From: an uncultured delta proteobacterium
Lineage (GTDB): Bacteria > Desulfobacterota > Desulfobulbia > Desulfobulbales > SURF-16
NCBI GenBank assembly: GCA_963729825.1
Contig: CAVSQR010000056.1
Coordinates: 12,362 to 76,361, forward strand
Direction: 5' to 3'
DNA length: 64,000 bases
In this document: positions 1 through 64,000 of the stretch, piece after piece
How positions within the stretch are numbered: the stretch's first letter is position 1
Layout: the number at the start of each line of letters is the position of its first letter
The notes under the pieces: generated by a model
Told to the model about the DNA's origin: nothing
Seen by the model: the letters and a program-made list of their open reading frames with translations, nothing else
Databases searched by the model: none
Program-made: the position numbers and the translations under genes

Positions 1-399
1 GAGCTCCAGTCCTATGCCGTTGAGATATCAAAAAAACGCCACAAGGGGCTCAATGTTATTCAAGGGTCGGCGTTTGATATTCCCTTTAAGGATGGTTTTT
101 TTGATCTCGTTTACACTGCCGGAGTTCTGATTCATATCTCCCCGGACGACATCGCGGAGGTGTTGAAAGAGATATATCGGTGCTCCAGGAAGTATATCTG
201 GGGGATTGAGTACTTTGCGGAAAGTTACGAAGAGGTGGCGTATCGGGGGCATGACGGTCTTTTGTGGAAAACGAATTTTGCCAAGCTGTATCTTGACACG
301 TTCCCCGATTTGCGGCTGGTCAAGGAAGAGCGGCTGATTAGAAAGAAGGATGATGGCAAAATGGACACCATGTTTCTGTTGGAAAAAATAATGAAGTAG
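1..399 (+). CDS. Class I SAM-dependent methyltransferase (5' end outside the window)
   Basis: Frame 1 is open from nt 1 to TAG 397-399. My translation ...GSAFDIPFKDGFFDLVYTAGVLIHISPDDIAEVLKEIYRCSRKYIWGIEYF... matches the post-motif-I region of Rossmann-fold methyltransferases. It resembles methylases found beside flagellin-glycosylation genes and lies directly upstream of maf. Confidence 0.7.
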   Translation, partial: ELQSYAVEISKKRHKGLNVIQGSAFDIPFKDGFFDLVYTAGVLIHISPDDIAEVLKEIYRCSRKYIWGIEYFAESYEEVAYRGHDGLLWKTNFAKLYLDTFPDLRLVKEERLIRKKDDGKMDTMFLLEKIMK

Positions 400-404
400 G
401 AACC

Positions 405-503
405 GTTGGCAAAATTAATGTCGTCACCGGATAGTCAGAGACGGCCTAAAGAGCCGTAACGAAATTGAAAAAATGGCCATGTTATTTCGTAACGGCTCCT
501 AAG
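405..503. repeat. Family-1 palindromic intergenic repeat, copy A
   Basis: The core at 451-498 is gagccgtaacgaaat-N18-atttcgtaacggctc, with perfect 15-bp arms. It is preceded by a degenerate head motif, ccgttggcaaa. It creates the spurious ORF start MKKWPCYFVTAPK. Confidence 0.85.
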
Positions 504-551
504 TTGAGAAAAGTAGCAACACCGAGGCGTCCAATGGAGTGGAGAGACAAA

Positions 552-2536
552 ATGAGCGCGTCCGATCAGGAATTTTTCAAGACAAATTTCGCCCTGCTGA
601 AAATACATTACCCCCAGCTGTGGCAAAGGTTTCGGGAAAATCCGCCCCAGCCCACTGGCGAGATAGTGTTTTCGCCAGCGGGCGGCCCCAATCTTTTGGT
701 GCGGAATGCAGACGGCAAGGCCTTTACCTTGCATCAGGAAAATGATCCTGCCGCCGAGATTCCGCAATTCCTTAAGCTGGTCCCCCCTGACGCCACCGGG
801 TTTGTGGTTTTTTTGGGTATGGGTCTGGGCTATGCCCCCCTGGCCTTGCTGCAGGAGCGGCCCAATATCAACCGGTTGGTAATTTTTGAGCTGGATGAAG
901 GAATATTCTGGCAGGCCTTGCAAGCTATGGATCTGGCTGCGCTGATCAAAAATCCCAGGGTGACTTTGCTGGTTGGGGCTCATCCTGATATTGCCAAAAA
1001 TCTTGGCGGTTTCATGGCCGCGCTCACCATGGAGTCGATTTATACCCTGGAACATTTTGCCGTTTTCGGTCTTGATCGGGATGGCTACCGCAAATTGAAG
1101 GATGATTTTTTCCAGTTTGCCAATACCATGAATATCGGCGGCAGTACCGTGACGGCGTACGGGAAAACTTTTGTGGCAAATCGCTTCCGGCAGCTCTCCG
1201 GTATTGGGCATGACTATTTTCTTGATTCGCTCCAGGGCGCCTTTGCCGGGGTTCCCGCCATCCTGGTGGCCGGCGGGCCGTCGCTCAATAAAAATATCCA
1301 TCTTTTACCGCAGGCCAAAGGCCTGGCAGTCATTATCGCGGTGGATGCCGCCATCCCCCCCCTGCTGGTCCAGGGCGTCAAACCGGATTTTGTGGGTTCC
1401 ATCGATATGCAGCCCCTGACCTATGAAAAATATGGCGCTCACGCCGGTGACCTTGCCGAGGTGTCGCTTGTCTGTGCACCTTGGGTTACCCCGAAAGTGT
1501 CCAAATATTTAAATGTGGAACGGGTATTTTGGCTGTTTTCGCAAAACAATATGGAGAAATGGCTGCACAGCCGGTTGGGGGGGGGGTGACCTTTCCCGGA
1601 GCCGGCACCGTGGCCCAGCTCAATCTCTATGCCGCGATTCTTCTGGGGTGTTCGCCGATTATTTTTGTCGGCCAGGATTTTGCCTTCAGCGATGATCGGA
1701 GTCATGCCGAAAATATCGTCTTGTCCGGTCAACAAAAGGTACAGAAAATGCTGGCCGCAAAAAAGGAGTTGCATTATGTCCCCGGCACCCTGGGCGGCAC
1801 CGTGGCCACTGACCGTTCCTTTCTGAGCATGAAAAAAACCGTTGAGGATACCATCCGGTCCAACCCCAATACGTACATCAATGCCACCGAGGGCGGAGCG
1901 CATATCGAAGGCACACGGGTGATGCCCCTGCAGGAGGTGCTGGCCGAATTCTGTCGGCCCGGGTCAACGACGGTCGCCGCGCGAATCACAGAAAAGCTGG
2001 GGCAAACTACGCCGCCCGATATGGCAGCCGTGGTCAAGGAATTCAGGGCAACTCTCCAGCGCGGTCAGGTTCAGTTGAAGTATATCAGCCAGTCCGATGA
2101 ACTGGGCGGCCGGATTCTCGTGGACGTCACCAAGTTGGAGCGCCGGGCCGCTATGTTTACCTGCTTTGATCGGCTGCCCAAGGAGTTGCAAAAGCGGCTG
2201 CGGAAAAACGACGAACTCCATGGGAAGATAGATCGGGATCAGGTCTGGGATCTGTTGCAGGATGTGACCACCGAGGGGCTGCGGGACACGGAGCGGATGA
2301 AGGTGGCAATTGAGCAGCTTGAGGGCGATCCGGCCCGATATCTGCTTTGGCTGCGGAAAAGCCTGGAGCGGTTGCTTGAGGTCAACAAGGTCAGGCGCCG
2401 GGTGCTGACCGATTTTCTTGCGAAAATTTCCCAAACCATTGAGAACTTCGAGTCCGAACAGGCCCTCTTGCGGCAAGACCGGCTCCGCTTTGCAAAGCAG
2501 CCTGGCTCTTGCCCGGCTGTACATGGCAAACGGTGA
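552..2536 (+). CDS. Motility accessory factor (Maf, DUF115/MptE-like) putative flagellin glycosyltransferase, frameshifted at a G10 tract
   Basis: ORFs 465..1589 and 1481..2536 join at the G run: ...LHSRLGGG* continues as ...GGGVTFPGAGTVAQLNLYAAILLGCSPIIFVGQDFAF. DUF115-type motifs are present (ILVAGGPSLNKNI, VIIAVDAAIPPLL). The likely start is ATG 552 (MSASDQEFF), with ATG 534 as an alternative. Confidence 0.75.
1577..1586 (+). repeat. Homopolymeric G10 tract inside maf
   Basis: The sequence is ccggtt-gggggggggg-tgacc. TGA 1587-1589 is read in the upstream frame. G11 or G8 would fuse the two maf ORFs. Confidence 0.95.
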
Positions 2537-3440
2537 TATCCGCCTGGCTCGCCCGGTGCTTGAAGAAATGCTGTCCGATCACCATGACTCGGCGGAAATT
2601 CACTTTTTACTCGGCAAGATCGCTGCCCTGCAGGTTGATTTTGCCGCCGCGGATCGCTTCTTTGCCGAGGCCCAACGCTTGTCTCCCTTGCTGGAGGCGG
2701 AAATTGACGTCTTTCGCCACGAATGCGCCGCCGAGTATCTGACTTTTTACCGGGACAACCTGACGGGCAGAAAAATGTTGCTGAAGGGGCTGCGGTATGA
2801 CTGCCGGCACGAAGGTGTGCGCAAACAGATCATGGCAGCGGTGGCTCAAGACCTGGCCCTGATGTCCGCCGCCCTGGCGCACGTCGATGGCCAGCAAAAT
2901 GACCCTGTCCAGGCCTCCAGGTTTAAGGAAGCCGCCGATCTGGCGCGATTCTGGCACGAAAACCTGCACAGCAACCCCAACCTGGCCGCCTTGCTCACTA
3001 CCCAACAGGCGGCGGCCATCCATTTTGCCCAGGGACAGTTTCTGTTCGGCCAGGGGGATTTCAGCGGCGCCCTGGCCGGTTATCAAGAGGCGGCCGCCCT
3101 GACTCCCCGGGACGCCCTTATCCAGGTGGCCATCTTTGAGGCCGCCTTTAACCTCGGCCGCTTTGATCTTGGAGCCATGGCCCTTACCAGGGCGGTGGAC
3201 CTGGATCACTCCCTGGCCAGACACTGGGAGGAGCTCGGCGACTTGCTCCTGACCTCGCAACAACCCGCCGATGCCCTGGCCGCCTATGAACAGTGTTTCG
3301 CTACGCAGCCGGAACAGTTCCATCTGCTGAAAAAGATCGGCGATTGCTACCTCGCCCTGGAGCAGCTGGAGGCGGCGCGGGAGGCATACCGGTTTTATCA
3401 GCAAAAGGCCCTGGCTGCCGGGACAAATCCTGCGGAATGA
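2523..3440 (+). CDS. Tetratricopeptide-repeat (TPR) protein
   Basis: This is ORF 2418..3440, with repeated A/L/Y-rich helix pairs (ARLYMANGDIRLARPVLEEML, AQGQFLFGQGDFSGALAGYQEAAALTP, IGDCYLALEQLEAAREAYRFY). The start is uncertain: TTG 2418 or ATG 2523, neither with a Shine-Dalgarno sequence. It could be fused to maf through another indel. Confidence 0.6.
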   Translation: MANGDIRLARPVLEEMLSDHHDSAEIHFLLGKIAALQVDFAAADRFFAEAQRLSPLLEAEIDVFRHECAAEYLTFYRDNLTGRKMLLKGLRYDCRHEGVRKQIMAAVAQDLALMSAALAHVDGQQNDPVQASRFKEAADLARFWHENLHSNPNLAALLTTQQAAAIHFAQGQFLFGQGDFSGALAGYQEAAALTPRDALIQVAIFEAAFNLGRFDLGAMALTRAVDLDHSLARHWEELGDLLLTSQQPADALAAYEQCFATQPEQFHLLKKIGDCYLALEQLEAAREAYRFYQQKALAAGTNPAE

Positions 3441-3458
3441 CCCGCCCCTAAAAAAAAT

Positions 3459-3485
3459 TTAAGCTTTTTCTGTTACCGCCGATAC
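3459..3485 (+). promoter_or_regulatory. Candidate sigma-28 (FliA) promoter of the flagellin gene
   Basis: The sequence ttaa-N15-gccgatac compares with the consensus TAAA-N15-GCCGATAA. It lies about 180 nt upstream of the fliC start. Confidence 0.5.
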
Positions 3486-3616
3486 GTTTGATGAATAATA
3501 AAAAAAATAGGCATGGTGTCAGTTTAAACCAAAAAAACCTTCACCAAATACTCTCAGGAGGTGATAACGGCACGGGACAATATGTTCAGCAGAGCACGGT
3601 TGGATTTTTTAAGCAT

Positions 3617-3636
3617 CGGGAGAATGGATTCTCCCG
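3617..3636 (+). promoter_or_regulatory. 5'-UTR hairpin presenting GGA in its loop (candidate CsrA site)
   Basis: The hairpin is cgggaga-AUGGAU-tctcccg, a 7-bp stem with a hexaloop containing GGA. A second GGA lies in the Shine-Dalgarno sequence, aucauGGAGGaau (3653-3657). Confidence 0.35.
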
Positions 3637-3664
3637 GACCAAATAATATCATGGAGGAATGACT

Positions 3665-6139
3665 ATGTCTTTACGTATTAATACCAATATCGCCGCTTTA
3701 ACCGCTCACAAAAACATGATCAAAAACGACAACAGCCTCTCCGCATCGTTGGAGAAGTTGTCGTCAGGATTAAGAATCAACAAGGCCGCGGATGATGCTT
3801 CCGGCATGGCCATCGCCGATTCTCTGAAGTCCCAGGCCCTCGGCCTCGGCCAAGCCGTTCGTAACGCCAACGATGGTATTAACATCGTGCAGACCGCGGA
3901 CGGCGCCTTGGAAGAATCCATCAATATCGTCAACACCATTAAAACCAAGTCGATTCAATCGGCCCAGGACGGCCAGACCACAGAATCCCGTAAAGCCATC
4001 CAGGCCGACATCAGCAAACTGATGGAAGAGTTGGATACCATTGCCAAGACCACGGCCTTCAACGGCCAGAAGCTTTTGTCTGGTAACTTTATGAATAAGA
4101 AGTTCCAGGTTGGCGCCTATTCCGGTGAAACAGTTAATATCTCCATTGGTTCCGCCGAGTCTACCAAGGTGGGCCATGTCTCCACCACCGATCTGACCTT
4201 TGGCGGTGAAGGTGTTACCCAGTTGAGTCTGTACAGCAACGTGCAGAACAAGTCCTACTCGTTGAACGCCATCGAGGTCAAGTATGACAATAACCCGGAG
4301 CACGGCATCGCCGCGGTGGCCGATGCCATCAATAAGTTGAGCGATGTCCTGGGCATAACCGCCAAGGCCAGCGTCAGCTCCACCACCGCCGGCAGTGTTG
4401 CGGCCGGTACCACCGACGCCTCCTTTGCCATCAACGGCGTCAATATCGGTGAGGTGGCGGTGGCGGATGGCGACTCCACCGGTGCCCTGGTGGCCGCCAT
4501 CAACGGCAAGACCTCACAGCACGGGGTTTACGCTGCGGTGGGTTCTGATGGTACACTGACCCTGACCGCGAACGACGGCCGGGCCATCAAGGTTACCCAG
4601 GACAGCAATACCGACGCAGTCCTGAGCGGCACCGACATGTCCACCCTGGGTAAGATCCAGATGACTCAGACCGGCACCGGTGCCATCACGGTTAGCGACG
4701 TGAACGCGGTGACCGGAGTTACCGTCTCCGCCGCGGACGGTTCGATCAAGGTCTCAGGGATGACGACTAGTCTTCAAGCCATGCTCATTACCGCCGGGTC
4801 GGTACTGAAGTCGGGTACGACATTTGGCTCGGGAACGGTATTGCAGGGCACATTCAAGACAACTGGCACCGATGCTGTCGTGTCGGGCGGATCCATCATC
4901 GCTGCTGGTTCAATCTTGAACAGCGGTTCTATAATTGGCTCTGGAACCACGATTACCGGTAGAGTTACTGTAAGCTCAGGGACCACTGGTGGTACTAAAG
5001 ATAGTATTCTGACGGCCGGGACTTATCTGGCCTCAGGCACTACATTTGCCTCTGGGGCAGTCTTTGATGGCGATGTCACCGCGTTTCTCAGTGGGGCTGC
5101 TGACGGAGAGGTCATATTCAGAGACGGTCAGACCTTTATCAGCGGTGGCGCGACCGCAGTTGTAGTCAAGGCAGGAGGCATGACCCTGACCGCCGGGGCC
5201 ACACTCTCTGCAGACGCTGTGCTTGCCTCCGGTTCGATTCTGAATATTGGCTCTAAGATTGAGGGTGGTGGCATTTTGGTAAAAGGGAAAGCAACCCTGG
5301 ATTCCACCATGATTACGAAAAATGGTTCAGCTACGACAATTGTCAGTGGCAGCACTCTGACCACGGGGTCGTCCTTGCAAGGGGCCGTATTCAGTGGTAA
5401 AGGGACGGTTACCGGCGATATGACCATGACCGCTGGTTCCATAATCGCCGATAAATCAACAATAGCCAATGGCTCCACCCTTTCCACCGATGCCGGTACC
5501 GGTGCTGACGGCATCATTGGCCTGGTTGACGATGAGGTCGTGGGCCCCAAAGACATGGTGCTGGGAAAGGGGACGGTCCTCATGAGTGGTAGCCTCCTGA
5601 AGGCCGGGACGGTTCTGACTACTGATATCCAGGAGCAAAGCGGCGGGGCTCTCTTCGTTAAAGGTACCACCTTGGATCGTGACATCCTTACCGCATCAGG
5701 CATCACTTTGGGGGATGATATGACCATCAAGAGCGGTTCTATCCTTATGGCCGGAACCCTTCTTGCTGATAGCGCTGCGGCCAAATCTGAGAACGCGGAG
5801 TCCATCACCTCCGAGGCCAAGGCCTATCGGCTGTCCGATGTAGATGTCACGACCCAGGAAGGGGCGCAGATCGCCATCTCGGTGGCTGATGCGGCCTTGA
5901 AGAACCTGGATAAGGTGCGGAGTGATCTCGGTTCTGTTCAGAACCAGTTGACCTCGACCATTTCCAACCTGTCGGTCACCAAGGTTAACGTAACGGCGGC
6001 GGAATCGTCCATCCGCGACGTTGACTTTGCCGAGGAATCTGCAAACTTCTCCAAGATGCAGATTCTGAGCCAGGCAGGCACCTTTGCCATGGCCCAGGCC
6101 AACGCAAGCTCCCAGAACGTTCTGAGCCTGCTGCAGTAA
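3665..6139 (+). CDS. fliC: Flagellin (about 824 aa) with a very large central variable domain
   Basis: The N-terminus is MSLRINTNIAALTAHKNMIKNDNSLSASLEKLSSGLRINKAADDASGMAIADSL. The C-terminus is ...RSDLGSVQNQLTSTISNLSVTKVNVTAAESSIRDVDFAEESANFSKMQILSQAGTFAMAQANASSQNVLSLLQ. GGAGG lies 7 nt before ATG 3665; the ORF also opens at ATG 3659. Confidence 0.95.
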   Translation: MSLRINTNIAALTAHKNMIKNDNSLSASLEKLSSGLRINKAADDASGMAIADSLKSQALGLGQAVRNANDGINIVQTADGALEESINIVNTIKTKSIQSAQDGQTTESRKAIQADISKLMEELDTIAKTTAFNGQKLLSGNFMNKKFQVGAYSGETVNISIGSAESTKVGHVSTTDLTFGGEGVTQLSLYSNVQNKSYSLNAIEVKYDNNPEHGIAAVADAINKLSDVLGITAKASVSSTTAGSVAAGTTDASFAINGVNIGEVAVADGDSTGALVAAINGKTSQHGVYAAVGSDGTLTLTANDGRAIKVTQDSNTDAVLSGTDMSTLGKIQMTQTGTGAITVSDVNAVTGVTVSAADGSIKVSGMTTSLQAMLITAGSVLKSGTTFGSGTVLQGTFKTTGTDAVVSGGSIIAAGSILNSGSIIGSGTTITGRVTVSSGTTGGTKDSILTAGTYLASGTTFASGAVFDGDVTAFLSGAADGEVIFRDGQTFISGGATAVVVKAGGMTLTAGATLSADAVLASGSILNIGSKIEGGGILVKGKATLDSTMITKNGSATTIVSGSTLTTGSSLQGAVFSGKGTVTGDMTMTAGSIIADKSTIANGSTLSTDAGTGADGIIGLVDDEVVGPKDMVLGKGTVLMSGSLLKAGTVLTTDIQEQSGGALFVKGTTLDRDILTASGITLGDDMTIKSGSILMAGTLLADSAAAKSENAESITSEAKAYRLSDVDVTTQEGAQIAISVADAALKNLDKVRSDLGSVQNQLTSTISNLSVTKVNVTAAESSIRDVDFAEESANFSKMQILSQAGTFAMAQANASSQNVLSLLQ

Positions 6140-6215
6140 CAGCGGCTAGTGCGTCAGCCTTGACGGCTGCAGCCTGATGGTTCAAGCAGGCTGAGAGGTG
6201 AAGATAAATCTTAAC

Positions 6216-6252
6216 AGGGTAACGGTCCTTAGCGGCTGTTACCCTTTTTTTT
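6216..6252 (+). terminator. Rho-independent terminator after fliC
   Basis: The stem agggtaac...gttaccct is followed by a T8 run. Confidence 0.7.
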
Positions 6253-6338
6253 GCCGCACCGCTGATCCTGCAGGCCGAACACCGGATTGGTGATGGCGAG
6301 TGGTGCCATGGCCAAGAGGATCATGACAAGAAATAGCT

Positions 6339-6364
6339 TAAGTTTTCCGCGCTGATGACGATAA
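6339..6364 (+). promoter_or_regulatory. Candidate sigma-28 promoter of fliD-fliS
   Basis: The sequence taagttt-N11-gacgataa compares with the consensus TAAAGTTT-N11-GCCGATAA. Confidence 0.6.
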
Positions 6365-6426
6365 AGTAATTATGAGTAAAAATTTGTGCGCGGATCAAAA
6401 TGGATGAATCCGTAAAAGTCTTTTTT

Positions 6427-6515
6427 CACCATGGAGCACACAGAGATAAGAGAGAAATATTTTTTATTACAGTCAGTTAGCTCTGTGGGCTTTGTGCTCT
6501 CTGTGGTGAATTTTT
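6427..6515. repeat. Family-2 palindromic repeat, copy 1, inside the fliD leader
   Basis: The sequence is caccatggagcacacagag...ctctgtgggctttgtgctctctgtggtgaattttt. It is about 80% identical to the reverse complement of 25514-25606. Confidence 0.8.
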
Positions 6516-6604
6516 CAGTTTTTACGATTTCATCAAAATGAAATGTGGTCGAAAATTCCTGAGATTAGCGGGATTCTTTCTTTCGACCGGGGTGAGTGAC
6601 GGAT

Positions 6605-8326
6605 ATGGCCGGGACAATCAGTACATTGGGCATCGGGTCGAGCATCGATCTGCAGGGCATGCTCGAACAGCTGCGGGAGATTGATCAGCAGGTCGTTGAC
6701 ACAAAAAAAGACACGATCAAGGGGTTCCAGGATCAGCTGGCGGAATTCACCACTGTCAACAATAAGCTGTTGACCTTGAAAAGCGCGGCCCTGAATCTTT
6801 CCCTGTCCAGTAACTTTCTGGGCCGGGCTGTGGCCAGTTCCGACGAAACCGTGGCCACGGCCACGGTTGCAGACGGCATCGCGGAGCAGAGTTTCCAGCT
6901 TGATGTGACCCGTCTTGCCGCCAAAAGCTCCTGGTTGTCCGCCTCGGGTACGGCCGCAGCCGACACCAGTGTGTATGTGCCGGTGAGCGTTCAATCGACA
7001 ACCGGTGTGGCTGACAGCGGCACAACGGTGGTTGCCCATGCCGGAGAATCCATGCTCATCGACTTTGGCGAGAGCGATCAGCTCATCCTGAATGTGGCCG
7101 GTGATATGACCATGGATGATCTGGTGACGGCGATCAATACCCATGTGGATAATGTGGGCGCCGGTGATAACGGACGGCAGGTAACCGCGGAAACCTATGC
7201 TGTGGGAGGGGAGACATTCCTGCGCATCAGAAGCGATCTGGCTGCCGGCACGGGGGAGAGCAACCGGGTGGCGGTTAACGAGGATTTTGCCGCTATCGAC
7301 TTTGCCGCGCCTGATGCCACTTTTTCCTTCCAGGTCGGCACAGGTGATCCTGTTGCCATTACCGTTGCGGCCGATACGACCGTGACCGGGCTTGCCGCGC
7401 TCATTAATGATGCTGAGGATAATCCCGGCGTCACGGCAACGTTGATCAACGACGGTGATGCCGCCACTCCCTACCGTCTGAGCCTGCAGTCGCACACCAT
7501 CGGCGAGGATGGGCGCATCACTTTTCTGACCCAGCTGGCCGATATGACCCTGAATGAGCAGCAGGGGGCCGGAGGGGCATCGCTCAATTCCCAGTTTGCC
7601 GTGGACGGCATTAATTACCAGCGCAAGACGAACTCTTTTTCCGATGTTCTTTCCGGGGTGACCATCACCCTGGCGGGTGACGGCACAAGCACCATCACCG
7701 TCAGCAATAATAATGCAAGCGTCAAAGACATGATTAAGGGACTGGTTACCGCATACAATGACGCGGTCCAGGAAGTGCGGACAAATTCCTCCTATGACGC
7801 CGAGACAGGCGAATTCGGCAGTCTGTTCGGCACAACGCTGCGCGATCTTCCCAACACGTTGAGCAACCTCATGACTGCAACGTACAATGGTGACTCAACC
7901 GGCACGGTCACCACACTTTTTGATCTGGGCCTGGAATTTAACCGGGATGGAACCATATCACTCAATGAAGAGACTGTTGATGCCGCCCTGGCGGACAATC
8001 CCGATGCGGTAAGCGCTTTCTTTCTCGGCGATTCGGACCGGGACATTCAAGGCTTTGCCGATATGGTCAATGAGCAGATGCGGACCATGACGAGTAGCCA
8101 GGGGCAGATTGATGGGGAGAAGCAGTCGGCCCAGGACAGGATCACTGAGATTGAAGCAAAGGTTGCGGCGGAAAACGCGCGGCTGGACAAAAAATATGAA
8201 TTAATGACTAAACAATTTATTGAATTAGACCGATATATGAATCAGATGACATCGCTGTCAAACTATCTGGGAAGCCAGTTTGACAGCATCTCAAATGCCT
8301 GGGGCGGTAGTGGCGGAAGCAACTAG
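6605..8326 (+). CDS. fliD: Flagellar filament capping protein (hook-associated protein 2)
   Basis: This is ORF 6596..8326. The N-terminus is MAGTISTLGIGSSIDLQGMLEQLREIDQQVV, and there is a C-terminal coiled coil, ...IEAKVAAENARLDKKYELMTKQFIELDRYMNQM. It follows fliC. Confidence 0.9.
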   Translation: MAGTISTLGIGSSIDLQGMLEQLREIDQQVVDTKKDTIKGFQDQLAEFTTVNNKLLTLKSAALNLSLSSNFLGRAVASSDETVATATVADGIAEQSFQLDVTRLAAKSSWLSASGTAAADTSVYVPVSVQSTTGVADSGTTVVAHAGESMLIDFGESDQLILNVAGDMTMDDLVTAINTHVDNVGAGDNGRQVTAETYAVGGETFLRIRSDLAAGTGESNRVAVNEDFAAIDFAAPDATFSFQVGTGDPVAITVAADTTVTGLAALINDAEDNPGVTATLINDGDAATPYRLSLQSHTIGEDGRITFLTQLADMTLNEQQGAGGASLNSQFAVDGINYQRKTNSFSDVLSGVTITLAGDGTSTITVSNNNASVKDMIKGLVTAYNDAVQEVRTNSSYDAETGEFGSLFGTTLRDLPNTLSNLMTATYNGDSTGTVTTLFDLGLEFNRDGTISLNEETVDAALADNPDAVSAFFLGDSDRDIQGFADMVNEQMRTMTSSQGQIDGEKQSAQDRITEIEAKVAAENARLDKKYELMTKQFIELDRYMNQMTSLSNYLGSQFDSISNAWGGSGGSN

Positions 8327-8361
8327 CCCCGATCGTATTTATTTTATACAAGGAGAAAGCA

Positions 8362-8856
8362 ATGAATTCAACACAGGCCTGCCTCGCCTACCGTCATTCC
8401 GGAGTAAAGGCAAAAATTCATCCCGTAAAGCTGATTGCCATGATGTATGAAAGAGTACTTGTTCACCTGCAGATGGCGGAAGAGGGCGTTATGGAGAAGA
8501 AGCCGCAGAAGCGGGGGGAACATTTAGGTAAGGCCATCGCCATCATCACGGAACTCTATACCTCGGTGAAGGAGGGGGACGATTCCGATGGCGCGGTGTT
8601 TCTGCGCGGACTCTACGGCGCCATCCTGGTGGAATTGCCCAAGGTGTCCATATCCGGCGATGTGGAGATTCTGCAGCAGACGAGAAAGTATATCGAGCGG
8701 TTGAAAGAGATCTGGGAACAGACGGCATTGAAGGAAATGCAGGAAGGGTTGGACGCGCGGAAAAATGAAAATGGCGAATCCCCTGCGGTTTTTGAAACAA
8801 AAGGTAACACCGCCCCAAGGGTTGCAGTTTCCCCTGGCGTATCTTTTTCGATTTAG
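8362..8856 (+). CDS. fliS: Flagellar export chaperone FliS
   Basis: The sequence contains AYRHSGVKAKIHPVKLIAMMYERVLVHL...HLGKAIAIITELYTSV...FLRGLYGAILVELPK. A strong Shine-Dalgarno sequence (aaggag) precedes it. It lies downstream of fliD. Confidence 0.9.
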   Translation: MNSTQACLAYRHSGVKAKIHPVKLIAMMYERVLVHLQMAEEGVMEKKPQKRGEHLGKAIAIITELYTSVKEGDDSDGAVFLRGLYGAILVELPKVSISGDVEILQQTRKYIERLKEIWEQTALKEMQEGLDARKNENGESPAVFETKGNTAPRVAVSPGVSFSI

Positions 8857-8986
8857 GAGCCGTTACGAAATAACATGGCCATTTTTTCAATTTCGTTACG
8901 GCTCCTTATACCCCTCAAGGGGGTACTGAAAAGAGTGCCGTTGGGGCGCATTTCTCTGGCCATGTTATTTTTTTACAACGGCTTAG
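8853..8986. repeat. Family-1 repeat, copy B (inverted relative to copy A)
   Basis: The core at 8857-8904 is the exact reverse complement of 451-498. It starts at the fliS stop codon and ends with acaacggcttag. Confidence 0.9.
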
Positions 8987-9089
8987 GGGCCGTTACGGAA
9001 TAACAGGTGAATTCCCAACCCTTTCGTTACGGACTTTTATGCCGGTCACTTTATTGCGAGGTAACGGTTGTTTTTTGACAACGGCTTAG
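8987..9089. repeat. Family-1 repeat, copy C (diverged, in tandem with copy B)
   Basis: The sequence is ggccgttacggaat...ctttcgttacggac...gacaacggcttag. Confidence 0.75.
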
Positions 9090-9091
9090 CT

Positions 9092-9505
9092 ATGATGAAT
9101 CAAAGAGTTTATCAGGAACCGCAGCAGCTGACCAGCCAACTTTTTGATCTGCTGGCTGAATTTGCCTCAGTCCAGCAGGACCATGCCGCTTGTCTGGCGG
9201 AAAACAGGTTGAAAAACCTGATGAGCTGGAGACAACAGCGGGAGCAGGCCTTCAGGCGGCTCAGGCAGGTGCTTGACCGGGTTGCCGGCCTTGCCGATTG
9301 CGATGAGGCGGTTCGGCAACGGTTATTAAATGAACTGGGCAGGATTCTGGAAAATGAAAAGCAGCTTGTGGAATTGGCTGGAGCGCAGCGTGATAGATTA
9401 CAAGGAAGTCTGCGTGTCATGCGTAAAGGGAAACAGGCCTTGAAAGGCTACAGTGTCTATCAGGGCGGAAGCCCCAGACCGAAATATTTAAGCAACAAAG
9501 GTTGA
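9092..9505 (+). CDS. Hypothetical helical protein, possibly an FlgN/FliT-like flagellar chaperone
   Basis: This is ORF 9068..9505; I prefer ATG 9092 because the upstream part is repeat sequence. It is Leu/Gln/Arg-rich and helical (LFDLLAEFASVQQDHAACLAENRLKNLMSWRQQREQAF). Position between fliS and flaG is the only support for the functional guess. Confidence 0.4.
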   Translation: MMNQRVYQEPQQLTSQLFDLLAEFASVQQDHAACLAENRLKNLMSWRQQREQAFRRLRQVLDRVAGLADCDEAVRQRLLNELGRILENEKQLVELAGAQRDRLQGSLRVMRKGKQALKGYSVYQGGSPRPKYLSNKG

Positions 9506-9568
9506 CTGAGGTGGGGTTCTCCCTGAACCGGAGTCAATTTTTACCATCAGTTACAAGCGGAGGTTGTC

Positions 9569-9994
9569 ATGGATGTCAATATCGCTACGGATATGAAGGG
9601 CGCCAATGTGTCGGTGGTGCCGACTAATGTTGAGCGTGAGGATGCTGTCAAGCCTCCTGTTCAACCGGTCCCTCAAAGCAGTGAAAGTGATACGGTCAAG
9701 CTCAATAATCAGGCCCGGCAGGGTAAGTCAGCGCAAGAAGATGCACGCAGCCAGGGAAAGCTTTCCCAGAAGGAGCTTGAGGATGCTGTTGAGGAAATCC
9801 AGCAGCGTTTTCAGTCAATGGGCAGCAGTTTTAAGTTTGGTCTTTATAAGAATCGCGAGACGGATAGTATTGTCGCCCAGCTGCGTGACAAAAAGACAGA
9901 CGAGATCATCAAGCAGTTTCCCTCTGATGAGGTCCTCAAATTGAGAGAGAAACTCCAGGATCTCGTTGGCCTGCTCTTTGACGAAAAAGTCTGA
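9569..9994 (+). CDS. flaG: Flagellar protein FlaG
   Basis: The C-terminus FKFGLYKNRETDSIVAQLRDKKTDEIIKQFPSDEVLKLREKLQDLVGLLFDEKV matches the FlaG family pattern. Confidence 0.75.
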   Translation: MDVNIATDMKGANVSVVPTNVEREDAVKPPVQPVPQSSESDTVKLNNQARQGKSAQEDARSQGKLSQKELEDAVEEIQQRFQSMGSSFKFGLYKNRETDSIVAQLRDKKTDEIIKQFPSDEVLKLREKLQDLVGLLFDEKV

Positions 9995-10114
9995 GTAGCC
10001 CCTTATTTATTTCGTAAAAAAAACAGCGGCGATTTACCGGATCGTCAGCGCCGTCGTGCGCCTTGCGCCGTCAGCCCCTGAGCCCTTCCTCCCTTCCCCG
10101 CCATATTTTTTCCC

Positions 10115-10143
10115 TTGACAATTTGCCATTCCCCATTTATATA
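10115..10143 (+). promoter_or_regulatory. Candidate sigma-70 promoter of sat
   Basis: The sequence is TTGACA-N17-TATATA, 85 nt upstream of ATG 10228. Confidence 0.6.
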
Positions 10144-10227
10144 CAACTCTCGGAAATGAATAACGGTTCATTATCTGTTAGAGAGGACATATTCTGACTG
10201 TAACTTTATTAAAGGAGACGGAATCAA

Positions 10228-11508
10228 ATGGCAAAATTAGTTGCGCCGCATGGTGGTAAAGGTCTTGTATGCGCACTGCTGCATGGCAGTGAGCTGGCTG
10301 CTGAGAAAGATAAAGCCGCTGGTCTGAAAAAAATTCAAGTTACCAGCCGCGCCAAAGGTGACTTGATCATGATGGGTATTGGTGGCTTCAGCCCTCTCAC
10401 AGGTTTCATGACCAAAGCCGACTGGAAAGGCGTTTGCGAGAAAATGCAGCTGGCTGACGGCACCTTCTGGCCCGTACCGATCACCCTTGATATTGACAAG
10501 GCTGATGCCGATGCTATCAAAGTAGGCGAAGAGATCGCGCTTGAGCGTAACAACGAGATCATTGCCACCATGAAGGTCACCGAAAAATATGAGATGACCG
10601 AAGCTGAAAAGAAATTTGAATGCGAGAAAGTTTTCAAGGGCAAAGGCGCAGACAGTGCTGATGACAAATTCTGGACAGTTGCCATGGAAGATCATCCTGG
10701 CGTCCAGATGGTTATGGCTCAGAAAGCAGTCAACATCGCCGGTCCTGTTAAAGTTCTGTCCGAGAGTCAATATCCTGTCGAGTACAAAGGTGTTTATATG
10801 CACCCGGCCGAGGTTCGCGCCTTGTTCGAGGAAAGAGGCTGGGCCAACGTTGCCGCTCTGCAGCTGCGTAACCCGATGCATCGTTCCCACGAGTACCTGG
10901 CCAAGATCGCCATCGAGGTATGTGACGGCGTTCTGATCCATTCACTGATCGGTTCCCTGAAAGCCGGCGATATTCCTGCCGACGTTCGCGTTAAGGCCAT
11001 CAACATCCTGTGTGATAATCACTTTGTAAAAGACAACGTCATCCAGGCCGGTTACCCGATGGATATGCGCTATGCCGGTCCCCGCGAAGCTCTTCTCCAT
11101 GCCACCTTCCGTCAGAACTTCGGCGTCAACAACATGCTGATCGGCCGTGACCATGCCGGCGTTGGTGACTTCTACGGTCTGTTCGAGGCCCAGGAAATTT
11201 TTGAAACCATGCCGAAAACCGGCGATGCAGGCAAAGATCTGCAGTGCAGACCGATGAAAATCGACTGGACCTTCTACTGCTCCAAATGCGATGGCATGGC
11301 TTCTCTGCGCACCTGTCCGCATGACAAAGCAAGCCGCGTTATCCTCTCCGGAACGAAGCTGCGTAAAGCTCTGTCCGAGGGTGCTGAGGTTCCTGATCAT
11401 TTCGGCCGTGAAGAGGTTCTCGTTCTCCTGCGTGCATACTATGAAGGCCTCACCGAGAAGGTTGAGGTCAAGATGCAGAAAGCCGCTTCCGGATCCGCAA
11501 TGAAATAA
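10228..11508 (+). CDS. sat: Sulfate adenylyltransferase (ATP sulfurylase)
   Basis: The conserved motifs [13 protein letters not shown] and [12 protein letters not shown] are present, and the protein is 426 aa. A strong Shine-Dalgarno sequence (aaaggag) precedes it. Confidence 0.95.
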
Positions 11509-11541
11509 AGAAGTAGTTTATCTTTTCGCATAGTAGAAAAA

Positions 11542-11572
11542 AGGAGGTGCTGTGAAGCACCTCCTTTTTTTT
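11542..11572. terminator. Bidirectional rho-independent terminator (sat and the convergent wHTH gene)
   Basis: The hairpin aggaggtgc-tgtgaa-gcacctcct is flanked by an A run upstream and a T8 run downstream. Confidence 0.8.
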
Positions 11573-11618
11573 ATTGCTTTTTTTACTGGCAATCGCTGCT
11601 CGTTGTTTTGTCTCCCAT

Positions 11619-12053
11619 TCATTCCGGCCGGAGTGAAATCAGTGCCCCATCCGCTGAACAATTGATTTTCCCTTCCCTGGCAAGCCAGCCTATGGCACAG
11701 AAGACCATGGCGTTGGAGTTTTTGCGACCCATGATCGCCTTGACCAGCTTTTCTGTCGCCATCTCGCCATGCTGGCTGAGATGCTCGAAAATTTCGCCGG
11801 CCACAAAGCCCATCCTGTCAACGAGGGCAAAATCTCCCTTGTCGTTGAAAGGAGATTTTACCTTTTTTGTTTCTTTATTATTTTTGCTGCTGCCCAGCCG
11901 CGAAACTGTCTCTTCCACCTTCTTTTTTATTTTTTTGCCGGTTTGTTCCGCCTGGAAGGTGGAACGGGCAATAACCTTGCCCACTTCCTGGCCGGCATGA
12001 ATTAATTTGTTTTCGACAGATGCATCGGTTTTCGTCTCTTTTTTTTCACTCAT
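11619..12053 (-). CDS. Winged-helix (DUF2582-like) protein with a Lys-rich N-terminal region
   Basis: The C-terminus is FVAGEIFEHLSQHGEMATEKLVKAIMGRKNSNAMVFCAIGWLAREGKI. Confidence 0.5.
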   Translation of the reverse strand: MSEKKETKTDASVENKLIHAGQEVGKVIARSTFQAEQTGKKIKKKVEETVSRLGSSKNNKETKKVKSPFNDKGDFALVDRMGFVAGEIFEHLSQHGEMATEKLVKAIMGRKNSNAMVFCAIGWLAREGKINCSADGALISLRPE

Positions 12054-12187
12054 TTGGACTCCTCCATGCTAGAAAAATCATCAGAACTTCCACGTTATAT
12101 GGTAATACTCTAGCGGAACTGATTTTATTGTCAAGCGACTTGAAATGGCTGTTAAAGTTTGTATGGTGCAGCAATAAAACCTGAAAA

Positions 12188-13288
12188 ATGACAGAGGATC
12201 TGCTGATGAAAATAATTGATGTCGGGTTGGGTAAGCGGTCGTACCCGATCATGGTGGCGGCCGGATTGCTCGGGGAAATCGGTCAGGATTTGCTGCAGCG
12301 GGCGGTGGCCAAGCGTTATGTGGTGATCGCCGATGACCGGGTGGCCGGGCTCTACGGCAAGACGCTGATCGAGTCTTTGACGGGTCAGGGAATCAGCTGT
12401 GACCTGCTTGTTTTTCCCCGCGGTGAAGCCAGCAAGAACATGACAACCATTGCCCGTTTGGCCAGCTCCCTGGCCCAGCTCGGTGTTGATCGCAAGGATT
12501 GCCTGATTGCCCTGGGCGGCGGGGTCACCGGTGATATCACCGGTTTTGTCGCCGCCATCTACATGCGGGGTATTGCCTTTGTCCAGGTGCCGACCACATT
12601 GCTGGCCCAGGTTGACAGCTCGGTGGGAGGCAAGACCGGTGTTGATATTCCTGAAGGCAAGAATCTGGTCGGGGCATTTTATCAGCCGCGCGCCGTTTAT
12701 ATCGACAGTCGGGTTCTCACCTCGCTTCCCCCGGATGAGCTGTTAAACGGCCTGGCGGAGGTGATCAAGTACGGCGTCATCTATGACCGGGATTTTTTTG
12801 ATTTTCTGGCTGCCAACCGGGAGCAGATCCTGCAGCTGCAGCTGCCGGTCATCGAAGAGGTGATTGTCCGCTGCTGTCAGATCAAGGCCGCCGTGGTGGC
12901 TGCGGACGAGAAGGAGGCGGACCTGCGCCGCATCCTTAATTACGGTCATACCCTGGGCCATGCCGTGGAGGCGGCATCGGATTTCTCCATTGCCCATGGC
13001 ATGGCCGTGGCAATGGGCATGGTGGCCGCCAATAAGCTGGCGCAGGGCAAGGCCCTTCTTTTGGCACCGGAGGCGGAACGGATCAGCCAGGTGATTGCCG
13101 GCTTTGGGCTGCCGGTGGCAATTCCGCCGGAGCTCGACCATAACCTGATGAAATCATTTTTAAAGACCGACAAGAAGGCGGTGGCAGGCCGTCCCTTTTT
13201 CGTGCTGCCGACCCGCATCGGCCAGGTGACCATTACCGATGATGTGGCGGAAGAACTGATTGATCAGGCTTTGGTCATGAGGCAGTAG
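12188..13288 (+). CDS. aroB: 3-dehydroquinate synthase
   Basis: The motifs GGGVTGDITGFVAAIYMRGIAFVQVPTTLLAQVDSSVGGKTGV and NYGHTLGHAVE are present. ATG 12206 is a possible alternative start. Confidence 0.9.
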   Translation: MTEDLLMKIIDVGLGKRSYPIMVAAGLLGEIGQDLLQRAVAKRYVVIADDRVAGLYGKTLIESLTGQGISCDLLVFPRGEASKNMTTIARLASSLAQLGVDRKDCLIALGGGVTGDITGFVAAIYMRGIAFVQVPTTLLAQVDSSVGGKTGVDIPEGKNLVGAFYQPRAVYIDSRVLTSLPPDELLNGLAEVIKYGVIYDRDFFDFLAANREQILQLQLPVIEEVIVRCCQIKAAVVAADEKEADLRRILNYGHTLGHAVEAASDFSIAHGMAVAMGMVAANKLAQGKALLLAPEAERISQVIAGFGLPVAIPPELDHNLMKSFLKTDKKAVAGRPFFVLPTRIGQVTITDDVAEELIDQALVMRQ

Positions 13289-13360
13289 GAGAGGCAGAAG
13301 ACGGGGTTCGCAGTTGATGTTTTATCCCTTACTGCCTACTCTGCACTTTTGCCTTCCCAT

Positions 13361-16300
13361 TCACACCGCGCAGCGGAAGCCGATGATGTTTGACCAGGTG
13401 TCAGGTTCCAGCAGACGGGCCGCCATGGTAATGCCTGCTTTGGAGGTCCAGCAGCCGCCCTTGAGCACATAAACAGGGGGCGTGCGGTTGCTGACAGGCC
13501 GGGATGGAGTATGCACCGATGCCGTCCATTCAAAGACGTTGCCCAGCAGATCATAGATGCCAAATGGACTCATGGACGGTTTGCCATGGCGGATAACCGG
13601 GGTGGTGTCGCCGGTAAGCGCTGCTTCAGTATTGGCCAGTTCCCCCCGCCATTCATTTCCCCAGGGAAAGAGAAGGCCAGCCGGGCCACGGGCCGCCGCT
13701 TCCCATTCGTCCTCGCCGGGCAGCCTCTTGCCCGCCCAGGCGGCAAAGGCCAGGGCGTCATGGCGGCTCACCTGCACCACCGGATGGTTCCCCTTGTTTT
13801 CCAGGGAGCTGCCCGGGCCCGCAGGATGACGCCAGTTTGCCCCCTGTGTCTTTCTGTGAACGGGTGCCGCGGTTGATGAAAAAGCACGTTACGGCCGGTA
13901 TCCGGATCGATTCTGTTGCTGATCCGTCCTTCCACCACATTGCCGAAACCGGCCCGCTCGGCATCGGTTTCATAGCCGGTCTCGCGGACAAAAAAATCAA
14001 AAAGATCGTTGGTCACCGGCAGCTGAGCGATGTAAAAACTTTGTAGAAAGATCTTCCGGGTCGGCCGTTCATTGTAAGCCGGCTGATCACGCCCTGTCAG
14101 ATAGTAGCCGGCGGGTATCTTGATAAATTTCGGCATGAACCGCTCAAGGATCTGGGCGATGTAATCATCATGGCTTTCCGTCAGGGTTTCCGGCGGGGAG
14201 GCCAGGGCCTCATCCGGTTCAATATAGTGACTGAGGTCCAGCGGGCGGGCTGCATCTCGCTGCCCAGCATCTGTTGCCCCAATTTCGCCAACCGTGGTGG
14301 TTTCCTCTTCATCAATAATCTCTGTTTCCTGTTCCAGGATCTCGGCCTCATCGAGCAGCTCGACCTCTTCCTGGTCGAGGAGTTCCTGGGCAGCCGGCCC
14401 GTCTTCAGCGCCGCCGGGCAGCTCAGCCCCTGTGTTCGTTCCCGTGCCCGCCAGCCCGCCTCCGGCCAGGCCGTCAGCCGGTCCGCCAATTATGTCGTCG
14501 GCAATCTCTGTTTCCTGTTCCAGGATCTCGGCCTCATCGAGCAGCTCAAACTCTTCATCTGCAAGCCATTCATCAATAGCCGGTCCGCTTCAGGCCGCCG
14601 GCAGCTCAGCCCCTGCGTCCGTTCCCGCGCCCGCCAACTCGCCCCCGGCCAGACCGTCAGCCGGTCCGCCAATTATGTCATCGGCAATCTCTGTTTCCTG
14701 TTCCAGGACCTCGGCCTCATCGAGCAGCTCGACCTCTTCCTGGTCGAGGAGTTCCAGGGCAGCCGGTCCGGCTTCAGCGCCGCCCGGCAGCTCAGCCCCT
14801 GTGTCCGTTCCCGTGCCCGCCAGCCCGCCCCCGGCCAGGCCGTCAGCCGGTCCGCCAATTATGTCACCAGCAATCTCGGTTTCCTGTTCCAGGACCTCGG
14901 CCTCATCGAGCAGGTCAAACTCTTCATCGGCAAGCCATTCATCAATAGCCGGCCCGTCTTCAGCTGCCGCCGGCCCCCTCAGCTCCTGCGTCCGTTCCCG
15001 TGCCCGCCAGCCCGCTCCCGGCCAGGCCGTCATCCGGTCCGCCAATGATGTCATCGACGATCTCGGTTTCCTGTTCCAGGATCTCGGCCTCATCAAGCAG
15101 CTCGACCTCTTCCTGGTCGAGGAGTTCCAGGGCAGCCGGTCCGTCTTCAGCGCCGCCGGCCGCCTCAGCCCCTGTGTCCGTTCCCGTGCCCGCCAGCCCG
15201 CCCCCGGCCAGGCCGTCATCCGGTCCGCCAATGATGTCATCGACAATTTCGGTTTCCTGTTCCAGGACCTCGGCCTCATCGAGCAGCTCGACCTCTTCCT
15301 GGTCGAGGAGTTCCAGGGCAGCCGGTCCGTCTTCAGCGCCGCCGGGCAGCCTCATCCCCTGCGTCGGTTCCCGTGCCGGCCAGCCCGCCGTCAGCCGGAG
15401 CGCTTATGGTCTCACCGGCAATTTCGGTTTCCTGTTCCAGGACCTCGGCCTCATCGAGCAGGTCAAACTCTTCATCGGCAAGCCATTCATCAATAGCCGG
15501 CCCGTCTTCAGCGCCGCCGGCCCCTTCAGCCCCTGTGTCCGTTCCCGTGCCCGCCAGCCCGCCCCCGGCCAGGCCGTCAGCCGGTCCGCCAATGATGTCA
15601 TCGGCGATTTCGGTTTCCTGTTCCAGGACCTCGGCCTCATCGAGCAGCTCAAACTCTTCATCGGCAAGCCATTCATCAATAGCCGGTCCGTCTTCAGTGC
15701 CGCCGGCCCCCTCAGCCCCTGTGTCCGTTCCCGTGCCCGCCAACTCGCTCCCGGCCAGGCCGTCATCCGGTCCGCCAATGATGTCATCGACGATTTCTGT
15801 TTCCTGTTCCAGGATCTCGGCCTCATCGAGCAGCTCGACCTCTTCCTGGTCGAGGAGTTCCAGGGGAGCAGGCCCAGCTTCAGCGCCGCCAGCCCCTTCA
15901 GCCCCTGTGTCCGTTCCCGCGCCGGCCAGCCCGTCCCCGGCCAGAATCGCAGGAACTGCGCTCCCCCCCATCTTCAGCCGTCACCGTTTCTGCAACAGCT
16001 GCCCCGTCCGCCTTACTGCCTGCGGCAGCATCCCCGATTCCCGTGCCGGGGGCCAAGTGCTGCGGAGCATCACCCATGCCGGCGGCCCTGGCGATCATCT
16101 CTCTGGTCTTATCAAGCTCCTTGAGCAGCGAGGGCGGCTTCTTTCGGGCCGTCGCCCTGCATGACGCTGTCAAGAATGCCGCGCATCAGGGTGAGAATGT
16201 CCTTGGGGTCGAGGGCGCTGCTCAGTCCCAGCTTCTGCAAAAGGTCGTCTTTATGTTCATCGGAGATGGTGAAAACGTTATCGCGGCCGATGATCAGGCC

Positions 16301-16582
16301 TTCCGGATTTTTGCCCTGCTGGGCCAGTTTTTTCAGGTCCTTGTTTATGGAGGATTTGAGGCTGCTCAGGTTTTTCTTCTTCTGGTGAATAACTGCAGGA
16401 TCATCAACCTCCCACAGTTGCCTGATGAGATCCTCGGCGGGGATGGCGTCGATCTCCGCCAGTCTTTCGTCAGTGGGGCAATAGGAGTGGATGAGGCTGA
16501 TGAGGCGGCCCTTGAGGGTGGCGGGATTGGGCCGGAGGTTGGCGATGGCTGCAGAAATGCCCTGATGTGTGATTAATGCCAT
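13361..16582 (-). pseudogene. Large protein disrupted by multiple frameshifts and one in-frame stop: unknown N-terminal domain, nine acidic tandem repeats and a C-terminal FGE-sulfatase (SUMF1/EgtB/PvdO family) domain
   Basis: The minus-strand ORFs 16112..16582, 15898..16173, 15333..15971, 14960..15355, 14590..15279, 13768..14136 and 13361..13780 chain into one protein. FGE motifs are present: QGANWRHPAGPGSS, HPVVQVSRHDALAFAAWAGKRLPGEDEWEAAARG and FGIYDLLGNVFEWTA. The breaks are at T3 16142-16144, C7 15963-15969, about 15350, about 14965, TGA 14590-14592, and one somewhere in 13771-13888. Confidence 0.75.
14318..15943 (-). repeat. Tandem array of nine units, periods 186/183/186/187/186/175/186/186 nt
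   Basis: Unit landmarks (c/ttc[tg]gtttcctgttccagga) fall at 14320, 14506, 14689, 14875, 15062, 15248, 15423, 15609 and 15795. On the minus strand each unit encodes ...LLDEAEVLEQETEI.DDIIGGP.DGLAGGGLAGTGTDTGAE..GG.EDGPA.... Confidence 0.9.
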
Positions 16583-16721
16583 GCTATGTCCCGCTGCCTG
16601 GAATGATCTGCGGCGCTTGTTCGGTTAGCTGGAGTTGCCGGGAGATGCCGGTACGGCAAAGCGATGTTTTCGCGATTTTTCTCCTTTCAGCATACAGAAG
16701 GGCAGGGGAAAAATCTATATT

Positions 16722-16750
16722 TTGCTTTTCTAACGGATAGTCGCTACAAT
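16722..16750 (+). promoter_or_regulatory. Candidate sigma-70 promoter of the topoisomerase-like gene
   Basis: The sequence is TTGCTT-N17-TACAAT, about 50 nt upstream of ATG 16802. Confidence 0.4.
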
Positions 16751-16801
16751 AAATTGCGTTCCCATTGTTATCATTACTTTTTCCGGCAGGAGCCGCATGA
16801 A

Positions 16802-19537
16802 ATGACATCTTTGGTAATAGTCGAATCAGAGGCAAAGGCAAAGGCTCTCGCTGAGCAGTCCGGTGGCGCGCATGAAACATTGCTGCTGCGCTCAGCACCC
16901 ATGAAGGTCGGCCATCAGCCCAACGCCGCCAGATTATACACCGGTGAAACAGGATTTCAGTTTGTGCCCACGGAAGCGGAAAGGGGCTTTGCCAGGGACC
17001 TGCTGACCAATCTGCATAAGGATATTTATGTGGCCCTGGAGAGTGATCAGCAGGGAGAGTACTGGAGCTGGATGCTGAGCAAATTCGTTTTTGCCGCTTC
17101 CAAGGGGGAAAAAGGGATCAGGCGGGTCCATGTCTCAGGTTTTGGGGAGGAGGAGCTGGCGGAGGCATTCCGGCTGGTTGAGCCGGTGCAGGACAGTGCC
17201 GCCGCGGCATTTTATATCCGCTCCCTTTTTGACAGCAGTCTGTTACGCCATCTGCAGCGTTTGCTCGGTACCGTGCACGGTCCGGGCGGGCTGCCGCTGA
17301 ATTTTGCCGCACTCACCGCCCTTTTCCTGCTGGAAGAAAGGGAAGCGGAAGTCGATGCCTTTGCCGCTCCGGCGAAATGGCAGATTGCCGCCCGGCTGTC
17401 AACCCCGGCCGGGGCTGTCAAGGTAAGGCTGCAGGAGGCCTATGGAATAACGGATGATGGCTTTTTCCGAGATCAGGGCGAGGTGAAAAAGGCCCTGGCC
17501 CTTTTTGCCGGGCGGCCCCTGGCGGTCAAAGATGTGGCGGGGTCTGATTTTACCATGGAACCGCCCATGCCGTACCGTCTCGCCGAGTTGCTGCATGACG
17601 GTTATGTCCATCTCGGCATGGGGCCGGCAAAGGTGCTGCAGGCCCTGCAGAGGTTCCATGCCGGTCTCCCGCTTGATGGCAAACAGACCGGCCTCATTTC
17701 CGCGCCTTTTGCCGTGATCCCCTTGCACCATCAGGTCACCTTGTCCCGCATCAGAAAAGAGGTGGCAACCATTTTTGGCAGCGGGGAACTGATTGAACGG
17801 CAGCCAGCCGGCCATGTCATTCTTCCCCTGCTTCCCGGCCTTACCGGCGATCATCTGCAGGATATCCTGTCCGCCGATGAGCGGCAGCTGTATGATCTGA
17901 TCCGGCAGCGGGCCCTGGCCAGTCAGATGCCCGAGGCTGTCGGCCGCAATCTGTTGCTGGAATGTACTGCGGGCGGCTGCCTGTTCCAGGGGCGGACCCC
18001 CTTGCTGACGGAAAAGGGTTTTCTCAAGGCATTTGCCAAAGGCTATGATCCTTACCTGTTGCCGGACTGTCCCCTGCAGGATTTACAGGCCGGCCGGGAA
18101 CTCACCGTGGAGCAGGTCATCCCGGAACAGTGCACCGGCGTCACGGCGGAATACTATACCTTTGATTCTCTCTGTGAGGATCTCGCCGAGTTTTCCCTGC
18201 CCCTGGAGTCGGTTCTGATCCGTATCCTGCAGGAGATGCTTGATAAGAAATACCTTGCCCTTGATGCCAGAGGCGGCTTGCATATCGAGGGCAATACCGG
18301 CAGGGTGGTGGCCACCCTGAACCGGGCCTTCCCGGCCATGAAGGGCATCAGCCTTTCGGCCTATTTTGAGCAGACGGTGGGTGAGGTGGTCAGCGGCCGC
18401 AAATCCCTTGACTTCGCGCTGAAACAGTTTGAGCAGAACTTCGTCATGCATGGGGTGCCCCTGGTCAGAATCCAGGTACCCAGGGCAGTCCCGGTCCGGG
18501 AGAGCAAATCAAAGAACATCATTAAAAGCCTTGAGCCGGAGAGTCGCACCCCAGGGCCGACGGCGGCAGCACAGCAGGACCCGGCAGCGAAAGCTGCCGC
18601 GGAAACAGGAGCCCCGGCCATGGAAGCTGGGGAGGGGATGGTTGAATCACCCGGGCAGGCGGAGCCGATGACGGCGGATGCGGCGCTGGCTGCCGACCAG
18701 CCGCGGGAAGAGGCAGAGGATATCGCCAAGGGGGAAATCAGCGCGGCGCAGGAGATGACCGGCAATGAAGACGTCCCGGTCCGGGAGGAGGTTGCCGGGC
18801 ATGCTGATATGGCCGCTCGGGCAAACGCCGAAACCTCTGATCGCTTGAACGTTGAAGGGGAAACGGTTGCCGCGCCGGCTGTGGAAGCTGTGGCAAGCGA
18901 CATGCCGGAGATCCAGGAGGCTGCGCCGGAGACTGTTTTTGAGGAGCCGCTGCCGGCTGCGGAAGAGAGCGCGCAGAAGGTTGCCGGGCGTATGCGGGCA
19001 GATGAGGCCCTTGCTGCGCTGCCACCGGCTGAGGCCCAGCCGGGGCGATCCTGCCCGGATTGCGGCAGACCGCTCAGGTTGAAAAGTGATCGTTTCGGCA
19101 GGTACTGGGTCTGTTCGGACTATCCGGCCTGCCGTCACGCCGAATCCTGTGAGAGCGGGCCGCAGAAAATGGATCTGCCCTGTCCGCTCTGCGGAAGGCA
19201 ATCCCTTGTCGTCAAACGGACCCCCACCGGCAAAAAGCTCTATGTCTGCCCCGGAGAGGGGTGTGAATTCATGGCCTGGTCCCGGCCTCATGCCGTAACC
19301 TGTCCGGGCTGCGGTTCCCCCTTTCTGGTGGAGAAAAAGACGGCAGCGGGCGGGACGGTGCTCCTGTGTCCCCGGGCCGGCTGCAGTTACCGGCAGGCCC
19401 TTGGCGGTGAGCAGATGGAGGGCGCGGGCGCCGAAGCTGTGCAGCCTGCCAGGAAAAAGATCCTGGTGCGCCGCCCAACAGGAAGCAGCGGCGGTCCCGG
19501 CAGAAAAAAGGTGCTGGTCCGCAGGAAAAAAGGCTAG
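16802..19537 (+). CDS. Type IA DNA topoisomerase (TopA) homologue lacking the catalytic Tyr/Arg, with an acidic linker, three C4 zinc ribbons and a basic tail
   Basis: The Toprim start is MTSLVIVESEAKAKAL, with aggag 8 nt upstream. Homology runs along the whole length (ERQLYDLIRQRALASQM, PPMPYRLAELL). The position of GYITYMRTDS reads GLISAPFAVI. The zinc ribbons are CPDCGRPL..CSDYPAC, CPLCGRQS..CPGEGC and CPGCGSPF..CPRAGC. Confidence 0.75.
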   Translation: MTSLVIVESEAKAKALAEQSGGAHETLLLRSAPMKVGHQPNAARLYTGETGFQFVPTEAERGFARDLLTNLHKDIYVALESDQQGEYWSWMLSKFVFAASKGEKGIRRVHVSGFGEEELAEAFRLVEPVQDSAAAAFYIRSLFDSSLLRHLQRLLGTVHGPGGLPLNFAALTALFLLEEREAEVDAFAAPAKWQIAARLSTPAGAVKVRLQEAYGITDDGFFRDQGEVKKALALFAGRPLAVKDVAGSDFTMEPPMPYRLAELLHDGYVHLGMGPAKVLQALQRFHAGLPLDGKQTGLISAPFAVIPLHHQVTLSRIRKEVATIFGSGELIERQPAGHVILPLLPGLTGDHLQDILSADERQLYDLIRQRALASQMPEAVGRNLLLECTAGGCLFQGRTPLLTEKGFLKAFAKGYDPYLLPDCPLQDLQAGRELTVEQVIPEQCTGVTAEYYTFDSLCEDLAEFSLPLESVLIRILQEMLDKKYLALDARGGLHIEGNTGRVVATLNRAFPAMKGISLSAYFEQTVGEVVSGRKSLDFALKQFEQNFVMHGVPLVRIQVPRAVPVRESKSKNIIKSLEPESRTPGPTAAAQQDPAAKAAAETGAPAMEAGEGMVESPGQAEPMTADAALAADQPREEAEDIAKGEISAAQEMTGNEDVPVREEVAGHADMAARANAETSDRLNVEGETVAAPAVEAVASDMPEIQEAAPETVFEEPLPAAEESAQKVAGRMRADEALAALPPAEAQPGRSCPDCGRPLRLKSDRFGRYWVCSDYPACRHAESCESGPQKMDLPCPLCGRQSLVVKRTPTGKKLYVCPGEGCEFMAWSRPHAVTCPGCGSPFLVEKKTAAGGTVLLCPRAGCSYRQALGGEQMEGAGAEAVQPARKKILVRRPTGSSGGPGRKKVLVRRKKG

Positions 19538-19538
19538 T

Positions 19539-20657
19539 TCAAGCGGTCAGCAGAAAGAGGTTGCCCTTGATCCATTTGTTTTTTTCTTTGCGCAGATTGA
19601 CCCTGTGGCGGCAATACACCTTGAAATCACAGTTGTCCGCCAGGGCATTGATGTAGCTTTCGGCCTGGGCGTAACGTCCGGTGGTCTGCAGACAGTAATC
19701 CGCCGCGCATATCTCGGTGGAAAAAAGAAAAGAGGCATGACTTCGCGCCTTTTTCCTGATCAGCCCGAAAATCGGCGTGAGGTCGGCGAGATAGATGAAA
19801 ACATCGGCAGCGAGAAAGAAGTCGAATGTCTCTGTTGTGTTATCTAAAAACGAGAGAATATCATTTTCGTCCAGGGCCGCATAAACTTCCTTTTCCCGCG
19901 CCTTGGCCAGCATTTTCCCCGACAGGTCGATCCCGGTAAAATGAGTCACACAGTCTTTGAAGGCAACTCCTGATAATCCGGTCCCGCATCCCATGTCCAG
20001 GCCATGGGCAAAAAAAGTCTCTCCGGCATGATCATCCATCACCAGCCGCAGCTGGGCTGGGATGGTGCATGCCAGTCTGGTCAGCATGTCGTCGTCAAAA
20101 TGGTCGGAGAACTGGTCGAAAAGTTCCCTGGCGTAGCCCAGAGGGCAGGTGGCGGTGGTCTTGCCCTCTTGGGCCTCCAGCATATGCTGGGCTGATTCAC
20201 TGGCAGGATGCAGTTCAATTACCTTGCGATAGCTGGCCAGAGCCTGGTCTTTGCGCCCCATCTGCTGGTAGAGTCCGGCCAGATACTTGTGGGCGGAAAG
20301 ATAACAGGGGTCAAGGGCGATGACCTTTTCAAAGGAGCTGATGGCCTGCTCCGGAGCTGCCATCTCCTTGAGCAGGACGCCGAGATTATAGTGGGTGTCC
20401 GTATCATCCGGGGTGAGGGACAGCACTTTTTCATAATACCCTTTTGCCTCTTCCAGATACCCCATCTTTTTCATGGTCAGGGCCAGATTGAAAAAGATAT
20501 CGGGATCTTCGGGATTGATTGTTCCGGCCTGCAGGTAGGAGAGGGCTGCCTGGGCAAAGTTTCCTTGGGAGAAATGGCGAACACCCAGGTTGTAATGGTA
20601 GCTGGCCAGCTCGGGTGAGGGGGTGGGGACTTGCGTGAAACGGGTAAGGTCAGGCAT
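19539..20657 (-). CDS. TPR-repeat protein fused to a class I SAM-dependent methyltransferase
   Basis: The N-terminal TPR helices include YHYNLGVRHFSQGNFAQAALSYLQA. The C-terminal part has methyltransferase motif I, GLDMGCGTGLSG, and also FDFFLAADVFIYL. Confidence 0.8.
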   Translation of the reverse strand: MPDLTRFTQVPTPSPELASYHYNLGVRHFSQGNFAQAALSYLQAGTINPEDPDIFFNLALTMKKMGYLEEAKGYYEKVLSLTPDDTDTHYNLGVLLKEMAAPEQAISSFEKVIALDPCYLSAHKYLAGLYQQMGRKDQALASYRKVIELHPASESAQHMLEAQEGKTTATCPLGYARELFDQFSDHFDDDMLTRLACTIPAQLRLVMDDHAGETFFAHGLDMGCGTGLSGVAFKDCVTHFTGIDLSGKMLAKAREKEVYAALDENDILSFLDNTTETFDFFLAADVFIYLADLTPIFGLIRKKARSHASFLFSTEICAADYCLQTTGRYAQAESYINALADNCDFKVYCRHRVNLRKEKNKWIKGNLFLLTA

Positions 20658-20780
20658 TGCTTCCTCCTGTTGCCGGGAAAGCCAACCGAGCTGAAAGTGC
20701 CTGCTGGAAAGTCGTCCGGCCAGATTGCCGGTAATGGGGCGGCCTGGTTTTTACTCCCGCCGCCTTGTTTCATCTCCCTG

Positions 20781-21584
20781 CTAATGCAGGGTATCCATAT
20801 AGGCGGTGAGCTGGGCCGCCAGATCGCTGTTGTCAATCAGCAGTGAAACTTCATGGTTATAGGCCAGGGCGGAATGGCTCAGGTTGTGGCTGCCGATAAA
20901 TGAATAGCGCCGGTCAATGACCACAATCTTGGCATGGGTGGTGGTGTCCGGCGAGTCAAAGACAACAGGGATGTTGTTTTTGCGGAGTTTCCGGGCAACA
21001 CTCTCGTTTGCCTTGTTGAGGGATTCATCATAGCCGGAATTTTCCAGGACAAGCCGGACATCGACCCCTTTTTTCCGGGCGTCGATAAGCTCTTTGAGCA
21101 GTAAGGCCGGTTTGTTGCCGGGGGAGGCGGTTGCCTTGAAAAGAAACATGGTCATGTCAATGGAATGCTCAGCGGTTTTGAGGTAATCAACCAGGGTGGG
21201 GAAGTATTTCCCGTCCGGCAGGACAATGATATCGCCGGGAGCGGTGGTGATTTTTTGGTGAACAGTGACGGCGCTCGGGCTGTTTTCCAGGGTGGCGCTG
21301 CTATCAAGCGCGAGGTAGGGTTTGATCGCCTCAAGGGATTTTTCCCCGATATCGGCCACCTCGACGAGTTGGTCCAGGCTGTGGAAAGGCCCGTGGCTCC
21401 GGCGATAGGCGACAATGGCCTGGGCGCGTTTTTCCCCGATATAGGGGAGTTCCTGCAGCTGCTGCACGGATGCGGTGTTGAGGTTGATCCGGCCGGTCAG
21501 CGCTGGGGCTGTCTCCGGCCGGATGGCCAGCAGCAGAAAAATAAACAGCAGGCTGCAGATCTTTGTGGCAAAGGTGTCTTTCAT
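20781..21584 (-). CDS. Secreted ComEA-type helix-hairpin-helix plus phospholipase D/Nuc (HKD) domain protein
   Basis: The HhH region is LNTASVQQLQELPYIGEKRAQAIVAYR. The HKD motif is HAKIVVIDRRYSFIGSHNLS. I prefer the signal-peptide start MKDTFATKICSLLFIFLLLA (ATG 21584). Confidence 0.75.
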   Translation of the reverse strand: MKDTFATKICSLLFIFLLLAIRPETAPALTGRINLNTASVQQLQELPYIGEKRAQAIVAYRRSHGPFHSLDQLVEVADIGEKSLEAIKPYLALDSSATLENSPSAVTVHQKITTAPGDIIVLPDGKYFPTLVDYLKTAEHSIDMTMFLFKATASPGNKPALLLKELIDARKKGVDVRLVLENSGYDESLNKANESVARKLRKNNIPVVFDSPDTTTHAKIVVIDRRYSFIGSHNLSHSALAYNHEVSLLIDNSDLAAQLTAYMDTLH

Positions 21585-21800
21585 GTTGGGTTGAGCGGCT
21601 CTCTGATTTCCGAGTCTTTCTTTTATCACCCTATACCCGCCAGCCAAAACTCTCAACCCAAAAGGCTAAGCCGTTGTAATAAAATACTATCGCCGTCCGG
21701 TTGTCATCCGGCCCGGACCTGCACAATATGACTTGAAAAGATATCGCATTATGAGTTTAATCCGGGAAAAATTACCCCTAAAGCTACAGAAGGACGCGCC

Positions 21801-22810
21801 ATGACCAATTTAACCGCCAGGACAGTCGGCTTCAAGCCCAGGGAGCGGAATGTATTTTTTCATATCCTCACCGCCTGCAACCTCTCCTGCCGCCACTGTT
21901 ACATCAATCCGGCACAGCATGGCACCGCCACCCTCTCCCTGGAAACCATGGAGAACTGGCTGCGTCTTTTTTTGGATCCGGCCAGGGAGACCAACCTGAT
22001 TTTTTTAGGCGGCGAGCCTACCCTGCACCCGGATCTCGCCGCAGGCATCAAAACGGCCAGACAGCTGGGCTACCGGAGCGTGACCGTGGACAGCAACGGC
22101 TTTTTATTCCATGACCTGCTGGAGCACATCATCCCCGGATGAGGCGGTCATCAGCTTCAGCCTGGACGGCCCGACAGCCGAAGATCAATGATCCCATCCG
22201 CGGCCAAGGGGTGTTTGCCGTCTGCACCGCCAATATCAGCAAGGCGGTGGCCATGGGGTTTGACGTCAGCCTTATCTACACGGTGAGCCGGATGAATATC
22301 GAGCACCTGCACCTGATGCCGGCGCTGCTCAAAGACCTCGGCGTCAGACGTTTTTTTATCCAGGTCATCGGCATCAGAGGCAAGTCAGCCGGCTTCACCA
22401 GGGACAATCTGCAGCTCACCCCGGAAGAATGGCTGTCCGTGATTCCCGCGGTGGCGCAAAAAGCCGCCGCCCTGGGTATCCATGTCATTTTCCCCAAGGT
22501 CTTCCTGGCTCCAGGGGAAGAATTCGCCTGCGCCGGGCGGGTGGCGGAAAACTACTTTATCTTTCCCAACGGCCGGGTTTACCAGTGCCCTCTGTGCGAG
22601 GATTTCCCGGTGCACGCCTTTACCATCGAAGACAACCGGCTGGTCAAAAATACGGGACTGACCGAAGACCGGTTCTTCACCCTTGATATCCCCGAGGGCT
22701 GCGTGATGAACAAACTGCTGCAGCCGGGCAACATCCGCTATGATGACCAGGGAAACCCTCTTTACCGCATTTCCTGCTGTCTTTTGAAACAGGAGATGGG
22801 AAACGACTGA
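21801..22810 (+). CDS. Radical SAM protein, frameshifted (two indels within 22133-22190)
   Basis: The CxxxCxxC motif appears in FHILTACNLSCRHCYINP. ORFs 21801..22142 and 22139..22810 join through a third frame, ...IIPDEAVISFSLDGPTAE..INDPIRGQG. There is a C4 run at 22133-22136. Confidence 0.7.
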
Positions 22811-22822
22811 CGCTTTTTGCCC

Positions 22823-23563
22823 TTATTCCTTTTGCCCTGCGCCTTTTGCCTGGCGGCTGAATATCCGCATCACCAGGATGCCGGTTTCATAGAGGACGAA
22901 AAGCGGCAGGGCAAGCAGCAAGGTGGAGACCATATCTCCTGCGGCCAGCAGAAAGGCGAGAACCAGAATAGCCACGTAAAAATATTTGCGCTGCCTGGAG
23001 AAATAGGTCCGCGCTACCAGCCCGGTCTTGCCTGCGGCAACCATGAGAAACGGAATCTCAAAGGACAGGCCGAAGGCCAGCGATGCGCGGATAACAAAGG
23101 TCAGGTAGGAATCAAGTTTAGGCAGGGCCTGCAGATTGGCGCCGGCAAAACTCATTAAAAACTTGAGAGCCTGGGGCATGACGACAAAATAGGCAAAGCA
23201 GACGCCGAAACCAAAAAGCAGCGTAGCCCAGAAAACCACGGCAAGGGCGACCTTCTTTTCCTGTTTATGCAGCCCGGGAGAGATAAAGGCCCAGGCCTCA
23301 TAGAGCATGACCGGGAAGGCGGCAATCAGCCCGACCAGTATGGAAATCTTCAGATAACTGACAAAGGCTTCGGTGAGATTGGTATAGACCAGCGTGGAGA
23401 GATCGGGGCTGGCCTGAAAAAGCGGCATTACCAGGAACCTGGCAAGCTGACTGGAAAAAAAATAGGCGGCGCATGAACAGAGGGCCACCGCGGCAAAGGC
23501 GATGCTGACCCGGCGCCGCAACTCCTTGAGATGATCACCGAAATGGTCGGCCAGGGGGCTCAT
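22823..23563 (-). CDS. tatC: Twin-arginine translocase subunit TatC
   Basis: The protein is 246 aa with six predicted TM segments. The N-terminus HLKELRRRVSIAFAAVALCSCAAYFFS is typical of TatC. Confidence 0.9.
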   Translation of the reverse strand: MSPLADHFGDHLKELRRRVSIAFAAVALCSCAAYFFSSQLARFLVMPLFQASPDLSTLVYTNLTEAFVSYLKISILVGLIAAFPVMLYEAWAFISPGLHKQEKKVALAVVFWATLLFGFGVCFAYFVVMPQALKFLMSFAGANLQALPKLDSYLTFVIRASLAFGLSFEIPFLMVAAGKTGLVARTYFSRQRKYFYVAILVLAFLLAAGDMVSTLLLALPLFVLYETGILVMRIFSRQAKGAGQKE

Positions 23564-23944
23564 CAGCTCTTCTTTGCCGCCTGTGCTGCTGCCTCATCGG
23601 GCTCCGGGGCGGCAGCCTTGACCGCCTCCCGGTATACGTCCTCGCCGGGACGGGCCTCGACATCAATCACCGGATGGCCGTCTTCCATTTTTCCGGCCTC
23701 GTCCTTTTCCCCCTCGGGCAATGCGGCAACCTTGCCGTCCTTGGGCTGCCCGCCCTCCTCCGAGGCCCGTTCAGCCTCCTTCAACTCTTCTTTCAAAGAG
23801 TCTTGCAGGGCATTTGCCGTCTTTTTCAACTCCATGAGCTGTTTGGCCAGAGTTTTGGCGAGATCCGGCAATTTTTCCGGACCGACGACAATCAGGGCCA
23901 GGGCCAGGATCAAGAATAAATTCAGGGAGACCGATGCCGAACAT
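23563..23944 (-). CDS. TatA/TatB-family translocase subunit (TatB-like length), with a 5' frameshift
   Basis: ATG 23944 gives MFGIGLPE. It then needs a -1 correction at the A3 run 23918-23920 to continue LFLILALALIVVGPEKLPDLAKTLAK. The C-terminal tail is acidic. Confidence 0.75.
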
Positions 23945-24142
23945 AGCAGATGATAAGGTTAAGATTTACGCTAAAGGCGAGAATAACAAACTCAGGCACT
24001 GACTCTTTTGCCTGGAAAACATGTGGATTTCAGATGACGTCCTCTCTCCTGTTGACAAGCATGACGCCAATGCCAATCTACGGTATTTGATTTTTAGTGT
24101 CAAGCAGCTTGGCGCATTGACTTTTCGGGACTCTTTGGCTAA

Positions 24143-25498
<1,356 letters not shown>

Positions 25499-25513
25499 TG
25501 AGGCTGTACAACT

Positions 25514-25606
25514 AAAAATTCACCACTGAGAGCACAGAGCCCACAGAGTTAACTAATTGTAATAATAAAGGGTTTTTCTCTGTGATCTCTGTGTGCTCTG
25601 CGGTGG
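25514..25606. repeat. Family-2 palindromic repeat, copy 2 (inverted relative to copy 1)
   Basis: The sequence is aaaaattcaccactgagagcacagagcccacagag...ctctgtgatctctgtgtgctctgcggtgg, located between purA and the convergent lipoprotein gene. Confidence 0.8.
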
Positions 25607-25614
25607 AGAACGAC

Positions 25615-26241
25615 TTACTTCTTGGCCACGTAACGCGCCCCGGCCATGACATCGGCCATATCAACGGCAATGTGCACCAGCATGTTGTCCGCCACCGGCG
25701 CCCCGGCCGAGTCACGGACCGGCGGGGTGGAGAAGACGGAACCAAGCCGGTGGGCCAGGGAAACATCGGGATGGTCCATCTTCTGGTCCATGGCCTGCTC
25801 CATATACCAGACCGTATCACCGCTCTGCACGTCAATGACCCGTACGCTCAGCTCCACCCTGGAGCCGCCCAGACTTGTGCCGGAGAGCATATACTTGATC
25901 CGGCCGGCCAATACCAGCTCCGTACCGGCCTTACCGGCAATGGCCGTGGCCTCAGCCAGCGAGCCGTAATGGCTGTTGACCATTTTTACCGTTTGAAAGG
26001 CCTGTTTGCCCAGCAGCACATCCTGGAAAAGGGCAGCCACCCTCTCGCCCTGCCCAGCCTCCATGCCGTCCGGCACGATAAAAGGCAGCACCGCCACCGA
26101 GGCCCGGCCCAAATCCGCGGCCGCGGTCACCAGGGGATGGATATAGACCACCGGTGAACCGGTTTCAACCTCCGGCGGTGCTGGGGAATGACCGGCACAA
26201 CCGGATAAAAGCAGTAAAAAAATCATGAAATAGCGCAGCAT
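25615..26241 (-). CDS. Lipoprotein with a TolB-N/CsgG/LpoB-like fold pattern
   Basis: The lipobox is MLRYFMIFLLLLSGC. The body contains VAVLPFIVPDG...LVLAGRIKYMLSG...VELSVRVIDVQSGDTVW. Confidence 0.6.
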   Translation of the reverse strand: MLRYFMIFLLLLSGCAGHSPAPPEVETGSPVVYIHPLVTAAADLGRASVAVLPFIVPDGMEAGQGERVAALFQDVLLGKQAFQTVKMVNSHYGSLAEATAIAGKAGTELVLAGRIKYMLSGTSLGGSRVELSVRVIDVQSGDTVWYMEQAMDQKMDHPDVSLAHRLGSVFSTPPVRDSAGAPVADNMLVHIAVDMADVMAGARYVAKK

Positions 26242-26301
26242 AGCCTCTCCTCTTGGTAATTTCTGAACATCATGACCAGAGCCCCGCGGACTGGAACCAT
26301 T

Positions 26302-26898
26302 TCACCGTTCATAGGCCGACATCGGCCCGGCCGCGGCCCCTTTTCTTTCCGCCAGCAGATAGTTGATATTGGCGCTGCGCTGCAGCTCAAGGGCGCCGAC
26401 CGATAGCACATCCGACGAGCCGGCATCGATCATCCTGACATTGACGATGACCGTGGTCGGGGTGAGCGAGTACGTGCCGGCGATAATCGCCTGGGCCTCC
26501 TGCTGCTGGGCGATAAGGGAGGCGTCCCTGGTCAGGGTCAGTTCGCCGCTGTCACTTTTCACAAAGAGGCCGGGGGCCTTCCTGATCTCGGCCACGCCGA
26601 ACCCCTGCTTGAACAGGCTGGTGGAAAGCGCTTCGGTCAGGGTGCGGCCGAAGCCGGATGTTTCATAGAGGTCGTCCAGGTTGACAAAGGTGGTGAGAAT
26701 GAGCCGCTCACCGCTCTTCCTGCCGTCCTGCCGGTTGGCCACCAGCTGCCTGGCCAGGTCGTCGCCGAAACCGAAAAAATCGGGGCTGAGAACCGAGACG
26801 GTGCCGCCGCGTCTGGCGCCGGAGCACCCGGCCAGCAGCACGACGGCGGTCATGAGGACAAAAAAAACCTTCACAAGGCGGCAGGTTGTCATGTTCAT
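26302..26898 (-). CDS. FlgO-family-like outer-membrane lipoprotein
   Basis: The lipobox is VVLLAGC. The body contains LILTTFVNLDDLYETSGFGRTLTEALSTSLFKQGFGVAEIR...IIAGTYSLTPTTVIVNVRMIDAGSSDVL. Confidence 0.6.
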   Translation of the reverse strand: MNMTTCRLVKVFFVLMTAVVLLAGCSGARRGGTVSVLSPDFFGFGDDLARQLVANRQDGRKSGERLILTTFVNLDDLYETSGFGRTLTEALSTSLFKQGFGVAEIRKAPGLFVKSDSGELTLTRDASLIAQQQEAQAIIAGTYSLTPTTVIVNVRMIDAGSSDVLSVGALELQRSANINYLLAERKGAAAGPMSAYER

Positions 26899-26920
26899 CT
26901 CTTTTCCTTATTCCTGGTTA

Positions 26921-27026
26921 AAGGGCCGTTACGAAATAACCATTACCTTTCCAAACCTTTCGTTACAGCCCCTTATGCCGGTAACAGTATCCTGATGTAA
27001 CTTTATTTCTTTAACAACGGCTTAAC
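26921..27026. repeat. Family-1 repeat, copy D (diverged)
   Basis: The sequence is agggccgttacgaaat...cctttcgttacagcc...aacaacggcttaacc, within the intergenic gap of the lipoprotein operon. Confidence 0.75.
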
Positions 27027-27094
27027 CAAGGCCGCATCGCCAGGCCAGGCCGCAATAACATTCAGTGCGGCGCCAATCTGCATCCGCGCCGGGA

Positions 27095-27475
27095 TCAACG
27101 CTGCTGGCGGATGCTCTGCTCGGCGCGGTGCATGGCATCAAGGGCATCTTCATGCAATGTCTTGGAAACCGCCGAGGAGGCGGCAAGGGAGAACTGCTGC
27201 CTGGCCAGTTCATAGCGGGACTGGTCCATGTAGTCAAGCCCCAGCCCGTAGCAGCGCCAGGCATATTCGTCCAGGGCCTGCAAGCCGGCAGTTTTCCCGG
27301 GAGGCTCCTGAGAATATTCCCTGGGCGTGCACGACAGGCCCCCCGCAACCAACAGGGCCGCCATGCCCGCCAGGGCAACAAGGCCGCGTCCTTTTACCAG
27401 GAGCGACAAAACATCATAGCGCCACCCTGCCCCGTGCTCTTTTCCGGCAGTCACGCCTGCTTTTTTCCGCAACAT
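27095..27475 (-). CDS. Small putative lipoprotein (126 aa)
   Basis: I prefer ATG 27475, which has gggag upstream. The signal/lipobox-like region is LVALAGMAALLVAGGLSC. The remainder is helical: YAWRCYGLGLDYMDQSRYELARQQFSLAA. Confidence 0.5.
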   Translation of the reverse strand: MLRKKAGVTAGKEHGAGWRYDVLSLLVKGRGLVALAGMAALLVAGGLSCTPREYSQEPPGKTAGLQALDEYAWRCYGLGLDYMDQSRYELARQQFSLAASSAVSKTLHEDALDAMHRAEQSIRQQR

Positions 27476-27494
27476 CGCTTTTCTCCCGACCCGC

Positions 27495-28256
27495 TTATTC
27501 TTTTGGCGCAATCTCGGCAAAATTATGCAGCTCCACGACCGTTCCCCTTCTTGGGGGCATGGCCTCATCCAGCAAAAAACCCTGCACAAGCTTATTTGCC
27601 TCAAAGACAATCGAGCCGCTGGACAGCACCAGACCGTTTCCCTGCTGCAGCAGCCTGGCATTGACCATAACCTGTCCATCACTGATGGTATAGGTCCCCA
27701 CCACCACGGCCTGGGCCTCCTGCACATAACTGAGCTGTTCCATGTCTCTGGACATACCGTACTCGCCATAGCCTTCCACGATCTGCACGGCCGGCGTCAT
27801 CCGCACGTCAACCACCTCAATGCCCGCCCGCTGAAATTCGCTGATCATCTGCTCGCCCATGGCCCGGCCCAGACCCGAGGTCTTATAGAGATGATTCAGA
27901 TTGACAAAGGTGGTGACAATAACCCGGTACTGATCGCTTATGGGTTCCCGGGCATGGTCGATCAGCTGCTGGGCCAGCTCCCGTACTTTGAGTTTCAATT
28001 CCATGGCCAGTTCAGCCTGGACCGGCAGTTTTTTTCTCATAAAGACATTCTGCAGGTCCGGCCACCAGGTTGACGTCTCTTCCTTTGGGGTGAAAACTCT
28101 GCCGGTGCGATACACATAATCAGCCGGGACTCTATGGGGATAGTCGTAGCCGTATCCCGTGGTCGTCGAGTACTCATTACCGGCAGCGGCATTGCCTGCT
28201 GCGCCAAGGGCAATAAAACCGAACACCATAGCCATAACACTGGATGCGTATCTCAT
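27495..28256 (-). CDS. Secreted FlgO-family-like protein
   Basis: I prefer the start MRYASSVMAMVFGFIALGAAGNAAA (ATG 28256). The body contains VIVTTFVNLNHLYKTSGLGRAMGEQMISEFQRAGIEVVDVR...VVVGTYTISDGQVMVNARLL. Confidence 0.6.
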   Translation of the reverse strand: MRYASSVMAMVFGFIALGAAGNAAAGNEYSTTTGYGYDYPHRVPADYVYRTGRVFTPKEETSTWWPDLQNVFMRKKLPVQAELAMELKLKVRELAQQLIDHAREPISDQYRVIVTTFVNLNHLYKTSGLGRAMGEQMISEFQRAGIEVVDVRMTPAVQIVEGYGEYGMSRDMEQLSYVQEAQAVVVGTYTISDGQVMVNARLLQQGNGLVLSSGSIVFEANKLVQGFLLDEAMPPRRGTVVELHNFAEIAPKE

Positions 28257-28311
28257 TTTCCGCCTCAATTTTTTTTTGCCATCATCCCATCTGCCAGGCA
28301 GCAACCATGCT

Positions 28312-28557
28312 TCACTGTTCAGATTGATAGTCAGCATATTCATCGCTGCTGTTCTGCCAATAGGCGGGAGAGGATGTGTCTTCCCGATCCCCCTGGTAGC
28401 GGCGCAGTTCCGCAGGATAAACCACCTGCACATAGTCTGCTTTTTCTTTTTGGGCCAGATAGGAATCAATTTCCGCGTTGACCCGCGAACTCATTTCCGT
28501 CACAGCGGAGCAGCCGGTAAGGCAAACCAGACACAAGCCGATCACCATTATTTTCAT
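28312..28557 (-). CDS. Small lipoprotein (81 aa)
   Basis: The lipobox is MKIMVIGLCLVCLTGC. It is the first gene of the minus-strand lipoprotein operon. Confidence 0.6.
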   Translation of the reverse strand: MKIMVIGLCLVCLTGCSAVTEMSSRVNAEIDSYLAQKEKADYVQVVYPAELRRYQGDREDTSSPAYWQNSSDEYADYQSEQ

Positions 28558-29112
28558 TTCCTAATCCCCGTCAGCCAAAAAAATGATCATAAAGTCAGTT
28601 ATCCAACATCTGCCACACAGGCAATTGTCCCAGGGTGGCAAAAAAATCATTTCCCCTGCCGCCACCGGGAAAAAATTACCTACCGGCAAGCCCTTGGCAC
28701 CTGGGAAAATCTCTATGCGCTATTTCCTTGGAGCGTAGCTCCATTGCCCAGAAAGCAACCTGCAGACAGAAAAATTTTTCCGTCCTTTTTCTCTATCCCC
28801 AGCAAATTCAATGAACCAATATTGCATTTCCCGTGCCTCTGGCCACTCATCCTGGCAGATGAATTGCTTGTTCGCCAACAGAAAACCCGCCTTCCCCAGA
28901 AAAATATCCCTGCAAGCGGAATATTCTCAGGAAGGAACGTAACCCCCTTTTATTGCAGGTTCCAGAGGGGAGCCGCAACCAGCGAGTCATCCCGGATTAT
29001 TGCCTTCCCGGCCGCCACTGCAATTAAAAATTCTTGCCAAAAGGGAGAAAGAGATTATATTTAACAGGTTTAAATTATAAGAATCAGCAAACTTACAAGG
29101 AGACGCTGTTTA

Positions 29113-29391
29113 ATGGCACGTATAACCGTAGAAGATTGCTTGGAGCAGATAGGTAATGAAAATCGCTTTATGTTGATTCACCTTGCTGTTGCCAGGGTCA
29201 AACAGCACCGTAACGGGCAACCGTTTCTTATCAAAGGGAAAAACAAGGAAGTGGTTATGTCCCTACGGGAAATCGCCGCCGGCAGGATCACTTTTGAAAA
29301 TATTAAAAATTTCAACAAAGCTCCTGAAAAAAAGACTGTCGCCGACGCAACAGCGCCACTGAAGTTGTTTCATAACATTCGGCAAGAATGA
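29113..29391 (+). CDS. rpoZ: DNA-directed RNA polymerase subunit omega
   Basis: The sequence is [31 protein letters not shown]...[14 protein letters not shown]. Confidence 0.9.
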
Positions 29392-29454
29392 GTAACAAAC
29401 TCCAATCCGTACAGATAATTTATTTGAGCTGAGCCCCAGGAAAAATCGTAGCCG

Positions 29455-30573
29455 ATGGACAAAGATTACTACAACATTCTTGGTGTCGCCAGAACCGCCA
29501 CAGCGGATGAGATAAAAAAGGCTTACCGCAAGCTTGCCATGCAATATCATCCTGACAGGAATCCGGGCGACCAGGAGGCAGAAGAAAAATTCAAAGTGGC
29601 GGCTGAAGCGTATGAGGTGTTGCGGGATATCGAAAAACGTAAGATTTACGACAGATATGGCGCAGAAGGCTTACGCAACAGTGGTTACAGCGGCCCCGGC
29701 AATTTTGAGGATATTTTTTCAAGCTTTGGCGACATTTTCGGAGACCTGTTCGGCTTCAGCGGCGCCGGCAACCGTCGGCGCAGCCAGGGACCGATACCCG
29801 GTAATGACCTGCGCTATGATTTAACCGTTTCCTTCCTTGATGCGGTTCACGGCGTGGAAAAAGAGATTGAAATCAACAAGCGTGACACCTGCTGGACCTG
29901 CGAAGGAAGCGGGATACGGCCGGGCCACAAAAATAAGACCTGCGCTTACTGTCAGGGCGCAGGGCAGGTAACCAGATCACAGGGCTTTTTCAGCATCCGC
30001 ACCCCTTGTCCGGAATGCCAGGGCCAGGGTGAAATCATTACCGATCCCTGCAATGAATGTCACGGCGCCGGTCTGATCACCAAGAAGAAGAAGGTTTCGC
30101 TGAAAATTCCGGCCGGGGTGGATACCGGGGCCAGAATGCGATTGCGGGGGGAAGGCGAGGGAGGACGCAAAGGCGGCCCAAGCGGTGACCTTTACGTGAT
30201 TATCCATGTTGAGTCCCACAATTTTTTCCAGCGCGACGGAGATCTCATCTATTGCGAGCTGCCGCTGTCCATGACCCAGGCGGCCCTGGGATGTAAACTG
30301 GATGTGCCGACCATCCATGGGGAAAAAAATCTGAAAATTCCCAAGGGAACCCAGCCAGGCCAGACCTTCCGCCTGCCCGGCGAAGGAGTGCCGAGTTTAC
30401 GCGGCCAGGGTAAAGGTGATATGGTAGTTGAGGTCAAGGTGGTTATTCCAAAGAAACTGAGCAAGCGGCAGGAAGAACTCCTGCAGGAATTCGTCAGCCT
30501 GGAATCAGCCGATGACGAACACCACAGTGAAGGATTTTTCAAAAAACTTTTTTCAGGCAACCTGGGAGCATGA
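29455..30573 (+). CDS. dnaJ: Molecular chaperone DnaJ
   Basis: The J domain is [36 protein letters not shown] region follows, then four CxxCxGxG zinc motifs. Confidence 0.95.
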
Positions 30574-31088
30574 ACTCTCCGGAAATGGAAAAAATGGCGC
30601 AGACAAAAGAGTTCAGCCACTTTGACCAGGCGGGAAAAGCCAGAATGGTCGATGTCAGCCAGAAAAGCGACACGGTCCGGCAGGCCGTGGCCGGCGGTGT
30701 CATCCATATGTCGCCGGAGTGCCTGCAACTGGTAAGCAACGCCTCCATTGCCAAGGGAGATGTGTTGGGAGTGGCGCGACTGGCCGGCATCATGGCAGCG
30801 AAAAAGGTGGATGAACTCATTCCGCTTACCCATCCGCTGCCCATCACCAAAGCGGACATCGATTTCAGCCTGGATGCGGAAAAAAGCTGTATAGAGATAA
30901 CTGCTACCGTGGGAATGACCGGCAAAACCGGCGTGGAGATGGAAGCGCTTACCGCCGTATCCATAGCTGCTTTAACAATATATGACATGTGCAAGGCAGT
31001 GGATAAGGGCATGGTGATAGACCACATCAGGCTCTTATCCAAATCAGGTGGGAAAAGCGGCACTTACGTCCGCAATGACCTGAAATAA
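30570..31088 (+). CDS. moaC: Cyclic pyranopterin monophosphate synthase
   Basis: The motifs [29 protein letters not shown] and [27 protein letters not shown] are present. An ATGA overlap links it to dnaJ. Confidence 0.9.
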
Positions 31089-31145
31089 ATCAGTAAATTT
31101 CTGCAACACGGGAAAGCAACGCTGAATCATGTGGAGATCTAAGCG

Positions 31146-31508
31146 ATGACAGACGAACAACTGGCGTATTTTAAATTGAAATTACAGCATATGAGCGAAG
31201 AGCTCTTGTCTGAAGCCAATAGAACGATTACGGAAATGACAGACAGCAGCGGCAATTATCCTGATCCCACGGACAGGGCCACCGCCGAGTCCGACCGCAA
31301 TTTCGAACTTCGCATCCGCGACCGCGAACGCAAGCTGCTGGCCAAGGTCAAGGAAGCGCTTGAGCGGATTGAAAACGATGCATATGGCGTCTGCGAGGAT
31401 TGCGGAGAAGATATCGGCGTTGCCCGGCTTGAGGCCCGTCCTGTCACCACCCTCTGCATCCAGTGCAAGACAAAACAGGAAGATTATGAAAAGGCAAAGT
31501 CCAGTTAA
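31146..31508 (+). CDS. dksA: DksA/TraR-family C4 zinc-finger RNA polymerase-binding protein
   Basis: The zinc finger is CEDCGEDIGVARLEARPVTTLCIQCK, and an N-terminal coiled coil is present. Confidence 0.85.
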   Translation: MTDEQLAYFKLKLQHMSEELLSEANRTITEMTDSSGNYPDPTDRATAESDRNFELRIRDRERKLLAKVKEALERIENDAYGVCEDCGEDIGVARLEARPVTTLCIQCKTKQEDYEKAKSS

Positions 31509-31554
31509 TCTGCCGCCGATGCACAAAGATTCCCCTCTTACAATAGACTAAGCC

Positions 31555-32554
31555 ATGCCCGAACTAAGAAAAGACCCTATCCTCGGCCGCTGGATTATTA
31601 TTGCCAAGGAACGGGGAAAGCGCCCGACAGACTTTATTGTTGAACATAGTGTCAGCAAAGGGGGATTTTGTCCGCTTTGCCCTGGCAATGAAAAGACCAC
31701 GCCGCCGGAGGTTCTCAGCTACGGCGACATCAACCATCAGCCCAACACCCCGGGCTGGACGTTGCGGGTGGTGCCGAATAAATACCCGGCCCTGATCATT
31801 GAGGGCGAGCTGAACAAGGAAGGGGAAGGCCTGTACGACAAAATGAACGGCATCGGCGCCCATGAAGTCATCATCGAATCGCCGAACCATGACGAAGCCT
31901 TTTCCGATCTTCCCCAGCACAGAATGCTTGATGTCTTTCTCGCTTTCCGTGACCGCATCATCGATCTCGGCCGCGACCCCCGCTTCAAGTATGTCATGGT
32001 CTTCAAAAATTTCGGCAAAGCGGCGGGCGCCTCCCTGGAGCATTCCCATTCCCAGCTGATTGCCCTGCCCATCGTGCCGGGGCAGAATCGTCTCGGAAAT
32101 GTCCGGCAGCCTCTCCTATTACAAGTACAAGGAGCGCTGTGTCTACTGCGACATGATCCACCAGGAAATCAAAACGGAAGACAGGGTCGTCTGCCAGAAC
32201 GATTATTTTCTCGCCATCGCCCCCTATGCCCCTCGTTCTCCTTTTGAAATGTGGATTCTGCCCAAAAGGCACGCCTCGTCCTTCATCAGTCAGGACCACA
32301 CCTCTTTCCAGGCCCTGGCGGCAATTTTTTCGGAAAGCATGCGGCGATTGAATGCCTGTATTCCCAATGTCCCTTACAATTTTGTCCTGCATGCCTCACC
32401 TTTGCGCTCCGAACCGTTGGAATATTTTCACTGGCATTTTGAGATCATGCCCAAATTGACCCAGATTGCCGGTTTTGAATGGGGATCAGGTTTTTATATT
32501 AATCCGACCCCGCCCGAGGATGCCGCGAAATTCCTTAAGGAAGCGAAAGTGTGA
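31555..32554 (+). CDS. galT: Galactose-1-phosphate uridylyltransferase (HIT superfamily), frameshifted at G4 32079-32082
   Basis: The motifs CPLCPGNE, VVPNKYPAL and SLEHSHSQLIALPIVP are present. The protein continues in ORF 32060..32554 as RIVSEMSGSLSYYKYKERCVYCDMI. Confidence 0.8.
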
Positions 32555-32579
32555 TTGAACTTTATAAAACAGGTGGCTC

Positions 32580-32930
32580 ATGAAAAAGATATTACTCGTT
32601 GACGATGAAGAAAGCATCCATCTGCTCTACCGGGAGGAACTCGAAGAAGAAGGCTATGAAGTGCACTCCGCTCTTTCCGGCGAAGAGGCCCTGGAAAAAC
32701 TGCATATTATAGAACCGGATCTCGTCATACTTGACATCAACATGCCGGGCATGAACGGCATTGATGTGCTGCGCCGCATGAAGGAAATCAACCAGGCCAT
32801 GCCGGTTATTCTCAGCTCCGCCTACCAGGAATTCAAACAGGATCTCGCCTCATGGGCCTCGGATGACTACATTGTCAAATCATCCAATCTGGACGAACTA
32901 AAAAGCGCCGTCCGTAAATATCTGTCCTGA
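32580..32930 (+). CDS. Single-domain response regulator (CheY-like receiver)
   Basis: The sequence is MKKILLVDDEESI...DLVILDINMPGMNGIDVLRRMKE...VILSSAY, with the acidic pocket and the phospho-acceptor Asp present. Confidence 0.85.
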   Translation: MKKILLVDDEESIHLLYREELEEEGYEVHSALSGEEALEKLHIIEPDLVILDINMPGMNGIDVLRRMKEINQAMPVILSSAYQEFKQDLASWASDDYIVKSSNLDELKSAVRKYLS

Positions 32931-32953
32931 GCAACCGGTGGCAGCAACCCGCA

Positions 32954-33727
32954 ATGAAGGACATCCAGAGCCTGCGCGATCACCGGCGTATCAACATCAA
33001 AAAAGTCGGGGTCAAGGATATTTCCTACCCGATCTCCGTGCTTGACCGCGCCAACAAGGTGCAGCGGACCGTGGCCAGGGTGAATATGTACGTCAACCTG
33101 CCCCACCAGTTCAAGGGCACCCACATGAGCCGCTTCATCGAGATTCTCAACCACTTCCACGGCGACATCAATCTGCGTAGTTTCCGGCTCATTCTGGAAG
33201 AGACAAAAACAAAACTGCAGGCCGAGGCAGCACATATGGAAATTGAATTTCCCTTTTTCCTCAAAAAAAAATCGCCGGCGGCCAACAAGATGGAACTGGC
33301 TGAATACCTTTGTAAAATGCACGGTTCACTTGACCGGACAGATGACCTTACCCTGGAAATCGCCGTGCCCATCTCTCCGCCGGCGCCGGTGCAGACCAGC
33401 TCCGGCCTGCCCGAATCCCTTGGTCACTGGGGAGTGGCCAATATCTGTCTCCGCTTTAAGCGTTTCATCTGGATGGAAGAGCTGATTGAAATGGTCGAAG
33501 CCGTAACCACCCATGACCTGCAGTGGTCCGCCGCATCAGTCAAACCTCCCAACCGTACCCTCTCCGTGGAAAAAATTGCCAAGGATCTGGCCGTCAAACT
33601 TGCCGGCCATCCTGACATCAGCTGGTGTTCCATCACCGTTGAGAATCTCTCCCAAGGCTTCAGCACCTTTGCCACCATTGAATGGCCGGAAGAGGACATG
33701 AACTCCAATCACAACCGCATACATTAA
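32954..33727 (+). CDS. folE2: GTP cyclohydrolase FolE2/MptA family
   Basis: The sequence contains INIKKVGVKDISYPISV...VNLPHQFKGTHMSRFIEIL; the protein is 257 aa. Confidence 0.8.
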   Translation: MKDIQSLRDHRRINIKKVGVKDISYPISVLDRANKVQRTVARVNMYVNLPHQFKGTHMSRFIEILNHFHGDINLRSFRLILEETKTKLQAEAAHMEIEFPFFLKKKSPAANKMELAEYLCKMHGSLDRTDDLTLEIAVPISPPAPVQTSSGLPESLGHWGVANICLRFKRFIWMEELIEMVEAVTTHDLQWSAASVKPPNRTLSVEKIAKDLAVKLAGHPDISWCSITVENLSQGFSTFATIEWPEEDMNSNHNRIH

Positions 33728-33740
33728 AATAGTAAATCCT

Positions 33741-35822
33741 ATGAATCACGAATTTTTACTGGAAATCGGCACGGAAGAAATACCGGCAGGCTACATTGAG
33801 CCGGCCCTGGATTTCATGAAGTCAACCATGGGCAGAAAACTGCAGGAACTGTCTCTCTCCTTTGACGCCATCACCGCCGCCGCCACGCCGCGCCGGCTGA
33901 CTCTCTGCGTCCAGGGGCTCAGCGCCTGCCAGCCCGACCGCAGAGAAGAGGTGCTCGGCCCCCCGAAAAAAGCGGCTTTTGACAGTGACAACAAGCCCAC
34001 CAAGGCCGCTATCGGCTTTGCCAAATCACGCGGGGCGGCCCTGGAGGACATCCGGATTGCCAGTACGGCCAAAGGTGAATACCTGATGCTGGTCCAGGAG
34101 CACAAAGGCGAGCAGACAGCTGAGATTCTTTCCCGCCTGCTGCCGGAGTTCATTCTCTCCATCCCCTTTCCCAAGTCCATGCGCTGGGGCGTTTTCCGGG
34201 TCAGTTTTGCCCGGCCCATCCAGTGGCTGCTCGCCCTGTTTGCCGGCAAGGTGGTTGACTTTGCCATCAATGATCTCTCCTCCGGCAACACCACCCGCGG
34301 CCATCGCTTCATGGCGCCCCAGGTCGTGCCGGTCAAAGATTTTGCCGATTACCTGGACGTGCTGCGCAAGCATTATGTTTTTGCCGACATGGAAGAGCGG
34401 CGCGGCATGGTGAAAAGCGAGGTGGTCCTGGCAGCCTCCGCGGCCGGGGGTGAAATCGTTGCCGACAGCGGCCTGCTCGACACGATCACCAATCTGGTGG
34501 AGCTTCCCGTGGGGGTCAAAGGCAGTTTTGACGACAAATTTCTGGCCCTGCCCCGGGAGGTGCTCATCACCTCCATGCGGGTACACCAGAAATATTTCAC
34601 CGTGGCAGACCAGAGCGGGAACCTGATGCCCAACTTCGTGGCCGTGAACAACACGAAAATCGAAGATACGGCCATGGCGGCCGCAGGTCATGAAAGGGTG
34701 TTGCGCGCCCGGCTGGAGGATGCGCTTTTTTTCTTCAAGGAGGACAAGCAGCGCAGTCTGGAAGGTTGCCTGCAGGATCTGTCCGGGGTCGTTTTCCAGG
34801 CCCAGCTCGGCTCCATGCTGGAAAAAACCGAGCGGCTGGAAAAACTGACCGCCTTTCTGTGCCAGCAAATCGCACCAAACCTGCTCGCTACCGCCGTACG
34901 TGCCGCCCGGCTGGCCAAAGCGGACCTGGTGACGAACATGGTGGGCGAATTCCCCACCCTGCAGGGGGTGATGGGTAAATATTACGCGCTGCATGAAGGG
35001 GAAACCGCAGAGGTTGCCGAGGCCATTCAGGATCATTACCTGCCGGTCAGGGCAGACAGCGCCCTGCCGGAAAATATCCCCGGCGCCCTGGTCAGCATCG
35101 CCGACCGGCTGGACACCATCGCCGGCTGTTTCGGCATCGGCAAGATTCCCACCGGCACCACCGATCCCTACGGACTGCGGCGTCATGCCCTGGCTTTGCT
35201 GCATATTATCGCCGACCGCTCATTCCCCCTGTCCCTGTCCGAATGCATCAGTGAAGCGCTTGGCCTTTACGGTGACAGGCTGACCGAGGACCGGCAGAAG
35301 ACCGCCAAGGCCATGCTTGACTTCATCAGGGGACGCTACACGAATGATCTCATCGCCAAAGGCTTGGCCCAGGAGGCGGTTGAGGCCGTGCTTTCCACCT
35401 CCTTTGATGATATCGTTGACTGCCGGAGACGGATCGATGCGCTGATCAGCATCAGCTCACGGGAAACCTTCACCCTGCTGGCCGGTGCCTTCAAACGGGT
35501 CATTAATATCATTAAAGATCACGCCGATTATGAAGTCTCTTCCACCCTCCTGCAGGAAGAGGCGGAAAAGAGACTGTACGGGGTATACCTTGAGGTGCGG
35601 GACCAGGTGGAGCCGCTGGTCAGGGGAAAAGACTACGGCCAGGCCCTGGAGAAAATTCTGGAGATGAAAGAGCCGGTTGACGCCTTTTTCGACACCGTCA
35701 TGGTGATGAGCGAGGATGCCCGGCTCAGAAAAAACCGGCTGTCGCTGCTGGCCGCCATTGCCCAACTCTTTCTGCGCATCGGCGACTTCTCCAAAATGTA
35801 TACCCTGACGGGTAATGAGTAA
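33741..35822 (+). CDS. glyS: Glycine--tRNA ligase beta subunit
   Basis: The N-terminus is MNHEFLLEIGTEEIPAGYIEPAL, and the motifs HQKYFTV and DPYGLRR are present; the protein is 693 aa. Confidence 0.95.
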   Translation: MNHEFLLEIGTEEIPAGYIEPALDFMKSTMGRKLQELSLSFDAITAAATPRRLTLCVQGLSACQPDRREEVLGPPKKAAFDSDNKPTKAAIGFAKSRGAALEDIRIASTAKGEYLMLVQEHKGEQTAEILSRLLPEFILSIPFPKSMRWGVFRVSFARPIQWLLALFAGKVVDFAINDLSSGNTTRGHRFMAPQVVPVKDFADYLDVLRKHYVFADMEERRGMVKSEVVLAASAAGGEIVADSGLLDTITNLVELPVGVKGSFDDKFLALPREVLITSMRVHQKYFTVADQSGNLMPNFVAVNNTKIEDTAMAAAGHERVLRARLEDALFFFKEDKQRSLEGCLQDLSGVVFQAQLGSMLEKTERLEKLTAFLCQQIAPNLLATAVRAARLAKADLVTNMVGEFPTLQGVMGKYYALHEGETAEVAEAIQDHYLPVRADSALPENIPGALVSIADRLDTIAGCFGIGKIPTGTTDPYGLRRHALALLHIIADRSFPLSLSECISEALGLYGDRLTEDRQKTAKAMLDFIRGRYTNDLIAKGLAQEAVEAVLSTSFDDIVDCRRRIDALISISSRETFTLLAGAFKRVINIIKDHADYEVSSTLLQEEAEKRLYGVYLEVRDQVEPLVRGKDYGQALEKILEMKEPVDAFFDTVMVMSEDARLRKNRLSLLAAIAQLFLRIGDFSKMYTLTGNE

Positions 35823-35833
35823 AACTTTGCCGC

Positions 35834-37153
35834 TCAGGCCGCGACATAAAAACTTCGCACATCATCCAGGGCATTTTCATAGAAAAGGGGCAGGTGGTCA
35901 TAAACGTTTTTGATGCGGCCTGCCAGCCTGATCACCTCCTGCCAGTCTCCCCTTTCATAGGCCTTGACGAGCTTGAGAATACCAGCATACTGGGTTGTCT
36001 CCTCGCCAATCAATGTGGCAACGATGTCGTGGGTCAGGCTGAGTTGCCGTAAAACGTTTTCCATGGGCTGGTCAAGCAAAACATCCAGCAGAGAAAACAT
36101 GCCCACGGTATAGCAGGTCAGGGTAAAATCCCGCCCCTTGCCCATCGTCTCGCCGATCTGTTCACAGAACCTGGCCCGCAGCAGGGTCAGGCGCAGCAGC
36201 TCCTGGGGCTTATCATCGGCCATATAGGAGAGCATCATCAGGCTGAGCCATTTGCGCAGAGTCAGTTCGCCGATCAGGGCCACCGCGCTCTGCAGCGAAG
36301 TCACCTCCATTCTCCGGCGCATGGCGGCAGAGTTGACGTAGCGCAGCAGCTTATAGGAAAGCGATACGTCGCGGGCAATAAATTCCGCAATCTTTTTAAA
36401 GCTGTAATTTTCATCCTGGAGGACGCGGATGATCTTCAGATACTGCAATTTTGAGCCGGGAATATCCCTGCCCTGGACGATTTTGGGTTTACTGAAAAAA
36501 TAGCCCTGGAAAAAAGAAAAGCCCATGCCCTTTAAGACATCAAATTCCTCAATCGTTTCAACCTTTTCAGCCAGCAGCTTGACGTTGTAGGGGGCAACCT
36601 GCTGCAGATTACGGCTTAATTCGTCCACGGTCATGGCCTGGACATCAAATTTGATGATGTGGGCCAATTCAACCAGCGGCAGAAATTCCTCGGTAAAAAC
36701 AAAATCATCCAGGGCAAGAATATAACCCTTTGCCACCAGATTTCTGCAGGCATTGATAACTTCCGGGGTTACTTCCACATTTTCCAGTACCTCGGCGACG
36801 GTAATTCGCGGCGGAAACAGCGCAGGATACTCTTTGACGAGCATATCCCCGGTGAAATTGATAAAGGCCTTTCTCCCCTGCGTGATTTTGCTGATGCCGA
36901 TCAGGGAGAAGGTATTGGTGATGACCCTGGAGGTTGCCTGCTCGCCGTCCTGGCCTTCATCGAAAAAATTATCAAGCCCTGACCGGAACAGAAGTTCATA
37001 GCCGAATACCCTGCCATTGCGACGGAATATCGGCTGCCTGGCAATGAAAATCCTGCCTCCTCTATCAGGCGGCTCATCGGCGGTCACAGACATAACCCTC
37101 ATCGCAATATCATCCATTAGTTGATTATAGGCCAGGCGTATTCGGAACGTCAA
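35834..37153 (-). CDS. EAL-domain plus HDOD-domain protein (c-di-GMP related)
   Basis: The EAL N-terminus is FIARQPIFRRNGRVFGYELLFRSG. The C-terminal HDOD-like region contains LLRYVNSAAMRR. The start codon is uncertain. Confidence 0.75.
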   Translation of the reverse strand: MTFRIRLAYNQLMDDIAMRVMSVTADEPPDRGGRIFIARQPIFRRNGRVFGYELLFRSGLDNFFDEGQDGEQATSRVITNTFSLIGISKITQGRKAFINFTGDMLVKEYPALFPPRITVAEVLENVEVTPEVINACRNLVAKGYILALDDFVFTEEFLPLVELAHIIKFDVQAMTVDELSRNLQQVAPYNVKLLAEKVETIEEFDVLKGMGFSFFQGYFFSKPKIVQGRDIPGSKLQYLKIIRVLQDENYSFKKIAEFIARDVSLSYKLLRYVNSAAMRRRMEVTSLQSAVALIGELTLRKWLSLMMLSYMADDKPQELLRLTLLRARFCEQIGETMGKGRDFTLTCYTVGMFSLLDVLLDQPMENVLRQLSLTHDIVATLIGEETTQYAGILKLVKAYERGDWQEVIRLAGRIKNVYDHLPLFYENALDDVRSFYVAA

Positions 37154-37336
37154 GGAGCTTCAGGAAAGCATCCCGCCCACTGCCAAAAAATTCGCAGACC
37201 TTTATCCCGACCTGATCTCTCCCTTTCCCCCGTCTAACCAATATAAACGTTTTCATGATAAAATTATAGAGTTTAGCTTTATTTTCAGACATACTGTAAA
37301 CATCACAGGTGTGCATGAAAAAAGGATGGTCACGAC

Positions 37337-38443
37337 ATGATTATCGGTGTGCCGAAAGAAATAAAGAACAGGGAATTCCGGGTTGGCATCGTCCCTGCCG
37401 GGGTGAAAACCCTGACTGCCGCCGGACACAAGGTTCTTATTGAGAAGGACGCGGGCAGCGGCAGCGATATCTCTGACAGCGAATATGTCCGCGCCGGGGC
37501 GGAGATTGTCCCGGCAGCAGAAGAGCTTTACGGGCAGGCCGAGCTGATCGTGAAGGTCAAGGAACCATTGCCCCAGGAGTATCCCTTCCTGCGGCCGGGC
37601 ATGATCCTCTATACCTATCTCCATCTTGCCCCCCTGCCGGAATTGACCGAACAGCTGCGGCAAAGAGGGGTAACGGCCATCGGCTATGAAACGGTGCGGC
37701 TGGATAACGGCTATCTCCCTCTGCTGGCCCCGATGAGCGAGGTGGCAGGCCGTATGTCGATCCAGGTCGGCGCCCATTTTCTGGAAAAAGAGGAAGGGGG
37801 GCGGGGTATCCTGCTTGGCGGCGTACCCGGCGTTGACCATGGCCACGTCACCATCATCGGCGGCGGCACAGTCGGCAGTTATGCCGCCCGGGTGGCCACC
37901 GCCCTTGGCGCCACCGTTACCGTGCTGGACACGGATCTGCACCGGCTCGCCTATCTTGACGACATCTTCGCCGGCCGCATTAACACCCTGATGTCCAATA
38001 TCCACAATCTGGAGCAGGAACTGCGCATCTGCGACCTGCTGGTGGGCGCCGTGCTGATTCCCGGCAGCAGTGCCCCGAAACTGGTTAGCAGGGAGATGCT
38101 CTCCCTGATGCAGAAGGGGGCGGTTATTGTCGATGTGGCCATCGATCAGGGCGGCTGCATTGAAACGTCGCGGCCCACCACCCATTCAGACCCGGTTTTC
38201 ATGGTGGATGGCATCATCCATTACTGCGTGGCCAATATGCCCGGCGCGGTTCCCCGCACCTCCACCTTTGCCCTGACCAACGCCACCCTGCCCTTTGCCC
38301 TGGAAATAGCCGACAAAGGGCTTTTCACTGCGGCGGCTGACAACAACGCACTCAGACGGGGCATTAATGTCCACGACGGGGAAATCCGCAACCGGGAGGT
38401 GGCTGAATCCCAGGGCCGGAAGTGGCAGCCATTTGTCTGCTGA
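37337..38443 (+). CDS. ald: Alanine dehydrogenase
   Basis: The N-terminus is [23 protein letters not shown] and the NAD-binding motif is [14 protein letters not shown]; the protein is 368 aa. Confidence 0.9.
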
Positions 38444-38591
38444 TGCCGCACTGCCGCATGCCTGCGCTTCATGAACCCATTGCCTGAATAGCGCCGCACG
38501 GCTGGAATTTCGCAGATGCTTAACCGGCATTGCGTCCTTTGTTATGGAATGATCAGTCAATCCGAAAAAATATCGTTACCGGTGATAAGGT

Positions 38592-39599
38592 ATGAACGAA
38601 AATCCGCCCCCTGCGCTGATTAATTATTTTCCGGTCAGCAAGCATTGCCTGATGAAGATGTACGGGGAGATCACCTTTGATCTGTATACGATCCCCCGGA
38701 GCCAGCAGCAAGGGCAGGAACCGGTGCTGCTGGTGCATAAAAATTCCATGCTGACCAATGTCAGGGATCTCATTGCGGCCAGCGGTTTTGAGAACTTCTA
38801 CATCCGGAAAGAGGATCAGGGCAAACTCCATCATCTCATAGAAAATTTCATCGGCATGATGATCGATGATCCCCTCATCCCTCTCAAGGAAAAATCAAAC
38901 CTTATCTACAACTGTGCCGCCAATGTCCTGAAGGATATTTTCTCCGATCCCAGAAGCGGGGACAATTTAAAGCGGACGGAAAACATTACCGGCAATATCA
39001 TCAATTTTGCCTTAAGCGACCAGGCATCCATTCCCAGTCTGCTGCAACTCAGCTCCCATGATTATTACACCTTCACCCACTGCCTCAATGTGGCTGTTTT
39101 CAGCATAGGCCTGTGGCAGGCCATTTACCCGGCCAGACAGGATTGTCTGCGGGAATTTGCCCTGGGCTGCATTCTGCATGATATCGGCAAGAGCCGGATT
39201 GACGATGCCATCCTCAATAAGCCGGGTAAACTGACCGAGGACGAGTTCGCGGTGATGAAAAAGCATCCGCAATACGGCTACAAGCTGATGATTGGGGCAG
39301 TCCCGGCCATCTCCCTTGATGTCATTCTCCATCACCATGAAAAACATGACGGCAAAGGTTATCCCCGCGGGCTGCAGGGAGACAGGATTTCCGACTTTGC
39401 CAAAATCGCAGCCATTGCCGATGTCTATGATGCGCTGACCACGAAAAGATCTTACGCAGACGCCAGAGACCCCTTCAAGGCAGTGCTGACCATGAAGGAG
39501 GAGATGGTGGGCCATTTTGAACAGGATAAATTCATTTCCTTTATCTATCTGCTACGCGGCAGAAGTTCATCCCCACCGGTGCACAAGGAACAGGCTTAA
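38592..39599 (+). CDS. HD-GYP domain phosphodiesterase
   Basis: The HD motif appears in LGCILHDIGKSRI and the GYP motif in HHEKHDGKGYPRGL. Confidence 0.85.
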   Translation: MNENPPPALINYFPVSKHCLMKMYGEITFDLYTIPRSQQQGQEPVLLVHKNSMLTNVRDLIAASGFENFYIRKEDQGKLHHLIENFIGMMIDDPLIPLKEKSNLIYNCAANVLKDIFSDPRSGDNLKRTENITGNIINFALSDQASIPSLLQLSSHDYYTFTHCLNVAVFSIGLWQAIYPARQDCLREFALGCILHDIGKSRIDDAILNKPGKLTEDEFAVMKKHPQYGYKLMIGAVPAISLDVILHHHEKHDGKGYPRGLQGDRISDFAKIAAIADVYDALTTKRSYADARDPFKAVLTMKEEMVGHFEQDKFISFIYLLRGRSSSPPVHKEQA

Positions 39600-40878
39600 C
39601 AGGGGCAGATAGGTAATCAGGGCGAGGGCGGCCATCTGCAGAATGATGAACGGCAGTGTGGCCTTATACACCGTTATCATCGGCTTTTCAAAGCGATAGC
39701 TGGCCAGAAACAGATCAAGGCCCACCGGCGGGGTGGAGTAGCCGATCTGCAGATTGGCCAGAAAAATGATGCCCAGATGAATGAGATCCACCCCATAGCC
39801 CTGGGCGATCGGCACGATGAGCGGCACCACCAGCACCAGGGCCGAGAAGATATCGAGCATGCAGCCGACAATCAGCAGGAAGATGTTCAAGAGCAGCAGA
39901 AAGGTGTATTTGCTGCTGATATAATGCTGGATGATCTCAAAAAGGCGCATGGGCACCTCCCGGTCCACCAGGAAGTTGGTGGAGGCCATGGAGGCGGCCA
40001 GAATCACCAGGATGCCGCCGAAGAACATCATGCTCTGCACCATGATGGCAGGCAGGCGGGAAAGAGTGATGTCGCGATAGATAAAGACCTCCACGACCAG
40101 CACATAGAGGGCCGTTACCGCCGCCGCCTCCCCGGCCACAAAAAATCCACCGTAAATTCCTCCCAGGATAATCACCGGCAGGGGCAGCTCCCAGGCTGCC
40201 TCTTTGATCCCGGCCGTTGACCTCGGCCCGGGAGGGGGCAGCGCCGCGCCTGCGAACCGGCGGGCTTTTTTGTATACTGTAGCCGCCGATCAGGGTAAGC
40301 ATCACCAGTCCCGGCACGATGCCGGCCAGAAAGAGCTGATCTATCCGCACCTCGGCAATAACCCCGTAGAGGATCAGCGGCAGACTGGGAGGAAACAGCA
40401 GGCCAAGACTGCCGGATGTGGTGATGAGCCCCAGGGAAAACTTTTCGGTATACTGATCCTTGACCAGGGCTGGGTACAGGAGGCCTCCCAGGGCAAAAAT
40501 CGTCACGCCGGACGCCCCGGTAAAGGCGGTAAAGACGGCGCACACCACCAGGGCCACCACTGCCAGCCCGCCCGGCATCCAACCGAGCAGCAGCCGGGAG
40601 AGGTTGAGCATCCGCCGGGGCGTCCCGCTTGCAGACAGCAGGGTACCGGCAAAAATAAAGAGCGGCAGCGAGACCAGCAGCGGGGTATCCGCCAGACGGG
40701 ACATCTCGATAATGACCACGGAAATATCAATGCCCACACTGTAAAAGGAGAGCAGGGCCAGCGCCGCGATGATGATAAACAGCGGCGTGCCAAGCAGCGC
40801 CATGAGCAAGGTAAAATATCTGCAGAGAATCACGGCGGGGAGACCATCAGGATGGGCGGGCGGAAGATTTGCCGGCAA
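39567..40878 (-). CDS. dctM: TRAP transporter large permease, frameshifted at T6 40266-40271
   Basis: ORFs 39937..40878 and 39567..40175 are joined by a -1 correction in the coding-strand A6 run: ...LIGGYSIQKK|ARRFAG...AWELPLPVIILGGIYGGFFVAGEAAAVTALY. The N-terminal start is uncertain. Confidence 0.8.
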
Positions 40879-41362
40879 TTGCCAGGAGATCCGCCACGCC
40901 GGCTGAGAAAAAACGGAAAGTCATCAGACCGAAGGCCAGCGGGAAAACGAGATTCCAGGCCCAGGAAGGAATGGAGAGCAGGGAGGTGCCGCCGAACTCG
41001 GCTTCATTGCGGACAAAGCTGACGGCCGCCCAGGTCAGGGCAGCAGACACCAGGGTGGAAAAAAGATGAATCAGCAGCTTAAGCCATGGCTTCATGCCGG
41101 CCGGCACCAGATAGGAGACCAGATCAAGGCCGATATGTTTGCCCATCCGGGTGGCCACGGCCGCCCCGAACATGCCGGACCACAGCACCAGATAACGGAG
41201 CAGCGGGTCGGCCCAGAGCAGGCCCCCGGAAAAAACATCCCGCAGGGCAATCTGCAGACAGGCCAGCAAGATCATGCCGGCCAGCAGCAGACAGAGAAAG
41301 GTCTCCTCCAGCCGCTGCCCAAAGCGGCGCAGACCGGCCACCCATTTGCCTAAAGCATTCAT
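40847..41362 (-). CDS. dctQ: TRAP transporter small permease
   Basis: The protein is 171 aa with four TM segments and lies between dctP and dctM. Confidence 0.8.
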   Translation of the reverse strand: MNALGKWVAGLRRFGQRLEETFLCLLLAGMILLACLQIALRDVFSGGLLWADPLLRYLVLWSGMFGAAVATRMGKHIGLDLVSYLVPAGMKPWLKLLIHLFSTLVSAALTWAAVSFVRNEAEFGGTSLLSIPSWAWNLVFPLAFGLMTFRFFSAGVADLLAIAGKSSARPS

Positions 41363-41467
41363 AGGTCAGCATTCATCAGCAAAAATTGTGATTGCCATCA
41401 TGGTTTAAAAAAAATATTTTCTTTGCTTCCCGCCGGCGTTTTTTCAGCTGCGAGCGCCATAAAAAAA

Positions 41468-42484
41468 TCAGCGGCTGCGGTACTGGGTGAGCAGCCGCAT
41501 GGTCTCCGCATAAATCTCCTCGGAAAAGGCCTTGCCTTTCAACCGAGCCACCGTCTTGTCCCGAACCATTTCCAGTTCCGTCAAGGCACCAGGTTCGATA
41601 TTCACCAGGGTGACCCCGTTGTCCTGCAACACGGTCCGGGCCTCTTCATTGCTTTTCCTGGTGTCCTCCAGCAGAATGCCGAAATGCTTTGCCGCGGCAG
41701 TTTTAATCAGCGCGCCATACTTTTCCGGCAGCCGGGTGAACTGTTGGCGATCCAGCAGAAAAGCGCCGTAGGCATAACCAAAGGGCATGTCGGTGATATA
41801 TTTGGCCTTGGTGTACCATTGCAGCACAATGGAGCCGTAAAGTGAATTAAAAACCGTACTGACCAGACCGGTCTGCAATGAGGTGAGCACATCGGGAATG
41901 GAGAGGGGGGTTGGCGTGGTCCCCAGGGTTTCCAGGAAGCCGGCACTGAGCGGGTCATTATCAGGCGCCCAGCAGGTGCTCTTTTGCAGCTCCGCCACCG
42001 TGGCAATCGGCGCGGTGGACATGGTGTAGATGAACCCGACCTCGGTCAGGGCAATGAGCTCCAGGCCGTTTTCCGCAAAGGCCTTGTGGAAATATTCATC
42101 GAGCCCCTGCTTGACCTGGTCCACCTCTTCATAGGAATGCATCAGAAAAGGAATGCCCAGAACCCGGAAGTCAGGGACCACCGAGCCGATACCGGTCATG
42201 GTAAATCCGCCGCCATTGAGCTGCCCGACCCGCATCTTGCGATACATGGCCAGATCATCCCCCATGACCCCGCCGGCGTAAATCTTGAACCCCACCTCGC
42301 CGTTGCTCTGGTCCTCCACCTCCTGGGCGAACTCCCGGAACCGCTTGGTCCAGACGCTGCCTTCAGGCGCCAGCGACGCCACCTTGAACAGATATTTCGG
42401 GCCGGCAACGGCCTGCGGGGCTGATGCGCAGAACCCAGCAATAATCAGTATGAAAACCTGGACAATTCCGAGTAAACGAGGCAT
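41468..42484 (-). CDS. dctP: TRAP transporter substrate-binding protein
   Basis: I prefer the signal-peptide start MPRLLGIVQVFILIIAGFCASAPQAVA (ATG 42484). It is followed by FKVASLAPEGSVWTKRFREFA. Confidence 0.85.
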   Translation of the reverse strand: MPRLLGIVQVFILIIAGFCASAPQAVAGPKYLFKVASLAPEGSVWTKRFREFAQEVEDQSNGEVGFKIYAGGVMGDDLAMYRKMRVGQLNGGGFTMTGIGSVVPDFRVLGIPFLMHSYEEVDQVKQGLDEYFHKAFAENGLELIALTEVGFIYTMSTAPIATVAELQKSTCWAPDNDPLSAGFLETLGTTPTPLSIPDVLTSLQTGLVSTVFNSLYGSIVLQWYTKAKYITDMPFGYAYGAFLLDRQQFTRLPEKYGALIKTAAAKHFGILLEDTRKSNEEARTVLQDNGVTLVNIEPGALTELEMVRDKTVARLKGKAFSEEIYAETMRLLTQYRSR

Positions 42485-42558
42485 GCAAAAGCTCCTGCGG
42501 GTGCGGCGAATTAGTAAAAAACAGTAAATGATGGTCGCGCTCTCGGCTGATGCGGTCA

Positions 42559-43416
42559 TCAGAAATAACGGTCAACTTCGGCCAGCAGCTGGCCGGCCCT
42601 TTTTTTAGCCACCTGATTGGCCAGGGCGAAGTCAGGCCTGGATGCAAGCGGAAAATCAAGGACCTCCCGCAGCAACTTTTCAAAGAGGTCCCGGTCAAAA
42701 ACGGTTCTGGCATAGGTTTCGGCAAATGCCACCTGGGCCGGCAGGAACTGATGATCGCCGATGGCCAGTGCCCGTTCAAAATGCGCCCGGCTCTCTACCG
42801 GGTTGCCGCCGAGCATCGCCGACCTTGACCCGTAATAGGAACCGAGGAAAAGATGGGCCGCCCCGTGGTAATATCCCTCATCAAGCTGCAGAACTCTCTC
42901 CATGATCTTCTCAACCTTGGCCAGAGCGGTCAGGGAGGCCGGCGACCCTGACTGATATTGCAGCCACAGAGCCCAGCCATATCCCCCCCAGAAAAGAGCG
43001 GCCACCTCGCTTCTGCGGCAGGAGGCCAGGGCTACGTGCAGCTCATCCAGCGAGTATCCTTTTTCTCCGTCATCAAGATGCAGGCATTCGGCCAACAGGA
43101 TTAAGCCATAGTCTTTTGCCTTATTACTAAGCTGAACAGCCCTCTCCATCCTGCCGCAGGCGGCCAGGGCCATGGTATAGGAGCTGTAGGACTGGGTTGC
43201 GGTCAGAAGCAGCCCTCTGTTTTCCGGATTGTCGGCCAGCAGGCTGTCAATCATCAGCAGATAGGCCGGAGCGCCTTCACAGACCAGTTCCAGATCGGTC
43301 TGCTTCTGCAGGTTGTCAACGGTCGGCTCAATCATCCGACTGACCACCAGAGAGGTGCAGCCGCCAAGCAGACAACTAACCATACTGCCCGCAATAAATT
43401 GTTTCCATTTCCCCAT
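42559..43416 (-). CDS. TatT-family TPR lipoprotein associated with TRAP transporters
   Basis: The lipobox appears in MGKWKQFIAGSMVSCLLGGC. The body is helical-repeat (GAPAYLLMIDSLLADNPENRGLLLTATQSYSSY). It lies immediately upstream of dctPQM. Confidence 0.65.
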   Translation of the reverse strand: MGKWKQFIAGSMVSCLLGGCTSLVVSRMIEPTVDNLQKQTDLELVCEGAPAYLLMIDSLLADNPENRGLLLTATQSYSSYTMALAACGRMERAVQLSNKAKDYGLILLAECLHLDDGEKGYSLDELHVALASCRRSEVAALFWGGYGWALWLQYQSGSPASLTALAKVEKIMERVLQLDEGYYHGAAHLFLGSYYGSRSAMLGGNPVESRAHFERALAIGDHQFLPAQVAFAETYARTVFDRDLFEKLLREVLDFPLASRPDFALANQVAKKRAGQLLAEVDRYF

Positions 43417-43592
43417 GATCTCCGTACTATATATGGCAATTTGAAACTCTGCAAGCACTGTGAACAATCAGCGCCTTTAACACTTTGACACACCGGGCGG
43501 ATGCATGCTATAGTGCCCGCCACTGATTCATACGCTCAAACCATTAGTAATCGACAACGATTTCAACGAGATTTCCTAAAGAAGGAGAGCCC

Positions 43593-44882
43593 ATGAAAAC
43601 AACGACATCGCAATCTTTGTTTGCAGAAGCCCAGCGCCTCATCCCCGGTGGTGTAAACAGCCCGGTGCGGGCCTGTAAGTCCGTGGGCTGCGATCCCCGC
43701 TTCATCCAGCGTGCCGCCGGTTCAAAAATTTATGATGCCGACGGCAACGAATATATCGACTTTATCGGCTCATGGGGTCCCATGATTCTCGGCCATAATT
43801 ATCCGGCTGTCATGGAGGCCATCCAGCAGGCCATGGCCAACGGCACCAGTTTCGGCGCCCCTTGCCCGCTGGAGGTGGAGCTGGCCAGACTGGTCACCGA
43901 CGCCCTGCCCTCCGTGGACATGGTCCGTTTTGTCAGTTCCGGGACCGAGGCCACCATGAGTGCCGTGCGTCTTGCCCGGGGCTATACCGGCAAAAAGGTG
44001 ATCGTCAAATTTGACGGCTGCTATCATGGCCATGCCGATTCATTTCTGGTCAAAGCCGGCTCCGGCATCATCACCCTCGGTATTCCCGGCAGTCCCGGGG
44101 TGCCGGATGACATCGTCAAAAACACCATCTCCATTCCTTACAATAATGCAGAAATTCTTGAAAAAACCCTGCGGGACAGCTCGCTGGACATCGCCTGCGT
44201 CATTGTCGAACCGGTGGCCGGCAATATGGGTGTGGTGCTGCCCGCCCCGGGATTTCTCGAGAAACTCCGGGCCCTGACCAGCGAACTCGGCATCGTGCTC
44301 ATCTTTGATGAGGTTATTACCGGCTTCCGGGTCAGCTATGGCGGAGCCCAGCAGAAATTCGGCATCATGCCGGATCTCACCTGTCTGGGCAAAATCATCG
44401 GCGGCGGTCTGCCGGTCGGCGCCTACGGCGGCAAAAAGGAAATCATGTCGCTGATTTCCCCGGTGGGTCCGGTCTACCAGGCGGGCACCTTATCCGGCAA
44501 CCCGCTGGCCATGGCCGCCGGAGCAGCCACCCTGAAGACCCTGAAAGAACCCGGATTTTATGAAAAACTGGACCGGAAGGCGGCCGAGTTTGCCGAAAAT
44601 CTGCAGCAACTGGCCGACAGATATCTGGGTGAGGCAACACTCAACAGACAGGGATCGGTCATGACCCTGTTCTTTGGCCCGGGTCCGATCACCGACTTCG
44701 ATTCCGCCATGAAGGCTGATGCGGGCAAATATGCAAAATTTTACCGGCTGATGCTGGACCAGGGAATCTACCTGGCCCCCTCCCAGTTTGAGGGCATGTT
44801 TCTCTCCGCAGCCCACACCAGCGAGGATCTGGCAAAGACGCTCGAAATGACTGAATGGTCATTCAAAAAAATACAAAATTAA
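43593..44882 (+). CDS. hemL: Glutamate-1-semialdehyde 2,1-aminomutase
   Basis: The N-terminal region LFAEAQRLIPGGVNSPVRA and the PLP-Lys region FDEVITGFR...LGKIIGGGLPVGAYGG are present. Confidence 0.95.
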   Translation: MKTTTSQSLFAEAQRLIPGGVNSPVRACKSVGCDPRFIQRAAGSKIYDADGNEYIDFIGSWGPMILGHNYPAVMEAIQQAMANGTSFGAPCPLEVELARLVTDALPSVDMVRFVSSGTEATMSAVRLARGYTGKKVIVKFDGCYHGHADSFLVKAGSGIITLGIPGSPGVPDDIVKNTISIPYNNAEILEKTLRDSSLDIACVIVEPVAGNMGVVLPAPGFLEKLRALTSELGIVLIFDEVITGFRVSYGGAQQKFGIMPDLTCLGKIIGGGLPVGAYGGKKEIMSLISPVGPVYQAGTLSGNPLAMAAGAATLKTLKEPGFYEKLDRKAAEFAENLQQLADRYLGEATLNRQGSVMTLFFGPGPITDFDSAMKADAGKYAKFYRLMLDQGIYLAPSQFEGMFLSAAHTSEDLAKTLEMTEWSFKKIQN

Positions 44883-44893
44883 TTTGAAAATCG

Positions 44894-44922
44894 TTGACTT
44901 TGGTCTAAAACCGTGCTAATTG
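44894..44922 (+). promoter_or_regulatory. Candidate sigma-70 promoter of the atp(F0) operon
   Basis: The sequence is TTGACT-N17-TAATTG. Confidence 0.4.
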
Positions 44923-44960
44923 CAGATTCAAGCTGGCTAAGGGCTTCTTAAGGAATTGAC

Positions 44961-45185
44961 ATGGGTGGAAACCACAAAGAGTGGATGAAGCTGATGAGTG
45001 TGTTCGGCACCATCGGCCTCCATATGTGTTCCAGCATTTTCATCGGAGTGGGTATCGGCTATTATCTGGACCACAAGGTTTTCGACGATAAGACAAGTCC
45101 ATGGCTGACCCTGATATTTTTAGCTTTCGGTATCGTTGCAGGCTTTAAAAACCTCTACCAGTTATCCAAACGCAAGGATCTGTGA
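44961..45185 (+). CDS. AtpZ/AtpI-family small membrane protein
   Basis: The protein is 74 aa with two TM segments (GLHMCSSIFIGVGIGYYLD, WLTLIFLAFGIVAGF) and is the first gene of the atp cluster. Confidence 0.65.
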   Translation: MGGNHKEWMKLMSVFGTIGLHMCSSIFIGVGIGYYLDHKVFDDKTSPWLTLIFLAFGIVAGFKNLYQLSKRKDL

Positions 45186-45610
45186 TGAAAAGCGTTCCCG
45201 CAGAGGGTCACAACGAATTCCCGATTCATCGGGTTGACATACTGAACTGGGTGATTGCGCTCTTTTTTGCAGGGATTGCCTGGATCTATTACCCGGTTAT
45301 AATTGCAAAAAGTGTATTAATTGGCGGCCTGGTGGCAAATATCAGCTATTTTTATCTTAAAAAAGACCTGAAAGATTTCCTTCAGGGAAAGCTGTTACAC
45401 AGCGGTAAGATGCAAACCGCCAAATTGAAGTTTTATCTGAAATACTATGCCAGATTGATCGCTCTCGCTCTTGTTCTGTACATTCTGGTCAGCCGGCATA
45501 TAGTTCATCCATTAGGCTTATTAATGGGCTTGTCCGTGGTGGTTATCAGCATAGGCATCACCATGGCAAGCGTAGTTAGAAAGTTTTATTTCACGGCCAA
45601 AGAGGCTTAG
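45182..45610 (+). CDS. atpI: ATP synthase protein I-like membrane protein
   Basis: The protein is 142 aa with four predicted TM segments. It lies between atpZ and atpB and overlaps the stop of atpZ. Confidence 0.55.
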   Translation: MMKSVPAEGHNEFPIHRVDILNWVIALFFAGIAWIYYPVIIAKSVLIGGLVANISYFYLKKDLKDFLQGKLLHSGKMQTAKLKFYLKYYARLIALALVLYILVSRHIVHPLGLLMGLSVVVISIGITMASVVRKFYFTAKEA

Positions 45611-45619
45611 GAGAAAATC

Positions 45620-46343
45620 ATGGAACATCCAATACTGTTTATTTCAGTGATTCTGCAGGCGCTGGGGCTCCCAGTTCCCCATACACTGGTCGGCGAGACG
45701 CTGCTCGCCAAACTCGTGTCCCCGCATCTGACCTATACCTGGCTGGTAATGGCCTTTTTGATTATCATGCCAAAGCTTACCCTGGGGAAACTGGAACTGG
45801 TACCCAATGGCAAACAGAATTTCTGGGAAGTATGCGTCGGCGGTCTGGAAACTTACATGACCGACCAGATGGGCCCCGAGCGGGCGGCCATGATGTTTCC
45901 GATGATTGCCACCTTTGCCTTTTACATTCTGGTGGCAAATCTGATGGGTCTTATGCCGGGTTTCATGTCTCCCACCTCCAATCTGAATATCACCCTCGGC
46001 ATGACCCTCATTGTCTGGGTAACCCATCATATTCTCGGACTCAAGTATCATGGCATCAAATACATCAAACACTTCACCGGTCCCATGGTGGCGGCTTATC
46101 CCGCTGATGCTGCCCATCGAGATTATCAGTAACCTGGCCCGTATTCTCTCCCTGTCCATCAGGCTTTTCGGTAACATCATGGCTAAAGAGACCCTGCTCG
46201 CCATTCTCTTCATGCTGTACGGCGCCTTTTTCGGCCCGCTGCCGATTCTCTGCCTCGGTGTTCTGGTTTCCGTTGTGCAGACCATGGTTTTTGTTCTGCT
46301 GTCCATTCTTTACTGCCAGGGCGCCATGGAGCATGCTCATTAA
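45620..46343 (+). CDS. atpB: F0F1 ATP synthase subunit a, frameshifted near 46084-46092
   Basis: ORF 45620..46132 ends ...IKHFTGP. ORF 46050..46343 continues WWRLIPLMLPIEIISNLARILSLSIRLFGNIMAKE, which includes the conserved Arg. Confidence 0.9.
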
Positions 46344-46403
46344 TATATTAAGAGATTGAAATCTTTCACATAACAAAGAAGGCCAAAATAACACGTTTCT
46401 TAA

Positions 46404-46763
<360 letters not shown>

Positions 46764-46793
46764 TATCCGTCAAAGCTGTTTGTAAGAAGGCAA

Positions 46794-46825
46794 AAGGCCG
46801 CAGATTATTCTGCGGCCTTTTTTTA
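46794..46825 (+). terminator. Rho-independent terminator after atpE
   Basis: The hairpin aaggccgcag-attatt-ctgcggcctt is followed by a T run. Confidence 0.8.
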
Positions 46826-46841
46826 TTGTACCGCCGCCCGC

Positions 46842-47564
46842 ATGCCTGATACCGTAATCAAACCATCCCGCCAGCAAGGTGAAGCAAGCATCACCGCACC
46901 TGTTCTCTTTTTTGTTAATCCCGGGGATGCGGCCCCCATAATCAGTGAAGCACGCAGACGCAACGCCAAGAAGCATTTCCTCTTTCACAGCAACCTGTTC
47001 GAAATTCCCGGCCAACCGGCATGCTTCTGGGCAGGTCCAGCCCTTGGGGCACCGGCTGCGGTGATGGTTCTTGAAAAACTTATTGCCCTTGGCTGCAAAA
47101 ACGTTATCGTGCATGGCTGGTGCGGTTCTCTGGTGCCCGGCTTAAAGGCCGGTGATGTTTTTCTACCCACCTGGGCACTGAGCGAAGAAGGGACATCCGC
47201 CCACTATCCTCTTGCAATCCGCCCGGCCGCCCACGAGGGTATGCACCGGCGACTTGCCGACTTCCTTCAGCAACAAGAATATTCTGTGCAGGCAGGCCCG
47301 ATCTGGACCACAGATGCCCCCTATCGCGAAATGCGGCAAAAGGTGCAGGAATACGGCAGCCAGGGCATTATGGCAGTGGACATGGAGTTTTCCGCCCTCT
47401 GCACGGTTGCCGCATACCGGTCCGTAAATCTGGCTGCCGCCATGCTTGTATCGGACGAACTGTATCATCCGGCATGGCGACCGATTTATATGAGTAAATC
47501 ATTTAAAAAGAAGAGTCTGGAAATCTTCCTCGCCCTGTCAAGGTTTGCTTGCAATGCTGCCTGA
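46842..47564 (+). CDS. Nucleoside phosphorylase family (PNP/UDP type 1) protein
   Basis: The sequence contains GPALGAPAAVMVLEKLIALGCKNVIVHGWCGSL...GDVFLPTWALSEEGTSAHY...MAVDMEFSAL. The specific substrate cannot be called (uridine, MTA or futalosine). Confidence 0.65.
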   Translation: MPDTVIKPSRQQGEASITAPVLFFVNPGDAAPIISEARRRNAKKHFLFHSNLFEIPGQPACFWAGPALGAPAAVMVLEKLIALGCKNVIVHGWCGSLVPGLKAGDVFLPTWALSEEGTSAHYPLAIRPAAHEGMHRRLADFLQQQEYSVQAGPIWTTDAPYREMRQKVQEYGSQGIMAVDMEFSALCTVAAYRSVNLAAAMLVSDELYHPAWRPIYMSKSFKKKSLEIFLALSRFACNAA

Positions 47565-47699
47565 TCAACAGTATGTATTGGCTATACGTGATTGACCGCA
47601 TCCCCTGCTGCAACGGAAAATTCGCCAGCAATGTTTACCCAGACAGCAGCATCACCTCTTCCTTCACAAGAACCGGTCCAAGACACCGCTTAAAAGAAT

Positions 47700-49049
47700 A
47701 TGGCAAAAAATCTGTATATGGTCAGCCTTGGCTGCCCGAAAAACCTTGTTGATTCAGAGATCATGCTTGCCCTGCTGGCAGCTGACGGCTATCAGATCTG
47801 CCAGGATCCGGATCAGGCCGATCTGTTGCTGGTCAACACCTGCGGCTTTATCCAGCCGGCGGTGGAAGAGGCCATTGATGAAATTATCCTGCTCGGGCAA
47901 TACAAGGATAAAAAACCGGGGGTCAAACTCGTGGTGACAGGCTGCCTGGTCCAGCGCTACGGCAAGGAATTGCCAAAGGAATTTCCTGAGGTTGATCTCT
48001 TTATCGGGGTGGATGGCTTCCACAGCATAGCAGCCCTGGTGGCTGATCCGGATAAACAACAGAACCGCCTTATTATTCCCGCCCAGCGCTTTCTCATGAA
48101 CTCGACCATGCCCCGAAAGGTGTCCACCCCGCCGCACCGGGCCTATCTGAAAATTTCCGAAGGCTGCTCAAACCGCTGCTCATACTGCCTTATACCTTCC
48201 ATCCGCGGTCCCCTGCGCAGCCGGCCCATGGCTGACCTGGCAAGTGAGGCGGCGAGATTGACTGGAGCAGGCGTACGGGAACTCACCCTGGTCGGCCAGG
48301 ACGTGACTGCCTACGGCATCGATCTCGGCGGGAAAAAATCAACCCTGCCGGCACTGATCACCACCATTTTAGACGCATGCACTGCCGACTGGCTTCGGCT
48401 TCTTTACCTCTACCCCAACCGCATCAGCCATGAACTCCTTTCGCTCATGGCGGAGGAGGACCGCCTGCTCAACTACCTGGATATCCCATTGCAGCACATC
48501 AGCAGCAGGGTGCTCAAAAAAATGAATCGGCCCTTCACCAGCCGCCAGGTCCATGAGCTGCTGGAACGCATCCGCAGCAAGGTGCCGGAGGCCGCCATCC
48601 GCACAACCTTCATCGTCGGCTTTCCGGGGGAAACGGACCAGGACGTGGAAGAGCTTGCCGAATTTCTCAAAACATACCGGCTGAACAACGTGGGCATTTT
48701 CACCTACGCCAATGAAGAAGGGTGTGCCGCAGAGCATTTTGCCGATCAGTGTACGGAGGAAATCAAACAACAACGTCACGATTATCTGATGGAAATGCAA
48801 GCGCAGATTTCGCTGGAAAAAAACCGAGAGCTCATCGGCAGGACATTGCCGGTGCTGGTGGAAGGATTAAGCCAGGAGACGGATTTGCTGCTGGAAGGAA
48901 GAACGCAGTCACAGGCGCCTGAAATAGACGGATGCGTTTACATCACTGATGGTCAGTGTGCAGCAGGAGAAATTGTCATGGTCAAGATTACGGAAGCGCA
49001 TCCCTATGATCTGGTGGGGTTGATTGCCGGCGCATCACAGGACGCATAG
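47700..49049 (+). CDS. rimO: Ribosomal protein S12 methylthiotransferase
   Basis: The N-terminus is MVSLGCPKNLVDSE and the radical SAM motif is EGCSNRCSYCLIP. A C-terminal TRAM-like region is present; the protein is 449 aa. Confidence 0.85.
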   Translation: MAKNLYMVSLGCPKNLVDSEIMLALLAADGYQICQDPDQADLLLVNTCGFIQPAVEEAIDEIILLGQYKDKKPGVKLVVTGCLVQRYGKELPKEFPEVDLFIGVDGFHSIAALVADPDKQQNRLIIPAQRFLMNSTMPRKVSTPPHRAYLKISEGCSNRCSYCLIPSIRGPLRSRPMADLASEAARLTGAGVRELTLVGQDVTAYGIDLGGKKSTLPALITTILDACTADWLRLLYLYPNRISHELLSLMAEEDRLLNYLDIPLQHISSRVLKKMNRPFTSRQVHELLERIRSKVPEAAIRTTFIVGFPGETDQDVEELAEFLKTYRLNNVGIFTYANEEGCAAEHFADQCTEEIKQQRHDYLMEMQAQISLEKNRELIGRTLPVLVEGLSQETDLLLEGRTQSQAPEIDGCVYITDGQCAAGEIVMVKITEAHPYDLVGLIAGASQDA

Positions 49050-49054
49050 GTTAT

Positions 49055-49089
49055 CTCCCCCTCCCGTCTTTGCAAGAGGGGCGGGGGAG
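49055..49089. terminator. GC-rich hairpin between the convergent rimO and IHF genes (no clear U-tract)
   Basis: The hairpin ctccccctccc...gggcgggggag has about 10 bp of stem with one mismatch. Confidence 0.3.
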
Positions 49090-49123
49090 CGATACGCAGA
49101 AGGCAATAAGGGCTGACCGAAGG

Positions 49124-49405
49124 TTAGGAGCTTTGGTTCACCCGCTCCTTCAGTTCCTTCCCCACCTTGAAGAAAGGAAGTTTTTTCGGCGGGACCTCAA
49201 TTTTCTCCCCTGTTTTGGGATTGCGCCCCTGATATGATTCATACTCCTTGATGACAAAACTGCCAAAGCCCCTGATCTCGATACTCTCACCGGATGCCAA
49301 GGTGTCAATCATGGTCTCCAGAATGGTATTGGTGATTGAGCTGGCTTCTCTATGAGGCAGATTTTCCTGCTGGGCAATGGCCTCAATCAATTCTGATTTG
49401 TTCAT
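49124..49405 (-). CDS. HU/IHF-family DNA-binding protein (IHF beta-like)
   Basis: The sequence is MNKSELIEAIA...IEIRGFGSFVIKEYESYQGRNPKTGEKIEVPPKKLPFFKVGKELKERV. Confidence 0.85.
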   Translation of the reverse strand: MNKSELIEAIAQQENLPHREASSITNTILETMIDTLASGESIEIRGFGSFVIKEYESYQGRNPKTGEKIEVPPKKLPFFKVGKELKERVNQSS

Positions 49406-49627
49406 CTTGGTCTCCCGAACGTATCAGTTATAAACAATGTTACACCTTCTAAACGAAACATGTAACAGCACGCTTTTACTAAAAATAATCCATAAAAGCT
49501 AATTTGCGCAACATCTCAGGCCAAATCTCTAACCTCCTGACATTGCTCCTTTTTTCCAAACTAACGAAAATATCTTATACAGATAAATGTCGGAATGTAA
49601 AGGCATTTTGCAAAAAAAATACAATTT

Positions 49628-50366
49628 TTACTGAAAAGAGGGGGAAATCGAGCTGCCGGCAAGGATCTTTTCGATATCCTTTCTGCCGATGATTCTGAAT
49701 TTTCCGCTAGGCAAAGAGCCAAGCTTCAGTCTGCCATAGGCGATGCGTTTTAGCTCCAGGACAGGATGGCCGATGGCGGCGAACATTTTTCGCACCTGGC
49801 GCTTTCTCCCCTCATGGATGGTAATTTCGACGACAGCGAACCGGGCGGTTTCCCGGATTACCTTGAGTTTGGCCGGAGAGGTGCGGCGTCCTTCCAGCTC
49901 TATACCTTGAGCCAGGCGTCCTATGGCGTCAACGGACGGACGGCCGGTAACTTTTGCCACATAGGTTTTCGTGATTTCAAAACTTGGATGCAGGATGTGC
50001 TGGGCAAGCTCCCCATCATTGGTGAGCAGCAATGCCCCTTCCGTATCAAGATCAAGCCTGCCCACCGGGAATACCCGCTGGCTGACCACCCGTAAGCAGC
50101 GAGGTGACAATGGGACGCCCCTGGGGATCACTCAGGGTGGTGACGTAGCCGGTAGGCTTATTGAGCAGAATATAGATTTTTTCTTCAGAGCAATGAATGG
50201 GCTTGCCGTTCAGGCAAATCTCGTGATCAGCGGGATCAACCTTGATCCCCATGTCGGTGACAACCTTGCCGTCGATGGAGACTCTCCCATCGCTGATATA
50301 CTGTTCAGCCGTGCGACGGGAACCGGCTCCTGACCGGGCAAGAATTTTCTGCAGGCGCTCTTTCAT
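49628..50366 (-). CDS. S4-domain rRNA pseudouridine synthase (RsuA/RluB family), frameshifted near 50089-50092
   Basis: The N-terminus is MKERLQKILARSGAGSRRTAEQYISDGRVSIDG...LLNKPTGYVTT. The C-terminal part (ORF 49628..50131) contains VFPVGRLDLDTEGALLLTNDGEL. Confidence 0.85.
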
Positions 50367-50400
50367 TTACCGGAGCGGGTATGGAAAACAACAATGCAGC

Positions 50401-50836
50401 CTATTGATAATCCCCTCTCCGATACTTGGCCGCCTCAACGTAGGAAACCGTGGCAACCCGGTCAAGAAGTTTGGCAAGAGGGTCTTCGGCCGGAAGTTTT
50501 TCCTTCAGACCAAGAATAGAGCCGGTATCTTCCTCCAGGGCCTCAACCAACGGTTCAAGATCCTCTGCCGGCAGACGTAAGATTATTTAAAGCGCTACCA
50601 AACGACTCCAGACTGTTAATCGTCGCCTCAGCCACGGAGAGACTCTCAATACGCAATCCAGGGGTAACCTGACCGGCGGAAGAGACGCTGGCGGCGAAAC
50701 CGGAAGCAGCAGAGGAGGTGACGGACAGCAGCTCTGCTTCCAGCAGATCTTTAAAATCAGCCCCGGATATGGGTTTTGACCTTTTCTGGTCGGACTGGCC
50801 GCTATTTTGTATTCCCTGCAAATTCGTTATCTTCAT
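50401..50836 (-). CDS. Hypothetical protein (about 144 aa), frameshifted near 50572-50581
   Basis: ATG 50836 has ggagg 6 nt upstream and opens MKITNLQGIQNSG. My translation of the second frame gives LPAEDLEPLVEALEEDTGSILGLKEKLPAEDPLAKLLDRVATVSYVEAAKYRRGDYQ*. I recognise no family. Confidence 0.4.
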
Positions 50837-51150
50837 ATCGTGCCTCCACTGAGGATCACCGCGCTTGCTTTCTCCTGCTTTCATTTTCCTGTTTACCATA
50901 GCCTCAATATAACATATCGGCAAAAAAAACAAATTCTTTAATAAAAGAACAGCAGCTCAAACAGTCAAATAGTGGCCATTTTTTCCGGCAGCCCACTCTT
51001 TTTTCCGCTAAAACAAACCAACAAAATTCATTTTATCGGAATAATTAATCATATTTTTCCGTTATTTTGGACAAATCAAGATAAGCGATCTAGCAGCTCC
51101 ATGAAGATAACTACCGTTAATCAATAAATAAAAATTAATATTTCCTCGCG

Positions 51151-51166
51151 TGGAATGGGTATTGCT
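51151..51166 (+). promoter_or_regulatory. Candidate sigma-54 (-24/-12) promoter
   Basis: The sequence is TGGAAT-gggta-TTGCT, with GG and GC 12 nt apart as in TGGCAC-N5-TTGC. It lies 120 nt upstream of the PEP-CTERM gene. Confidence 0.4.
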
Positions 51167-51285
51167 TTAGATAGGAAACAGAAAGCAGCATCGCACCTTG
51201 CACTTCCTGTTGCTCTCGTCCTGACAAAATACTACCTGCAAAATTTTATTCCGGGAAATAGACGCCAAAACCCAAGGAGTAACAA

Positions 51286-51840
51286 ATGAAAACAAGCAAA
51301 ATTCTCACTGTTGTCTTTACCTGCCTGCTCACCATGTCCGCGCAAACAGCGATGGCAAACATCATCACCACCCCGCCCGAGTTCGACGGGACATGGACAG
51401 TCGTTTGCAATTACGGCTTGGGATTCTCGGTATATGACCCGGTTGCAGATGGCATGATGTTTGTCGGAGGGGAAAATGATCCGCTGCAATTCGCCATAAC
51501 AACGGAAACATATCCTGTTTTCACTCCGGTTTATGTCCTTGCCGCTGCAAGCGGTTATTTTGCCAGCTATGACCAGATCCTGGATGCCGGCGATTCATTT
51601 CTGGGCCAGGACAGAGAGGTGAAAATATCCTTTGCCATCAGCGGCACGGATACCCCTTTTACGGTTTATGACGGGGGAACATATCAGGGGTTGCAGTTGA
51701 TCGTTAATAACAGGGAAACCGGCCTGATAACCGTGAAATGCGCGACCCCCAACCCGGTTCCCGTTCCCGGCGCGGTGTGGCTGCTCGGCAGTGGCTTGGT
51801 CGGCATCGTCTCCCTGCGCAGAAAGGGCAATCAGCAGTAA
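51286..51840 (+). CDS. Secreted protein with a PEP-CTERM-type (VPxP) C-terminal sorting signal
   Basis: The signal peptide is MKTSKILTVVFTCLLTMSAQTAMA. The C-terminus is PVPVPGAVWLLGSGLVGIVSLRRKGNQQ: motif, TM helix and basic tail. Confidence 0.75.
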   Translation: MKTSKILTVVFTCLLTMSAQTAMANIITTPPEFDGTWTVVCNYGLGFSVYDPVADGMMFVGGENDPLQFAITTETYPVFTPVYVLAAASGYFASYDQILDAGDSFLGQDREVKISFAISGTDTPFTVYDGGTYQGLQLIVNNRETGLITVKCATPNPVPVPGAVWLLGSGLVGIVSLRRKGNQQ

Positions 51841-51862
51841 TTTTCCATACCCGGCCAAGCTA

Positions 51863-51969
51863 CTTAAGCCGTTGTCAAAGAATAACTTGACCGGAGAAAT
51901 TCCGGAACGGCATAAGGAGCCGTAACGAAATTCAAAAAATGGACAAGTTATTTCGTAACGGCTCCTAAG
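51863..51969. repeat. Family-1 repeat, copy E (full length, same orientation as copy A)
   Basis: The sequence is cttaagccgttgtcaaag...cataaggagccgtaacgaaat-tcaaaaaatggacaagtt-atttcgtaacggctcctaag. Confidence 0.85.
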
Positions 51970-51974
51970 CAAAA

Positions 51975-52009
51975 AGAGCTGTTGTTTCTTATTCTGAAAC
52001 AACAGCTCT
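51975..52009. terminator. Bidirectional rho-independent terminator
   Basis: A perfect 14-bp stem, agagctgttgtttc...gaaacaacagctct, is flanked by A5 and T5 runs between convergent genes. Confidence 0.8.
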
Positions 52010-52028
52010 TTTTATGTCCGATAAAAGA

Positions 52029-53808
52029 TCAGCGCAGCTTCTTCGGCAGCAGGGAGTCAATTTTCGCATCAACCTGCTTTTTGGTAGCGGGATCCACCTC
52101 GAGCACCTGGGGATACCAGGGCTTTAAGCGGCAATCAAAGACAATGGGGGGGACAAGCCCCACATGAAAGCGGCGGACACTCTGGCTGGCGCAATAAATA
52201 TCCGCAGCCGGTTCAAAGCGGGTGAAAAAGGTCCAGACAAACTCCTGCAGGCTGACCGTCGCCTCCTCGAGATTATCCACCAGCAGCACCACCGGCCATT
52301 CGGCAAAGGCTCTCTCCGCGGCAACCCTCTGCGGCAGAGACTTTTCCGTTTCATATCCCGCACACTCGACCACCAGGGTGCCGGGCAAAAAGGCCCTGGC
52401 AGCCGTGCAGCCGAAGGGCAACTCCCCGTGAAAAGAGCGGGGCAACACGTTTTTGGCTTCACGACCAAGCCCCATCAGCAGCGCCTTGGAGCCGTTATTG
52501 ACCGAAGGGCCGGTATAATCCAGGGTATCCTGGGAGACATTGGCAAAAACAAAGAGATCCTGCTGCCAGTTCACCCTTTCCAGCACATGCACCCACAGGG
52601 TGGCGAAATTGTCGATATCAATATCCCCGTCCGTTATGATGAGAAATTTCGTCAGTGACAGCTGGCCTTCCCCCAGGATGCGCAGCCCGGAGGCAAAGGC
52701 CTCCCGGGGATAGCGATCGGTGACCCGGGCGGCGGCCAGGCAGTGGAAACCCGTCTCGCCAAAGGTCTTGAGCTGTTTCACCCCGCTCATCACCATGGGG
52801 AAAAGCGGCGACAGCAGGTCCTGGAGAAAATCGCCGATATAAAAATCCTCCTGCTTGGGACGGCCCACCACCGTGGCCGGATAGATGGCGTCCTGGCGAT
52901 GATAGAGCCGGTCAACCTGAAAGACCGGGTAGTCATGGGTCAGGGAGTTGTAGCCGTAATGATCGCCAAAGGGGCCCTCCGGGCGGCGCATATGGGGCGG
53001 CACAACGCCCTTGGCGGCAAACTCGACATTGGCGACCAGATTGTGGCCGCCCAGTGGGTCTTTCACCATGGGCAGCTTCTCGCCAAGCAGCAGCGAGGCC
53101 AGCATCAGTTCAGGCAGATTTTCCGGCAACGGGGCAATGGCGGCCATGATCAGGGCCGGCGGACCGCCGATGAACAGGGTCATGGGCAGACTTTCATTGC
53201 GGGCCTCCGCCGCATGGTAGTGATAACCGCCGCCTTTATGGATCTGCCAGTGGATGCCGGTGGTCTCGTCATCATAACGCTGGATGCGGTACATGCCGAG
53301 ATTGTGGCCCCGGCCGCCGGGATGCTCGGTGTACACCAGGGGCAGGGTCACAAAGGCACCCCCGTCCGTTTTCCAGGAGGTAAGCATGGGCAGTTCGGTC
53401 AAACGGGCAGGCCGCATGGCAGTTGTCCAGAATGGGGCCGGTTTTCACTATTTTGGTGCCGATCCTGGCCGCCTGCGGCACCAGGCCGCGCATTGACCAG
53501 ATTTTACCGAAACTTGGCGGCATGAGCTGCTCAACGGCCCGCACCAGGTCTGCAACAAACTGCTGGGCCCGGTGGCCGAAGGATATCTCCATGCGCCGTG
53601 CCGTGCCGAACAGATTGGTGGCCACGGGAAAACGGCTGCCCTTTACTTTGTTGAAAAGCAGGGCCGGCCCACCCTGGGCGATCACCCGTCGATGAATCTC
53701 GGCAATTTCCAGATGCGGATCAACCTCCACGTCTATTTCCAGCAGGTCTGCCTCCTGGCGCAAAACATTGAGATAGGAGCGAAGATCTTTGATAATCGGG
53801 TAATGCAC
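52029..53808 (-). CDS. UbiD-family decarboxylase (menaquinone-biosynthesis decarboxylase-like), frameshifted near 53415-53421
   Basis: From the GTG start the N-terminus reads MHYPIIKDLRSYLNVLRQEADLLEIDVEVDPHLEIAEIHRRV. The C-terminal ORF contains LPMLTSWKTDGGAFVTLPLVYTEHP...NLGMYRIQ. Confidence 0.85.
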
Positions 53809-54074
53809 TACTTATCCTCGTTCAGAAAAAGGGTATGATATTCTTCTTCCTGCAGATGCTTCTTCATGAGCCTGGTCAAAAAATCAACGGTTGCCTCGAT
53901 ATCTGCATCGGCCAGGCGGGGAATAAGCGCCTCCAGCATGGCAGGCGCGGAAAACAACTGCAGAAAAGCGGCAAGGGAACGCTCATCGGTCTCCCGGTTG
54001 AGGCCGAAACACATTTCAGCCGGATCGATTTTTTTTTGGAGAAGTGATCTTTCCATGGATTGCAGCCCCTTCAT
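53808..54074 (-). CDS. Hypothetical small cytoplasmic protein (88 aa)
   Basis: Its TAG stop overlaps the GTG start of the UbiD-family gene by 1 nt (TAGTG). I recognise no family. Confidence 0.4.
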   Translation of the reverse strand: MKGLQSMERSLLQKKIDPAEMCFGLNRETDERSLAAFLQLFSAPAMLEALIPRLADADIEATVDFLTRLMKKHLQEEEYHTLFLNEDK

Positions 54075-54112
54075 CTGTTATGATATTTAATATTTATTTC
54101 AACTAGTAACAA

Positions 54113-54868
54113 ATGATTAACATGACATCAGCCAAAAAAAATGACCCTGCCTCCTCGGGCTGGGTTGCCCAGCAGGCGGGCTATGACTATACCAGATCCG
54201 AGGATATCATCAGCAATACGCTGAACTGGCTTCAGGCGAAACGGGTCTTCGTCAGTCTGCTGCACAAAGGGTATCAGTCAGGCGGCACAATTATCGTTGA
54301 TGCCGACCAGCAGAAAGTCGTGGTCGACAAACCGAAAGACTGGCCCGCAACCCATACCAGCTTCAGGGTGATCTTCCGCAATGCGGCAAAACTGTGGAGC
54401 CACTTCCCCGGTGAACTGCTGTCCGCCTCGGCAGACTCTCTGGTTCTCAAACGGCCGGAAGAATTATTCATCCTCCAGCGCCGGCAGCACTACCGGATCA
54501 ATCTCCCCGAGGGAAGCCTGGCTACTTTCCTGTATAACCAGAAAAAGTGCAAGCTTAATATGCAGGATCTCAGCGCCGGCGGCATGCTGCTCAGCGCCAA
54601 GAACCCCAAAGACCTGCCGCAACAGCATCATACCATAAAAAACATCATCATCACCATACCCTCGGACGATGCCGTAGCCGGGGCGGATAACGGGGTCCTG
54701 CGCTTTAAAATCAAAGAGGGGGAGGTGGTTCGCGCCTTTGCCAACAGCAAATTGCGCCTGTTCTGCCTGGGGGTACGGTTTTCCCCGGACAGACCGGAAG
54801 AGGAACGGATCATGAAATATATCCGCCAGCGGGAACTGGCCCTGCTGCGCAAAGGCCTCCAGGAGTAA
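54113..54868 (+). CDS. PilZ-domain c-di-GMP receptor (YcgR-like architecture)
   Basis: The RxxxR motif appears in LQRRQHYRI and the D/NxSxxG motif in MQDLSAGGMLL. An N-terminal YcgR-N-like domain is present. Confidence 0.75.
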   Translation: MINMTSAKKNDPASSGWVAQQAGYDYTRSEDIISNTLNWLQAKRVFVSLLHKGYQSGGTIIVDADQQKVVVDKPKDWPATHTSFRVIFRNAAKLWSHFPGELLSASADSLVLKRPEELFILQRRQHYRINLPEGSLATFLYNQKKCKLNMQDLSAGGMLLSAKNPKDLPQQHHTIKNIIITIPSDDAVAGADNGVLRFKIKEGEVVRAFANSKLRLFCLGVRFSPDRPEEERIMKYIRQRELALLRKGLQE

Positions 54869-54875
54869 TAGTCTC

Positions 54876-55272
54876 TCAGCCCACCCGCCAGTGCACCTTC
54901 CTGGTCCTCGGTCCATCAAACTCGCAGAAAAATATCTTCTGCCAGGTCCCGAGCTGCAGTCTGCCGTTTTCCACAAAGATGGTAACCGATGAGCCGAACA
55001 GGGAAGCCAGCACATGGGATGGCGAGTTGCCCTCCAGATGGCTGTAATCCAGCCCGAAAGGAATGATCTTCCGCACCGCCTTGATGATATCGCTCCTGCA
55101 CCGCCGGATCCGCCCCTTCATTAATGGTGAGCCCGGCGGTGGTATGGGGATTATAAAGATAGCAGAGGCCATCAGTTATCTTGCTTTTTGCGATTTCTTT
55201 TTCTATCCTAGCAGTGATATCGACTAACTCCATCGAGTTTGCCGTGGACACCGAGATTGTTCCTTTTTGCAT
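54876..55272 (-). CDS. YjbQ/UPF0047 family protein (secondary thiamine-phosphate synthase-like), frameshifted near 55088-55100
   Basis: The sequence is MQKGTISVSTANSMELVDITARIEKEI...LCYLYNPHTTAGLTINEGADPAV, then SDIIKAVRKIIPFGLDYSHLEGNSPSHV...ENGRLQLGTWQKIFFCEFDGPR. Confidence 0.8.
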
Positions 55273-55538
55273 ATTTTCCTCCGCGAAATATGATGGCTTC
55301 CTATTTATACCCCATGAGGGTAAAAAGTCTCGGCGCCGAATACCGTGACGATAAATCAACAACTTATCATGCACTGTACGGCTGTCGAGCGGGTTTTTAC
55401 GAGACAGTCAAGTATGTATAATGTATATCAAAATCAATAAGGTACCCATATTGTGGATGACGCAGGAAGTCAAATTGATTATAGCAGTGCAAATAAATTT
55501 TGACAGAGATTCCGCAACGCGCGGGCAAGGGGGATGTT

Positions 55539-56172
55539 ATGATTGACAAAATACTGAGCAATCTTGACTGGCTGGGGCATGACTGTTTCCGTCTGCGCGC
55601 CGCAGGGCAGGTCGTCTATTTTGACCCGTTTCAGCTTTCCGGCGATCTTCCTCCGGCCGACCTTATTCTGGTGAGCCATATGCATTATGATCACTTCTCT
55701 CCGGATGACATAGAAAAAATCAGGCAGGAATCAACCCTTATCATCACCGTACCGGAAGCGGCGGCCAAGCTCTCCGGCAACGTCAAAGCCATGCAGCCCG
55801 GACAATCTGTCACCTCGGGTCCTTTTACCATCGAGGCGGTCCGCGCCTATAACACCAACAAAAAATTTCACCCGCAGGCCAACAACTGGCTCGGCTTTAT
55901 CGTTACGGTCGAGGGCGTGCGTATTTATCATGCCGGAGATACCGACCACATCCCGGAGATGGCTAACTACCAGGCCGATATCGCCCTGCTGCCCGTCTCC
56001 GGCACCTATGTCATGACCGCAGACGAGGCGGCGCAGGCGGCCCTTGACGATTAACCCCAAGGTTGCGGTGCCCATGCATTTCGGCTCCATTGTCGGCGAG
56101 CAATCCGACGCGGAACGTTTTGCCGCAAAACTTGTCAATAAAATAAAAGTCCACATTCCCCGGAAAAAGTAA
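55539..56172 (+). CDS. MBL-fold metal-dependent hydrolase (UPF0173-like), frameshifted near 56045-56055
   Basis: The sequence contains LGHDCFRL and LILVSHMHYDHF. After ...AAQAAL my translation of the next frame gives INPKVAVPMHFGSIVGEQSDAERFAAKL...KK*. Confidence 0.75.
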
Positions 56173-56177
56173 TTAAC

Positions 56178-56846
56178 GTGAATTATTTTCCCATCAGCCT
56201 GAATATCCGCTCCCGCCGCTGCATCGTCATCGGCGGCGGCAAGGTGGCGGCACGCAAGGCAAAGGCACTGCTGGCCAGCCATGGCGAGGTAACGGTGATC
56301 AGCCCCGAGCTTGACGGGGAACTGGCCCCCCTTGCCCAGGATAACTCCATCACCTGGCTCAAGCGCGGCTACCGGCAGGGCGACCTGGCCGGCGCCTTCC
56401 TGGTCATTGCCGCCACCGATGACGTCGCCGTGCAGCAGGAGGTTTACCGGGAGGCTGAGGCAAACAATCTCCTGGTAAACGTTGCCGATGTGCCCAAATG
56501 GTGCAACTTCATCCTGCCGGCCACGGTGCGGCGGGGGGATCTGACCATTTCCGTGTCAACCGCGGGCAAAAGTCCGGCCCTGGCCAAACAGTTGCGGAAA
56601 AACCTGGAAAAAGAATACACGGATGATTATGATCTGCTGCTCCAGGTTCTCGGCAGGTTGCGGCCCATGGTGCTTGACCTGGGCCTGCCCCACGAAAAAA
56701 ACAAAATTATTTTTGAAAATCTGCTCCACAGGGATATGATTGACTGGCTGCACAGGCAAGACTGGCAGGCCCTGACGGATCACATCCGCTCTATCCTGGG
56801 CAAGGATATTTCCCTGGACGAGCTTGTCGGACACGCTGGACAATGA
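56178..56846 (+). CDS. Precorrin-2 dehydrogenase / sirohydrochlorin ferrochelatase (siroheme synthase N-terminal type)
   Basis: From the GTG start the sequence reads FPISLNIRSRRCIVIGGGKVAARKAKALL...FLVIAATDD...VNVADVPKWCNFILPA. Confidence 0.8.
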   Translation: MNYFPISLNIRSRRCIVIGGGKVAARKAKALLASHGEVTVISPELDGELAPLAQDNSITWLKRGYRQGDLAGAFLVIAATDDVAVQQEVYREAEANNLLVNVADVPKWCNFILPATVRRGDLTISVSTAGKSPALAKQLRKNLEKEYTDDYDLLLQVLGRLRPMVLDLGLPHEKNKIIFENLLHRDMIDWLHRQDWQALTDHIRSILGKDISLDELVGHAGQ

Positions 56847-56878
56847 AGGCAGCGTAAGACTCAACGGAGAATTTCTGC

Positions 56879-57688
56879 ATGCTTTTTTCACTTTCGCTCA
56901 TCGGATATTATTTATCCACCACCACCTATATTATCTTTTTCGTCACCCAGAAAAAGAAAATCCGGTCGGCGGCCCGCTGTCTGCTCTTCGGGGCCGGGGT
57001 GCTGCACACGGTGACTATCATCAGCCGTTATTTCCTGGCAGGCCACACACCGCTCACCACCCACTTTGACACGGTTTCCTTTTTTGCCTGGTCCATGACC
57101 TGGGCCTTTCTCTCCTTCCGCTGGCGTTATCAGGTGAAAAATTTCGGCACCTTTGTCTCCCTGGTCATTTCGGCCCTCATGACCATCGGCGCCCTCTCGT
57201 CCCAGACCATCGCGGAATTGCCGCCCGCCCTGCAAAGCGCCTGGCTGCCGGTTCACGCCAGCATCGCCATCATTGCCGACGGCTTTATGGCCATGGGCTT
57301 CTGCAGCGGCCTGATGTATCTCCTGCAGGAGCGGGAACTGAAAAAAAAGAGATTCGGCGTCTTTTACAGCCGCCTGCCTTCCCTGGAGGCCCTGGATAAT
57401 CTCATCCAGCACTGCCTGACCGTGGGCTTTCCGCTGCTGACGCTGGGCATCATCACCGGCTCCTTATGGGCCAAACAGGCATGGGGGGCATACTGGCACT
57501 GGGATCCAAAGGAGACCTGGTCGCTGATCACCTGGTTTCTTTACGCCGCCATGCTGCATCAGCGCTTTATCGCGGGATGGCGCGGAAAAAGGGCCGCCAT
57601 TCTGGCCATCATCGGTTTCATTGCCGTTTTGTTCACCCTGTGGGGTGTGACCTTTCTGCTGCCGGGAGTCCACTCATATGTCCGTTGA
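56879..57688 (+). CDS. Cytochrome c assembly (CcsA/HemX-like) membrane protein
   Basis: The Trp-rich motif is WAKQAWGAYWHWDPKETWSLITW, and there are eight predicted TM segments. It is adjacent to hemA. Confidence 0.75.
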   Translation: MLFSLSLIGYYLSTTTYIIFFVTQKKKIRSAARCLLFGAGVLHTVTIISRYFLAGHTPLTTHFDTVSFFAWSMTWAFLSFRWRYQVKNFGTFVSLVISALMTIGALSSQTIAELPPALQSAWLPVHASIAIIADGFMAMGFCSGLMYLLQERELKKKRFGVFYSRLPSLEALDNLIQHCLTVGFPLLTLGIITGSLWAKQAWGAYWHWDPKETWSLITWFLYAAMLHQRFIAGWRGKRAAILAIIGFIAVLFTLWGVTFLLPGVHSYVR

Positions 57689-58968
57689 TTCCATTTTGAT
57701 TCTGGGAGTAAACCACAAGACCGCACCTGTGGAGGTTCGCGAGCAGCTCGCCTTTACCAGTGACCCGGAAAGGCCATTCAAAAAACTGAGAGAAATCCCC
57801 GGCTGTTCGGAATTCTGTTTTCTGTCAACCTGCAACAGGGTCGAGGTGATCTTTACCAGCCCCCACCAGACGGAAACCATCCGCTCCATCAAAAAATTTC
57901 TTTTTGCCACCAGCAATATCAAGGAAGATGATATTGACAACTTCATTTACCTGCACCGCGGCGCGGACGCCATCACCCATCTTTACCGCGTGGCGGCAAG
58001 CCTCGATTCCATGGTGGTCGGTGAACCGCAGATCCTGGGCCAGCTCAAGGACGCCTACCGCGATTCCGCCGATCAGGGAATGCACCGGCGTCATCTTAAA
58101 CCGTCTCCTGCACAAGGCGTTTTCCGTGGCCAAACGCATCCGTACCGAAACAAATATCGGCGGCAGCGCGGTTTCCATCAGTTATGCCGCCGTGGAGCTG
58201 GCCAAGAAAATTTTCGGTAATCTCGAGGGCAAAAAGGTGCTGCTGGTGGGAGCCGGCGAGATGGCGGAGCTTGCCGCCGAACATCTCGTCAACCAGGGCA
58301 TTTCCGAAGTGATTGTCGCCAACCGCACCCTGGAGCGGGCCGTCAATCTGGCCAAACGCTTCAACGGCAAGGCGGTGGGACTGGCTGAATTGCACGCCCA
58401 GATGGAGCTTGTTGATATCATGGTCAGCTCGACCGGCGCAAGCGGCCTGATCCTGCACCAGGAAGACGTCAAACCCATCATGAAACAGCGGAAGAACCGC
58501 CCGCTCTTTCTCATTGATATAGCGGTGCCGCGGGATCTTGATCCCAAGCTCAACGACCTGGATAACATCTATCTCTACGATGTTGACGATCTCAGCCAGG
58601 TGGTTGAGGGGAACAAGGCTGAAAGGGAACAGGAGGCGCTGCGGGCGGAACGTATCGTCACCGAGGAGACGCTGAAATTTCTTCAGTGGATTGAAGACAT
58701 GCAGCTCACCCCCACCATTGCCGCCCTGCGCCGGAAAGCCGACACCATCGCCCAGGCCGAACTTGCCAAGACCATCTCTCATTGCGGCAACCTGGGCGCC
58801 AGGGACATCAAGTCCATCGAGAAAATGGCAGGGGCAATTATCAACAAGATCCTGCATGATCCGATTCTCTTTCTCAAAGAGGGCCATAGCCACGAGGACA
58901 AACGTCTCAAACTCGATTTCACGAGAAAAATTTTCGGCCTGGACCTTGAACCGGAAAAAGAGGAATAA
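57678..58968 (+). CDS. hemA: Glutamyl-tRNA reductase, frameshifted near 58074-58084
   Basis: The N-terminus is MSVDSILILGVNHKTAPVEVREQLAF and the active-site region is LSTCNRVE. ORF 57904..58968 continues TGVILNRLLHKAFSVAKRIRTETNIG...LLVGAGEMAEL. Confidence 0.9.
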
Positions 58969-59151
58969 GACATTCTTGACAAGATGTCCGCACAATGCTA
59001 TTTTACCCAATTCATTTTTAATATTATTCCATAGAGGGCAGCGCTCATAGTTCCACTAGTTTGGAACAGAAGAAACGGTTCATGGGCTTCCCTTGGCTTT
59101 CAAACAGACCGCCTATGGCTGGCAAAATAATTTTTTCCGAGGACAATTGTT

Positions 59152-59289
59152 ATGAGTAAACGTACTTTCCAACCCAGCAATATCAAACGCAGCCGCACCC
59201 ATGGATTCCGGGCCCGGATGAAAACAAAAGCAGGGCGGGCCGTTATCTCCCGCCGTCGCGCCAAGGGTCGCGTCCGCCTCTCAGCATAA
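59152..59289 (+). CDS. rpmH: 50S ribosomal protein L34
   Basis: This gene is not in the ORF track because it is shorter than 60 aa. My translation is [45 protein letters not shown]. Confidence 0.95.
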
Positions 59290-59300
59290 GCCCGGCAACT

Positions 59301-59660
59301 ATGCCAGATAAGGGAAAGGCCAGGCAGACGCTGCCCAAGGTGGCTCTGCTTAGTAAGCCAAAGGAATTTCAGGCTGTTTATCGAAATGGCAAACGGCTTC
59401 GCGGGAAAGAATTCAGCCTCATTTTCATGCCCAACGGTTTGCACACAAACAGGCTGGGCATCAGTGTCCATGGTGTTAAGAGGGCTGTTGCGCGCAACAG
59501 AATCAAACGAATCATCAGAGAATTCTATCGGCTAAACAGACAGTTTATCTCTCCTTCGTCAGATATCGTCATCGCTGTCCGCAAAGATTTCCCCCCCGAT
59601 TCCCCCCAGGAAGTGGAACGTGCCGTCAGGCCGCTCCTGCACAACCTCCTTCCGGCATAA
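59301..59660 (+). CDS. rnpA: Ribonuclease P protein component
   Basis: The sequence contains KEFQAVYRNGKRLRGKEFSLIF...RLGISVHGVKRAVARNRIKRIIREFYR. It follows rpmH. Confidence 0.9.
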   Translation: MPDKGKARQTLPKVALLSKPKEFQAVYRNGKRLRGKEFSLIFMPNGLHTNRLGISVHGVKRAVARNRIKRIIREFYRLNRQFISPSSDIVIAVRKDFPPDSPQEVERAVRPLLHNLLPA

Positions 59661-59676
59661 TCCCGATGCAGCTCTG

Positions 59677-59793
59677 CAGGTTGTCGAAAAATGTAGCGAG
59701 CACCCTAAAGGGTTTATGCCTCTGCTGAGACAAGGGAAAATGAGACGAATTTTGTCACCGTCTCAGCAAGTGTAGTAGTTTTTCAACAGCCTG
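59677..59793. repeat. Nested inverted-repeat element between rnpA and yidD
   Basis: The outer inverted repeat is caggttgtcgaaaaa / tttttcaacagcctg (13 of 15 positions pair). The inner inverted repeat is tgctgagac (59723-59731) / gtctcagca (59760-59768). Confidence 0.7.
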
Positions 59794-59854
59794 ATAGTTA
59801 TTTCACCTGGCCGGTTTCATCATCATACCCGGCCATAATAGGCAATGAGAGCAG

Positions 59855-60073
59855 ATGAGTATGAAAAAACTACTCCTTTTTCTTATCCGAGGCTATCAGA
59901 CGATACTGTCACCTCTGTTGCCTCAGGCATGCCGTTTTACTCCGAGCTGTTCCCATTACGCAATCGAGGCAATCAAACAACATGGCTCCCTGAAGGGATC
60001 CTTGCTGGCTAGCTACCGCATTCTGCGCTGCCAGCCGTTTTGCCGCGGCGGCTACGACCCCGTAAAAAAATAA
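59855..60073 (+). CDS. yidD: Membrane protein insertion efficiency factor YidD
   Basis: The sequence is [53 protein letters not shown]. Confidence 0.9.
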
Positions 60074-60085
60074 AAGGAATGTGAC

Positions 60086-61730
60086 ATGGATACCCAGAGA
60101 GCCTTCATAGCCATCGTGCTATCGCTCGCCATACTGCTCGGCTATCAGTATTTTTTCGCGCCTCCGCCATCCCAGGAGATGGCCCAGGAGGTTCAGCAGC
60201 CCGCCGTTGATACAGGTGTGACCTCTCCCTGCAACCGCACCGGTCAAAGCAATCACCGCGGCTCCGGTGGAAAAACCGCTTGTTAGTGATAACGGGCGCC
60301 AGGGCCGCGATATCACTGTTGAGACAAATCTTTACTCAGGGGTGATTTCCGAAACAGGCGGTGGTATCAAGAGCTTCAAGCTGAAAAAATACAGAGAAGA
60401 CCTTAACCCGCAATCAGACCTCAAGGAGTTGATCAAAACGGTCTCCCCCCAGGAACTGCCGCTCTTTTTCTCCTGGGGAGTGGAACCGGAGAAAGCCGGA
60501 GTCCCGGTTTATCAGGCGGACAAAGACAAGCTGCAGGTCAGCGGTACGGGAAAATCCATTACCTTGCAGAGCCAGATGCCGTCAGGCCTGGAACTGACCA
60601 GAACCATGACTTTTTCCGAAGACAGCTACCTGATCAACCTGACGGTGGATGTTCGCAACACCTCAAGTGAACATCAACTGCAGGGCGCCCCGTTTCTGGC
60701 CATGACCAACAAACCGTTCACCGCAAACGATGCCAACAAATTCATTTTCAAGGGACCGGCTCTGTATAAAAACGGCGCGCTGGAAGAGATCAAAACCGAT
60801 GACTTGAAAAAAGGCGACCAGACCCGCAAAGGCAATCTGACATGGGTTGCCTATGAAGACACCTACTTCATGACCTGCATCATTCCCGAAGCCGGCAGCC
60901 AGGAAAGCGTGCATTTCGCCATAGCTGGCGACGATACCGTTGCAACCGTAGTGGGAGGAGACGTCGTCATGTTGCCCCCCCAGAGCCAGAAGCGCTATTC
61001 CTACACCATCTATTTCGGCCCCAAGGAGCTTCGCACCCTGAAAACGGCAGGACACGACCTGGACAAGATCGTCAATTTCGGCTGGTTTGATCTGCTGGCC
61101 AAACCAATGCTGTATCTGCTCAATTTTCTCTATGGCTTCCTGCACAATTACGGACTGGCCATCATCCTGGTCACCATCATCATCAAGGCCCTTTTCTGGC
61201 CCATTGCCCACAAGGGCATGAAATCCATGAAAACCCTGCAGAAACTGCAGCCGAAAATGGCAAAACTGCGGGAAAAATATGCCAACGACAAAGAGAGGCT
61301 GAACAAGGAGATGATTCAGCTCTACCAGACCTACAAGGTGAATCCCATGGGCGGCTGCCTGCCCATGGTTCTGCAGATTCCCGTCTTTTTCGCCCTGTAC
61401 AAGGTTCTGCTGCAGACCATCGAGCTGCGCCACGCCCCGTTCATGCTGTGGATCACCGATCTGTCCGCCCCTGACCGGCTTTATATCGGCTTTGATATTC
61501 CGGTGCTGCACGGCATTCCGGTGTTGACTCTGCTGATGGGCGCATCCATGTTTCTCCAGCAGAAAATGACACCCTCCACCTCGGACCCAACCCAGGCCAG
61601 GATCATGATGTTTCTGCCGGTTGTCTTTACCTTCATGTTCATCAATTTTGCCTCGGGACTGGTTCTCTACTGGTTTGTCAACAATCTTTTAGCCATGGCC
61701 CAACAGTATGTCATTAACAAGGCGGATTGA
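60086..61730 (+). CDS. yidC: Membrane protein insertase YidC, frameshifted near 60222-60231
   Basis: The N-terminus is MDTQRAFIAIVLSLAILLGYQYFF. The C-terminal core contains GLAIILVTIIIKALFWPI...NPMGGCLPMVLQIPVFFALY. Confidence 0.9.
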
Positions 61731-61799
61731 CAGCAGGCTGCGGTAATTCTCACCTCAAATGCCGAAAGTGTACCACCGTCATTCAATTTGGAGATAAAT

Positions 61800-62731
61800 A
61801 TGGGCGCAAAGCAGCAATTTAAGGGAAAAGACGTTGACGAAGCCATTACCATGGCCTGTGACAAACTTGGCGTCTCCCGGGAAGATCTTACAATTGAAAT
61901 CCTTTCAACCGGTTCTTCCGGAATTTTTGGCCTCTGCCGCAAACAGGCAATTATCCGTGCCGCCAAAAAAAGTATTAGAAACAGAACTTCACCCGGTGCA
62001 GGCCACGCGAACCCATGGCAAGTCCAACCAAGCAGGAGAAACCGCCCGCCGCCGCACCCCAACCCGTTGCCGAAGCCGTAAACGGCCGGTTGCAGAGCAA
62101 GACCGCCTCGTTGCAGAACAAGCCCCCCCTGCGGTTGAAGCCCTGCCTGCGGAGGAACCTAAAAAGAAACGCCCGCCGGTTGAGCGTCCCCAGGAACCGG
62201 TGGTTCCCCTGACTCCCGAAGTCCTGGCGCAGATCAAAGGCGATCTGGAACAGATGCTGACCCTTATGGGCTTTCCGGCAGAAATCGTGGTGGAAGAAAA
62301 AAACAATAAGGCCCAGGTGAAAATCTTCTGGGGAGCATATCGAGGAACTGATCACCAAAGACGGCCAGGCGCTGGACAGCATTCAGTATCTGATGCGCAA
62401 AATCATCAGCAAGAAATTCCCCCAGAAAATCATGTTTTCCATCGATGCCGGTGAATTCCGGGAAAAACGCAAAGTGGAGCTGGAGGAACTGGCGCTGAAA
62501 CTGGCTCAGGAAGTGAAAGAGACGGAAAAAACAAGGACCATCCCTCCCTTGAATCCGGCGGAACGGCGCGTTGTTCATCTCATTCTGCAGGATGATAAAA
62601 CCATCCGCAGCCGCAGCGTGGGTGACGGCCTTTTCAAGAAAATTCTCATTTATCTGCCCGGCAAGGGCCGCATCCGCAAAAAACCGCAACGCAGAAAAGG
62701 GAAGAAGGAAAAATTGACAATTGCGGAATGA
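61800..62731 (+). CDS. jag: Jag/KhpB-type RNA-binding protein (Jag_N, KH and R3H domains), with two to three frameshifts
   Basis: Jag_N is FKGKDVDEAITMACDKLGVSREDLTIEILSTGSSGIFG. The linker is Pro/Ala-rich and spread across frames. The R3H region is LNPAERRVVHLILQDDKTIRSRSVGDGLFKKILI. The shifts lie within about 61975-62110 and 62321-62335. Confidence 0.8.
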
Positions 62732-62799
62732 TATTTGATAATAGTGGCAACCTCTGACAGGATGTTGAAAACTATTATAAAATTGTCTTTTTCCTCGAA

Positions 62800-64000
62800 A
62801 TGGCCGATACCACTTCCGACACATCCGTCCCCCGCAACGTTGAAACAACCATAGCCGCCATCGCCACTCCTCCCGGCCCCGGCGGCATCGGTATCATCCG
62901 GATCAGCGGCAGCCAGGCCCTGCCCATTCTGACCTCCCTTTTTTCCCCGAACTGCGGAACCACCGAATACCGCAGCCATCGGCTCTATTACGGCTGGATT
63001 AAAGATCCGCAGACAAAACAGCCCATTGACGAGGTGATGGCTGTTTTCATGCAGGCTCCCAAAACATACACCAGGGAGGATATCGTCGAAATTCAATGTC
63101 ACGGCAGCTATCTGGTCCTGCAGGACATCCTGAGCCAGGTCATCACTCTCGGCGCCGCCCTGGCCGAACCGGGAGAATTCACCAAACGGGCCTTTCTAAA
63201 CGGTCGTATCGACCTCACCCAGGCTGAGGCGGTTATCGAACTGCTGCAGGCCAAAACCAGGGAAGGCCTCGGCCTGGCCATGTCCCAGCTGCAGGGCCGC
63301 CTGGGCGCCGTGGTCAGCAGCATCCGTACCGCTCTCATCTCGCTGCGCGCCATTATTGAAGTCGCCATCGATTTTCCCGACGATGACGTTGAGATCATCA
63401 ACGCCCGGGTCATGGGTGAAAAGCTTGACCGCGAAATCATCGTTCCCCTGCAGGAGCTCATCAGATCCGCCAAGCAGGGGAAAATCTTCCGTGACGGCAT
63501 CTCGGTTATTATCCTCGGCCACCCCAATGTCGGCAAATCAAGCCTGCTCAATGCCCTGTTGCGGGAAGAAAGGGCCATTGTCACGGCCATCCCCGGCACC
63601 ACCCGGGACACCATCGAGGAATTCCTTGACATCAAAGGAATGCCGGTGCGCATCATTGATACTGCCGGCATTCGCGACAATGCGGAAGAGGTGGAGGAGA
63701 TGGGCATCGTCCGGGCACGCAAAAAACTGGCCGAAGCTGATCTGGTGCTCTTGATCGTCGACGGCACCCAACCGCCCACAGATGCCGACGCCAGACTTTA
63801 TGAGTCCGTGGGGGACAAAAAAATCCTGCTGGTGGTCAACAAAATTGATCTGGCCTGCCAGGATGACGCAGTCTTTGCGGCAGCCTTTCCCGCCATTCCC
63901 CGGGTTTTTATTTCCGCCAGGACCCATGCGGGCATCACTGATCTGGAAAACGCCCTGTTTACCCTGGTCACCGGCGGGTCGGATTGGGATCCGGGTTACG
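62800..64000 (+). CDS. mnmE: tRNA modification GTPase MnmE (3' end outside the window)
   Basis: This gene is not in the ORF track because it has no stop within the window. My translation gives TIAAIATPPGPGGIGIIRISG...YTREDIVEIQCHGS...AEPGEFTKRAFLNGRIDLTQAEAV...ILGHPNVGKSSLLNAL...DTAGIRD. Confidence 0.9.
   Translation, partial: MADTTSDTSVPRNVETTIAAIATPPGPGGIGIIRISGSQALPILTSLFSPNCGTTEYRSHRLYYGWIKDPQTKQPIDEVMAVFMQAPKTYTREDIVEIQCHGSYLVLQDILSQVITLGAALAEPGEFTKRAFLNGRIDLTQAEAVIELLQAKTREGLGLAMSQLQGRLGAVVSSIRTALISLRAIIEVAIDFPDDDVEIINARVMGEKLDREIIVPLQELIRSAKQGKIFRDGISVIILGHPNVGKSSLLNALLREERAIVTAIPGTTRDTIEEFLDIKGMPVRIIDTAGIRDNAEEVEEMGIVRARKKLAEADLVLLIVDGTQPPTDADARLYESVGDKKILLVVNKIDLACQDDAVFAAAFPAIPRVFISARTHAGITDLENALFTLVTGGSDWDPGY

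Follow-up and report, generated by a model that had tools for sequence, protein, structure and literature searches.

An FGE-like gene with a polyacidic repeat linker next to a tyrosine-less topoisomerase-like gene in Thermodesulfobacteriota, probably fragmented by consensus errors in one contig

Introduction

The activity of the formylglycine-generating enzyme (FGE, SUMF1) requires two cysteines, copper and O2 (bioRxiv 10.1101/2021.05.21.445229), and elsewhere the FGE fold serves as a non-catalytic sensor (PMC8195603). Such FGS domains, which occur in conflict sensors, in DGR proteins and in the T6SS immunity protein Tsi3, have an FGE/C-type-lectin-like fold without the catalytic residues of FGE, EgtB and PvdO (PMC8195603; bioRxiv 10.1101/2021.05.21.445229). 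The gene described here resembles them in this respect. It is located on a stretch of 64,000 nucleotides of contig CAVSQR010000056.1 from an uncultured delta proteobacterium, which as a whole is called the window in the following, and in its product a linker of polyacidic repeats joins an N-terminal domain to an FGE-like domain. In the literature, no paper was found that joins the term "FGE-sulfatase" with Desulfobulbaceae or with topoisomerase.

Comparison with FGE-fold proteins

The FGE-like domain (13361..14136, minus strand, including the stop codon at 13361-13363) was taken for a complete FGE-type domain in the first-pass annotation, which is correct for the fold but not for the catalytic site. 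The repaired C-terminus matches PF03781 at profile positions 3-254 of 255 (E 6.2e-51, 173.9 bits, cut-off 23.3), among solved structures it scores best with human FGE (140 bits, E 9e-40) and pFGE (SUMF2, 133 bits), and the structural core motifs HPVVxVS, RLPxExEWE, GNVxEWT and GFRC are near-invariant across the family. The positions of the human FGE cysteines C336 and C341, however, correspond to a serine and a gap (KGGCWTSKAGIT aligned to KGGSYMCHRSYC), and CxxxxC is absent from the last 60 residues in 96 of 97 two-domain family members. As both copper-binding cysteines are missing, the C-terminal domain appears to be a non-catalytic binding module and no formylglycine-generating oxidase, and with the catalytic pair lost, "FGE" names a fold in this case, not an activity.

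A bona fide FGE was therefore rejected on two grounds, namely the lack of the two Cu(I)-binding cysteines, which are gone as in pFGE, and the lack of sulfatase genes within ~10 kb in the window and in the related loci L001, L003 and L084. Sulfatases or kinases had been proposed as candidate partners, but neither a sulfatase nor a kinase partner was found, and the role of a conserved partner falls to the neighbouring topoisomerase-like gene that is treated below. Also in other respects the protein differs from SUMF1 and SUMF2: it has no signal peptide-like N-terminus, it carries an unrelated N-terminal domain as well as a polyacidic linker that can reach 1450 aa, and its Thermodesulfobacteriota hosts belong to groups known as anaerobes, while FGE chemistry requires O2. 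An EgtB/OvoA sulfoxide synthase was rejected as well. The sulfoxide (selenoxide) synthases EgtB, OvoA and SenA share the FGE-like C-terminal domain, but Pfam detects in the protein no DinB domain (DinB_2), which in EgtB/OvoA is N-terminal and bears the iron-binding His triad, and its scores of 81.5 bits with the EgtB model TIGR03440 (cut-off 360) and 79 bits with SenA (cut-off 420) are far too low; none of the NCBIfam equivalogs reaches its cut-off.

With the FGS systems, the protein would share a presumably macromolecule-binding use of the fold. It differs from them in that no STAND NTPase, effector, adaptor domain or reverse transcriptase is encoded nearby, that PADLOC defence-system models match neither the orthologue P0001 nor the partner protein, and that the C-terminal domain is conserved (~94% aa identity to L001 and L003, with 18-19 of 317 residues differing, dN/dS ~0.2) in a locus with stable chromosomal synteny beside aroB and sat. 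A DGR variable protein was rejected because of this conservation and because there is no reverse transcriptase among the neighbours.

Architecture of the gene

The whole gene spans 13361..16582 on the minus strand. Its fragments had been chained in the first-pass annotation to one frame of about 1070 codons with three parts, and both claims hold. In the three-frame translation of the minus strand, the fragments join after repair to one frame of ~1074 codons, which starts with the ATG at 16582, follows the path 1>2>0>1>2>(TGA)>2>0>1, ends with the stop at 13361-13363 and agrees with the intact orthologues P0001, P0002, P0003, P0004 and P0182, and the acidic tandem repeats and the C-terminal FGE-type domain are recovered by TRF and by the PF03781 match. 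The conserved N-terminal domain (aa 1-125, 16208..16582) is followed by a segment (15945..16207) in which two helices (with LLKELDKTRE) are predicted and the acidic region begins; the helices are found at 126-167 in the AF2 model of P0002, and the first two lesions lie inside this segment. Then come the tandem array (14317..15944) and a pre-domain segment (RPLDLSHYIEPDEALASPPETL..YIAQILERF, 14137..14316) that is conserved in the family consensus and leads to the FGE-like domain, all on the minus strand.

The N-terminal domain is modelled by AF2 as a helical domain with one beta-hairpin (pLDDT 88, pTM 0.79). It has no match in Pfam or NCBIfam, a profile search of PDB with its alignment A2 gave no match, and Foldseek searches of PDB and BFVD with the model gave none below E 0.5, with faint winged-helix-like hints. 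PF08967/ENCP4 was considered and is a lead only, with sub-threshold matches in 14 of 32 A2 members (best E 0.002, cut-off 31 bits); encapsulin-like proteins appear neither in the PDB profile search of A2 nor among the listed Foldseek PDB matches. The earlier statement that the N-terminal domain is unassignable hence stands, and the same is true for the repeat: these searches of Pfam, NCBIfam, PDB sequences and structures (PDB, BFVD) link them to no characterised family.

The array consists of 8.8 copies of a 186-nt period, corresponding to about nine 62-aa repeats, with 83% matches and 2% indels according to TRF, and the unit alignment reveals two alternating subtypes as well as an in-frame 12-nt deletion in unit 3. 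The array of L001 has 0% indels as compared to the 2% in the window, and the copy number of the array differs between relatives. In the window, aspartate and glutamate make up 30% of the linker residues and the net charge is -181, and across the family the linkers are 48-1451 aa long with a median D+E of 0.33 and K+R of 0.04. As the AF2 model of P0002 shows two confident domains that are joined by a segment with a pLDDT of only ~30-38, the acidic linker, which is made of fast-evolving tandem repeats, is predicted to be intrinsically disordered.

A conserved family with intact members

The architecture had been regarded as unrecognised; it is not a one-off but that of a conserved family. The N-terminal domain with its motif KRKNLSSLKSS..NPEG..IGRDNVF occurs in 246 representative clusters, where it is invariably N-terminal, and 229 representative clusters match the window ORF at E<=1e-10, invariably at residues 1-150, so that the family comprises at least 229 protein clusters as a lower bound. 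This layout is shared by most of the sampled members, PF03781 being present in 44 of 52, and among the loci that were checked, the hosts are Thermodesulfobacteriota only. At NCBI, the orthologues carry the label "SUMF1/EgtB/PvdO family nonheme iron enzyme". A search of related genomes for intact orthologues, which had been proposed as a check, found them with the same neighbourhood in close relatives: the intact orthologues have 643-953 aa and 61-90% identity, the syntenic orthologues at 92-96% DNA identity are intact, and the gene order of the window is repeated in L001, L002, L003 and L084. The reading preferred here, with a probability of roughly 0.6, is that the gene is inherited vertically, is normally intact and belongs to an uncharacterised family, and that its fragmentation is due to single-base consensus errors in the assembly.

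The lesions and their origin

When the lesion positions are set against the orthologue DNA (L001, L003, L084, L085), seven disruptive events emerge on the minus strand. The first is a frameshift at the CCC of 16132..16134, which is +1 relative to L001 and -2 relative to L003 and L084; it had been placed at a T3 at 16142-16144, ~10 nt away, and P0164, which is encoded in L085, passes this site in frame. At 15962..15969, the window has G7+A and L001 and L085 have G8+AA, so this lesion, for which the first-pass annotation correctly gave the C7 site at 15963-15969 (written here as G7), reads as two adjacent 1-nt deletions that are equivalent to +1. The +1 shifts that had been suspected near 15350 and 14965 are seen in the unit alignment as one extra base at the junction of units 3 and 4 (15341..15351), after which a TGA follows at 15333-15335, and as an extra A at 14965 (GGC[A]GCTGA; 14960..14965), followed by a TGA at 14960-14962. 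The fifth lesion (14586..14599) indeed consists of three separate 1-nt deletions that are in frame as a net result and create the TGA at 14590-14592, with a unit spacing of 183 instead of 186. Finally, what had been taken for a single shift within 13771-13888 is two +1 insertions, one being a C at 13878 (TTTTT[C]ATC) that is absent from L001, L003 and L084, and the other one base at 13853..13856, 22 nt downstream. The lesions thus form micro-clusters: a pair separated by 22 nt, a group of three inside 14 nt and an adjacent pair. They are absent from the orthologues and disabling in the window gene.

The damage is indeed denser than in the surrounding genes, as had been noted before: eleven flanking genes (~14 kb) are full-length in one frame when compared with their orthologues, and the gene is therefore richer in lesions than its flanks. 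Elsewhere in the window there are at least 6 frameshifts, two of them in a maf-like gene and the others in radical SAM, dctM (39940-40289), atpB (about 46080) and hemA (57850-58217) genes. Lesions in the essential genes atpB and hemA are impossible as real mutations in a free-living anaerobe, and it is thus certain that an error process is at work. Of the explanations offered at first, a decaying pseudogene, a hard-to-assemble repeat or both, the repeat alone fails to account for the damage, since three lesions are 190-450 nt away from the array, in unique sequence, and decay has become the less likely one.

Consensus error as the more likely cause of the lesions is suggested by the frameshifts in atpB, hemA, dctM, the radical SAM gene and the maf-like gene together with the substitution pattern and the micro-clusters. 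In comparison with intact orthologues, dN/dS is 0.15-0.25 for the C-terminal part and 0.22-0.45 for the N-terminal part, which is the same range as in pairs of intact genes and hence not relaxed. In 1398 nt, there are only 4 synonymous and 3 non-synonymous substitutions unique to the window beside 3 frameshifting indels. In the neutral decay of bacterial pseudogenes, substitutions normally far outnumber indels. A second contig, L085, is 95.7% identical and has different frameshifts in the same array, with the sites of lesions 1 and 2 being read through, and its name (contig_100812) suggests the product of a long-read assembler. Consensus errors would concentrate in and around the GC-rich tandem array. 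The gene belongs to the top GC decile, but no GC richness is seen at the other frameshift sites, and GC content was therefore rejected as a sufficient cause of the lesions.

The strongest alternative, albeit an unlikely one, is that the gene is a real, recently inactivated pseudogene that is dispensable in this lineage, with assembly errors being possible elsewhere. With a window background of 0.099 frameshifts per kb, 0.32 disruptive events would be expected in the 3.2 kb of the gene, but there are 7 (Poisson P 5e-8), a local excess of 20-30-fold, and in the unique N- and C-terminal parts alone, to which three lesions belong, the excess still has a P of 5e-4. A uniform error model does not account for this excess in the unique parts, which is why a recent pseudogene retains a minor probability. 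Also the intact flanks of 14 kb fit to an inactivation, and so do several lesions at short homopolymers (CCC, G7), which are natural slippage sites; as the gene is probably dispensable, a real inactivation is plausible. The unraised dN/dS, however, speaks against it, as do the seven substitutions that accompany three frameshifting indels, the tight clusters in which inserted and missing bases are mixed although all frameshifts go in the same direction, and the same kind of lesion in atpB and hemA.

Very improbable is a contingency gene that varies in phase by slippage in the G-tract or the repeat, or a programmed +1 ribosomal shift at the junctions that end with TGA. The gene does contain a G7/G8 tract, a shift in the maf-like gene of the window falls exactly on a G10 tract (1577-1586), all shifts are in the +1 direction, and three occur immediately before a TGA, but seven breaks are beyond repair by one switch, the G tract is not conserved (G5 in L003, none in L084), and the intact relatives do without recoding. 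Programmed +1 frameshifting was rejected because CGC, AGC and GCC, the P-site codons that precede the TGAs, are unable to re-pair in the +1 frame. A further reading takes the fragments for a set of separate small genes, or for repeat DNA without coding function that is open by chance in several frames; two minus-strand frames of the repeat are open, and plus-strand frames as well, with ORFs of at most 400 aa. This reading is practically negligible and already contradicted by orthologue alignments in which the fragments are collinear end to end with single intact proteins of relatives, and across the family conservation is limited to the acidic frame.

The topoisomerase-like partner

Divergently transcribed from the FGE-like gene in the window, a gene on the plus strand (16802..19537) encodes a protein that resembles type IA topoisomerases. 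According to Pfam and TopA structures, it has a Toprim remnant, a type IA core, zinc ribbons and a basic tail, but no catalytic tyrosine. Like TopA, it thus has a Toprim-like start, the core and Top1-type zinc ribbons; it differs from TopA in its score with the topA model TIGR01051, which is 113 bits at a cut-off of 456, and in the loss of the active-site tyrosine motif. The motif GLITYMRTD is replaced by GLISAPF, GLITAFLPP and similar sequences without tyrosine in 45 of the 45 listed loci, out of 49 that cover the segment.

A homologue of the partner is found just upstream in 80 of 80 related loci, in divergent orientation in 75 and co-directional in 5; 50 loci have it in full length and 30 as a short form. 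In Syntrophales and Desulfobacterales, only the region equal to aa 428-560 remains together with the zinc ribbons and the basic tail. The FGE-like gene is thus genetically coupled to a tyrosine-less topoisomerase-like zinc-ribbon gene. In part, this conserved adjacency could result from the synteny of a vertically inherited block and not from function, but the changes in orientation and the truncation of the partner in distant orders argue against mere synteny. Both genes are also present in Hydrosulfovibrio ferrireducens CB1MN (L039), whose listing as a strain and not as a MAG suggests that it is cultured.

The intergenic region contains a near-invariant part (16680..16801, alignment A3), which is probably the promoter and leader region of the divergent pair. 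Its core is detectable out to L008-L012, and no Rfam family matched at 13200-17000.

Possible function and significance

It can tentatively be proposed that the two genes encode an undescribed two-protein system on DNA or the nucleoid, so far seen only in Thermodesulfobacteriota, whose repeats evolve fast in length and sequence. Both proteins would jointly act on DNA or the nucleoid, with the FGE-like domain as the binding site for a ligand or peptide, and the polyanionic linker would be either a spacer or a DNA-like competitor for the basic, zinc-ribbon DNA-binding end of the partner, so that it may for example serve as a ligand-gated DNA mimic for a pseudo-topoisomerase.

The signal of a heavily disrupted gene is mainly a flag of data quality, and as even atpB and hemA are frameshifted, apparent pseudogenes on this contig should not be trusted at face value. 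Behind this signal there is an unnamed conserved family with an N-terminal domain that is absent from Pfam, NCBIfam and PDB, and across Desulfobulbia, Syntrophales and Desulfobacterales its genes are paired, in a strictly conserved manner, with a type IA topoisomerase homologue that is catalytically dead. This pairing offers a testable entry to the function of proteins that databases mislabel as nonheme iron enzymes of the SUMF1/EgtB/PvdO family.

An undescribed family of acidic-repeat FGE-like proteins

The acidic-repeat FGE-like gene is a single chained minus-strand reading frame within 13300-16700 that begins with an ATG at 16582, ends with a stop at 13361-13363 and comprises 1074 codons once its pieces are joined, so that the first-pass annotation was right to join the fragments into one gene. 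The frame path is 1>2>0>1>2, followed by an in-frame TGA and then by 2>0>1. The C-terminus of the repaired protein, in which the fragments are joined across the lesions, matches PF03781 (FGE-sulfatase) over the whole domain with an E of 6.2e-51, and the FGE-type domain is thus complete, as had been claimed, whereas neither the first 206 aa nor the repeat has a match in Pfam or NCBIfam. The architecture had been described as unfamiliar, and this holds for these two parts, but it is not a one-off: with the repaired protein as query, orthologues that are intact and have the same three parts (643-953 aa, 61-90% identity) came up in Desulfobulbaceae and Thermodesulfobacteriota MAGs. The window and the orthologue loci share the order PLD-HHH, TPR-methyltransferase, Topo-like, acidic-repeat FGE-like gene, aroB, DUF2582, sat and flaG-fliT-fliS-fliD-flagellin, and the DNA of the window locus is 92% identical to the related locus L001 and 95.7% identical to L085.

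The N-terminal ORF alone matched 246 representative clusters (229 with E<=1e-10), every time at the N-terminus of proteins of 100-1725 aa. PF03781 is present in 44 of 52 sampled family members, and at least six of the eight that lack it are short (<350 aa) and look truncated. A scan with one genome per species gave 141 carriers, and all 80 that were retrieved belong to the Thermodesulfobacteriota or 'Deltaproteobacteria', with Desulfobulbia, Desulfurivibrionaceae, Smithella/Syntrophales and Desulfobacterales represented; Hydrosulfovibrio ferrireducens CB1MN, listed as a strain and not as a MAG, is also a carrier. The gene is a member of an undescribed but widespread conserved family. The largest member seen in a complete genome has 1840 aa (L072 7992-13514, Smithellaceae chromosome OY820932.1).

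Domains and linker

The model of the conserved N-domain is confident (pLDDT 88, pTM 0.79) and consists of six helices followed by a beta-hairpin and a last helix; the domain has no significant Foldseek match in PDB or BFVD and no PDB match by profile search. When the intact orthologue P0002 is modelled over its full length, the N-domain and the FGE-like domain each have a pLDDT above 90, and the segment of about 185 residues between them reaches only about 30-38, so that disorder is predicted for the acidic repeats. In 97 two-domain members, the linker spans 48-1451 aa with a median D+E of 0.33 and K+R of 0.04, and the net charge of -178 of the repaired protein is located wholly in this linker. 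It is encoded by a tandem array at 14317-15944 (minus strand; period 186 nt, 8.8 copies, 83% matches, 2% indels), in which two unit types, '...PAIDEWLADEEFELLDEAE...' and '...PAALELLDQEEVELLDEAE...', alternate. Close relatives have arrays of 186 nt x 6.8 (L001) or 72 nt x 7.1 (L084), and no array was detected in L003; both the repeat unit and the copy number of the linker thus change quickly in evolution. Long plus-strand ORFs of 263-400 aa (14170-16164) and an alternate minus-strand frame with a basic 'RPRSWNRKPK' are also open across the array; these are by-products of repeat composition and no conserved genes.

Among solved structures, the FGE-like domain comes closest to human FGE (140 bits), followed by pFGE (133 bits). 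FGE catalysis needs two cysteines together with copper and O2 (bioRxiv 10.1101/2021.05.21.445229), and the copper-binding C336 and C341 of human FGE (KGGSYMCHRSYC) align to KGGCWTSKAGIT, with no cysteine at either position; the CxxxxC near the C-terminus is absent from 96 of 97 family members. Judged by these residues, the domain is not a formylglycine-generating enzyme. Identities as EgtB, SenA, PvdO, GldK/J or OvoA were rejected, as no NCBIfam equivalog came near its cut-off, and Pfam found no DinB domain in the repaired protein. The FGE fold is known as a non-catalytic binding module in FGS sensors (PMC8195603) and Tsi3 immunity proteins (bioRxiv 10.1101/2021.05.21.445229). Unlike in those systems, the FGE-like domain described here is strongly conserved (dN/dS ~0.2), and a PADLOC search with the intact orthologue P0001 and the Topo-like partner gave no defence-system hits.

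The topoisomerase-like partner

The first-pass annotation had proposed to look for intact orthologues and their neighbours in related genomes, and besides the syntenic orthologues this revealed a Topo-like homologue directly upstream of the gene in 80 of 80 related loci, divergent in 75 and co-directional in 5. The partner is full-length in 50 loci, mostly of Desulfobulbia-type MAGs, and in 30, including Smithella/Syntrophales and Desulfobacterales MAGs, a short form is reduced to the region homologous to aa 428-560, the zinc ribbons and the basic tail. The L072 partner has just 401 aa, with the conserved middle region and zinc ribbons kept. In the window (16802-19537, plus strand), the protein scores 113 bits against a topA cut-off of 456. 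A Toprim-like E and a DxD-like motif are kept in it, as are zinc ribbons of the Top1 type and a basic tail with a charge of +12. The TopA motif GLITYMRTD with the catalytic tyrosine is replaced by GLISAPF, GLITAFLPP or ALISSLYP in all 45 printed sequences from the 49 loci that cover this segment. Because of this replacement and the low topA score, the partner is, on sequence grounds, a type IA topoisomerase homologue that is catalytically dead and carries DNA-binding zinc ribbons. As the pairing persists through changes of orientation and partner architecture across orders, we infer that the two genes are functionally coupled.

The Topo-like gene probably starts at 16802 and not at the upstream ATG at 16664. 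The ~120 nt of shared intergenic DNA by this start (16680-16801) are almost invariant in eight relatives, whereas their coding DNA differs by 5-20%; the loci compared include L003-L007, L084 and L085. A core of the element is detectable in more distant loci, and no Rfam family matches the region. On its plus strand, TTGCTT-N17-TACAAT is a plausible predicted promoter of the Topo-like gene. A minus-strand ORF at 16584-16898 (MSFHAAPAGKSNDNNGNAIYCSDYPLEKQNIDF...) crosses the element and overlaps the Topo-like start, and the database orthologue P0005 is annotated with a start there, but this ORF is probably not coding, because variation in it has no third-codon-position bias.

Sequencing error or gene decay

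Refinement against orthologue DNA places the first lesion at CCC 16132-16134 and not at the T3 of 16142-16144, as previously assumed. The other calls in the N-terminal part and the array stood: the second lesion lies in the G7 run 15963-15969 (G7A versus G8AA in L001 and L085), one extra base lies at ~15341-15351 and an extra A at 14965, and the TGA at 14590-14592 arises from three separate 1-nt deletions, all within 14586-14599. The single shift assumed within 13771-13888 is correctly located, but consists of two +1 insertions, a C at 13878 and, 22 nt away, one base at 13853-13856, which had been read as one net shift. The frame shifts have the same direction in every case. The anchor-to-anchor spacing of the units is 186, 186, 175, 186, 187, 186, 183 and 186 nt, and three lesions are placed at unit junctions because the spacing deviates from 186 nt there; unit 3 has an additional in-frame 12-nt deletion.

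Where a decaying pseudogene, a hard-to-assemble repeat or both had been considered earlier, indel errors of the contig are now favoured, with a probability of about 0.6-0.65. Single frameshifts split ATP-synt_A (2-123 / 123-216) in atpB, encoding ATP synthase subunit a (45611-46340, plus), GlutR_N in hemA, encoding glutamyl-tRNA reductase (57651-58965, plus), and the single Pfam domain of dctM (39570-40920, minus); a radical-SAM gene (21732-22807, plus) is probably frameshifted, its Pfam domain being truncated at the ORF end, and two shifts divide a Maf/MptE-like flagellin-modification gene (450-3437, plus) into three ORFs. Four of these six shifts move +1. A free-living anaerobe cannot credibly have lost ATP synthase subunit a and glutamyl-tRNA reductase, and the contig thus clearly carries indel errors. 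The first Maf/MptE-like shift falls exactly on a G10 tract (1577-1586); this may reflect an error in homopolymer sequencing or, as in the maf genes of Campylobacter, a tract that is phase-variable.

That the gene is a real, recent pseudogene is unlikely, though worth considering, as its lesions are 20-30x as dense as in the window background, with 0.099 frameshifts per kb (P = 5e-8 over the full gene and 5e-4 over just its unique parts), GC content does not explain the excess, and 14 kb of adjoining genes are clean, as the earlier remark on the flanking genes implied. Natural gene decay, however, has substitutions far outnumbering indels and leans toward deletions, and the window-specific branch has 4 synonymous and 3 non-synonymous substitutions against 3 frameshifting indels in 1398 nt of unique sequence. 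The dN/dS between the window copy and intact orthologues (0.15-0.25 in the C-terminal, 0.22-0.45 in the N-terminal part) is in the range of intact-intact pairs. The lesions also lie in tight groups (two of them 22 nt apart, three inside 14 nt and two side by side), the intact L001 array has 0% indels, and in L085, which is 95.7% identical, the array is frameshifted at other places and the frame stays open across the sites of lesions 1 and 2. A local collapse of consensus quality around a repeat with strain-variable copy number is a plausible hypothesis. Phase variation or recoding of the gene, finally, is very improbable. In L085, whose name contig_100812 suggests a long-read assembler, the array switches abruptly at ~10790 to unrelated, very GC-rich sequence, by either misassembly or insertion, and its Topo-like gene is truncated too (622 aa).

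Possible function

Most likely, the acidic-repeat FGE-like protein has two domains, is located in the cytoplasm and is not an enzyme. The FGE-like domain may bind a conserved ligand or peptide, the disordered polyanionic linker could serve as a spacer or as a nucleic-acid-like competitor, and the protein would work together with the adjacent DNA-binding pseudo-topoisomerase. The family to which it belongs is undescribed and widespread, and its dead-topoisomerase neighbour is strictly conserved across the loci examined.
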